DNA of 64,000 nucleotides from Spironucleus salmonicida (taxonomy: Eukaryota): contig NC_090598.1 of the NCBI RefSeq assembly GCF_000497125.1, positions 372,001 through 436,000 of the forward strand. Reading direction: 5' to 3'. Shown here piece by piece: positions 1 to 64,000 of this stretch. Positions within the stretch are counted from its first letter, which is position 1, and every line of letters begins with the position of its first letter. Position numbers and translations under genes: made by a program. Below the pieces are notes generated by a model. It worked only from the letters and a program-made list of their open reading frames with translations. It made no database searches and had not been told where the DNA came from.

Positions 1-528
1 AAGAATATCATAGTTATTTGCAAATGCTTCAATTTCAAATCTTAATTTATACGAAAAATTAGGAAATTCAATATAATTTTCTTATTTCTGAGGCTATAAT
101 GCTATAACTGGTGATTTCACAAGTTGCTTTACATTTATATTGAGAGTAGGCACACTAGATGAAATAGATTTTTACTAGTTGCCTAGTAATTCAGAGTAAT
201 TAACATTATCATTTTTAATTTCTTTAGGAAATATTAAGAGTCGTTCTTAAAATTATGGATTTGATGCAAGAAAAGGATCTATAATTGGTTACTGAATTTA
301 AGACTATTATTAAGTTGTCTAGAAGTTTCCTTATGACGGCCCAAATATCTGTTTTTATTATGGATTTTAATTTTATCCAAAAATACTTTATTATTGTTAG
401 GGTTATTGCTAAACAACATTATTTTATGGTAAGCTCCATGTACTACCTAATTAATTCTTCTATAAAGCTTGTTAAACTAAGTAGTCATTCAAGGAAAGAC
501 CACTCTAGTTATAAACATTTACTGTCAT
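1..528 (-). CDS. Hypothetical Gln-rich protein with two FG motifs (possible nucleoporin); runs off the window edge
   Basis: Table-6 ORF MTVNVYNQSG...QQQSIFGQNQNPQQKQIFGPSQG..., open to position 1. Confidence 0.55.
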
Positions 529-604
529 TTTTATTATTTTAATTATATTAATAATATATGATAAACAAATTAATTTTACTTTTTTAATTTTCATCGCCTA
601 AATG

Positions 605-882
605 TCACTTTCTATAATTGCCACACGTTTCTCCAAATGTTTAGACAGTTTTGATATTCTTACTTCAGCTTTTTCTAAAATTTCGCTTTGATACTATATT
701 TACTGCATAATAATATTAAAAACAGTTTCTTGTTTCTAATTCTGCTATTCAAATTTTATATTTAGGGTTTACATTTAATTAATAAAGGGTTCAAGTTAGA
801 CTTAGTCTTAGTTTTTGTTTATACTTCTAAATTGAACTTCTGGCTACTAAGAAAATTGCACTTTTTGTGAGAAGGGGTTCAT
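605..882 (-). CDS. Small coiled-coil hypothetical protein; boundaries uncertain, no in-frame stop
   Basis: MNPFSQKVQF...EKAEVRISKLSKHLEKRVAIIE; an AGTGA motif at 605-609 is one base out of frame. Confidence 0.35.
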
Positions 883-958
883 TTACTTACATTCGTATTT
901 AAAATTATAGCATTAATTTATATTAATTAATATATATTTAATTTTCATTCCCGCATTA

Positions 959-1312
959 ATGTAAAGATATGCACAGCGCCCTCCATTCGTTGTTGAGGTG
1001 TAAACTAGGGCAAGACCTAATCTAACTCCAGAAATGCCAAAGTTAGAATAAATTTCTCCTTATAAGCGTGATGCCACATAAATTACTCTTCGTGATTTGG
1101 ATATGCGTTCACGTAGTCTTTCAACTTCTTAAAATGTATCATTAATATAAAGTTTCAAGAAAAATGCTCCTATTAATGATAAAATATACAAGAAGGAAGA
1201 AATTGATGGATTTAAATATTGGTAAGATAAAATAAACAAATTAAAACAGCCAATCTCGCATAAAAAAGATAGCTGGGTTGATTTCGTTCCTAAAAAAGGT
1301 CATTATTAATGA
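959..1312 (+). CDS. Hypothetical protein (117 aa)
   Basis: Table-6 ORF MQRYAQRPPFVVEV...KKGHYQ*, preceded by AT-rich and C-rich promoter-like sequence. Confidence 0.65.
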
Positions 1313-1323
1313 TGTATTATAAT

Positions 1324-1551
1324 TCACTATTTATTTAATATCCTATCGAAACAGTTCTAAGGAAGTCTTTTGAATGTTTTTAATAATTGTTATTCAATCA
1401 ATGGAGGTTAGTATCGTATTATTAAATTCGTAGGTTAAGGTTCAATTTAGACATCTTAAATAAATTAAACGACTGGAGAATCATATGAATCCGTGTCAGA
1501 TCCCTAATAGTCCTAAATATTTTCTGAATCAAGCATAGCTGAGATTTCCAT
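1324..1551 (-). CDS. Hypothetical protein (75 aa)
   Basis: MEISAMLDSEN...DRILNKQ*, ending in AGTGA. Confidence 0.5.
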
Positions 1552-1694
1552 TTATATGATACTCAAATAAATTCGATTGTATTAGTAATTATTATTATAT
1601 ATATTTTTATATTATTTAATAAAATTACTTTAAGATAAAATATTATTATATTAAATTGTAGTTATATTTTGTTTAGGAACCATTCCAAAATCAG

Positions 1695-2045
1695 ATGTCA
1701 GTAGAACAAACTCCGGAAGATATAAACGATTAAATAGCGTAGTTAGCTATTGAAAAGAAAAAACTCCAAAAAGAAGTTGAGATTATGTAAAAGTAACAGG
1801 AAGAGTATTTTAAGAATAAAGATTTTTATGATAAGCTGATAACTTTTCACTAAAAAATTGATTAATTGAAGGATGCCCGTGATGCAATTAGCAAGAAAAA
1901 TTCTTCATTATAGGAGGTTAACGATATGCTAAAAGAAAAAATTAGTTTTATTTAAGCTGCAGCTAAAGATAAAAATGCACAGGAGAAAAAATTAAAAGAG
2001 CTTTTGCAAGAGATATAATCTATTAAAGAAAAATTATAAGGATGA
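1695..2045 (+). CDS. Coiled-coil hypothetical protein (116 aa)
   Basis: MSVEQTPEDINDQIAQLAIEKKKLQKEVE...; K/E-rich heptad pattern. Confidence 0.65.
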
Positions 2046-2056
2046 TTTATTATATA

Positions 2057-2893
2057 TCACTTTTGATTTAACCCGTTTATTTTTTATTTCAACTCTTCTA
2101 TTCTTTTATCAGTTGTACTCATTTCTCTAATTAATTTATGGAGATAAATCTACTCTTGTTAAAGCTACTCCTATAAAACTTTTGTGAATTTTTATTTAGG
2201 CTCGTTAAATAAAGTTTTACTTTGTTAAGTAGAAATAGGTTTAACCTAACTAATAGTCTATCGGCTCTATCTTTCTTAATCTGATTTCAAAACTGGATTT
2301 TCTTATGTGTCACCCTCATCATCAATTTCTTCTTCCTCTTCTTCTTAATCACTATCCTATATTGATTCATCGTAAGAAAGTTTTAATTGACGTAGTTCTT
2401 ATTTTGTAGAAACTCCATGTTAAAGAATAAAGTTATTTAGTTCTTTATTTTTTGGTTTTTTGGTTTAATCTAACCACCACCAACCTACGGCAAACCAAGG
2501 TACTTCCTTCAGTGGTAAGTTTATTGGATCTTACCCATTTACCGATACTTCTAGAAAAGGAGGGTTCTAAGGAAACCCACTAGCAAAATCATTAACAATA
2601 ATAAACTCAGATGATAAAATATCCTTATAATCCATGTAGAGAGAAAGTAAATTTTTGTAAGTTGTTGGGACCTTATATGTTTTAATCATATATTCAATCG
2701 ATTCAGTAAGGCCCAAGTGGATATTGTTTTTTATTCCCCTTAAAACAGAAAGTGCACCAGCTTCTAAAGAATTAGTCTAGTTTCCAAGTTATTTAATCTC
2801 TTATATAGTTAAATTGAGCTGATATTAAATGCTTTTAGGTCTTTTACCTTACATCCAAAGTTTGTGAACTTTATTTAGTTTTATGTAATCCAT
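2057..2893 (-). CDS. Hypothetical protein (278 aa)
   Basis: MDYIKLNKVHKLW...EVPWFAVGWWLD..., acidic stretch, ends in AGTGA. Confidence 0.7.
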
Positions 2894-2957
2894 CTTAAAG
2901 AAAAGGGATAAAAATTTTATATATTAATCATATATACTTAGATAAATATAAAACTCC

Positions 2958-4010
2958 TCATTTCGTCAAACTAGCCATTAATTTCGCCTCAACCTACTCA
3001 TTATCACTTTGATATTCTTCATCAAAATCGTCGTCCTAATCATCATTTTGTACTAATTACTAATCAGCTTACACTGGTGTTTACTAAACTTCAATAATAG
3101 GATCAATAGGAGGTATTTCATGATCCATCAATGTGGGTGGAGCAGGTGGGGAAACTGGCCTTTTAACCTGTAACAGAGCTACTTTGTCCTTATTTTCTTC
3201 TTTTTCGAATTGAAGGTCTAAATTACGAAATTCATATGATTGTCCTTAAAATAATTCTTCTAAATCTGCTTTAAATTCTATTTTCAATTTGTTCTGAAGC
3301 TCCATAATTTCATTAAAGTTTCGTTCTCTCTAATCTTTTAAAGCATAAATCTACTCTCTACTTGCACCTAAGCTTCTTCGTATATTCATAATTTCTATCT
3401 TATTAATTTAGAATTTTCCCTTTCCTTTGTTCATTAATTTGGCTTCAAGCATGCCCAAATGTTGTCTTTTCAGGTCCACTCGGCGCTGTATTTCTAACTT
3501 TTCGCAAATAGATTTCAGGAGTTCAGTGTTCTGCAAAAAATCTAAATACGGTTTTTCCTTTAATTTTCGCTGCTGGTAAATTGCCTTTTCCTTCTCTGGA
3601 TCACCTACTTTAATCGCTTCAATTCTTTGTGCGGCTTACTAGATTTGAGATTCTAATACACGTATTTGTTCTTTCGTCTAAGATGATTTAGTATCTGGAA
3701 TCTAGTCAGTTTTAACGAGTAGATCTGCTTATTTTTTAACTTCAAGCTACTTTTCACGGAGAACCTTTTTCATCTCCTTTTCCTGCTCCATAAGTTATTT
3801 ATAAGCTTATTTAAGATCAGAACAATCATTACACGCCTGAATTGGGGCTGGTAGTTTGGCTTTCTTGGGACGGTCTATTTATGCCTTTTTAAGTCCGGTT
3901 TGAGGGGCCGAAGCGCGTTGGTTTGGAGCTGTTGAAACATCTTAAACGGGGTTAAATCTAGGCTTCTATGCTACTTACATTGGTGATTCATCGAAATCGA
4001 AGTCCGACAT
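2958..4010 (-). CDS. Coiled-coil hypothetical protein (350 aa)
   Basis: MSDFDFDESPMQ...; table-6 frame ending LMASLTK*. Confidence 0.7.
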
Positions 4011-4059
4011 TTTTTGCGGAATGAATTTTTAATACTATAATATAAAAGTTAATATTAAA

Positions 4060-7554
<3,495 letters not shown>

Positions 7555-8223
7555 TTAAGGGAACGATAAATTTGGATTTGTGAAACTTTGTATTCGTTTG
7601 AAATATAATGGGTATTAATGGTAACTTATATCAATAGCATAAAATATAATTAGAGATTTATTGAATAATATAAATATCAAATACTTTAGTTGAAAAAATT
7701 AAAAATACAATAAAAACTGAAACCACAAATAGTAATGATTAATCTAATAAATTATTTATAATATATTCTACATATATAAAAATTAAACATAACTTTTAAC
7801 TATACTTTAGTATATAAAATAGAAACTAAGTTAATTATTATTCGTTCATCACGATCGTTGTTTACAAAGTAGATTTTTCGAAACTATCTCATGTAGAATA
7901 ATAATACTAATAATTTATTTTATAATATAAAAGTAGAAATTGATAGTAAGTACTTAGTATTATTTATAATACAATAATATTATCTTCTATAAATAAAACT
8001 CTAATTACTTTACTAAAAAAGAGATAATCTATTATATTTTGTAAAAATTTAGTTTATGCTTATAAAACTATAAACTTATAGTCCGAAACATCATTAAGCG
8101 ACTAGAGTAATAATAAACATTATTTTTGTCTTTTATTAAAAAGGTTATAAACATAAATTATTAGATCAATAATAAAGAAAATTTCATAAATCCACATTCA
8201 AATAATCATACATCATACTTCAA

Positions 8224-8811
8224 TCAGTCTATATCAATATATTAAATTTACTTCACCTTTAAATCAACTTAATTAATTTATTCTATATCTAGGAAATCAA
8301 CAGTCAAATCGATAATATCTTAGTCAGTTAGATCTACTATATCTATTATCTATTCAATTGTCTTTCCTATGCCTAAAAATGACTGTTATCTGCGTTTTTC
8401 ACTTTCTATACTCATTTTGTCTAATTATTTTTTGCTAATAGGATAGTGATATTTAGTTATTTTAAGGCCAAAACAGGAATTTATTCTCATAGCCTAAGAA
8501 AACCAAAGTGGACCGTGGCCATCTCGAACACCATCATATTCACGACGTTAAAATATGAGAGCGTGACACATTTCATGAACAAGAGTATTAACTAGCTCAA
8601 ATTGCGTAGTTTCGTAGATTAAAGCCAATGATAAAACTATCTAGATTGGTCGTGACGAAATACAGAGTCCTGCAACACTATGCATTTTTGTCGAATAAGA
8701 AAGCGTACAGGTCTCTAACTCAGAAGAGAAAAACAATTAATTGCAAACGTGGAACATGTGATAAAGATCTAATAAATCTGGAAATATATTCATATCATGT
8801 ATGCGCAACAT
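8224..8811 (-). CDS. SprT/Spartan-like zinc metalloprotease with SIM-like C-terminal tail (195 aa)
   Basis: SYSTKMHSVAGLC...NTLVHEMCHALIF...DGHGPLW...RINSCFGLKITKYH resembles the SprT domain of SPRTN; tail contains IIDIVDLT, IIDLT, IDID. Confidence 0.85.
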
Positions 8812-8843
8812 TAGATATATCATATTATATATTAAACAATAAT
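8812..8843. promoter_or_regulatory. 32-bp bidirectional promoter between divergent genes
   Basis: Only 32 bp separate the two ATGs; contains TATTATATATTA. Similar TATATTATA tracts occur at 10576-10621, 24168-24240, 43689-43765, 53218-53277 and 61565-61609. Confidence 0.55.
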
Positions 8844-9914
8844 ATGAAACCTAAAATGAAAGAATTTTGCAGAGACGGCCATATTGCTTTTTCGTATCTA
8901 TTATTATAGAAGTAGTTTGAAATGAATAAGATCAAAATAGATCACGGCCGTGATCTGACAATGTTTTTATCTTTGGCAGTATTTGATATTTTAGATTCCC
9001 AGGAGTTCATTGAAAAAGTACGAGATCCAATACAAAAATAGATTATTCGGGGGTTAAAGTTACATTATCAAGATATGTAGAATATTATGATGCTTATCCA
9101 GTGTGCAGTCATTTTAGATTTTGATATTTAATAATATATCAACATTTAAGACTTGGTAGACTAAATTATATCATGTTAGCTTTAAAATGGCTCATTTTAG
9201 GCGTCAACGGAACCAAATTCGTATACAGATGTTAGAGATATTGGCTTGGCCCTAATTTCTTTGTACCTGTTAAAAATTCGGTATAATATTAATATTGATT
9301 CTTTAAATACAGTGTCAATTCAATCATATTTAACAAGTCTTGAAACACCAGATTTTTTTATTTCGCAGTCACCTTATTCAGAAGGACATGCTGGAGGCGT
9401 TTTCCTCACATTAATTTCACAGGAGATGCTTTAAAGATTAGGATATAAGTTAGTGTATTCATTCAATCATCGAAGAATAGTGAATAGACTAGTAAATTTG
9501 TAATAATTTCTATTGGCTGGAAGACCCAATAAGCCACCATGTCTTTGTTACCATCTATGGAGCTATGGAAGCTTAAAACTACTCAATTAGTAAAATTTGT
9601 TAAATCATGAAAGCTTATTAAATATGACATTAGAGGCTTAATTCCAGGTTAAACTGCCAGATTCTGTTATACAGTAACTACTACAACCTTTTTAGAGGCT
9701 AGAAGACTGTAATTCTAAATAAGATTTTTATTCTTTCTTATATGCTAATTATAAGACAATATTCATGGGATTTGGTGCAGACTAAATTGATCCAGATGCT
9801 TTGCATACTTTTTCTCCACTAATGTATCTAGCTGGCTAAAATTTTACTAATTAAAAGATCGATTTTGCTACATTTTTGACGGAGAAAAAATTGAAAATTT
9901 GGTAAAAAGAGTGA
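8844..9914 (+). CDS. Protein prenyltransferase beta subunit (GGTase-I beta-like, 356 aa)
   Basis: CQLQNGSF, TDVRD, SEGHAGG, GRPNKPPCLCYHLW, GFGADQIDPDALHT prenyltransferase-beta motifs; ends GAGTGA. Confidence 0.85.
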
Positions 9915-9924
9915 AAATTAAGGC

Positions 9925-10575
9925 TCATTTTAAAAGTTAGTTTTTCAAAAACGTTGCTAAAAATATTATGTGTGGCTACTAAATTTATTCTAAAAGTCGA
10001 ATCGCCTCAGCTTTAAAATTGAATAATTATTTCTGTAAAACTAGTTTTGCAAAAGCAACTTGGGGGCCGAAATCATTAATTTCAAGTCCATCGTAGCATA
10101 TTTCTCGACAGAATTCTAGGGATCCAATTTACAAATACTGGTCCCAAAGCTGCAAGTTATTGATATCAAAAGTTAATTTTTTCTCAAGTACTTCTAAAGA
10201 ATCTGGTACTTTTTGAAGAAGAGGAAAATCAAAACTAACTATATTTTCACGTAAATGATTTATATAATTATGGGCATGAAAATTTTTTGGATCATCTTTG
10301 AAGATTGCTTGAAGCAATACTATATCTGTCTCTGGGTTTATGTTATACTTTTTTTTAAACGCCCATGCAACATAGTTTTTCGTATGAGATAATAAAATTT
10401 TATCGCAGTTGGATGTTCCATAGTTGTCATATAAGAATTTCCAATAAGATACGTTTTAAGGTTAAAAAATCATTAATCTTATAAGCTCATCAAAGGTTAT
10501 TGTGGATAATGTTAATTTTTACTGAAGAGATCTGATCTCCTACGCATCTTAGCTATATTTTTTTGAAAGTTTCAT
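9925..10575 (-). CDS. Protein prenyltransferase alpha subunit (PPTA repeats, 216 aa)
   Basis: Repeats QPQNVSYW, HTKNYVAWAFK and DPKNFHAHNY resemble the PPTA consensus PKNYxAWxYR. Confidence 0.75.
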
Positions 10576-10621
10576 TATTTAATATTATTTACTAATATAT
10601 AATATTATAATAGAATCTAGA

Positions 10622-11005
10622 ATGAAAAAGAATTTAAAACTCACCATGACGAATTCACTGGCAAATGTTATTGATCTCGCAGATTAATAGGATATGAAGT
10701 AATATAGATTTCAGCATACTTCGCTGGAATAACCTATAGTAACTGAGAGATTAGAAGCAGTCTAGCCATCTTTGGTATCAATTTCAATGAGAAACGATTC
10801 AAGCTAAGAATCTCGGTAAGAAATATCATATTCACACTAGACCATCAGTTAGAAAGATAAAGATGGTTAATCGTTTACACCTAAAAGAGTAAAAATTATT
10901 ATTGACGAAACACCAAAAACGGTTAATACACATACTCTTAGTTTTGTTGGTTTTCTTATTTTAAGTATATTGATTTATGTACTATTTAAAGTTAAAAGCA
11001 AGTGA
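10622..11005 (+). CDS. Tail-anchored membrane hypothetical protein (127 aa)
   Basis: C-terminal hydrophobic helix ILLVFVGFLILSILIYVLF followed by KVKSK*; ends AAGTGA. Confidence 0.65.
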
Positions 11006-11047
11006 TATATTTATTATATTATATTATTTAAGATATATTTGTGCCTA

Positions 11048-12496
11048 ATGGAATAATATCTACTCGAAATAAATATTGCAATCAATAACTATGAATAAAT
11101 TTAACGTTAAAATCAACGAAATAAACTTTTGCAGTATTTTGAAGCTTATGATAAAGGATAATATTAAGAGGCGATATCTTTAGCCCCATAAGAAATTCAG
11201 TAAACTCTTAAACTTTTAGCCCAAGCAACAAATTAAATCAACATAATTGAATAATAGTCATCTTAATAATTACTAACAGAAGAAATTTAATCTATACTAG
11301 ATTTCAATGGAATCTCATAAATCTTTACGTCTGAAATTATTGATAAGCTTAATTAATTTTAGAACAAGTATGACTTATTATTATTACTTTAGCCTTTCTT
11401 GTAATAAAATTATAGTATTTTAGTTTCAAAATAAGACCTTATAGAACCATTTTTAAATGCATTTGGAGAATTTTAACAATAAATGAGAAACTTTATTCTA
11501 AATTTATTAATAACATAAGATCTTTAGAATAAATTTTGCTATACTGGTTCTAATTTATTCCTTATCAATTTGTCACGAGAGTATAATTAAAGGTTATGGA
11601 ATATTGACAATAAACTTATGACAGAATCATTAACTAATTAACTTACCTTAGCATTATATTAACCATCTCCTGATTAATTCTTTCATATTACATCTGACAG
11701 AGAGAGAGCACAGTTGATGTAAATATTATTTAAAGACAGCACTGAACTTATTAGATCTGCGCAGCTAGAGATATTAAAATTTATTAAATCAACTTATCAA
11801 AATTTAAAATTACTAGTTAATTAATTTAGAGATTATTTATCTAAAATAAATGAATTATAGCGCATTGCTGAAATATTGAAAATAGACTATCAGGGGCCTG
11901 AATTTTAAACCTAAATAATTAATCTCATTTCATTTTTTTCAATCTCAGGTTAAAAACCATCCATAACTCTCATTCCACATTCGTTATTAAACTAGATCTA
12001 GGATCTTGTTATAAACTAATAAGTTATTTAAAAATAATTAACAATTGAACTCAAAAAGATGAAAACAGTGTATTATAAGCTTGTAGCATAAGCAATTGAT
12101 GATTTATAAACCCTTATTTAAAAAACTAACAACAATGAGCAAGATTTCATAGTATTAGGCTTTAAAAATATTATTAATAACCTATTAATTATTATTAAAT
12201 AGAATAATAAATTTTTATATAACGAAGAAACAGTAGACAATGTATAATATTCATGTTTTACTGCTTTTATTGAGTAAATAACTATTATACTAAAGTAAGA
12301 TACTATTAGTAACTAAATTAAAATTAGGGTTAAAGATATACTTATAACTTAATTTTAGGTATAGTTCGAAATTAATCCTAATTTACTTGAGTGTTTAGAA
12401 GCTAATATGGACAACTATAGAGGCATTTGTTAATAATTAAAAATGGATTGGGCAAGTGTTAATTTTGCATTAAAGTAGTTGGATAAGGTTGTGTGA
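11048..12496 (+). CDS. Hypothetical alpha-helical protein (482 aa)
   Basis: ATG to TGA span is in frame in table 6; Gln/Leu/Ile-rich; no motif recognised. Confidence 0.65.
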
Positions 12497-12614
12497 TCTG
12501 TTTAAATTATAATTAATAGATTACTAAAAATTTCACTAAAAATAATTTTCATTCAGACTTTAGGCGATTGCTATTTTAATTATAATAATTAATTAGCATT
12601 TAATTATTTATATT

Positions 12615-13670
12615 TCATTCTAATAAACGAAGAACTTCAATTTACTCCTATGTAAATTCATTATAATCAATGCTCAATCCTTATAGACTAATTATAACCT
12701 ATTTTGCTTATTCTTCATTGAATTTTCCTATTTCAATATTTTGTTCAGTTAGAACATTTTTTAAGCGTTAAGAGAAATACCCTAAGCTTGCATCAGATTC
12801 ACTTGAAAAACTCCATTCAAATTAATCTTATTAGTTAACGGGATATGTAAAAGATCTGAAAGAAGTTGCGGGTGAGTAAAACTCTTTCTATTTTGAAATT
12901 TCCTTATAAAGTTAAGCTATCTATTCATATATCTTATTTTAATCCTATATTTTAAATCCTTTACATTTTAATAGTTACTCCGGACCTGCACGTCTCCTAA
13001 AAACTTTATCACAGAAATCTAACCCTTTTCTAGTTAAATTTAGTTATTTCACATATTATAAAATATGTTCTTTTTACACAAAAAGTTCATTTAAATTTGA
13101 TATTTAAGATTACAATACCTTTTTAGTAACCATTTAAACATAAATTACCCCTAATGGCCAATAATCAGAAAGTGGGGTTGCCTAATTTAAATATTATTCT
13201 GGTGCAGAATAATGTGGGGTTCCTTCGTATTTATACAGTGAAATAGACTATTTTGAGATTCCAAAATCCGAAATCTTCACTTATGAGTTGCAAAATAGTA
13301 TATTTTCCGGTTTAATGTCATTATGAATTATATTTTATGAATGCAAATATTAAAGTGCACTAATAATACTTTAAATTATGAAAAATGCTTAATCATCAGA
13401 AAGAAGGGTATAATTGATTATATCTAGTAGACTGCAACCACAGTATTCCATTAATATAAACAGCTATGAATTTTCTAAGAACACTTTAGTGTATTTTACT
13501 ACATTTTCATGATTTAGTTATTAAAGTATATGGATTTCGTCATTTATTGGGCCTTTTTATTTTTCTAAATCAATAACCTTCATTGCATAAATTTTATTCT
13601 CATATAATACCTTATATACCTTAGCAAATGAGCCTCTTCCTATTTCTTATAGAAATTAAACTTAATCCAT
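12615..13670 (-). CDS. Ser/Thr protein kinase (351 aa)
   Basis: IGRGSFAKVY, YAMKVI, HNDIKPENIL, KISDFG, GTPHYSAPE. Confidence 0.92.
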
Positions 13671-13828
13671 TACTTAATCTGTAAAAATATTATATAATAC
13701 TCATATTATGAAAAAATTAACTAATTCTATTTCAAATAACATATTATCATAAACTAAAATGATTTTAGATATGATCCAAAAGCTATAACTATTATACTAT
13801 TAATTAATCTTTATAATTATTAACAAAA

Positions 13829-14602
13829 ATGAACTAACTAAATGATCACCTTCTTTTCAAATCGCTCCGAGAGTTTATTATTTATCCCGTATTTGCAATT
13901 ATATAAATTTTCTCTATATTTATTTATTTTTTGATGAGAAAATATCGTGTTCCTGAATATAGATAGTTAAGTTTAACATAACATTTCACGCTTTAAAAAA
14001 GGTAGTTAAAGACATCAACATTAGAATTTGGCTTTATAATAATAATTACTTACATAAAAACCCTAGTTTTGTAGTCATAAATACTTATTTTTTCGACTTT
14101 TGGAACATTCTTTATACTTCGAAAATCTTCTATAGTGATGATGTTATTCCTAGCATGCAATATATTCTGTCAATTCAGTTTACTATCTTTCTTTTCAAAG
14201 TTTTATATTAATATTTAGGATAAAAAATATATTTTTTCTATCTTAGCTAGTATTTTTCATTTTTTCATAGAAATAATTTTTTAAGTATTGTATGGTTTTG
14301 GAATGATTTAAATTTCAGCTTAATATCCTGATACCAATAGCATTTAGTATAAATTTTTTATAGGATGCTCTTTTTTATGTTTTATAGTATCGGTAATTTT
14401 ACCTATTATTATACTGATTTTTTGTTTAGGATTTTTTAAAGGATTGAATAATTAAGACAATCTGGATTAACTAAATCGTGAATATTATTTTTTTTACCTT
14501 ACTAAACTAGCTATTGCTGATCCTCCTCACATAATACCAGAAAATACGGAGTTAATGCAGTTAAACCTTCACGGTGACGAACCAGAATAACAAAATTAGT
14601 GA
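13829..14602 (+). CDS. Multi-pass membrane hypothetical protein (257 aa)
   Basis: Several Phe/Ile/Leu-rich segments; ends TAGTGA. Confidence 0.65.
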
Positions 14603-14613
14603 TATATTTTTCC

Positions 14614-15516
14614 TCACTATAATTTTTTAGCCTCTGTCTATCTTTAATTTTTTTTCTATAATTTTTTCTTAATTATCTCCATTTGATTTAGTTAAACTAT
14701 ACCGCTAAATCTCCCTAAAACTCGTATTCCAAACTCAAACAGCTAATGACTGAACCAACAATTGACATGGTTACCGTTCCAGTCAGCCGCCAGAAACCGC
14801 TCCACCCACTAGCTAGCCCCTGCCATTCTGAAACTAGTGCGAGTTGTTTCTGTCATTTCCGTAGCAACCCAAAATGGCGTCCCGGAGAGTGCTAAAACGC
14901 CATTTTTAGATAATTCGGGTCGTGTAGCCTCAACTAAAGCTTGACAATAAGCTTTTGATGCAGAATAAACACTCAATAGAGGGCAAGGACAAATTCCTAC
15001 ACCCGAAGCTAAGTTTATTATAATTCCTCCATTATTATTCGTAAGGACCTAACAACTTCTCTGATAAATTCTAGTTGCTGCTACAACGTTGATACCAATT
15101 ATTCTATCAATTTCATCAGATTAAATTTAATTAATTTCTGAAGGGAGTTTCTGAGTTATTCCAGCGCAATTAACAACTATTCCCAATTTTGAGAGATCGA
15201 AGGTCTCGAAAACGTTTAAAACAGAAGCCTAAGTAACATCCTATGGGAATATAGTACAATTTTTAGGGCCAAGCTGCCTTTATAATTCTTGAAGGTTCTG
15301 CTCCCGTCGAGCAACAGCAATAATATGAAAATTTCTCTTTGAAAGAGAATAACAGAACTGATTTCCAATTCCTGATGAAGCTCCAAACACTAAAGCGATA
15401 GGTCGTATTTTTTAGAGAGACTTTAAGTTCCGTGGTGGGCGTACGAAAGTGAAAAAAAATGATCTAAGAGGTTTGATTAGGACTCCGATTAAAAGGGCAA
15501 GTTTCAAACGGTTCAT
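14614..15516 (-). CDS. Short-chain dehydrogenase/reductase (3-ketoacyl-CoA reductase/17-beta-HSD12-like, 300 aa)
   Basis: LVFGASSGIG, AVARR, VNCAG, YSASK catalytic motif, N-terminal hydrophobic anchor. Confidence 0.9.
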
Positions 15517-15597
15517 TTTTAAGGCTCGCAATAAATATAATTAGTTTACAAATGAACATTTGTTATTATAAAAATATAAGATACTATATTCAATTGA

Positions 15598-16047
15598 TCA
15601 ATCTTAGAAACTACCGAAAAATAGTGTATAATTGTTGGGGTCAGATACAAAAGCTTACAGATACGTGCGATAAAGATGTCTGATGTCTGAGATTGAGTTC
15701 ACTGGTTAATTAGATAAAAAAGTCCTAATTTTTTATAGTAAGATCAGCTTATCTGCGTTTGACGAATCTGGTATAAGCTGAAGGTCAGAGATGACTTCTA
15801 GAAGCTTAGTTTAAGTATTTTTAAGATTGGTAAAGTATTCGTTATCTTTTTCTATTTTAAAATCATTATTACTAACCTGGGATGCTTATGGCTTTAAGTT
15901 ATGAAGCTCCGCATAAATACTTTACTAATTTTTAAATATGTTCATCTTACTGGTGAGGATTTAGATATTATTGAGTTCAATTTCTTGATTTTGCTTATTA
16001 AAATAGTCTTGTACTTCATCATAGTCGATATTAAGTATATGCTGCAT
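15598..16047 (-). CDS. Hypothetical protein (149 aa)
   Basis: MQHILNIDYDEVQDYFNKQ...FFGSFQD*. Confidence 0.55.
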
Positions 16048-16088
16048 ATTTAATATAGTATTATAAGTTATACAATAATTAGTAATTC

Positions 16089-17708
16089 TCATTTCAATTT
16101 CAGGTTATTTAGTTTTTTGTAAAAAGATAGCAATAAATTAAAATCTGGAGCTACTCCACTAATTATTGAATATTACTTAGTTTGAATATCCAAAATTTTA
16201 ATTTATCGCATAGTGCCTTATTCTACCTTTGAACTTTAATCTTGCATTACCGATGTTTAGCTTTCTTCAGTTTAATTTTATGTTGGAATGGTAATAGATA
16301 TTGTCTCCTCCTTTTCTAAGATATCTTATTTTCTGAGATGCTTACTACTTCTTCCTGTTGATTTTCTCTATTCACTCTCTTATGACGAATTACCAGATTA
16401 TATTTATTTATTCTTTAATTCGTACTAGTCAAATAGTTACTTTTACTGTAATATAAAATCATCATTGACTTATAAGTTAACTTTATTAGTATCATGCTCA
16501 TGATTATCTTACAATGAATTATTAAAATCATCAAATATAACCTTTCGGGCCTGAACAGGTCCTCGTCGCCTTTCATTAGAACTAAATTTCCTCTCTACAT
16601 TGCTCATAAATAATCTGAGTGATTTTTTTGTACATTTATTTTTGAATATGGGGAGTTTTGAGTACTTATATACTAAAATATCTTTAAATTAAACTGTTTT
16701 ACGGAAAAAATCGTCAAAATGGTCCATTAAAAATTATTGCTACTATTAATTTAATTCTGGTAGGGCTCTAGTAATTTAAATATTCGTAAAATGATTTGCT
16801 GGTGATTTTTATACTTCAATGCATGTAAACTTTACTTTTCCCCATAAAGATTCAAAAAATTACTTATGATCCTCGTAATAGATATATAAATCTAGTGGCT
16901 CCATTACAATTCCTCTTAACTATTAAGCTCTATATTGCACCAACTTTGCTAGTTATTTTTCATATTATTCTGTGGTTTTATATCGTATAGGTTAATTTAT
17001 TCTGTTAAATTCTGAATCTGATGAAGAAAAAGAATAGAATTCTGTTTCTTCTTAATTACTACCAGATTATTACTCAAGCAATTTTGTTTCTTGTTTTTAC
17101 GCAGGTTCAATAAAATCTTGTATCTATTATTTAGATGATTCTCTCTATTTAATTTAGTCAATAATGTCTCTAGCTTAACTATCATCGTTATCAGAATACT
17201 CTAAATTATAAAACTTAGTATCTGCTTATTTCTCAAGTTCATCTTAACCACTTATTTGTCCTTTTGATTGAAGAGAGGCAAGTATTTATGACCATGGTTT
17301 ATGACGCTTAAAATGCATGTAGTATATATTTTGACATGCCTATTTAACAACTTATGGATGATAATCATGATATTATAGAATAATTTTTTCATAAGTATCA
17401 TTAATATCATCATATTTTTAACTGTGAATTAATTCGTAAAATAGCTATGCAATATCTACTCGATTTTTCCAACCAAGAGGTGGGTAAAATCGTCTTGTAT
17501 AATATAGCATATAATATATTTTAACTTACCGTTAGCCCTGTGGTAATTATTTTGCTACTTTAATCCAAAATTGATTGCTTACAAGGTAATCATTATTTTC
17601 AATTAAATATTATAATATTTCTTATTAATTCATTTCTTTATTAGTTAGTGAAAATATTTCGTAAGTAATTAATAAGTTAAGGACTTTATCATAAGTTTCA
17701 TTTCTCAT
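16089..17708 (-). CDS. Hypothetical protein (539 aa)
   Basis: MRNETYDKVLNLL...; in-frame span to TGA; no family recognised. Confidence 0.65.
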
Positions 17709-17837
17709 TTTGAAATGCAATAGAAAAAAATCGTTATCTACCTATATAATAATTATAATATAATTCTGATAGTAAAGATTATAATACTATAATGTTAGTA
17801 TATAATTTTATTAAATTATCATATTAAGCATAAATTA

Positions 17838-18473
17838 ATGACATCTGATTCAGAATAAAATGATGAAATAAATGCAGAATAGTTTTTTGACAGTCTTAAT
17901 ACGATACCATAATATCTTTAAAATTGTGCATTTAAATAAAAATAAAAATTCAAAATAAACAACAATTCATTTGCGTTACCTCAGTTTAATTTAGTGAAAA
18001 TTTAAAGTGAGTTTCATAGAATTTAAGATAAAGGTATTGATCCGCTATCAATATTATTAACGAAATTTCCTAATGTAAATGATATTTTGCATATAAAGAC
18101 TTATTATATGTTAGATGAGAATAAGATAACATCTAATTTATATTCCTAGTTTAATTACATCTTGATGCACTATAATATTATTAATGCTTATCCACTATTT
18201 GGATTTTTACTATTGTCTGATGAATAATTTAATTACAATGCATAAAAATCTACTTTTATTGCGTTAATTATTAGATGGAGTAAACAAAGCTAACAATTTT
18301 GTGAAAATATATTTGTTAAATTATATGAAACTGTTAATATACAGTAATTTATTGAATTGTTACCTGCCTATTAAATAATATTTGGAATGGTACCTCATTG
18401 GGCTTAAAAATAATGTAGTGAAGACGATAGTGATATAGAGATTGAAAGTCATGTAAGAAGTTAAATAGAATGA
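17838..18473 (+). CDS. Hypothetical protein (211 aa)
   Basis: MTSDSEQNDEINAE...SQIE*. Confidence 0.6.
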
Positions 18474-18652
18474 ATGCCTATTTTTACTATTTAAAATTAC
18501 CATATAAAAGTATCCGTTATATTAATCTTCTTATATAAAATATTTTAGACTTAGGAATTTTCTTATAGGCGAATATAATATTTAGGAGTAATGTATTACT
18601 TATTATTATATATTTTATATTGTAGTAAAAATTTATTCCCAGTTCCCGCAAA

Positions 18653-19795
18653 ATGTTTACGGCACGGGAGGATATTCCTCTCTGTTGCACATTGAATAAA
18701 GTAGAAATGTTTCCAACAGAGTTGGGTTTAGATCCAATAAAAGAGGCTAGAATAGATCAGTAAATTTAGTCACTTGGTCATAAGAAAGATAATATTGATA
18801 TTTCGCCTTATTCAAAGGATTAAGTCTAAGCCTTTCAGGAAATGACGAATACTCGAATTTCTCTCACAAAACTTAAAAATAATAGAGAAATATCAGTTGA
18901 TACTTCAAAAGTCCATAATTTTGATTTACCAGGTAAAAATTGTAAATGTCTAAATAAGTCACACACTTTGCTTAAGCAAACTCATAAGGAACTGCATAAA
19001 TAGGAGATTAATGGGTTTAATCCAAATTTTGTGCCACGAGAAATGAATAGTTAGAATCTAGGGTTTGACTTTTAAAATTATGGGAATGAAAATAACAAAT
19101 CATTAACTAGAACTAAGCTTTTAGAATCAAGAAAATATTCGTTAAAGATAGCTGAGGAAGATTAGAAAAAATAATTTGTTGAATCAGTTAAAGAATAATT
19201 TTAAGATTCGACTCATCCTTTTTATGAAAAAGACGAAACATTGCATTATACAGAAAAATTTGACAGTACTAAAAATACTTTCAATACATTTTCTTGTAAA
19301 GAGATTGAAAACATGAAAACGTATAGAAATATTAACAAACTTGACGACAAAGATTTCAGCTAATATAAATCACTAAGAACTGCCAAAATCGCCTAAGAGG
19401 AAGAACGTGTGAATATGCCCAAAATTACTGATCCTAGTACTTTTGACTACTCACACATTAATGAATAATAACCAAAGAAGACTAAATTTGCAACCGCAAT
19501 TTTAATGGAGAAAAACCCAGACTGGGCGCTTTTACGTGTCAAGTCTACAATGCAGTAGGACGAAGATAAACCTTTATATAGCTCATTTGCGCCAGATGGC
19601 TTCTTCCGAGAATTACTGCTCCCTTAAATCCGTGTTCCTTCTAGAAACTGCAGGCAAGTTCCATAATAACTTCGAGGAATGGTGAGAGTTATGTAGTTAC
19701 CAATCGTCGCTGAGCCGACGTAGTTACTTGATACAGAGGGTGACAGGATGCCAGGGGATACACGTGTACTGACTAGACCAAGCATTTTCGAGTGA
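18653..19795 (+). CDS. Hypothetical protein (380 aa)
   Basis: MFTAREDIPLCCTL...TRPSIFE*; C-rich motif upstream; ends GAGTGA. Confidence 0.7.
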
Positions 19796-19796
19796 A

Positions 19797-20480
19797 TCAT
19801 TTTCTTAAATCGTATAGCCCTGGCCCGAGAAACACATTTTCTCGTTAAGGATTAAGAGGTTAAAATCTCTACGTTTTATAAAACTTTATTGTAGGAGTAT
19901 TTTAGGTAATTACTAATGGTATATATTTAAAATTATATTATTTTTGCATTCCAGTAATTCCAACTTGCATAGAATCTGTTCTATCAGTTATATATTAACG
20001 CTAAGATTTTATATTGCGACTAATTTGGGGACTATAGTATGCAGGGGAGGTGACTATGTTCTATTTTTATATTTCTTCATCAAATACAGTTTTTCTAGCC
20101 GTTTTTTGTAAGGAAATGATTTAAACTTCATTAGAAATTCTTGGTAATTAATATGTTTAAGGACCTAAATTTGGGTTTTTTAATCTTGCGATATCATGTG
20201 CATTAAAACATTATCGAGAACTTACAGGTATGTAAATTCTATCTTTAGGTGTGGTAATTTTTGATTTAAAGCATAATTTGATTGGATCCATTATTTGTTT
20301 TTGGATTTTAATAACATGGATTATAAATATATATTGCAGAATTATTAGAAAACTATAAATAGTTCTTATTACTTCTTATTAAATATAATAATTGCTAGTA
20401 TAAATGAGCTATTTAATGTACTCATCATCAAGCTTTTCGCAGTCTGTATTATCTGAAATTGATTAACTGCAGCATTCCAT
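19797..20480 (-). CDS. PG-rich repeat (SHIPPO/ODF3-like) protein (227 aa)
   Basis: Motifs NLGPQTY, TSPAYY, RENVFLGPGLYDL*. Confidence 0.65.
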
Positions 20481-20481
20481 T

Positions 20482-21201
20482 ATGTCAAAATATATTACAA
20501 TAGAACCTAAAAGACTCGTTTAATCAAAAAAATATTAGTCTAGCAAATATATCAATGATAATAACACGTAGTTATTGTTATTCTCATATGCAGAAAATTA
20601 GTAGCTGTAAGAAGAGCTATCAGTATCTAAGTTATTGTTATCAAATTATAAACCTAGAAGAGCTATATCTTGTCCGAAAAAAAAGAAATATATTGATCCT
20701 TCCACTAGTCCTGCTATATATGGGCAACCAACTATAGTAACTACAAATAGAAATAATTTTCTTAAAAGGTCTGATTTGTTTTTAGCTAATAAGAAGAAAA
20801 ATATTAATATTGAAAAATAAAAAAGTATATTCTCTAGTCCTACTATTTCAGAACTTGCTAAAAGATCTGAATCTGCGTATTCTAGAACTAATGTATTACA
20901 CAATTATATGTATGGAAGCACTATACTGTCATATTAGAAACGGTTGAGATTATAAAGTATTGAAGAAAGTTATAGAAAAAGATAAGAAAGAAAAAAATAT
21001 ACACACGTTTCACGATACAATCAATAAAATACATTAAAATATAGTTAGTCTTTGTATTTAGATCATAAAATTAATTAATTTATGGATGCAGATCTTTAGT
21101 AATACTTTTAAGCCCCAGGATTGAGTTCTAGATTTTATTATGACTAATTTGATAGAATCACTCCTAAAACTTACAATTAATATATAACGGATTTGATATG
21201 A
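20482..21201 (+). CDS. Basic hypothetical protein with degenerate PG/SP-xx-Y motifs (239 aa)
   Basis: TSPAIY, QAPG, ITPKTY; frame fully translated and open. Confidence 0.6.
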
Positions 21202-21204
21202 TTA

Positions 21205-21744
21205 TCAGTAAAATTTTCTTAAATTATAACTACCTGGGCCAATAAATCCAGTCGCTTTTCGTTTAGACGGTGATTTAAATCGCTCTGATTTATTAAAAGA
21301 TGGTGAAATATTTCGTGTAGGTTTTGTTTAAATATTATAATAATCTATACCGGGATAACCACTATATCCTAAATTCTATAAGTATTTTCTGTCAACTCGG
21401 TTATTGTTATTTATATGTATACTTTCTTTATTATCTTTGATAACTATATTATAATTTGCAGGCTCTGTTTATGGAGCATTCAAAATAACGTCATCAATGA
21501 ATCGTCTTGTTTCATACTTCTTAAACTCAATATTTGATGCAGTATTACGATTTTAGGAGAATAACTATTAATTCGGTAGAGTATAAGTTTAAGGAGATAT
21601 ATTTTCTGATGTTGTAGGACGTACAATGAAAGAAGATCTACCAATGTCATTTCTAGCACTTTATGATGATTTTATAGGAGATTAAAGTCGCGGCTTATGT
21701 TTTTATCTTTATGCATATGCTAACAGAACTTTTGTTTACTCCAT
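21205..21744 (-). CDS. PG-rich repeat (SHIPPO-like) protein (179 aa)
   Basis: ISPQTY, GYPGIDYY, FIGPGSYNLRKFY*. Confidence 0.65.
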
Positions 21745-21865
21745 CTTAAGTTTTGCAAATGTTATTCTAATTAAATTTATTTATAATATAATCAAAAATA
21801 TATTTCTTAATCAATAAATTTTACATTATTCATAGTTTACTATTTTCATATATGTAAATTTATAA

Positions 21866-22672
21866 ATGGACAATACCACCAAAGAAATAGAATTTTCCGC
21901 ATCGGATGAATCAATTTATTCTAACCCATTCTTACCAGAGCTAACAATGAAAGCTAGGCCTTTGTATGAACAGAAAAATTACTAAAAAGAGGAATATGAA
22001 CGCAAAATTCATTTTGATCAACGAAGTACATATGTATAAGTATCAGGTACTACTGTAAATGTATCACCATTATCATATAATATTTAATAAAAATAAGATA
22101 AGAGGGCTAAAATAGGTGAAAGAGGAAATATTATTATACATGAGTTTAATCATTAAGCCGACAATGTTATGGGTCCAGGTTTATATTAGGTACCACGAAA
22201 TCTTTAGTTATATATACCAGGTTCAAATATTAATGTAACTACATTTTCAAAATAAGAAAGGATTTCACCAATTCGTGTGCTCAGGTCGCCGTCCCCAATG
22301 GAATATACCTTACCAGATCCAGATAAACTAGGAAGTGTTCATCCTGCTGATATTCGAATTAAAGATATTGGACATATGAGATATTTTGATAATATTACAC
22401 ACAATAATGGTTCAGTTGGTGTTGGAACATATGATATTCAAAGATAAAATATTAAATCTATGGAGGTTAATCGAAATAAGCGAGCTACAAAAGATTATTT
22501 AAAGAATTTTGGATTTGGTAATAAAGATGATACTAAGTATTACAATATAAGGACAACACTTGCTTCTCCATGTGCATCTTTTAAATAGGCTGATAGATTT
22601 AAAAGACTAAATACAAAGCGAGAAAATATTTTTTTGGGGCCAGGCTCACATTCCTTGATTAAAAAATGGTGA
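21866..22672 (+). CDS. PG-rich repeat (SHIPPO/ODF3-like) protein (268 aa)
   Basis: VSPLSY, MGPGLY, PSPMEY, VGVGTY, RENIFLGPGSH. Confidence 0.7.
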
Positions 22673-22676
22673 AAAA

Positions 22677-24167
22677 TCATTCAAATAATGAAAGTGCTTT
22701 CAATATTCTGCTATATTCTCTATAGTATTAAATTTATGTCAAATCTGCTGTTCTTTTCAACCCAAAGTCACAAACTATCTTTCTTTTAGTTTAGCTTCTT
22801 ACAGAAAAAGTAGTTTCCCACTCAAGTTTAGGATACCATACTTTTTAAGCGTTTACGGTATCTCCTTTTTCGGTATCAAAATCGTTTTGGTCTAAAGATA
22901 TATATGCGACCTCATCATTATATTTTGCAAGAAGAGCTATGGTGGATAACCCTTGACCTTTTATTCCACATCGTTTGAGTGAAAGATTTATTAATGCTAC
23001 TTAAGGTCCATTAAACTATTAAAATGTTATATTTTTATAATGCTGGTCATAACTTTCATCTGTATCAATAAATCCAAATAATTCAAATTTGTTATTAATA
23101 ACAGATTATCCATTACAATTGATATAAAAATCATTCTAAGGTGTTCTAAACTAATACTTAAGCAAGGCTTCCGCTAATAAAGAAGCACCTTAGTTTTTAA
23201 TATTAACACCATCTAAAATAATAGATGTTAGAACAGACTCTTATTTTGCCAAATGCTCTTTTAATTCATAACAAATGTCAAAACAGCCTTTACACCCTGT
23301 AAGATCGAGAAAACGAAGTGGAGTTACAGATAATCTAAGATAGGCTCCAGATTTTGGCAAAGGTTTAGGTAAATCTTATCTTTATGTTTACCTTTATTAA
23401 ATTCGCTTCATATCATTAATTCTTTTGTTTATTACGTCCTTTTCTTCCAGTTCCTCACCATCAATAGCGACTTCTGTAACTAAATTTTTGATAATATCTA
23501 AGTCAAACTCCGAACCTTTAATTGTCAAAGCTTCAATAGATGTGTTATAGGAGATGCCTAATGCTAATCTTCGTTAACATTCTCCTGAAAGCTCACTTAA
23601 TTAAAGCTCTCTTAGTCCACAAAATCGGGCTACTAAAATTCTCTCTAGCCAAACTGATGCAGGTTCAGAAAAACCTGTCTTTTTAAGATCTAGATATTAT
23701 AAACATCCATATGGTTGAGATCTCTCTCCAGCTACACCATAAGATAGTTAATAACCATGGGCAATAGCTTCCATGAGCATTTCTGTTCCTACTGAGCCCA
23801 AATTATTCTCAGACAGTGAAAGATAATTAATTGATGACTATTGGAGATCTGACTTTATTTCTTAACAAAATAATTCTGTAATTTAATTAGATCTTAGGGA
23901 TAGTCCATATAAGAATGGTAAAAGTTAGATTATAGATGTTGCACATTTATCGGTCAATAAATTACATCCTAGATCTAACACTAAATGCTGTGGTTATATT
24001 TCAATTAAAATTTAGGCTATTTTTTGAAGTATTTCATCAGTTATGCGATTTTTGAAAATAAATTTCTAAGCTCCAAATAAATTGAGATACGATGATGGTG
24101 TACGTAAATATTCGATAAATGGTTCTGGTAACTAATTGTCAATAGCCTATTAAACAAAGTCCGCCAT
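22677..24167 (-). CDS. RNI-like leucine-rich repeat protein (496 aa)
   Basis: LDLGCNLLTD, LSLRSNQITE, LSLSENNLGSVG, LDLKKTGFS repeats. Confidence 0.85.
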
Positions 24168-24240
24168 TATTAATTAATAAATTCCATTTATTTATGGTAT
24201 ATTATTTATACTTATCTTTTCTATCACCACTTCACCAAAA

Positions 24241-25650
24241 ATGCCTTTGCACCCCACTAATCTTCCTGACTAAACAGCTCCGGTATCAGAGATCCACCCA
24301 CTTCATCCATAAATTACAGCTCGTTAAGCAACGCTAAACATCGGGACAATCGGTCATGTAGCGCACGGTAAGTCATCGCTTTGCCGTTCTCTTTCAGGCG
24401 TAAATACAGTTCGTTTCGAATCAGAAAAGGAGCATAATGTTACAATTAGGCTTGGTTACGCCAATTGTAAAATCTTCACGTGCGAGTCATGCCCTGAACC
24501 TCATAATGTGTTTTCGTTTAATTCCGCTGCAGCCGATCCCAAATGTCCAAATTGTAAGCAGATTCTTTCTCTCACCAGACATATTTCAATAATTGACTGC
24601 CCAGGGCATGATGAATACATGACAACAATGCTATCTGGTGCTGCTATCATGGACGGTACCATTTTGTTGGTAGCAGGAAACGAGTAGTGTCCGCAATCAT
24701 AGACTGTCGAACACCTCTAGGCTATAGCTATTTAGGGTGACAAGCCGGTGGTAATTTGCCAAAATAAAATTGATTTGATAGCCGGGTAAGTGAACGCAGC
24801 AGAGCAGAACATGGAGCAGATCACTAATTTTGTCAAAGGAACTATCGCTGAAAAGGCGCCCATTATCCCAACTAGCGCTGTTCGAGGTCTAAACGTTGAT
24901 ATGATCGCTTATCATTTAAGTAAAATACCAATTCCTGATCGTAAACTTGATCAGTCGCCTATTTTTACTATAATTAGGAGTTTTGACGTTAATAAATCAG
25001 GATCAAAACCTGAAAATTTGAGCGGTGGTGTCGTTGGTGGAACTCTCAGTTAAGGTATTCTCAAAATTGGCGATATCGTAGAAATTCGCCCTGGAATTAT
25101 CGAAATTGATGGAGATAACATAAAATGTTATCCTCTGAAGACCAAAATTGTTTCACTGAAAACTGAAGATAATGAGCTTAATTATGCGATTCCAGGCGGC
25201 TTGATTGCAGTTGGGACGCTTTTAGACCCTTCAATCACAAAATCTGACAGGTTGGTTGGCTAGGTATTAGGTATTCCCGGAAGTCTACCACCTATTATGA
25301 GAAGACTCAAGATTAGCTTCCATGAACTGTAAACTTCTATTATACCAACTGGATTTATGGCTTTAACCTAAGAGATATTTTAGATTGATTAGTCTATTCT
25401 TTTAACTGTTTCTGGCTGTAACAGTACAGCAAAGATCGAAAGTGTAAATTTTGAAGGCGGAAAGATTCAATTTGTTGTCAACTTAACTGACAAGCCGGTG
25501 TGTGTTGGATTTGGAACTTATGTTGCAGTAAGCGTTAAGAATGCGAAATTATAAAGTAGAAACTGGAGATTGATTGGTTACGGCGTTATTGTCAACGATG
25601 AAGAAATTTATAAAGAAGTCTTTATTGTAGATGAAAATGAGGTTAAGTGA
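24241..25650 (+). CDS. EIF2S3: Translation initiation factor eIF2 gamma subunit (469 aa)
   Basis: [58 protein letters not shown]. Confidence 0.96.
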
Positions 25651-25784
25651 TATTAGGGGTTCTATTCATATATGTTATATATTATTTAGCATGAAGTTAC
25701 TTAGTTAGTTAGAACAATTAGGAGCAATATTATTTAAAAGAACATAGATATTCATAAGTTTACATTATAAGTATATTTTAAAAA

Positions 25785-26243
25785 ATGAACTTGTAAAAAA
25801 TAAAAATTTTAAGCGTAATAATAGATTAGCAAAATGACTAACATATGACAAAAGCCAAGACATTTAGGGATATCAGAGATAGATACAATAATATTCCAGT
25901 GGAATATATAGAAATAGTCTATAGTTAAATTATAGTAGAAACTAAATGCCTTAAATGGTCTATAATATAGCAAAAGATAATAATTCAGGCTGTAAAATTA
26001 TTTCAAAAGTAACTATCTGATATTCTATCAAGTTTTGAGGAGAGAATTATATAAGAACTTGAAGTTTTATTTGATTTGCCTTGGAAAGCGATTGATTAGT
26101 TGGTTCAATTGATATCTTTTGACTATCAAACGAATTTGGCCATTTCTGAACTTAAATAGTAGTATGGAATCTTATACTTTTCTGATTTTACAAAAGGTAT
26201 TATGTATTAAATGTGCCGATAGTTGTTATAACAAAACGAATGA
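25785..26243 (+). CDS. Hypothetical protein (152 aa; alternative start 25845)
   Basis: Open table-6 frame ending CRQLLQQNE*. Confidence 0.5.
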
Positions 26244-26256
26244 TTTAATTTTTAGA

Positions 26257-28041
<1,785 letters not shown>

Positions 28042-28114
28042 TCCTATATACCTTCCTATCATAAACTAGATATAAAATATAATATAATTATATTTTATAT
28101 GAAATTCTCACTCA

Positions 28115-29488
28115 TCAATTATAGATATGCAAAGTACTTCTCTTGAAATGAGGTTTAAACTAATTGATACTTTCATTTTACTCAGTGTAAACGAAATTAC
28201 GATTGTCTTATGCGCCAATCAATTCTTCTGGTTAAAGTTACAATCTCTAGCATTCCATTTCCTTCTACATCCATTCATCAGTAATACGTAAAATGTATTT
28301 AGATTATGATTTAGTTTACTTAGCCAAATCGTTTATTTAACTAACTATATTTTAAGCTTAACTTGTTAGCTGTATGTTTGTGGTTTTTTCTACGTTTTCT
28401 GGATAACTCTGATTTTCTATAGCTCTGTATCCTAATTTTCTTAAAGAATCTAATAATAATTTTTATTGTAATCTAACCTTAGCCCACTCAGGGACAACTA
28501 TTTTTCTATAAGCAGACCATTCTTTAAGTGAGTAATATTTACCGCCAAGATTTAGTTAAAATGAAGTCTAAATATCTCCACGTTCTAGTCTAAAAGGTCT
28601 ACATCTCAATTATTTCAATTATTCTGGAAATGCTTCCAATTCTTTTAGCATTTCAATTGGATAAGTTGATGTAAAGTCATAATAATCAGGGAACATTAAA
28701 TGATATTTTTCTATATCAGGTAAAATATGAAAAGTTGCTGCTAGATGTCTCCTTAGTCCAGAGATAGAGAAAAATGACTTTTCACACTTAAAACATTATC
28801 TTGTTTATGAATAAACAGTTCTAAACAAATCGATAAGCTTTTCTGCATCACAATATTTTCTATAAGGTACAAAAAATCCATGCTCTTCTTCCATATGCTT
28901 TTCTAAAGTTGTAAAATCGGTTTCAGTCTTTTCGCACATCAAACACTCATTACAACCAATTTTAGTTCTTTTTTCAACAATTTCACTGAAAATCAGCTCA
29001 TCTTAGGCTTATTCGTCCAACTCAAGTAATTAAGGTAAAATTTATCTGAAAATCTCAGCCTCTTCATAATTACAAAACGATGGGACAGTAAATTCAAATT
29101 CATCGATATTTTGTTTATTTACTCCTTCGTCATTACAACATTAGTCACCTGTACCTGCAATTTTTTTGGTACCTGTTTTTTCTGTTTTTAAGGCAATTAA
29201 TTTAATTCTTTATTTATGCTTATTTGTAGTCATGTGTTCAATCATCTGGGCATTGGATTTGAATTTTCTGTTGCAAATAGTGCATTCTAATGCTTATTTT
29301 GCGGCTAATTCTGCTGTTTCTTGCTGCTGAATCGTCAGGAATTCTATATATTCATCAGGTGTCATTGGTGGAAGGGCTTTCTATGAGCGACGACAGTTCT
29401 CTACGTGCAATAATGTCTTAAAATGGTCTCTTTATTCATCTAGAGAGGTAAATGATTATCTACAAGTGATACAAGTATAATCTTACAT
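28115..29488 (-). CDS. REI1: Pre-60S factor Rei1/ZNF622 (C2H2 zinc fingers, 457 aa)
   Basis: YTCITC...QRDHFKTLLH...RRSQKALPP, CTICNRKF...HMTTNKH, CLMC...HMEEEHGFFVP, LGGK. Confidence 0.88.
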
Positions 29489-29649
29489 TTGGGAAAGGAT
29501 GATGAAAGGGAATTTTATATTAAAATATTATATATTAGTCCGCTTAAAAATTTTAGAGGTAATTTCACGGACTTTTCTGTCTAAAAAAATAATACTTCTT
29601 TGTAGACATATAAAAATATAATACCAAAGTAATAAGTAAAACAATTAAA

Positions 29650-30636
29650 TCAGTTATCAAAAATAGCTCTTAATTTTGTCAATAATTGCTCATATTCTAG
29701 GTCAACAATAACGCCGATATTCTTTCCATCAACCATCTTGGTTCTACCGAACTGTTCAGTCTATTCGGTAATAACTTCGATGCCGCACTATCTAAGGGTG
29801 CAGAATTCAGGGAAGATAGCAGCGAAAACAGCAAGTGCATCACAGATCATGTATCTGGTGCCATTAATCTTCTTAGTTTGTTGTACCATCCATGCAGAAA
29901 TTGCTTAGTGGAAATCTTAAAGCTTATTTTCACCTTTATGAAGGGAGTTAAGAGTGTCAAAAGTAAGAGATTTTTTGATGGTAAGAACCCAGTCTGCTAC
30001 TACAATATCCTTCTCTCTGAAGCACTTTTCAGCAGCGTCAACATCGCACGCAATATTGTGTTCAGCGAAGGGGCATTTGAATACACCCATGTTACCATCA
30101 GTTGGACCAAATGGTTTAGCATCATCCAAGGAAGCAAATGCCTCAGGAATACAAGCAGACATAGTAAAATATTACATATTTTCTACCTCTAATTCAGCCA
30201 TAGTGGTGCAAGGACCAATGGAGATGAATTTGAGCTTCTGGCCATTTTTCTTGGCCTCAGCAGCAGCCCAGAGCAAGGAAGGCATGAATTCTTCAAAAGG
30301 TAACTATTCGAAAGGTACATTATGTTTTTTCTCGAAATCAGGTTAGCCACCAAGACCGTCAATACCGTGCCAGCATTCTTCGTCAGGTTCAGATAAGGGC
30401 TTAGGTACAAACTTGGAAACCGTGTTTAAGGCAGAAACAGTGAGCTTAGGTATAACCTTTAAACCTTTTACCTGCTTATACATATTTACAACACGGCTAA
30501 CATTCTTCTTGACATAGTCGCAAGGTATGTTGCCATATGAGCAAGAAATACCTAAAACAGTAGAGTGTTATAAAGCCATTAAAATAGCAACTGTATCATC
30601 AAGACCAGCATCAGTATCAATCCAAAGATAGGACAT
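29650..30636 (-). CDS. Inosine-uridine preferring nucleoside hydrolase (328 aa)
   Basis: WIDTDAGLDD, SYGN, HGIDGLGG, IGPCT, AEHNIACDVDAA, CDALAV. Confidence 0.92.
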
Positions 30637-31025
30637 TTGATGAAAAGGGATTTAAATCTACTATGTTAGATTCATATTTTATAACATAATAATAAGATTA
30701 TAAAAATTTAAAAATCACAAACTATCACAAATATTTAAACTCATTTGGAGCGAAAGTCGCAAGATATAATATGATTTTTTTGCATTAATAGTATTGGTTT
30801 AGTAAATCAAGTATAGTTGATATTAATAATGATATTAACATTCGATAAAAACAATTTAATAGTTATAATATAGACAATATTTTTAATTTTAATTTAAAAG
30901 TGATGTTTAATTCAAAATATTAAGTTAAGTATAATATTTTAAAATTGTATTTAAATATTTTGAATAAAAATCAATCAAGTTTGATTATTGGTCTTTCTCT
31001 CCCAGACATTATATCTCCCGGCCTC

Positions 31026-31398
31026 TCTTGTGGTCTGTTCGCTGATATATGGAAACTGTTTCTATATATCAGCGAAAACTCACTATTTTTGGTTATAGCA
31101 ACCATATAAATTGCTTTGCAGCAATTTATGTAATCAGGAAATATTTTAATTAGAATCCATTCAGATTCTCATTTCTAAAAATAATGGTATTTCCCACGTC
31201 AACGGATGCTTCTACTCGCAAGCTTGCTACTATATCCGAGACCTGCGATGGATCCTAATCCGATATATAGTAGTCTAGATATAATATTGGTGCTAACATT
31301 TAAATCCTACGCGAGGAAACCTTTCTCATATTCTTATAGTACTTGAGCACACCAGAGGCAGGCTCTTTCAACCTTTAACACCACACCAGATAACAAGA
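31026..31398 (+). ncRNA. Candidate structured ncRNA, copy 1 (family unassigned)
   Basis: Closing helix 31026-31037/31387-31398 and internal stems 31038-31076, 31104-31131, 31137-31194, 31226-31274; G-U pairs favour this strand; the reading frame of the adjacent ORF is stopped by TGA here. Confidence 0.5.
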
Positions 31399-31466
31399 CT
31401 ACCAGTTTCACAGAAAAATATCACTGTGTGTATCAGCTCGTTACACTGGAGCTAACACAATAACAA

Positions 31467-31844
31467 TCACACCTCGCTTAACTCTTCTCCACAAATCTCA
31501 TCCTCAAATTCATCTTCTGGAACTTCTCCCATTAACCGATCTGGCCTAGTCAGTCTATATTAAATTTTCTCCAGATCAGTATTATTGTAAAGAATATCTG
31601 TCAATATATCACCGTTTGCTATCGCAAGTGCAGCTAATGCTAATTCACCTATTATCAAACCTCCAGATGCAAAAGGTTCAACATCTAAAGGAAGTGGAAA
31701 TTGATCATCAACTATCTTATCCCCATTAATGAATGCTCTTAATGTATTGCACGCCTATTGTTATTTTTTAAAAGCTTCCTAACAGTTATTCTTCCCAACC
31801 AAATTTTCCACTATGGACTAATACAACTTTACGCGATGCTTCAT
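31467..31844 (-). CDS. Orphan 125-aa protein, copy 1
   Basis: MKHRVKLYQSIVENLVGKNNCQEAFK...EDEFEDEICGEELSEV*; preceded by TATATTATATATT and a C-rich tract. Confidence 0.7.
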
Positions 31845-32643
31845 GATAGAGGTGAAGTGTGTATAAGTATAATATATAATATACAAGTCACTTTAAAACT
31901 TAAAAGGCATCACGAGTTGGTTCTTCACCTTCATAAACCTTGAACTTTTCGGAGTAAACTCAATCTCAATTTCTTTTTGGCCTATATTTAGCCACAGGTA
32001 ATGTTTGTGATATTGGTATCTGCACTTCAAGCTTTTACTTACATCATTATACTAAATAATTCACCATCTCTGATGACAGTTACATCTTTTGATAATAATT
32101 TAATATATTGTATTAATCATGATTATTAATGGTTATTTTTCATCTGTCATATTATAAATAGCAGTTGTTGACTTAACTCCATACTACCGTACTCTGCAAA
32201 TTTTTATTGACATTTTGAGAATACAAAAATTAATATTAGAAATTAAATATAATTTAGTTAATAATTTTAAAATTTGTTTATGTTTATTATCTTAAGTATG
32301 TGCATTATTGAAAATCATTATTTGTTTTGGAAATAATGTTCAGTTTTACAAAATCTTTAATTAAATTATTATATTATATAAAATTATTATTATAAATGAG
32401 ATAGATTAAATTACAAAAGAATTAAAACTTACGCAAGTAGACGAATATCTACTGGAATTATAGTAATATTATAGATACCAAAATAAAAACTGTATACACC
32501 ATAAATCTAAGATGCATGTATCAAATGGTAAAGGCATAATATTGCTTAAGTTTATGGAAACTCTTTATATTAATAAAGATCTAAGTCTTCACAAACTTAA
32601 TTTAATATATAACGAACTAGTATACTATATTTATCTTTCTAAC

Positions 32644-33021
32644 ATGAAGCATCGCGTAAAGTTGTATTAGTCCATAGTGGAAAATTTGGTTGGGAAGAAT
32701 AACTGTTAGGAAGCTTTTAAAAAATAACAATAGGCGTGCAATACATTAAGAGCATTCATTAATGGGGATAAGATAGTTGATGATCAATTTCCACTTCCTT
32801 TAGATGTTGAACCTTTTGCATCTGGAGGTTTGATAATAGGTGAATTAGCATTAGCTGCACTTGCGATAGCAAACGGTGATATATTGACAGATATTCTTTA
32901 CAATAATACTGATCTGGAGAAAATTTAATATAGACTGACTAGGCCAGATCGGTTAATGGGAGAAGTTCCAGAAGATGAATTTGAGGATGAGATTTGTGGA
33001 GAAGAGTTAAGCGAGGTGTGA
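32644..33021 (+). CDS. Orphan 125-aa protein, copy 2 (matches copy 1)
   Basis: Same ORF; the ATG starts one base inside the repeat boundary. Confidence 0.7.
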
Positions 33022-33089
33022 TTGTTATTGTGTTAGCTCCAGTGTAACGAGCTGATACACACAGTGATATTTTTCTGTGAAACTGGTAG

Positions 33090-33462
33090 TCTTGTTATCT
33101 GGTGTGGTGTTAAAGGTTGAAAGAGCCTGCCTCTGGTGTGCTCAAGTACTATAAGAATATGAGAAAGGTTTCCTCGCGTAGGATTTAAATGTTAGCACCA
33201 ATATTATATCTAGACTACTATATATCGGATTAGGATCCATCGCAGGTCTCGGATATAGTAGCAAGCTTGCGAGTAGAAGCATCCGTTGACGTGGGAAATA
33301 CCATTATTTTTAGAAATGAGAATCTGAATGGATTCTAATTAAAATATTTCCTGATTACATAAATTGCTGCAAAGCAATTTATATGGTTGCTATAACCAAA
33401 AATAGTGAGTTTTCGCTGATATATAGAAACAGTTTCCATATATCAGCGAACAGACCACAAGA
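33090..33462 (-). ncRNA. Candidate structured ncRNA, copy 2
   Basis: Inverted copy of 31026-31398. Confidence 0.5.
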
Positions 33463-33668
33463 GAGGCCGGGAGATATAATGAGCAAATATATTATCATTA
33501 TTACTACTTAAGAAATATAAGTATTTTAAATTATCTCATTTATACTCTTTATAATATTTCAAAATTATCATGTAATATACTAGTAATAAGAATATTATAT
33601 ATTTGTTATAAGTATTAATTAATATTATGTATTTATATATGATTTATATTTCCTTTCTTAAACATCAA

Positions 33669-35345
33669 ATGTCGTAATAGACTGATCTTGATATAAAAAG
33701 CAAATCACGTTAATAATAACTTCAAAAAGAAGAAGAACCCAAAATAATATAATAAAAGAATAGAAAAATGAATATCAAACATCTTTGCATACTTCTTACA
33801 GTTTTATTTGCTATTGGATTTATATATCTACTGAATTATAATTCTAAATCACCTAAGTTAACTGAATCTTAGAGATAATTTATTAAAGAACACCCAGGAT
33901 ATGGTCTTAATGGCTAATTGGAAAGCTTAAGACGTAAAGAGTTTAGTTATCTTACAAAGAATGGAACATATTTAGATTTTACTGGTGCTGGAATGTTTTA
34001 GGAATCACAGTTATAGAACACAATCAATGAACTTTCGAATAATCTCTATTGTAATACACATTCACTCTCAGCATGTTCTAAAAATACGGATAAGACAGTC
34101 GAAGAAGTAAGAAACGCTCTTCTTGATTATTTTAATGCTCCAAAAGGCACATATTCTATTATATTTACCGCATCTGCAACGGCTGCTCTTAAGCTGGTTG
34201 GTGACTCATTTCCATGGTCCAATTCGTCTAAATTTTTGTATTCCAAACATAATCATAATTCAGTTCTTGGTATGCGTCGACTAGCAATTGCGAATGGTGC
34301 TAAATATCAAACTCTTCCTTGGGATTATTATCTTAACATTTAAAAACCAGTTAAAATGGAAACTGCCAGAGAAGTATTAACCAAACATTATCATGATGAA
34401 GATGACGGTAATACAACTTATAATTTATTAGCTTTTCCTGCTGAGTGTAATTTTTCAGGTATTAAATATCCTTTGGATATTGTTCAAAATTTTGAAGCAA
34501 ATGATGAAGGAGAAACTTATAATTAAGGAAAATGGCACGTACTTCTTGATGTAGCTGCATATATACCAACTCACAAATTAGATCTGAATGCAACGCCAGT
34601 TAGTTTTGCAGTAATGTCATTCTATAAAATGTTTGGTTTCCCTACCGGAATTGGTGCTTTAATTGTACGAAATGATGCTGCTGGATTACTTAGAAAGACT
34701 TGGTTTGCAGGTGGTAGTGTAGTTATGGCCAGCTGTGATAGTGATTATTGCAAGTTAAAACCGAGATATAGTGAGAAATTTGAAGATGGAAGCCTTAATT
34801 ATTAGGGTATTTTAGGAGTTAAATATGGACTTTAGGCAATAAAAAATGTAGGAATTGATAACATTTAAGATCATATTTGTGCTCTTAGGACACGTGCATG
34901 GGAGCGTAGTTAAAAAATCACACACTCTAATGGAAGAAAGCTATTTGTTGTTTATGGTGAGCATCATTTGGATTGTTCTGTTTAAGGCGGTATTTTATCT
35001 TTTAACCTTATTGATAAGAGTGGAAACTTTATTGGATATACAAAGCTTACAACTTCTGCGGCTGAACATAATTTTATGCTCCGTGCTGGCTGTTCTTGCA
35101 ACCCTGGAGCATGTACAAACTATCTCGGTTTAAGTGAAGAGCAAGTTATAAAAACTAGCGCCAATAGATCGAGCTGTGGAGATGATATTGATAATATCAA
35201 TGGTATTCCTTTAGGTGCTGTAAGAATTAGCTTTGGATATCCAAATAATATTTAAGATGTAGACAGTTTCTTTGATTACATTGAAGCCAACTGGGTAGAT
35301 TACTAAGGAAAATCTGATTTTGGAGGATTTTCTGGGATGATGTGA
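33669..35345 (+). CDS. Molybdenum cofactor sulfurase-like PLP enzyme (aminotransferase class V) with N-terminal TM helix (558 aa)
   Basis: YLDFTGAG, FTASATAALKLVG, NHNSVLGMR, AECNFSG, SFYKMFGFPTGIGAL, FEDGS, RAGCSCNPGAC, GAVRISFG; no C-terminal MOSC domain. Confidence 0.9.
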
Positions 35346-35480
35346 TCAAAATATTATTCAATCGTCTTTTTGAGTATTTGAAGTTCATGTAAATGCAACT
35401 TAATTTTTCCGCATAAAATATAAATAAAATTTATATTATACTATATAATAATAAACTTATCCTTCTGCACTAGCTTTTAA

Positions 35481-36383
35481 ATGGATTCAAATCTCTTGGA
35501 CGAGTCTACTATAGCACTTCCTAATCCACCAACATCTCATTATGATCTCCTACCTCAAGTTCTAACATAATAACTTCGCTCTGCTAAAGCTGCTCTTTTT
35601 TCTGAAGTCTCTCGCGCTCGTAATACTGCAAAACCACCGCCACGCCCATTCTAACTTATCACATCAACGGCAAAAATTGCAAATTTAGGGTCTCTGACAA
35701 ATTTGCCATAAGCCAAAAATGATATTAATAAACACCTCTGTATCGTTGAGGGAGATTTGACTTAACTTGCTACAGAGGCATATATAGTTCCTTATGGGAG
35801 CACATGTGAACTTAGTGCTAGAGTCCATGCCAGATGTGGTATATCTTTATAAAATGAGTTGAAACGCTTAGTAACAAATTAACGTGTTGGGGAAGCAGTT
35901 TAAACTCCACCTTATGATTTATTTTAAATTGATGCAGGAGGTTAAAAATATCCACTAATGCTATATCATGCTATTGCTCCCAATCAGGAAGACCCATAAG
36001 GTCTTAAGAGTGCTTATGAAAGAGCACTGTATTTATGTGCTAGTGATGGTATGAAAACGATTAGTTTGCCAATTTTGAGTGGGGTAGCTTATCCAACTCC
36101 AGGTGTTGAGTACTATCCTCTTATTGGTTCGATTCATGTACTTTTAAGTGTTTTAAGAGCGTGGTTCGAAAGGGATGATATAAAAAGTGCTATTGATTTA
36201 GTTGTTATAGTCTGTTAAAATGCCAGAGAAACTAGTGTAGTCAACGAATTAATGGATTTATATTTCCCATTTGATGATTAAAATTACGTAAAGGATTCGC
36301 TTAATGATTTTGAAACAGAGGTTGTAGTTGCTGCCACTGCTAAAAAAGGAAAAAAAGGAAAAGGTAAGAAGGGGAAAAAGTGA
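35481..36383 (+). CDS. Macrodomain protein, divergent (300 aa)
   Basis: IVEGDLTQL, VHARCG, GEAVQTPPYDL, YHAIAP, LKSAY, TISLPILSG; basic tail KKGKKGKGKKGKK*. Confidence 0.8.
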
Positions 36384-36465
36384 TACAATGTATACTGTAA
36401 TTGATATTATTAATAAAAATTTAATATATACAGTATTATATAAATATTAATAATATTAGTATAAT

Positions 36466-37302
36466 ATGCTCCCTAACATAATGCAAAAAACTATTAGAAA
36501 ACAAAAGCGTCCTATCTTATTTTAACGAAGAATTTTATCAACAGTTTATGAGGCATCTGAAGAAGAAGAATTCCATACATCGCTACCATCTCTTCCACCA
36601 TTATTTTAGTTTAAACCTACACACGCTGAAAAAGTTAGTTTGTTTAATCACTAAATTTCATAGCCAATTCCTCCTACATTCTCTTTTTAGCGCAAATCTA
36701 GATTATAAATTCATAGATTCTCTGAAAATGACGATTTTATTTCATAACTCAAATAATTTAAATAATCACATTAACCAAATAATAATTGTTAGTGATATTG
36801 TCTAAATTTGTATTTCTAACAATCTTATAAAATTTGGTATTTTAATCATATATATAACTCGTAAATCAAAAAAGTTATATTGATGATTTTATAATTTGAA
36901 AGATAAATGTATATACAATTTTAAACCACTAATTAAAATGATTTACACAATAATATTAGTTTTATGTTTTATAATTTGTAACTTGATTTATTTAGATCAA
37001 TGAAAAATAATTTAATAAGCATTGATTTACTACCTTAATTTAGAATTTCTGCTTTGATAATATAGATGTTATCTCAATTATTATTAGGGTATACATTTTC
37101 TATTTAGTTACATTATTTATCATTTCAGTTAGCAATTATTTTATTTCTTTTAGTTTAACTAAATTTAGTTTTCATAAGTATACTCCAAATATACAGAATT
37201 AGTTATATTATGCTTATAATACTAATACAATCTTAAATCTTAATATTAATTAATTTAGACCATATAACTTAAAAAATAACATTTTTTGAAAGTATTATTT
37301 GA
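36466..37302 (+). CDS. Hypothetical membrane protein (278 aa)
   Basis: Open frame with hydrophobic C-terminal helices. Confidence 0.5.
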
Positions 37303-37504
37303 AAAGATCCACAATAATACAATAAAAATATTATCCAAAAAAATAAGCCACATGCTTTGCATTTATTTATAAGTATATATGATTGTTCTTATTATAAAAT
37401 TAAGATAACCTGAAATTTTACTAATTATAACTTACTCCTTTGATATTTATTATTTATAGTTGATTATTATATATTGTATTTACTAATATCCACTCCACAT
37501 TAAA

Positions 37505-40027
37505 ATGCAGCTTTAAATATAATAAGCTCTAGAACAGTCTCTAAACCCTCTTACGATACAATAGGCAACATAAACTCTAGAAACTATGCGTTTGGATCCA
37601 AATTTTACTGAAAATTTAATTCCATTCCTTTAGACCGATCTTGCATTACCTGCAATTATCTAACTCTCACTTACACATAAAAATTTTATAGATCGCTAAC
37701 CATAACCATATCTCAAGTTAGCAATATAGCTTTTATAGATTCCTCCATAAATATCTGCTATCCCCAAAACATCTAATTTTCTTAACTAACTGGTTCCACA
37801 TCTTTTTGAATCAGGCTGGTTTACACAAATTAATGATCTTTAAGAGATGTTCGTATAATAGTAAAATATTCTAGCACTTAATGCAGTATGTGCTTGTTTT
37901 GAGAAATTTTAATCAGTAAGTTTGAATGATGAAATTGCGACTAAAATATTAAATTTATTAGAAAATTCTAAAGAAATGGTTAATTTTGTTTTTAAAGATT
38001 ATACTTAATAATACAGTTCTATATTGAGACTTTTACGAGCAGCATTTTCGTGGGAAGATCTACCTGATTTTTATCTAGAACATTATTAAGATATAATAAC
38101 ATTACTGTATAAAATTATAAATAATAATATGTGTAATAAAGAGGAATTTGAGGTAATAAATGAAATAGTCGGGGAAGCTATTTGTGTTCATTCAGAAGAA
38201 CTTAAAGAACATTTAGAAATATCAGTTCAATTTTTAATATATTGTGTTGAAATGCATGTATTAGATTGTAATTATGAATATTTTGTTGCTAAGACATTAA
38301 ATAAGTTGGCTCACTTTATTAGTTCGCCTGAGATGTAATAAATAATGTTAAAATTTACTAGTAGTTTGTATTAGCTTACACTCAAGGCACTATAAATAAC
38401 AGAATAAGACTATGATAATATTAAATTTTGTGATAATTTATATTTCTAGTGTTATCAGTCACGATATGATTTTAATTCTAGAAAAGATGGTGCTGAGTAA
38501 ATTTTAAAAGAGCTTTCAAAGTTAATACCAGAAATGAAATAGAATATACAGTAATAAGCATTTTAATAAGTAACTTTTGATAATTTATCGATTTAGATTA
38601 TTTTATTTAGAGTTTTTTCTATATAAAGCATGAGTAAAATACTAGGAATCAAACTATAAGTAGACTAAGATTATGTGAACTAGTTTGGCAGAAATTTATA
38701 TAATCTCATACAAAGCATATCATCAGTTAGTGATGAGAAAATATCTTTAATCTTTTCAGATATTCTTAAATTTACGGTTGATTTTTAAACAGTATTAGAG
38801 GACTCTATTCTCACTGAGCTTATACAAAAATTAGTAGCTATTTATTTAGGGAATTCAAATTAATTTTACAATAAAAATATGGCTTCTTCCGTTACTTAAG
38901 CACTTACATCTAAAGTACCCTGTTCTTAGTTTATAAATGAGAAAATTTTATCAAAACTTATAATTGAAAGCTAGGAAAATGTTATGTCAGATATAGAAAT
39001 ACAAGCTGTTTATTGTATTCTAAAAGCAGTCGTTAATTCTCTTTCAATTGAAAGTTAATCACAATTTATGTAATAAATTTTATAACTTCTTTAGATTTCT
39101 CTTTAAAATGAAGCTGGATAATCATATCTACATTACCTGTTTGAAACTACAGGTATTTTCATTAAATTTGCTAAATTTGATGTTTAAGATATATTTATAT
39201 ACTTATAGTAACTCACATTAAATGTGAATGAAAGCTAGCTTTAGGAGATATCCCCTTTCATATATTAACTTTTTACTTTAACTTCAAATACTGATATTTA
39301 ACTTCCATTATTATATCAAAGCTTAACCATAGAAACATACCAAAATTATCCAGATATGACGTTACCTTTATTATTCTTTGCAGATAAGTACTTAACTAAT
39401 AATAAAATTGAATTTTATCAAAAACCAAACACCATATTAAGATTAACATAAGAGTTTGGTCCCCAACTTAAGATTGAACCTGTGATATAAGATTTAATAA
39501 CCATATTGGTATAATAAAAATCAAAAATGCACCTTGCAATTAAGTTTATAAATAATACTATGGCAACAATAAGGTATGAACAACAATTTTTGTCTCAACT
39601 CACAATGTTTATTATGTCATAGAAGTAAATTCTTTTTACAAATAGGGAGCTACTTAAGTAATGTAGTATATATCTTTTAATGGAAATTGAAAATATTCCT
39701 AATTAGTAAGAAACTTTGTAAATGATAATCAAGCCAGCAGCTACTAGTTTTGGCATTCGTGATTAGTACAAATAAATATACTGTTCATTATTAGTGGAAA
39801 AGAGTTCTAGTTTATCATAATTTTTACCTTTAATTATTGAAATTTGTGGGCTTGCATTAGGAAAAATTAGAACTAGAGGAAATATGGGGCTAACTAGATA
39901 AGAAAAGGAGGGATAGGTGGTAGGTGTAAGTGTTTTAGATAGCGTTCTGGATAAGGAAAATGTGTTGAGTCTGGCTGACTTAACTGCAGAGTGCTAATAA
40001 AGACTCGGAGTTACGGCTTGGTAGTGA
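37505..40027 (+). CDS. Importin-beta family protein, Cse1/exportin-2-like (840 aa)
   Basis: N-terminus ALEQSLNP...QATQTLE typical of IBN_N; WEDLPDFYLEH resembles Cse1 QDLPEFFEDN; ends TAGTGA. Confidence 0.65.
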
Positions 40028-40074
40028 TTGAAAGGTTACAATATGGTATAATAATATAATAATGATTAAATAAA

Positions 40075-41574
40075 ATGAATTTATCAAAATGTATTTATAA
40101 ACAAATCTGTTAAGAGGCCTCTTATTAAGTTCTCACATTTGCCTAGAAAACAGTTCTAGATGCAATTTTAACCATGGAGACTCCCATTTTTATTTTAGCA
40201 CTACCTGGAGCCGGAACGTCACATTTGATGTAATGTATTTCTAATATTGGGCGAGCTGTTTATGCTAATGAATTTTAAATATTTCAGGAGTAGAATAATA
40301 TATAAAATTGTCAATTCTTATTGGTTGAAGACTCGCATTTATATTCTTTAAATATACTTTAACTACCTATCAAACATGCAAGTAATGTAGTTTTAGCTGG
40401 ATTATACAATTAGGATATCATGAAATTTATTAGATAACGTGGAATATCTATTTGTGTGCTAGAGCATAATATGAAACATCTCTCTAGGAACATTTTTATG
40501 TTATAACGTGCTTTATCTAGACTAGATCAAAGTGATTTATAATATATGTTTGAAGAGTTCCAGGAAAAAATTGAGCCGGTTACATATCAAATAAGTAATA
40601 TAGTAGAAATATACTTAAATGTATAAGATCGTCGAGATTATTTCAGAAATAAAGATGCTGTATTTTAACATAAACATGATTTTTAAGGTAGGTTAAAGAA
40701 TTATAATTTATTTTATAAAAGTCAATAATAGGAAGTTATAATAGAGTTTCCTCCTATAGTATTAGTTGAAAAGTATATAGATGCAGAAAAATTTCATAGT
40801 TAATTGATTCAAGCAGCTGAGGGAGTAATTAAGATAGAAAATTATATTTTTTGGCCATAATCACTCATTATTTTTAACTAAAATCATAAAGATATTTAGA
40901 TCTATGAGATTGGATTAATAACAAATATAGTTGAAATATAAGGAAGATATTAATTTATTATCGTAATAAAAAATAGAAATAATTTATACTTAGTGGATAT
41001 CATTCCCAATATTTAAAATATACCTTTTGAACTAGCATTTGCTTTATCAATTGATCGGTATAATTTTTTAAAACTCGATCGAGCTATTATTTAAATTGTA
41101 AGAGATTCTAGTTAGCAGTTCATACTTCAGTGCATTTCAATGGCTTAGTAAATCTAATTAGCAGTACTGTAAGCCCCGATTTTCTCAAACACAAGAGTTA
41201 ATTTTTTTAATCTTTCTAATTAAGTGTTAAATTCATTATATTCCTAAAAAAATTTAGTAATACCTGAATTTCTAAGCTAAAATCCATTTATTACAACATA
41301 CTATAGAGAGAAGAAAGATTTATATAACTAGTATAAGCAGGAGTTATAGTTTCACTAACCAAATCCACCCAGTTTCGAAAAATTTTATGTTAGATAAGCT
41401 CATAGTTAATCACCTGTATTATTTGGTGGTATTTACACGGGCTATCCTGCAACACACTAATATCATATTCATTCACTGTAAGAAAGCTTACAGTCTCATA
41501 TTAATTAAAATTTTCCATTGTAAAATTTATATGATGAAATTTCTATTAGTAGTTCGAAGTCCGATTTTCTTTGA
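40075..41574 (+). CDS. Hypothetical protein with a degenerate P-loop (499 aa)
   Basis: IFILALPGAGTS and FLLVED resemble Walker A/B motifs but lack the catalytic Lys. Confidence 0.55.
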
Positions 41575-41683
41575 TATATCAAGTATGATTTATCTTATAT
41601 GACATTAAATTAATTCAATACATATTCTAGTACAATTATTATATTATATATTATATAATAATTAATAGTGCTTCAATACTTAA

Positions 41684-42229
41684 ATGCTACCAGTGAATCC
41701 AGTTATAAATCATGATGAGTTAAAATCTGCATTCAAAGAATAATTTGATATATTTTCATTTAAATTCTAGTCTTAGCATCCCTTAGATAGAGTCGCAACA
41801 AAGAAATTCATTCCAGACCCTCCTCGATAAATTTCATAGTAAGCAACTAAATTTGGAGGTGAGCGCAAGACAGTTTTTGAAAAAATTATCAATAACTAAA
41901 AGAATATGTCGTAATCTATTGGATACTTGAATCCATATCACAACAAAATTTATCATGTTTCTAAAGATACACCAGATCTTATTCCAACTCCTAGGCAGAC
42001 GTATGTTGATAAAATTGTTACTTACTCAGATGCATACTAGAAGCTTCCTGAGCTTCGATCTTAATTTTGCACAAAAATAAACTGCTAAGAGCGTACAATG
42101 CCAGAGCCATTCTCACTCACCAGAAGAAAAAAATATAAATACGTAGTAAAATACGACCCAAAGTTAGAATTTTCTGGAAAATTTAGCTTCTCGAAATCTA
42201 TGAATCTATCATTATCGAGCATTTAGTGA
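41684..42229 (+). CDS. Hypothetical protein (181 aa)
   Basis: MLPVNPVINHDEL...; ends TAGTGA. Confidence 0.6.
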
Positions 42230-42269
42230 TTTTTTACCTGTCAAAATTCACAAAATATGCTCGATTCGG

Positions 42270-43688
42270 TCAAAAAATAACAGGACTATTCCACTTCCCA
42301 TACCCTTTTATCTTCTCTTGATCAACAACCATCCGCCCCTCAATTCCTTCATATCCATTAACGACCTCCAAAACCCGTGCATTTCTCCTGTCAATCTCGT
42401 CAAGTTCCATCCATTTTAAATAATGATGTAAATACATCTTTCTATTTCGCATTTTGGAGTACATCTCCTAAATACCTTTTATGTTACCTAAAATACTACT
42501 AGAATTACGTAAACTAACAACGTTTTCATTACCATTTCCTCCATCAGTAATGCCCATTTTGAATCCCCTAACACCCCATTCAGGATGTCTGATAGTGACT
42601 CCCTCTAAGCAACTAGATACAGTACCAGAATCTACATTTCCACGCGCAAAAATAGCACTGCTTAGACTAGGTCCGCTGGTCGAATTGGTAAGTTGGGAAA
42701 TTCCAGTGAAAAGTTATCGAATGGCAGGTTAAATTGATCTAAAAGATTTTTAAAATGGAAGAGGAGCAAGTGCAGAGCAAGCTATATTAAGTTCCTAGAA
42801 TGGGACTAAATTAGTCGAAATTTCGTTTAAATCTACGTTCATCTCCCCGCCAAAGCGCATTGATGCAGTTATTGATGATAGCGTGGTAGCAATAGCCTCA
42901 TTAATTTAGGGGAACGGTCGTGAATGTTACTTTTACTATTATTATGATTATTCTTCAGTTTTTGTAAGCTCATTAGACTTTTTCTATTTTAGTACATCTC
43001 GCAGTTCATCAAGAATTGATTTCTGTTTCTTAATTTGAATTGTCTAAAAATTTGACAGTCCACCTGTACCTAGACCCTATTTAACTTAATCATATGATTA
43101 ATAAATTTTGTCGTTATCAAAAGGTAGCACTAGATCTGCAGAATTAAGCAAAGACGATAAAGAGAAAACTGTATTATATGGCGCGGTAATAACGTCGGCT
43201 GCTTCTACAGATGGAATAACAGCAGATGAAATTATGGATACACCTGGATATGTTTCACGGGTAAGTTCCATGAGAAAAGCACCAAGACCAGATCCAGTTC
43301 CACCACCTAGAGAAGAAAAAGACAAAAACCCTTGCAGAGAGTCGCAACGTTCAGCTTGGAAACGAATTGCTTCTAAAAGATTATCTTTCTGCTCTTAACC
43401 ATGGCGTGAGAATCCTTCCGAAAAATTATTACCAGAACCATCAACTCCAGATACTGTTGATTTTTTGTCAAAAATCATAGATAACTCTGACTTAAATATT
43501 TGATTTAAAACACCTTCTTCCATATCCACCAAAACACCTCTAGCTTATGGAAATTGTTTATTACCATCATATAGAAATGTTGAAGCTGAATCTGTATATG
43601 AACAATGTTCGCTCATGATGGTTCTCCAAAACTCAGAGCCTATTTAGTTGCCACATTATCCAATTTGTAAAGTTATTATCTCTCTCAT
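42270..43688 (-). CDS. TUBE1: Epsilon-tubulin (472 aa)
   Basis: [69 protein letters not shown] and DVIT are typical of epsilon-tubulin. Confidence 0.88.
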
Positions 43689-43765
43689 TCCTTTTCAAAT
43701 AAAACGTAACAAATATCTATTTATTAAAAATATAATATGATATATATGTTTCCACTCCAAATCAA

Positions 43766-46700
43766 ATGGATACTATTAAAAAAATTTATTATACAGATCA
43801 GTCTGTTCTAGCAAGTCTATTAACATCTGATACTGCTCTTACTTTACTTACTAATAAAACTATAGAATACCACAATGCCAATTAGGAGAATCCTCTGAAA
43901 ATTATACTTTAAATTCCAGTTAATCATTCAATAGTGTAAGCTAGGTTCTTTCCAAGACCTGGCTAAGTTGAAATATTATTAGCAATATTAAAAGCAGATA
44001 ATAATTAATTTTTAGTAATTTTGGAAATAGGCAACGGAAAAATTTAATTTTCAACACCTTCATATTAATAAATTACTGATTTTAATTATATTGGAAATTC
44101 AGCTTTTTATGTAGCAGATAACATTATATATTCGTGGGATATACAGATTTAACCAGAGATTTTTTATAAAGGAACTGGAAAAATTAATAATATTCAGTTT
44201 GCTGAGATTTTGTTTAAATAACATGTTATCATTTGTTCTGATGATAAAGTTTTCACAATTGAGGCTGATACAAAGAGATAAGCACTTGATTTTAATATCA
44301 CAGGTAAAATTAGGTTAATGTGTTTTAATTCATTTATTAACCAAATATTTATTTAAACTATTGACGGCCCATTTTTTATTTTTGACTTGAATACAACTCT
44401 TACTTTTAATCTTTAACCTCCTATTCTAAACTATTCTTATAGTGGTAATTACAGGCTAAATAAAGTTTTACCCACTGAAAGTGGTTATATTGTAACGTGT
44501 TGTAACGGATTAATATATAATTTAGAAGTTGTATATGAAAGTCCATGTGCTGATTTAACTCAAATTGAAAAAATTGTAATAAATTAAGCAGGATTTTAGC
44601 TTGTTATCAAAGGAGCAAAAGTCTTATTTAATTCTTAAATAAAATTTTTAGGCCTTTCAAGAATCAGTAATGATTACTTTTTTGTTGGTACTGAAAATTG
44701 TATTATTTGCGGTAAAGTTTCTAGTATTAATACATGTGATGATGATTACATAGGGTTAGGCGTAACTAAACGTTAAAACGACTTAATTAAGAAAACTCGT
44801 ATTAGCTTAATGAAATCAGACGATGCTTAGTATAAAGAGTTTATTGATAATTTACTAACATATAAATTAGGTCATGTGTCAGAATTATTTAAAAATCAGT
44901 ATATAATGTTATGCAAAGATCTCTATCATATTGTCTAATATTACTCATTTACAGAAAATCATGATTTAGTATAAACTATTGATTCTCCTTGGGCTGATTT
45001 AGATAATCAAATATAATAAAAACCGTTTTCAGACGATGACCAATTTATAGCACTCAATCCATTTTATCCATAAGAACAATTTAGAATTATGCTGAATTCA
45101 GAATCTTAATAAAATGATTTAGATACCTTTATTGATCTTACACTTCAATAATTTTCATCAGATCCAATTGTTTCTTCATAAAAAATGTAGCTTTCAGCAT
45201 ATGCTAAAAATTATTTCCCGCATCTAACTGCTATTATTTATAGAATATCCAAATAATTCAACGAAGGACTGGTGAAGCTTAATTAATTTAAATAAAATAT
45301 GTAGCACCAGTCACAGTTTTTAGCTGATAATTTCAAAAAATTAAATTAAAACGAGACTGATTTAAGTCTAAAGACGGAGTAATCCCGCATCCTTCTAGAA
45401 AAATATGTTGCTAGTTATTATCATGAAAAATTATAAAAATTTGATTTGCTTTCAAATGAACCATCGAATATTAGAAATCTTATTAAATTTATTTTACCAC
45501 TTTATTTAAAAAGTGAAGTATCTACAAAGTTATCAAAGACGTAGCTTCTATCTGCTTTCAGCAAAAGTTTGAATGTTTTAATTGAAAATTTCACAGCATC
45601 AACTCCACAAAATTTAAGTTTAGATGGTAAAAATGCAGTTTCAGAAACAATTTTAGATTAAAATCATTCGATTTTCCATTAAAATCTAACTAGACTAAAT
45701 ATTGGTTATGGTAAAATAGAAAAGTTCGCATTCTAACCATTGCCAGCAAATTCGATTTCGTTCCATTTTACAGAAATAGATCAGAATTTAGTGAATTTGC
45801 TAAAAGAAATTAATGCATAGAACAACTAAATGAGATAAATTTCAAATGAATATTTGATTTTTGATGACTTTTTGGTACCCTACGTCATCTATGATTTTAT
45901 TGAACTTTTTTCAGCAACAAACTTGTTATTTATGGTATCTGATCAACTAAAAAATACATCATAGGAAATATTCAATGCTATTCAGTATACTAATAAATAA
46001 TTTAAAGGGAAATTCTAGCTTTTGGAGTTATATGATATTAGACCTTACGAATAAAATGATTAATATTCGAAACTTTACTTCAAGAAAGCCGAAAATATTT
46101 TTCGTTTAAGTGATATAATAACAAATTAAACGTAGGATTTGAGCTGGTAAAATCCACACAAAAAATTCATTCCAAGGCCTCAAAATCTATAAGATACTCT
46201 AGAAAAAATGTAGTTTGGCATGAAACAGATTAAGCGTATTATAGCTAACCTAGCAGAGTTTCTAAACTTTGTGTAAACTTAGGAAGTCGCTGTAAACGGA
46301 CTTGAAAACGGAAAATTCCGCTCATACGGAGGTATTGATCCAACATAAGTTTTTGTAGACTTAATAACATTAGAAGTGCATGTTTTGTTTGTATTTGAAA
46401 ATACAGATTCACTTAAAATTGATAACAATAGAATAGTTATGGGAGCATGTTTCCAAGCACCAGAACTTATTTTTGGTGTCAGATAGCCATCCAGTGATGT
46501 GTGGAGTCTGGCATTATTATTTTTATGTTTGTATCATTCGTTTGTTGCAGTTCCAAAGTAGAAAAAAATGAAAAGAGCTGATATAAAAAGTTTTGCATAA
46601 ATAATTTTTAATTTCAATTATTTTGTGCACTTAACCAGTAAAATTGCTGCCGACAATTTCAATTTCAAATCAAAAAATAGCAAACAACGAGAAATGCCTA

Positions 46701-48196
46701 CTCCATTATAAACAGTAATTTTAGCAGTTTTAACAGCATCAGCAAGCTTGAGTACTGATATAACAGATTTGCCTTAGCAATAATAAATCAGCAAAATACT
46801 GAAAGTTTTAATGTCTGGAAGCTCATAGTAAGTTTCTAATATGCAAGATTATTTCACAAAAGCAATATCACAGCCTTTCATAAATCCTGGGCAAAATGGA
46901 GAAGCAAAAGAGCTTTTTTCTTATAATAAAGGTAAAATGTTTAAGTTTATAGAATTAACAGAAAAATATATTTAAAATATTATTAAAAAGTGTCTGGTGT
47001 TCAATTCTGATGAGCGAATGAGTATTTCAGAATTCCTGAGCTTGTGGAAGTGTGAAGGAGACGACGTATTACAATAGGAGTTAGTGCTTTCGAAGGATAT
47101 TTAAAATATTTCCGAGTCAAATTAGAAGGTGATGTAATATTAGTTGTAAGTAAAAATTGAGATCTCGTCAGGGGAGGATTTATCTGTTACTAACGAAGAA
47201 GATGTTGAAGACGAAGAGGAAGATTTTAGCGATTAATTAGAAAAAATTAATGCTGAAATGTCATATTCCGGTTCTCAATAGGTTGAAGAGGAAATTGATG
47301 AAGAAAATTTCGAGGAAATGACCGAAGGTGAAATCAAGGAAATCAAGGAGAAGAAGCAGTATAATAGCTAATTAGAAGCTTTTAGAGAAATTTATATCTA
47401 ATAATATGGAGAAGTTCCTGGTGATTTAGATTTAGAGGCTTTGATGAAACATAGCATAGCAGATTAAGAGGATCCTAATTTAGAAGAGATAGCTGGATTG
47501 GAAACTAGCGACATTTACAAAGCTGATGATATGAACTACTATTAGGATATCATTGATAATCCTGATAAATTTAAAGAAGTAGAAGTACCTGTTGTTGCAG
47601 AGGATGTTGAAAAAGTCAACTAACCCTAAATCAAAGGTGTGATGAGTTAGATGAAGCCAGAATACGATGTGTACGCTATGTAAGATGAATTAGTGGAAGA
47701 GTATAATATGCCTTCAGATTATGAGCCTGAGAAATCTGAAGAAGTAGAGTAGGCCGAAGAGCTACCCTGGTATGTATTAGCAGCTTAGTAAGAGGAAAAA
47801 GAAAAATAAGAAAAAGCAAGCACAAAACTAACTAGGAAACAAAAAATATAGTAGAGAGACAAAAAAGTTGCTTCTGGAGAGCAAGAATCAGATGATTACA
47901 CCTATGAAGATGATGAAGAAGAAGAGGAAGCGGACCACGAAGAGGAGAAAACCGAAATATCGAAAACTGAAAAACAAGAAAAGGATGATGAGCCATAATT
48001 TAACTATGAGAACTCTGACAAACCAATTTGGGAAACAGCTGAAGGGGATTAGGAAAAAGAAGTATTTTATGATGAAAATGGCGAAGTAATTGACATGAAT
48101 ATCGGAGATATGAACATCGAATAGGAAATTTTGATAGACGATGACGGTATGGCATATTATATCAATGAGGAAGGCGAAAAGCAGTACCTGGAGTGA
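43766..48196 (+). CDS. Large multidomain protein: beta-propeller-like N-terminus, coiled coil, degenerate kinase domain, acidic tail (1476 aa)
   Basis: In-frame ATG to GAGTGA; kinase C-lobe motifs YGGIDPTQVFV, GACFQAPELIFG, SDVWSLA, KCLVFNSDERMS; E/D-rich C-terminus. Confidence 0.7.
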
Positions 48197-48216
48197 TATT
48201 TGTTAAATGAAATCTG

Positions 48217-49131
48217 TCACTTTGCGTCCCATATTAAAAGGAGGGACTTTTCCATATTACCGGAAAAGTCAGATTTGATGTCTTTTGCGAGCGAACCGCT
48301 GAACTTTGGATAATATTCATTTACAACAGATCTATACCTGTCTCTGAACAGCGCGGCGGCGTTTATCATGTTGACCTCCTTCGTCCCGGCGCCCTTCATG
48401 GACTTATGCAAAATGAAGGCACAGGCTTGGGCACCTGCAATGAGGAAATCGTGTGCAAGGAGGAACGCATACTCAGCCTTTCCAGCAAAATCACCCTTAA
48501 TAGCGTCGCGAAGAGATTTCTTGTTGTTCTGCTCGTAAATTTGGGCGATTTGGGCGTACTCTTTGGATGTAGAAGTGCAGAGCATGCGGATAACAGCCTG
48601 CTCATCAGTTCCGGCGCCTTTAATTGCCTGGGTCATGGTGGTAGCGTCCTGCTACGCCTAGTTGCGGTCGAATCTGGTCTGACACATCCAGGCCTTAATA
48701 AGGCGTGAAAAGGGGTTCTTTGAGAGGTCATCAGCGACGTCTTCCACCATTTGGGCTTTAAACAACCTGAAATATGCGTTACTGATCTCCTTCATATCGT
48801 TCTCGTCGGCCATGAAAATGAGTTCTGCAAGCGTGCGCTCGTCGGTGCCCATGCCTTTGATGGCCTTTTTCAGCTGTGTGGCCCAGAACTTATATCTTGG
48901 CTCGAAACACGCGAGTAAAAGATCTTCTAATTTTCCAGAAGTTTCTTTCTTGATAACTGTGCTGAGGTCTTTGCCATAACAGCAGTAAAATGCCTTGGTG
49001 ACTTCAAAGAGCTCGTCGGGTGTACACTGGCAAATTACGTCTATAATTTTAGCTTCGTCTGTACCAGCACCCTTACAGGCTACTTAGATCTATTCAGCCA
49101 ATCTTACAAAGTCGGCGTTAGTTTTCGACAT
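48217..49131 (-). CDS. Annexin (alpha-giardin family, 304 aa)
   Basis: Four KGxGT[DK]E endonexin repeats, KKETSGKLE. Confidence 0.95.
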
Positions 49132-49414
49132 TTTAAAAGACGATTTGATATCTTTATTTTTAAAATAAATAGTAAATAGGTTTAACTTATTTTACTGTAA
49201 ATAAAGCGTTTTTACACAATTCTATTGATCTTATGATATGGTTTAAAATCTTTATAATTTGAACCAGGTAAAAACTGAGGCTACGCTGATGTAATGTGGA
49301 TTTCTTTAGGTCTTATGCGTTATATGAAAAATAAGTTAAATAATTTGTTCTACAATTAACTGAATCATTAATATTAGCTATTATAGTATAAATACTAAAA
49401 GTTTTTTTCTTAAA

Positions 49415-50326
49415 ATGGCAGATCGTAAAGCTAAATGGGTCTAACATGCTACTACTATTTAGAAAGCATGTAATGGTATGGGAACCGATGAAAAGGCGAT
49501 AATTGATGTTATTGCTGCATGTACGCCAGATGATTGCGCTGGAGTCTCTCAAGCATATTATTGCTGCTATGGCAAGGACGTAGTTAAACTGCTCTAAAAA
49601 GAAACATCTGGAACATTTGATAAATTCCTCACTGCATGCTTCACTAAGAGATATTAACTTTGGGTTTAATTACTTAAAGAGGCCATCAAGGGTCTTGGAA
49701 CTGACGAAAAATCTCTTTGTGAGCTTATAATCATGGGAACTACAACCGATATGGAAATTCTTTAAAAAGAATATTTCAGACTCTACAAAAAAGAAATGAT
49801 TGAAGAGATTTCTGATGATATTTCCAACAAAGCACCTTGGGCTAAATTGATTAAAGCTTGGATGTATCAAACCCGTTTCACTAGAAACTCAATAGCTTAA
49901 GACGTTGATACTCTTAAATAGGCGATGAAGGGTGCTGGTACAGACGAGCAAGCTATTATTCGTATTCTTACAACTTCTACTCCTGCAGAATTTGTCTAAA
50001 TTGCGGAAGCATACGAAAAGACTACCGGTAAACCTCTTCGTGAACATTTGAAAAAGGAACTATCAGGTAAATCTGAATACGCTTTTTGTCTCGCCCATGA
50101 CGTACTTATTTGTCCTTCCAAAGCAGCTGCTTTTGTTATTCACAAAGCAATCAAGGGAGCTGGTACAAATGAGAAAACAATTATCAATTTTACTGCACTA
50201 TATAGAGATAGATGTACTGATATCAATACATAATACACTAAATATGGATCACTTGCTAAAGATATTAAAGGTGATTTCAGCAGTCATATGGAAAAAGCAT
50301 TATTGGCAATTTGGAAGGCCCAGTGA
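49415..50326 (+). CDS. Annexin (303 aa)
   Basis: NGMGTDE, KGLGTDE, KGAGTDE, KGAGTNE. Confidence 0.95.
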
Positions 50327-50367
50327 TATTCTGTTTGATAATTTCTTATATAAATTAAATTAAATTT

Positions 50368-51267
50368 TCAATTCCAAAGAGTAATAATAGTATCAGATAT
50401 ATCTTCAAACCCTATCTTTAAATCTTCTTCTAATGTTTTCCCAGCTACTTAGCTATAGATTTATGAAAATTAACTTCTATATCTATCTCTTAAAAGAGCA
50501 GTTATACATAATATTGATTATTCTTTTGATTTAAGTGACTTAGAGAACGCAAAAGCACAAGCCTGTGTTCCACTTATTAAAAATTCAACTCCCATAACGA
50601 TAGCATACTAAATCTTACCAGTAAATGCTTTTATCATAGCTTATTTTATCGTCTATTTAGCATTTTATAGGTAAAGATCATTTATCTCCCTAAATTACTC
50701 AGGTGTAATAGTGGTAAGGAATTTTATAATAATCTGTTAGTCAACCGATTTTGCTGCTAAAGTTGTTTTGAGAAGCTCTACTTCTTCAATAATATATTAT
50801 TTTGGATATCTCATAGCATATACCCAAGCTTTTAAAAATTTAAGCATGGCATTTTTAGAAAAATCAGATGATATGTCCTCAAGCATCTCCTTATCATAAA
50901 TTTCGAAATATTTTTCTTAAATAAGTACCATATCTTCTTCACTAGCTAATATAAGAAGCTCTGTAAGCATTTTTTCATCAGTTCCAAGTCCTTTGATTGA
51001 TTTTTTTATTAAGGTAGCCCAAAGTGTATAACGATCTTGTATACAGTATTACATCAGATTTTATCCTTTTCCGCCACATCTCTACTTTAAGTAATTACTT
51101 AAAGACTATTAAGAATAACAGTAGAATGCTTTTGAAAATCTTTCGATTTAATCAGGTGAAATATTTTGCAGCACATTTGCAATTGCTAAATAGTCAATTC
51201 CATAGCCTTAAAATGCCAAATCTAATTATTAGGAGTATAATATCAGAAAATTATTATTAAGTTCCAT
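50368..51267 (-). CDS. Divergent annexin (299 aa)
   Basis: QGYGID, KGLGTDEKML; repeats 3-4 degenerate; collinear with the neighbouring annexins. Confidence 0.85.
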
Positions 51268-51414
51268 TATAAAGATTTATCAAACTATGTTATTATATAT
51301 TATTATACCTGTTATATAACCACTTAATTTCTAATCTCGCTTGCTTAAATATTTAAAATAAAACTTGCCACTCAAAAAAAAGTTTAATTACTAACAGCCT
51401 AAAACCAATGTCTT

Positions 51415-53217
51415 TCATTCTTAACCGCCATCCTTTGCGCCCTGTTCTTCTTCTTTAGCCACTTCTATGACCAGTCGTCTACCATAAAAATGCACACCAT
51501 TTATGCCTTCAATCGCTTCTCGCGCCTCACGTGACGTGCTATATTCGACGAAAGCGAAACCACGCAAACCACCATCTAAGTTCTTCGGACAACGCAATGC
51601 TGCAACCTTACCAAACTAGTTTAAAAGTTGTCTCAATTCTGCTTGATTCGCCTGGAAAGCTAAATTTTTGATCATTAACCGTGTTGAATTTGTGTTATTT
51701 TGGCTAACTGTAGCACGCGCTTTTTAAGGCTCCCACCGAAAACCGTCCTGCATAACCTAACTAAGCGCAGATATGACCTTATTCAGTTAGCTTTCTTGCA
51801 CAGTCACGAAGCAATACCCTTTATGCGAAATTTCATTTTATGGAATTGTGATTTATTCGTATTATTATATCTATTCTTTAATAATATGCTCAATTTACGT
51901 TTTATCTGTCGCGAACGAAATGTTTCGGATACACACACTGACCATTTGGTCCATTTTGGCCTCCGTTTCGACCTTAAGGGCCGCATTTTCAGCCTCCTGA
52001 ACTTGCTCTTCCGCGCTCAAAACGCACGCAAATTCCAGCATCATAGGCACTTTTTCATTCCCCATTTTCTTGAAGCAGAGCTTTCCGAAAGCGCGTCGCG
52101 CGTCGCCATTTTCAGCGAATTTTACGATGCAAAAACCCGCGAAAAACGCTTTGCAGTAAACGACGATTCCAAACTGCTCGAAAAGCTGTTTTACGTCCTT
52201 TTCGACCGTCGAAATCGGCAGATTTTTGCACAAAATGACGTTTTTACTGCGATTGTGCGAGGGGCTAAAAGCGATGTTTTCGGCCTTAAACGCCGCCTTA
52301 AGCTCCTTCTGTAGGTACGCCTCCGCGGCTGCCAGCGTCACTGCGCTGTCCTGAATCAGCGCTGCTTTGTCGCCCAAATGCGCCTGCAGCGCGTCCACGA
52401 TGTTCTGCTGGCGCTGAATCAGCGGGTTCCAGGCCAGCTTGTTGTTCTTGTCGAAGCCCTTCGCCTTGTATTCCTTGGTGCGAATGAACTCCTAGATCGC
52501 TGAGGTGCGGCCCTGCGTTATTCTGACGAATTTGCCGTTGATTTGTGTTTCCTGAGCGAGAACAGCGCGCTTTGCAGCCTCTGGGAGCGCGAATTGGACA
52601 TATGCAACACCAGTTGGCTGCTTGGTGAGCGGATTCGTCGCCAGGACGACATCCGAGATTTCGCCGAATGGTGCGAAATGCGTTTGGATTTGATCGGTAG
52701 TGGTGAGGGTTGGAAGGTTGGAAATTTTGATTTTTGAGTCATCTATTTCTCCATTTTCAGCTGGGCGGGCTTCTTGTGAGTCGATTTATAGCTGCTTTTA
52801 ATTATTTTATTGTTTTTATGGCACTACTATATTCTACTCCCATCCAGAGCCAGTGTTTAGATATTACTTTAGTAAATCGCCTCCTTCCGCTATTAGCTAC
52901 TCTGCTAGTGCTCGAGCGCCTTGCGATAGGTTTTTCTGCTTTTTCTAGTCTTTTAACTGGTTTTCCTGAGCTACCTTGTGAGAAACAGCAATTTATATTT
53001 AAATTTTTCTTCCTCCAATGTAAGTATTGGATCTAAGCTTCACTGCACGCTCTGCTGATGTAGCCTCTGCAAACCCAATGTACCCTATGCACCGTGATGT
53101 CTTATCAGAGTTAGTGATTATTTATGTGTCAGTAATGTTTCCGATTTATTAAAAATGCTCCTTAATTTGCAATTCAGTGGCAGATGCTGGAATATTCTTA
53201 ATGAAAATACGGGACAT
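51415..53217 (-). CDS. MRD1: Multi-RRM ribosome biogenesis protein Mrd1/RBM19 (600 aa)
   Basis: MSRIFIKNIP, GYIGF, WNPL linker, ILCKNLP, LMIKNLAFQA, RGFAFVEY, HFYGRRLVIE. Confidence 0.9.
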
Positions 53218-53277
53218 TTTTAAAGTGGTAAGAGAAATGGTATATATAATATTATATAAGAATAATATAAAATATAA

Positions 53278-54413
53278 ATGATTAAACTAAATATACCTTG
53301 TAATGTGCTAGGTTGGATTAAGTACAAAAGTAAACTAACGCACGAATAAAGGTATTTCTATCTTATAATATAAACTAATACAAACTAAGAAATTGTAACT
53401 AAATTTATGCTTCATATGAACAACTAAAAATAAAATAAGTAACCTGAGTACATGAATCATGCTGATTATAACATATTTGATATTATATTATTAGAGAACG
53501 TTATTGTAAGAAATACTATATCTATAAAGTCTTTTTCAGCAGATGATCTTGAAATTTTTATTTTCAACGATTAAAACTATAACATATCTATAGTTAAAAA
53601 AATATAATTGTATAGTAAAGTCTTTAATAATTATCTTAATTATCTATTAAGGATAATAATAAATATGTTAGTGTTGTGGTTAAAATTCATGATTATGAGT
53701 TGTCAAACGACTATGTTTAGTTATTATGTCTAGATGGAACATAACCGGTTAGAGTATAAATGCATATCTTAGATTTAAATCGATTTGGATTAATTTCCAA
53801 TAATTATGTTTAATTTATAGAAGAATTTTTACTATATCATACATTTGGGTTTTTGGACCTTTTAGTTTAATCTTTATAATATAATAAATAATTTAAGGGA
53901 TTTTTATCAGTAGTTAATAGAACTCATATATTTAATGAATAAAAATCAATTTAAATTTTTAAAAATTTAGATATAAGAAACATTAATTAATCACTGCACT
54001 ACAGTTGCATATCATCTTCAAAAAATCTTAGAGACTATAAGACAGTTATATTTTGCAGTATAACAATAATAAATTCATGTAATTAACTAATAAGACGTGC
54101 ATGTTAATACTGCAAGAGTTTTAGATCCTAATGTAAAGACTGTGGGGTACTAACTTTTTGTGGTTATGGATTGATTACTATGGATGATTGCACTTTTGAG
54201 GCAAGTTTATCTCATAATTTTTTAACCTAGTGGTTATAATGTTCACCTACCGAATATTTTTAGTTAAATACCACTGAGTAATAACTTAAAACTATTTATT
54301 CTAAATAATTAATGGTTGAAATGATTACTTATTCAGATTCCAAGGAAGTAACTAATATTTTACATACTAATTTGATGTTTTTATTAAAATATAAAATTGC
54401 ATAAATAAAATGA
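53278..54413 (+). CDS. Putative OB-fold/zinc-ribbon protein (RPA1/POT1/CTC1-like), interrupted by a frameshift near 53600
   Basis: Frame 1 gives an OB-like N-terminus (NVLGWI...FDIILLENV). The -1 frame, open 53547-54413, gives VSVVVKIHD...LCLDGT and RRACQYC...CKDCG...ITMDDCT. Confidence 0.5.
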
Positions 54414-54423
54414 GTACTTTTTA

Positions 54424-57400
54424 TCAAAACCAATACATCCAACCCTTCCACATTTTCATTAGTTCATCTATATTTATAGCTTCCTTAGTTAAAATATTAA
54501 CTTACTATTCAATTGTTGTACTACCTTAGTATTTACATTGTAATTTTTATTTAACAATTTATTTAATTAGTGGATTTGGAGTTGAATCTAATACAAACTA
54601 CACAACTTCCTAGTTTTGGAATAATGCTTTATGACATGCAACGAATAGTTATTCAAACAAATTATCAGAATATAAAGAAGAGAAAATTTTAGTAAACCTA
54701 AATGGAATTATTTCTTAAACTTTTGATTTAAGACCTTAAAACCAAGCATGTTCTAAATCTATTTATAATATTTACCCATCTTATAGAACACAAATATTAT
54801 CTAAATGTCTATCACCAATTCCAAAGTAACAAGTTATTAATGAGGATAATACATATGATATTAAGAAATTATTTTATAATGCATAAGGTCTAATATTAGA
54901 TTATATCTAGAAATATTCAGATAAATATGAATATGATAGTTTATCTTAGAAATCCAATAGTTCTTTTTTGTTAAATTAAGATATTTTCGTAAAGTTTGGA
55001 TCTTCAAGATTTAGTTTTTTCAGCTCTAGACTAAGATATAATGAATTAGTTAGAATTTAATAAATAGAAGTGAATTCTACAAATTACATTATGCCAACAT
55101 AGATATTACTATTTTAGTATTTATACCTTTATTATAACAATTTTAGTACTTCACTATTCATTAATCTGCATAAAGGAATACAATTTATGTAGTTTATTCT
55201 TGTATTTGCAAATATTCCTTGTGAGATTAATAATTACTAGTTAAGGTAAATAAATAAGTCCTATAATTTAAGTTCTTCGATAAAATTTTCTCTAGAAAAT
55301 TTTATTACTTTTTTACATTTGGTATCATCACTAAATACTAAATCAAATGGAATCACAATATTTATTGAATCTTTACACTTATATTTAAAAATAGATAAAA
55401 TTTTCTAATTTGTTAGCGGATAGAATACGTTTTCAACAGTAGATAATATATTTTCAGGTAGTTGAATTATCGTAATTAAAAATTTATTTATTTACTAATC
55501 AATAGATACATTTTAATATTAGATTTTATCTTACAATATTGCATAATTGAAAACATTTTTACTAAATATTTTTACCAATTTTTATACTCTTGAATTAGAT
55601 TTTAGTATTGGATTAAATTTTATCAATTCTATAATTTCAATAAAACCTATACTTATTGTTGACATTAATTATTGATATTCATTTATTAATAATGCATCCA
55701 AGATTTCATAGTTTAGTTCATCTAATAAAATAAGCTTTAAAATTAATTTAATAATTAAGCAGATTTTTAATTATATAATTTCAGTTATATGAGTATTGAT
55801 TACTTATAGTAAAAATTAATGTATTTATTCAATAATTTAAAGTACTTTTATACTGTTCTAATTTTTAAGCTATTCTTATCTATGTAAAAAATATGTTCCA
55901 ATTTTTATATCTTATATTTCAGTCTATAGTTAGTCTTTAAAATCATTATACTGTAATAATATAGTGTAATAAGTATTTATATTTAGTTATATCTCATCCA
56001 ATTAACGCACCAGTTATTAAATTTGATCTTCTTATAACATAATGGTGCATAATGGCTCAATAACGAAATACGGTTACATTAGCATAAAATTATTAATATT
56101 ATATCCGCTAATACTTCTTCCTTATCGTATTTGTGATGCTAAAAATAATGATACTTTTAATTAAAATGTATTCACCCTTCTTAATTTATTATAAAATAAA
56201 TCTGAATCTTTTAAATTAAACATAAAATCATCAAAAAAATTTGAACTTATATTATTATCATAATTGTAATGGTTATTTCGCCATAATATTGCACTATAAT
56301 TTTGCTCTTATAAACCAAGTATTTATAATTTTTGATATAGTTTTTAATTTTATAGATAAAAATTTTCAAATTTTATGGAAGCATCATAATCTCCTAAAAT
56401 TTCGGCTTTAAAAGTTATATTTAAACTAGAAAATGGTATTATATACTCCATATTATGATATATATCTTTATTATCTATAATGTGATCACAAACTTAACAT
56501 AGTAAAATGTCAATCAGCCTTTTTAAAAGAGTTGGAGATAACTAATATATATTATCATGAAATTATTAAAAATAACATATTAGTTCAAATTATTATTAAC
56601 TCTCAATAGTTTCTTATTATAACATACTAGTATAATAATTCAGTTTCTAAAATTATGTTATGCACCCATATGTTTGACATAGTTAAGAAAAATTTAGGGA
56701 ATAATGTTAAATTTCCATAATAATTTAACCTGGTAGTAACATTTATGACATTTTAAAATTCGTATAAAGTTTAGCCTTTTATATAAAATAATCAACCCCA
56801 GTTAACTATTCCATAAAACTATAATACTAAAATACTATATATTCAGACTCAAGAAATTGGTTAAGTGTATTATTATTTAAAAGACTATCTAGTAGTAATA
56901 TTAGTTTTTAACTTTGAATTTATAAATCTAATGCAATATTGCATATATAAGGTAATTGTTCATTATTGCATCGAAATTCTTGTTTAGATAATAGTGTAAT
57001 TACTATAACATCTAAAGGATACTAATCTATATCAATTATTTTAGGATTAAAATGCAAATCTAAGAGTCTTAAAATATTTAAAATTTCACTTTTTTTTGAT
57101 GCAGTTTTAAGCTATTTTTTCAGTATTTTGAATGCTTATAAAGTCAAATTATTAACAGTATCTGGTAAATACAATAGATTCGCCTACATGTCCGAAAAAA
57201 ACTAGGTTTCATCAATTTATGTTGATTTACTGTAATTAATAATAATATTTGAAAAATTTTATTCAGTAATCAGATTTTGCTGTTTTTGCTATGTTATATA
57301 ATTTATATCTGAATTAAATAATCTAAAATTTATATCAAATCCCTAAAATTATTATAGGTAAAGGATATATCGATATTAAAGCTATTACTATTTAATCTAA

Positions 57401-58647
57401 TTTATAATCTCACCATTTTAATAAACTATATCATAAATAAAAATTGACGCCAGCGTTTAATAATCATTTTACAATTGTAATTATTGATCTGATATTAAAT
57501 CAATAGGATGTGACTAAATGTAATCTTAAAAATTTTATTATTACTGGACGGTAATAGAACTTAATCCTAACAATGTTGTTGAAATCTTAAGGGTTAAATC
57601 TAACTAAATATTCTAAAACTATTAACTAAATAATTTAATAATCATATTCTAGTCTATATATCTAGACTAATAAGATAATACAGAATTACTTTGGTTTTTT
57701 ATTATTTACTTTGCTTTATTTTCATCCAAAGGTTTGTAATTAATAATAAGCTTATTTTTATGTAAGATTGTACATGAAATTACATTAGTTATAAGATATT
57801 TGTCAAATTATTATCTTGATAATAACAATTTGTATATAAAAACCGGTAATTATTCAATTTCTATATCAAAAAATACTAATATATCATTTATTGTTATTAA
57901 TTCATCCTTTTATTTAGTAACAAATTAGCAAAATAAGTTTTAGGTTTCAGTAATTCCAGTTTCATAAATACTAGGGGTTTTAAAAAGTGGAACTTATAGC
58001 GAGTAATCAAAATTTAAGTTAATAAATTATATTAAAGGATTCACGAAAAATAAAGTTTTATAGTCTTTTATTTTAAATAAATATTGTAGTAATTAATTAG
58101 CTTAAGTTTAAGATTATTCAATTAATTAACTAAGTAGTATAAAAAATAATTTCCATCTTCTTATTCCTAAAATTCTACATTTCTCGTAGTCAAAATCCAA
58201 AGGAGAATAATAAGCAATCTCCTCAAGCAAATCAAATTATTAGGCAAATGTCATTATTTATTTCTACTTCAAAGTTAGGAATATATTCAAATTTTATAAT
58301 GCTATTTATGTCTAGTATTTTGAAATAATCTCCAAATTTTAAAATTCTTGATTAAATAATTAGTCCTATTATAATAAGTGATCTAAAATAATATCTTAAT
58401 CATAATCTTTTTCTCCTTTTAATAATTTAATAATTTAATAATTTGTTAATATTTATTTTAATTCACATTGGATAACATATTAAGAAGACTAATAATGCAT
58501 TTTCAATTACTGATACTGTTCTTATGTATTTGGATTTATAAATTAAAAGAGTTACCCTAGATTACTATTACTGATCAATTGCTAACTCCCATTTAGTATG
58601 TCAATATATTATAAAATAATAGGAAATATATCTTTCTATCTGAACAT
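54424..58647 (-). CDS. PIKK family kinase with FATC domain (ATR/ATM/TOR superfamily), divergent (1407 aa)
   Basis: YFGIGDRHLDNI, EIIPFRFT, C-terminal LMKMWKGWMYWF*; start inferred from frame. Confidence 0.82.
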
Positions 58648-58818
58648 AAATGGCTAATAAGATAATAATTAAGCATTATACTTTTATAATTAAATTATAT
58701 TAGTGTCATCAACTTATTTTTTAAAGTTTCTTAAAAAAAATTCATATACCTTAGTATTTTAAAGGAACTACATTATAAATAATACTAATTATATATGTAT
58801 ATAAATTTATATATTAAA

Positions 58819-60243
58819 ATGTACAAAACTACTTAGTAAAGACATTAAATCTAGTAAAAAACTAGGAAAACAAAGGCTCTTAAAAGAGAGAAATAAATAT
58901 CATTATGGGAATAGCCCATTTCATATCCACCTTCATAAGTTTACTTTAAAAAAGTTGAAACCTTGCAGCTTGACAAAATACCCGGTGCTACCTTCAAACA
59001 AAGCACTTTTAAAGAGGATATCATTAGAAAGATTACTTAAAATACGGATTTAATCTAGCAATGCTTAGAGTTTATAGAAAGTTCGACCTATTATGTAGTA
59101 TAAATTGATGATTTTACAGATTTTTTAGTACTACTTAAAGCAGTAACACTTTTTAAAGGTGGAAAAATCGCATATGTGGGGGATTTATAAAAATCAATAT
59201 TCAGACAAGAGATTGATTGCTTTACAGAACTTGAATATAATACATTTGGGGTAAATTCTTAGTATAGTGCTTCATTTGCCATAAATTTATTTGTTAAACC
59301 AAAATCAAAATATTTTTATAATTCCATATCCACTTTTTCAACAACAGAAAAGTTTAAATAAATATTTAATTATGTTTTAAGTTATCATTCTAAAATATTA
59401 TTTATTCATACGAATGATTAAGATACATTGATGAATAGATTGCTTTCATATGGCACAACATCTCGACAAATTTCAAATATAGAATTTTTTGATAGACCAT
59501 ATAATAATAAATTTGATTAAGTATTAATTATTTCTGACTTTTTCTTCTAACATATACTACAAAGACCTTATTTAACTAAAGTTCATTTCTGTCTTTAACC
59601 ATAAGACTTTCTGAATGCAGTTAACTTAATTTATTCAATGATAATAAATGTGGATAATATATAAAAATCTTTCAATCATTAACTATAGAATTATCCTAAA
59701 ACACGTATTTAAATGCTTTAATTTATAGCAGATTTCAACAATCAAAATTCAAAATTGATATTTAGCACTTTTAAAGCTTTTCCTACAAACGATTAAATTA
59801 ATTAAAATAAAGACCTTTTATAGCTGAGAGGGACTAATTTTTCTTATGAGGATTTTAATGTTATGGATCTCATAAAACAAGGTGTTATATTAAACTCTGA
59901 TGGAAAAAAATTTCAGGATAATATAAAAATGTCAAAGGAAAAATTAAAAGATGGTCAAAAAGCATTTCTATTATAGTAAATTAATGCCCTAAAACAGGAA
60001 TTTTATTATGTTTTTGGAGACCAACGTTACCCTAAATTTCCTAGTTAAATAAGTGAATAATTCAAATAGGACTTGATAGAGACCCTTAGCAATTCAAATA
60101 TATAAGGGGAATTTATGAGCTAGCTTGTGTTGTTAAACAAAACTATCATGGATGATTTAGGATTTATGATTTAAACTGTATGTGATGATCAAGATATAAT
60201 TTAATTAGTTGACTTTATCCGGGAAAACATTTATTTGTAGTGA
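58819..60243 (+). CDS. Hypothetical protein (474 aa)
   Basis: MYKTTQQRHQ...; in-frame span ending TAGTGA. Confidence 0.6.
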
Positions 60244-60391
60244 AATATGGTTTATGAGTTATATTATTAATTTATATAAACCCATTATTGTTAGATCCTA
60301 TTGTATTTAATATATTTTTGTGTATAATTAACAAATAAAAATATATTAACAAGTTATATAATTTATATTTGTAATTGACAAGAATTTTAAA

Positions 60392-61027
60392 ATGATGAAA
60401 AAAATATAGGAGGCCGAAGCTATTATATTTGATTTTGATGGAACTTTAGCTCTCACTCATAAAGTCTGGTAAATGACTGAAGATTAGCTGTACAAAGAGT
60501 ATGATGTAAAGTTAGATATGGATCATTATCTGCCATTAATTCAAGGTAATACTCTCATGGATATATGTAAAGAAATTGTAACATATTATAAGCCTAGTGT
60601 TTCAGCATAATAACTTTTTGATAGAAAATGTGATATTTATAGTAAGAATGTTAAGCATTCTACATTTGTTCCAGGAGCAAAAGAATTTTTACAAAAGTTA
60701 TATGCTTAAAATGCTAAAATTGCAATAGCTAGTGCCAATCCTACTAAAATTAATAGATAATTTTTCGAACACCATAAAGCAACTGATGTTGTTCCAAATG
60801 TTTTTGTTTCATGTGATGATGTTGGCATAGGTAAACCTAATCCTGCGGTATTTTTGGAGGCTGCAAAATAGCTTAACGTCAATATTTAAAATTGTGTAAT
60901 ATTTGAAGATTCACCTATTGGTATTTAGGCGGCAAAAGCTGCAGGGGCGATGGTTGTTTGCATTGGTGATAGGGGCAAAGATATTGCAGATTTTTCAATC
61001 AAAGATTTTACTGAGTTAGTTCAGTGA
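60392..61027 (+). CDS. HAD-superfamily hydrolase (beta-PGM/CbbY-like, 211 aa)
   Basis: IIFDFDGTL, VPGA, IASA, GKPNPAVF, FEDSPIGIQAAKAAG. Confidence 0.93.
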
Positions 61028-61168
61028 TTATCTTGTTTTATTTAATAGTTTAATTTAACAAAGTATACTATTAATTGGTCAATATTTGCATTACAAGTGA
61101 CATCAATCGTAATTTGATTCTATCGAATAATAATTATAATCTTATGTAAATTAATAAGAAACTAAAAC

Positions 61169-61564
61169 TCACTTATATGATATAATCATACCATTAGGCA
61201 TCTTTTAATTTTAATATTTTATTGTTTAACTAGTCCTTAGCCCTGCACTTTAAAGTTTACCACTGGTTGGTCTTTTTCTAAAAATTCCAGTTTTAGGTAA
61301 TAACTCATATATTAGTTGGTTAGATTCAACAGATGTATTTTATGCTTATTTGATAGGATTTTCTGGTATATTTTAGGTTTGTTTGAGATTTTACTATATC
61401 AATTTTAAATATGAAATTTAAGATTAGTCTTTAGTGGATTTTTAAGGAGGAACTACTCTTGTTTCATTCATGAACTAAACATATAATTTATCTTTTCCAT
61501 AGAGTAACTATGTTTCTAAGTAATATGGTTGCTATTCATATGGTGATTAAAATATTTTTCTCAT
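61169..61564 (-). CDS. Hypothetical protein (131 aa)
   Basis: MRKIFQSPYEQQPY...GMIISYK*, ends AAGTGA. Confidence 0.6.
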
Positions 61565-61609
61565 TACTAAGGATAAATATATTTTATATATAATTAGTAA
61601 AGTTTCGAA

Positions 61610-62236
61610 ATGTCATTTGTATCGATTCAGACAAATTTTGAAAGTTAAGCATCCTCATTATATCAAGATCCTAATTACCGCAAATAAATTAAATAATTAT
61701 TAAGCATCATGAATCTTGAAACAAATCATTAATTGATAAATGACAGAGCAAAGACGAATATTTTCATATTGTATCCAAAAAATAGCTCTATATTGGTTAT
61801 TCATAAGGCAAAATCTTAGAGTTATTCACGTATATTTTATTAATCGTCAAGATGTCGTTGTTTATTACATGGAATTTTAATTTCTTTGACTCATAACTTA
61901 GAAGAGTAAGTTACTTTTCAGGTTCCAGTAGAAGATATTAATTTTCTTAAAAGAGTTTTATTCTAATCTTAAGAAGACTTTCTTTTGTTAGATGATAGTT
62001 AAATGGACCTGATTGTACTTATTAGATAATGTAATAAGGTTAAAATATAAATAAGCCCACTTTAAAAAGCACATACGTATGACTCCTTAAGTTTAGTGGA
62101 TCTAAAGTATTATGATTTGGGTTTTGTATTATAAAACCACCTGCAGATGGATATATAAGTATTGGATGGAAAGCAATCTATGGAAGATTTGAAGGCGCTG
62201 ATAATAAGTAAATATCCTAATATTTAAATACAGTGA
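61610..62236 (+). CDS. Hypothetical protein (208 aa)
   Basis: MSFVSIQTNFES...KYPNIQIQ*, ends CAGTGA. Confidence 0.6.
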
Positions 62237-62244
62237 GAGAAAGA

Positions 62245-63096
62245 TCACTAACCTCCGAACATACCACCAAATGGGTTTGCACCTCCAGCGCCTCCCATAC
62301 CGCCAAACATATCACCAAGACCTGGTGCAAGCTTGGCCATAATTTTTTAGAAGTATGGAGCAAGCTCTGGATCAGAAAGTGCACTCATAGCAGCCATAGG
62401 ATTAGTTTTTACTTATTCCGCCAATTGTTAAACCTTAGGGTTCTTCATCATTTCTGCAAATTCAGGATCATTTTATATGTCACCTAACCCTGGTATTTTA
62501 TCTTTCAATTCGCCTAAATCAGGTATTTATGGGGGAGCATCCAGCTTTGTACGCTCTACACCTTATTAATAAGAAGAATTATTAGAATCTTGAGCTAGCA
62601 GCTTTTTCCATTCTTAGTTTGCCTGCTCTTTGAGATTATCCTCTTCTAAATAAGTAGCTAGGCGAACATTACCTTTAGTATAAGAAGGGTTAAGTACTAA
62701 AGCTTCTCTTAAATCTTTGACAGCATTTGAAAGGTCGCTCATATCATGTCTTGCCATAGCACGGTTCGCCAGGTATATAGAACGAGCCTCAGTTGGTTCG
62801 CCAAACCTAATAGATCTATCTATAGCCTTGGTATAGAAAATTTATGCATCTTCAAAATTTTTAGCTTTCATTGCTTCATTTCCCTTGTTTTTGAGAGATT
62901 CTGATGTCTCACCAGAGTTATTTTCTCTCTAAGAGACTATAGTAAGAAGTTCTGGAGATGATATGTTGTCTTAAACTTTAAAAGTGTCCTTCAAACACGA
63001 TATAGCTACATCCAATTAATCTATATCAGCAACAGAATTGGTAGTCTTAAGATGATTAAGATATTAAATAATCATAGTGTTTAATTCTGTCTGCAT
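62245..63096 (-). CDS. SGTA: Small glutamine-rich TPR co-chaperone SGTA/Sgt2 (283 aa)
   Basis: N-terminal dimerisation motif IIQYL...LDVAISCLKDTF, TPR (KNKGNEAMK, YLANRA, NPSYTKGNVR), STI1-like MMKNP, Gly/Met-rich tail. Confidence 0.85.
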
Positions 63097-63173
63097 TTGG
63101 TAGTGAAATGGTAATTGATTTAGAGATTATGTTATTAAACATTTATATACTTTATATTGTTAACTGAAAATTT

Positions 63174-64000
63174 ATGGAATATATTTTATAATAAGCAGGA
63201 TATGATACCGAAAGCCTAAAAGAAGCCGCAAATTATATTAATGATAACAACTTAACTTAGTTATATTAAGATATTATAGATAAAACTTAAATACTTACAA
63301 AATAAGAATAAGATATGTTATAATTATTACCTAACGATATTTATCAACTTTCAGAAAGTTAGTTAGATGCTAAAAATATTTAATTAAACGAAGCTTTATC
63401 CCAGCATGCTCATTCAGACCAACTTTTAAGCCAACTTAAAACATTGTAAAATTTATCAACAGAAATCCAAATTTAAGTCCCTCTTCTTAAAGAAATTGAT
63501 ACATTAAATAGTTAGAGATACTATTAGTAATAATATGATAAATTAGATGTCAATATTAACAATATAAGTTAGATAACAACAGATATATTACAAAATTTAT
63601 CATCTTCTTAAAACTTCACTGCTTTGTAGCCCAATCTTATAAACTCAATTAAACTTTAGACTGACATAGCAGAAAATGTTATAAAATCATCAGAAAATGT
63701 TGATAACTTAAAAACTGTTTAAAAACAATAATAGTCAATTGAGGATGAGGTTCAACGTATTATTGATAGAATATCTGCTCAAAACTTAAAACGAGTAGAA
63801 AATAATGTTTAAATATAAGTATATAGTGCTATCTCATAATAAGTATAAAGCAAATTTAAGACAGAGTCTGATTTAGAGGCTTTAATATGTGAAAATTAAG
63901 AGCTTTATGGTAAATTTTGTTATAATATGGAATCATTTAAGAAGTTAAACACAACTGTAACAGAAAGTATATTACTTAAAGTTAAATGCGAGGTCACATC
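63174..64000 (+). CDS. Coiled-coil hypothetical protein; runs off the window edge
   Basis: MEYILQQAGYDTESLKEAA...; Gln/Leu-rich, no stop seen before the end of the window. Confidence 0.6.

What the first reader, a model, noticed from the sequence alone, without database searches (positions are those of the whole stretch)
31007..33481. 839-bp inverted duplication of an orphan ORF plus structured-RNA cassette
Seen: 31007-31845 is the reverse complement of 32643-33481, with a unique 797-bp spacer and unique outer flanks. The inner edge falls at the start codon (cATG) of an orphan 125-aa ORF. The outer edge lies about 20 nt beyond a multi-hairpin region on the opposite strand, so each arm is a convergent protein-gene/putative-RNA pair. 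Upstream of each ATG is a different AT/C-rich promoter-like sequence. Inference: identity confined to the apparent functional units suggests gene conversion that keeps a two-component RNA+protein module in duplicate. An invertible promoter spacer or a recent mobile or virus-derived insertion are alternatives. I noticed no other repeat of this size in the window.
Basis: partly seen in the sequence, partly recalled or inferred. Interest (0 to 1): 0.8.

Follow-up and report, generated by a model that had tools for sequence, protein, structure and literature searches.

The report
Identical inverted gene pair in Spironucleus
A real, letter-perfect head-to-head duplicate of a small unknown gene plus a strongly folding non-coding stretch flanks a third small gene in the fish parasite Spironucleus salmonicida; such identical inverted gene pairs are already known from its relative Giardia, so the open question is what the folded stretch does.

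Summary
Bases 31007-31845 are the exact reverse complement of 32643-33481 (839 of 839), and this is the only large repeat in the window. Short-read contigs of two DNA runs show the arm as one 839-nt contig at 2.4-2.7x the depth of the flanks. Both unique outer flanks join it, and a single-copy spacer contig ends in the arm on both sides. It is therefore not an assembly artefact.

The organism is Spironucleus salmonicida (a source's name for P0004). Each arm holds a 125-codon orphan gene with strongly gene-like codon usage. It also holds 460 nt that are non-coding, have coding-level G+C, fold unusually well and are covered by contigs of runs guessed to be RNA.

The "spacer" is not empty. It carries a 110-aa annotated orphan gene, which this assembly breaks by seven single-base omissions.

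Best reading: a DNA-level head-to-head inverted duplication, either recent or kept identical by conversion. This resembles Giardia's identical inverted vsp pairs.

An RNA-plus-protein "module" is not shown. The strand and role of the folded part remain open, and no known RNA family matches it. Interest is modest.

The parts
31007..31845 (.). Left arm of the inverted duplication (839 nt)
   Evidence: 839 of 839 identical to the reverse complement of the right arm. Found as one 839-nt short-read contig at 2.4-2.7x flank depth.
32643..33481 (.). Right arm of the inverted duplication (839 nt)
   Evidence: The right outer flank appears as a loose end at 31007 on a 41-kb DNA contig.
31467..31844 (-). 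ORF-B, left copy: 125 codons plus TGA (protein P0001)
   Evidence: Code-6 ORF. Codon log-odds is 0.283, higher than 94% of 96 real-gene chunks and higher than all 480 wrong-frame chunks. No Pfam family. No relative in 1.84 billion representatives except itself and one weak repeat-protein hit.
32644..33021 (+). ORF-B, right copy: identical 125 codons plus TGA
   Evidence: The stop context TGTGA fits the stop-overlapping poly(A) signal described for this species (PMC3916229 passages).
31007..31466 (.). Folded non-coding part ('tail'), left copy, 460 nt. Strand of any RNA is undetermined.
   Evidence: All six frames have negative codon scores, -0.05 to -0.24. G+C is 0.37 against 0.17-0.18 in flanking intergenic DNA. 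Folding z is -4.8 and -5.6 against shuffles. Only 1 of 528 control windows in the window folds better for its composition. Covered by the X5 contig 31007-32303 and the X7 contig 30991-32001. No Rfam family matches.
33022..33481 (.). Folded non-coding part ('tail'), right copy
   Evidence: Identical to the left copy.
31038..31076 (.). Largest hairpin of the tail (19-bp stem); its twin lies at 33412-33450
   Evidence: (D1). Read from the sequence, the stem is perfect with one G-U on the strand opposite to ORF-B and has one A-C mismatch on the ORF strand.
31085..31091 (+). Sm-site-like heptamer, unpaired between two hairpins, on the strand opposite to ORF-B. This is a lead only.
   Evidence: motif scan; unpaired in the MFE and centroid folds. 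About 0.3 such matches are expected by chance in the arm on both strands (my estimate from base composition).
31846..32642 (.). Single-copy spacer: 797 nt in the window, 814 nt by short reads
   Evidence: The 874-nt contig has 30 nt of arm at each end. 14 single-base insertions relative to the window were placed in 31816-32619.
31888..32213 (-). ORF-A: gene for a 110-aa uncharacterised protein (P0004, UniRef V6LC22). In the window it is broken by 7 missing single bases.
   Evidence: Adding the bases that all covering runs show opens the frame. The resulting product equals P0004, which was retrieved by a reference query. Codon score is 0.226. No Pfam family and no homologue.
31845..31887 (-). 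43 nt between the ORF-A stop and the left ORF-B ATG. Holds a TATA-like run and a C-rich stretch.
   Evidence: Read from the sequence. Layout as described in PMC3916229.
32214..32643 (.). AT-rich divergent region between the ORF-A start and the right ORF-B start
   Evidence: Spacer G+C is 0.23.
30950..31006 (+). Left flank just outside the arm. Holds a TATA-like element (30950-30959) and an 11-nt C-rich run (30993-31003) that point into the arm.
   Evidence: Read from the sequence. The X7 contig reaches 30991.

Best explanation
This is a genuine head-to-head inverted duplication in the nuclear genome of the diplomonad Spironucleus salmonicida.

The duplicated unit starts 1 nt before the start codon of a small acidic orphan protein, ORF-B (125 aa, with one hydrophobic segment). 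It continues through 460 nt of non-coding, strongly folding DNA. The two copies face away from a single-copy centre. That centre holds a third orphan gene, ORF-A (110 aa), and an AT-rich divergent promoter region.

Inferred origin: one DNA-level inverted duplication event, such as a fold-back or template switch, whose breakpoints are the present arm ends. The zero differences over 839 nt then reflect either a very recent event or continuing conversion between the arms. This is the pattern of the identical inverted vsp gene pairs of Giardia.

Inferred working:
- Each ORF-B copy uses its own upstream TATA-like and pyrimidine-rich sequence.
- The left copy sits 43 nt behind ORF-A.
- The right copy is divergent from ORF-A.
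- Recombination between the arms would flip the centre, but the product is a mirror image with the same local gene order, so the locus is not a switch.

The 460-nt part is most likely a functional structured RNA. It could be a separate non-coding RNA or a structured extension of the ORF-B transcript. Its strand, ends and role are not determined.
For: Shown:
- Exact identity and uniqueness in the window.
- Two-copy depth, both outer junctions and a single spacer contig with inverted arm ends in short-read contigs.
- No base differences in the arm in 4 of 4 runs.
- Code 6 gives ordinary neighbouring genes: nucleoside hydrolase, class-V aminotransferase, C2H2 zinc finger, macro domain, Hsp70, PFOR.
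- ORF-B codon score is 0.283, above all 480 wrong-frame chunks.
- The tail is non-coding in 6 of 6 frames. Its G+C is 0.37 against 0.17-0.18 for intergenic DNA. It is the second most over-folded of 530 windows.
- ORF-A equals an annotated protein of S. salmonicida.
- Contigs of two RNA-like runs run unbroken over tail, ORF-B and ORF-A (31007-32303 and 30991-32001).
- The flanks diverge abruptly.

From papers:
- Giardia has 14 pairs of identical vsp genes. All are inverted, 2-4 kb apart, and identity ends abruptly 139-729 bp beyond the coding region (PMC2996952, passages).
- In S. salmonicida 19.2% of the genome lies in duplicates of at least 2 kb and 95% identity, most often covering one gene (PMC9509377, text parts 1-2).
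Against: - The inner breakpoint falls exactly at the start codon, and the outer one lies close to where the RNA-like contigs end. That is a coincidence under a blind DNA-level event, and it fits a unit defined by transcription or function better.
- Arm depth is 2.4-2.7x rather than 2.0x. I put this down to G+C bias, but that is not shown.
- No whole genome was available, so further diverged copies elsewhere cannot be excluded.
- The runs called RNA are only guessed to be RNA, and both come from one study.
- Recency and conversion cannot be told apart with one genome.
- No relatives exist for ORF-B, ORF-A or the tail, so no claim of function rests on conservation.
Confidence: 0.6

Rival explanations
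1. A two-part RNA-plus-protein module. The tail is an independent non-coding RNA gene transcribed towards ORF-B from a promoter at the arm's outer edge. ORF-B is its protein partner. Conversion keeps exactly the two functional units identical.
For: - The arm ends coincide with the ORF-B start codon and with the place where RNA-like contigs stop or fork (31007 and 30991).
- A TATA-like element and an 11-nt C-rich run lie just outside the left arm and point inward.
- The largest hairpin and one other pair better on the strand opposite to ORF-B (read).
- An Sm-like heptamer lies unpaired between hairpins on that strand.
- That strand has 0 stop-type poly(A) motifs in 839 nt, against 6 on the ORF strand.
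- Only U2 and U5 snRNAs have been found in this species, so many RNAs are still missing (PMC6679479, passages).
Against: - No Rfam family matches. The best tail hit has E 0.44 and 23 bits against a gathering score of 50.
- Overall folding is stronger on the ORF strand: z -5.6 against -4.8, and -3.98 against -3.25.
- The X7 contig includes the C-rich run that would be the promoter.
- The right flank has no comparable C-rich run.
- The motif counts are within chance.
- Nothing links the protein to the RNA.
Confidence: 0.15
2. The tail is simply a long structured 3' extension of the ORF-B mRNA, or read-through from ORF-A. The whole arm then equals one transcription unit that was copied.
For: - One unbroken contig covers ORF-A, ORF-B and the tail in two RNA-like runs.
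- Folding is stronger on the ORF strand.
- A GNRA-type loop appears on that strand (read).
Against: - In this species the poly(A) tail normally starts about 14 nt after a stop that overlaps the signal (PMC3916229).
- ORF-B has such a stop context, and three more such motifs follow on that strand inside the tail.
- No such motif lies near the arm's outer end.
- Contigs cannot show strand or single molecules.
Confidence: 0.2
3. Assembly artefact: a false inverted duplication made from chimeric long reads.
For: The spacer of the window carries at least 14 single-base errors, so this stretch of the assembly is of low quality.
Against: The short-read graphs of two DNA runs need two arm copies. This follows from the depth of 2.4-2.7x, two different outer flanks, and a spacer contig with the arm at both ends in opposite orientation.
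Confidence: 0.02
4. A mobile element with 839-bp terminal inverted repeats (foldback or TIR transposon), a virus-derived insertion, or a retro-copy of a transcript.
For: The layout is long terminal inverted repeats around a small centre. The arm begins at the likely transcript start of ORF-B.
Against: - There is no direct repeat at the two outer ends.
- There is no transposase, integrase or reverse transcriptase; ORF-A and ORF-B match no Pfam family.
- The spacer is single-copy and the arm is two-copy by depth.
- 0 relatives were confirmed among 22 pattern matches in viral contigs and 293 in metagenome contigs.
- No A-run lies at either arm end.
Confidence: 0.04
5. A recombination switch: the arms flip the centre to change expression.
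For: 839-bp perfect inverted repeats 0.8 kb apart are good substrates for homologous recombination (established for organelle and plasmid inverted repeats; recalled). The errors of the long-read consensus are confined to the spacer, with 14 gaps in 31816-32619 against at most 1 in 29000-31036. A mixture of both orientations could cause that.
Against: Because the arms are identical, the flipped form is a mirror image in which ORF-A again sits 43 nt upstream of one ORF-B copy and divergent from the other. No promoter-gene link changes. Short-read contigs cannot show orientation. No recombinase is encoded here.
Confidence: 0.05

Closest known systems
Identical inverted vsp gene pairs of Giardia lamblia (PMC2996952, passages seen)
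   Same: Both are in diplomonad nuclear genomes. Two letter-identical ORFs lie in inverted orientation; head-to-head pairs exist there too (4 of 14). Identity runs some hundred bases beyond the coding region and then stops abruptly (139-729 bp there; 460 bp on the 3' side here).
   Different: The gene here is not a vsp or cysteine-rich surface gene but a 125-aa orphan. The centre is 0.8 kb and holds a gene, against 2-4 kb of non-coding DNA there. Identity stops 1 nt before the ATG on the 5' side. The shared 3' part has unusual G+C and folding.
High-identity single-gene duplications of S. salmonicida (PMC9509377, text parts 1-2 seen)
   Same: Same genome. Duplicated stretches most often cover one gene, and duplicated DNA has higher G+C than the rest.
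   Different: That survey counted only matches of 2 kb or more, so this 839-bp pair falls below its threshold. Orientation and perfect identity are not discussed there.
Flip-flop inverted repeats (plastid genomes, yeast 2-micron plasmid); recalled, not tested
   Same: Perfect inverted repeats of several hundred bases around a unique segment. Homologous recombination between them inverts the centre.
   Different: This is a chromosomal locus with no dedicated recombinase. Both orientations have not been observed here.
Spliceosomal snRNAs and other small nuclear RNAs (Rfam families)
   Same: A hairpin, a single-stranded U-rich Sm-like heptamer and further hairpins occur on one strand of the tail. 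G+C is far above intergenic level.
   Different: No Rfam model matches at E up to 10 apart from weak hairpin-type hits. No U1, U2 or U6 signature words are present. The 460-nt length is larger than these RNAs.
Foldback or TIR DNA transposons
   Same: Long terminal inverted repeats.
   Different: There is no target-site duplication, no transposase and only a single locus by depth.

Membership tests
Identical inverted gene pairs of diplomonads (defined on Giardia vsp genes) | Two ORFs with identical sequence in inverted orientation on one chromosome | tested here: met
   839 of 839 identical, head-to-head. Two copies are confirmed in short-read contigs.
Identical inverted gene pairs of diplomonads (defined on Giardia vsp genes) | Identity continues into the flanks and ends abruptly within a few hundred bases | tested here: met
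   There are 460 identical bases 3' of the ORF and 1 base 5' of it. The outer flanks are no more alike than shuffles (452 of 500 shuffles score as high). The inner flanks are marginal (6 of 500 at 60 nt, 73 of 500 at 150 nt).
Identical inverted gene pairs of diplomonads (defined on Giardia vsp genes) | Pair members are vsp (cysteine-rich surface protein) genes separated by 2-4 kb of non-coding DNA | tested here: not met
   ORF-B has no Pfam family and is not cysteine-rich. The centre is about 0.8 kb and holds ORF-A.
Any Rfam RNA family (snRNA, snoRNA, RNase P/MRP, SRP, telomerase RNA) | Covariance-model score at or above the family's gathering score | tested here: not met
   0 matches at gathering thresholds in 64 kb. 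The best tail hit is an H/ACA model at 23 bits against 50, E 0.44.
Telomerase RNA | A template of at least 1.5 telomere repeats; the telomere is (TAGG)n in this species (PMC9509377) | tested here: not met
   None of the four 6-mers complementary to the repeat occurs on either strand of the arm.
TIR or foldback transposon | Target-site duplication, transposase, several copies | tested here: not met
   The outer 14 nt on the two sides share no direct repeat. No transposase domain is present. Spacer depth is 0.65-1.1x and arm depth 2.4-2.7x that of the flanks. A genome-wide copy count was not possible.
FG-GAP / VCBS-type repeat proteins (for ORF-B) | Pfam repeat match; several repeats forming a propeller | tested here: not met
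   No Pfam hit at E up to 10. There is only one 36-78-aa stretch with 31-40% identity to the repeats of the bacterial protein P0003 (E 1.9e-4 over the whole library).
Protein-coding gene of this genome (for ORF-B and ORF-A) | Codon usage like that of confident genes, in the proposed frame only | tested here: met
   ORF-B scores 0.283 against -0.04 to -0.34 in its other five frames. ORF-A scores 0.226 from its annotated start. Real chunks score 0.142 +/- 0.090 (n=96) and wrong frames -0.160 +/- 0.129 (n=480). The first 40 codons of ORF-B alone score about 0.

The most novel reading that the evidence does not exclude
The 460-nt folded part would be a so-far unrecognised structured nuclear RNA gene of Spironucleus. 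It could be one of the essential RNAs still missing from this genome, for example an Sm-class RNA. It would be transcribed convergently with ORF-B from a TATA-like plus C-rich promoter at the arm's outer edge. It would be kept in two identical copies, together with a small acidic partner protein, by conversion between the inverted arms.
Probability: 0.12. Interest if true: 0.65.

Novelty: new member of a known kind. Interest (0 to 1): 0.33.

Why it matters
- It shows that letter-identical inverted gene pairs, so far described for Giardia surface-antigen genes, also occur in Spironucleus. Here they involve an unrelated orphan gene in a housekeeping region. This bears on how diplomonad genomes keep duplicates identical.
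- It flags a 460-nt candidate structured RNA in a genome where only two spliceosomal snRNAs have been identified (PMC6679479).
- On the practical side, it shows that this assembly mis-states the centre of the locus by at least 14 single bases and so destroys the reading frame of an annotated gene (V6LC22). Users of the assembly should know this.

None of this changes a general picture, so interest is modest.

Tried and rejected
- Whole genome: none is held. Copy number therefore rests on contig depth only.
- RNA families and tRNAs: nothing found.
- Protein searches. ORF-B matched only itself among 8 word-sharing candidates. It matched itself plus one weak hit in 1.84 billion representatives. 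The Atlas gave no usable hit. ORF-A matched only itself, and its best PDB hit has E 0.24.
- Structure models without alignments were useless (pLDDT 45.6 for ORF-B; 35.8 for ORF-A). No fold search was run.
- Relatives in metagenome and viral contigs: 0 confirmed of 293 and of 22 pattern matches. An exact 24-nt word of the tail had 0 matches in metagenome contigs.
- Sequencing runs: no RNA holder is listed on record. X5-X8 are only guessed to be RNA.
- Parts without cover in X5 and X7 (30708-30951, most of 32304-32642) were seen, but they prove nothing. The same holds for the upstream extension of the 169-aa gene call P0002.
- Fusion of ORF-A and ORF-B after correcting the spacer: rejected. They are in different frames, and ORF-A ends at its own TGA 43 nt before the ORF-B ATG.
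- A 49-nt intron-like stretch starting at the ORF-B stop (a GT start and an AC-repeat plus AG end, read): rejected. Splicing would meet a TGA at once, and the motif differs from the species' intron motif (PMC3916229).
- The 227-codon ORF antisense to the arm (31049-31729): codon score -0.03, so not coding.
- ORF-A against ORF-B: no similarity (E 1.9).
- RNA interference from a hairpin transcript: unlikely, because Dicer, Argonaute and RdRP were not found in this genome (PMC3916229).
- Signature words of U1, U2 and U6, box C in the tail, and a telomere template: absent.
- Perfect Watson-Crick hairpins with stems of 11 bp or more: only 3 in the window, all pure AT and none in the arms. This scan did not help.
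- Literature: searches for 'Spironucleus' with 'inverted repeat' (7 papers hold both terms, 6 listed) and with 'non-coding RNA' (15 papers hold both terms, 14 listed) found no description of this locus.
- Not seen: the logos of the C-rich, start and stop motifs, which are in PDF supplements of PMC3916229. Motif matches were therefore judged against other genes of the window.
Full report
**Observation.** The repeat finder reports one inverted pair, 31007-31850 and 32638-33481. blastn shows that the exact part is 31007-31845 against 32643-33481, 839 of 839 bases. The 844-nt version takes in five further matches across one mismatch. A megablast of the window against itself finds no other repeat. 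A perfect 839-nt match cannot arise by chance.

**Is it real DNA?** No whole genome is held, so I used public runs. Eight runs from two studies hold the region. I laid two DNA? runs (X1, X3, one sample) and two RNA? runs (X5, X7) on 29000-32642.
- In both DNA runs the arm is a separate contig of exactly 839 nt.
- Its depth is 419.3 in X1, against 172.5 and 162.6 for the two flank contigs. In X3 it is 28.7, against 10.5 and 10.3.
- One long contig enters the arm from the left flank. Another enters it in reverse, and its loose end reads as the right flank of the window.
- A single 874-nt contig (depth 111.3 in X1, 11.6 in X3) covers the spacer and carries the inner 30 nt of the arm at both ends in opposite orientation.
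- No base differences inside the arm were reported in any of the four runs.

This graph can only be resolved as flank, arm, spacer, inverted arm, flank. The duplication is real and its copies are identical in the reads as well. Short-read contigs cannot tell the orientation of the spacer.

**An assembly fault in the centre.** All runs that cover the spacer carry extra single bases relative to the window. There are 14 gaps in 31816-32619 in both DNA contigs, 12 of them listed by position. Eight lie in the X5 contig and three in the X7 contig. In 29000-31036 there is at most one gap. By my reading, the two sites that I checked against the sequence extend homopolymer runs. The short-read spacer is 874 - 60 = 814 nt, against 797 nt in the window.

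When a script added the listed bases, a minus-strand ORF opened. A search with a 40-residue window reference, whose first 26 residues are in frame, returned P0004. This is a 110-aa protein that UniRef names an uncharacterised protein of Spironucleus salmonicida, V6LC22. It equals the corrected reading from its annotated start.

So the spacer holds a gene (31888-32213, minus strand) that the window breaks by seven missing bases. This hit also names the organism. P0004 has no Pfam family, no homologue and no useful model (pLDDT 35.8).

**Context.** Under table 6 the window is full of ordinary genes. Next to the locus lie a C2H2 zinc-finger protein, a nucleoside hydrolase, a class-V aminotransferase and a macro-domain protein. 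Further away lie Hsp70, PFOR, an RRM protein and a PI3K-related kinase. The locus therefore sits in a housekeeping region.

**The ORF in the arm.** ORF-B (P0001, 125 aa) has no Pfam family. An all-length HMMER search of 1.84 billion representatives found only its own 169-aa gene call and P0003, a bacterial repeat protein. P0003 resembles one 36-78-aa stretch of ORF-B at 31-40% identity. I treat that as a motif-level resemblance at most.

A codon log-odds table built from 22 long ORFs of the window gives ORF-B 0.283 in frame.
- 96 real-gene chunks score 0.142 +/- 0.090.
- 480 wrong-frame chunks score -0.160 +/- 0.129, and none of them reaches 0.283.
- The other five frames of ORF-B score -0.04 to -0.34.
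- Its first 40 codons alone score about zero, which is within noise for that length.

ORF-B is acidic (pI 4.4) and has one hydrophobic 19-residue segment. Its stop context matches the stop-overlapping poly(A) signal described for this species (PMC3916229 passages). I conclude that ORF-B is a real orphan gene. Its AlphaFold model is unusable (pLDDT 45.6).

**The other 460 nt.**
- Coding: all six frames have negative codon scores.
- Composition: G+C is 0.37, like coding DNA (0.36) and twice that of the flanking intergenic DNA (0.17-0.18).
- Folding against shuffles: z is -4.8 on the strand opposite to ORF-B and -5.6 on the ORF strand, with 0 of 100 shuffles as stable in either case.
- Folding against the window: in a regression of folding energy on composition over 528 control windows, the tail lies at z -3.98 (ORF strand) and -3.25 (opposite strand). 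Only one control window is lower. The ORF-B part lies at +1.3 to +1.4.
- RNA families: Rfam gives nothing at gathering level, and only weak hairpin-type hits at E up to 10. The best is 23 bits against a threshold of 50.
- Cover: the X5 contig (1305 nt) covers 31007-32303 and the X7 contig (1014 nt) covers 30991-32001. These runs are only guessed to be RNA. Their contigs are gene-sized, unlike the 52-kb DNA contig.

The tail is therefore most likely a functional structured RNA or RNA segment.

**Which strand?** The evidence is mixed.

For the strand opposite to ORF-B:
- The 19-bp hairpin and one other hairpin have G-U pairs there and A-C mismatches on the ORF strand.
- A TATA-like element and a C-rich run lie just outside the left arm and point inward.
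- An Sm-like heptamer is unpaired between hairpins.
- That strand has none of the stop-type poly(A) motifs, while the ORF strand has six.

For the ORF strand:
- Folding is stronger overall.
- A GNRA-type loop is present.
- The contig is continuous with ORF-B.
- The X7 contig includes the would-be promoter run.

None of these is significant alone, so I leave the strand open.

**Origin and mechanism.** The flanks just outside the arms show no decayed homology. For the outer flanks, 452 of 500 shuffles score as high. For the inner flanks, 6 of 500 do so at 60 nt but 73 of 500 at 150 nt, and the aligned block is a TATA-like run. The outer ends share no target-site duplication. There is no transposase and there are no viral relatives.

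The closest described thing is the set of 14 identical vsp gene pairs of Giardia. All are inverted, four are head-to-head, and identity stops abruptly 139-729 bp beyond the coding region (PMC2996952). Earlier notes of this scan on a Giardia inverted duplication led me to that paper. S. salmonicida itself is rich in high-identity single-gene duplicates (PMC9509377).

I therefore read the locus as a DNA-level inverted duplication, either recent or homogenised by conversion. Flipping of the centre by recombination is plausible. It might explain why the consensus errors cluster in the spacer. The flipped form is a mirror image with unchanged local gene order, so a regulatory switch is unlikely.

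**Verdict.** This is a new member of a known kind of diplomonad genome feature, with one unexplained part: the folded 460 nt.

Noticed in passing
window 31846-32642: The window lacks at least 14 single bases here relative to contigs of all four runs laid. Where I checked, the missing bases fall in homopolymer runs. The neighbouring 2 kb has at most one such gap. The errors destroy the frame of the annotated 110-aa gene V6LC22.
   Followed up: yes
window 52211-52670 (also 51981-52440): This is the only stretch of the window that folds better for its composition than the tail (z -4.06 and -3.57, G+C 0.55). It lies inside the gene for a protein with four RRM matches (51418-53460, minus strand).
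   Followed up: partly
window 32512-33021 (+): A public gene call (P0002, 169 aa) starts the right ORF-B copy 44 codons upstream of the shared ATG, inside the error-ridden spacer. The left copy cannot have this extension, so the shared 125-codon form is the likelier product.
   Followed up: partly
window 31845-31850 and 32638-32643: Five of the six bases just upstream of the two ATGs are the same in both copies. This may be micro-homology at the breakpoint or chance in AT-rich DNA.
   Followed up: partly
window 54424-58845 (-) against 55893-57131, 57132-58574 and 58495-60243 (+): Long ORFs overlap on opposite strands. The minus-strand one has PI3/PI4-kinase and FATC domains. The plus-strand ones are probably by-products of a code with a single stop codon.
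   Followed up: partly
window 43766-48193 (+) and 37352-40024 (+): Two very long ORFs (1476 and 891 aa) have no Pfam family at E 0.001. They are large lineage-specific proteins.
   Followed up: no
window 31085-31091 (+): An Sm-site-like heptamer lies unpaired between the 19-bp hairpin and the next hairpins of the tail.
   Followed up: partly
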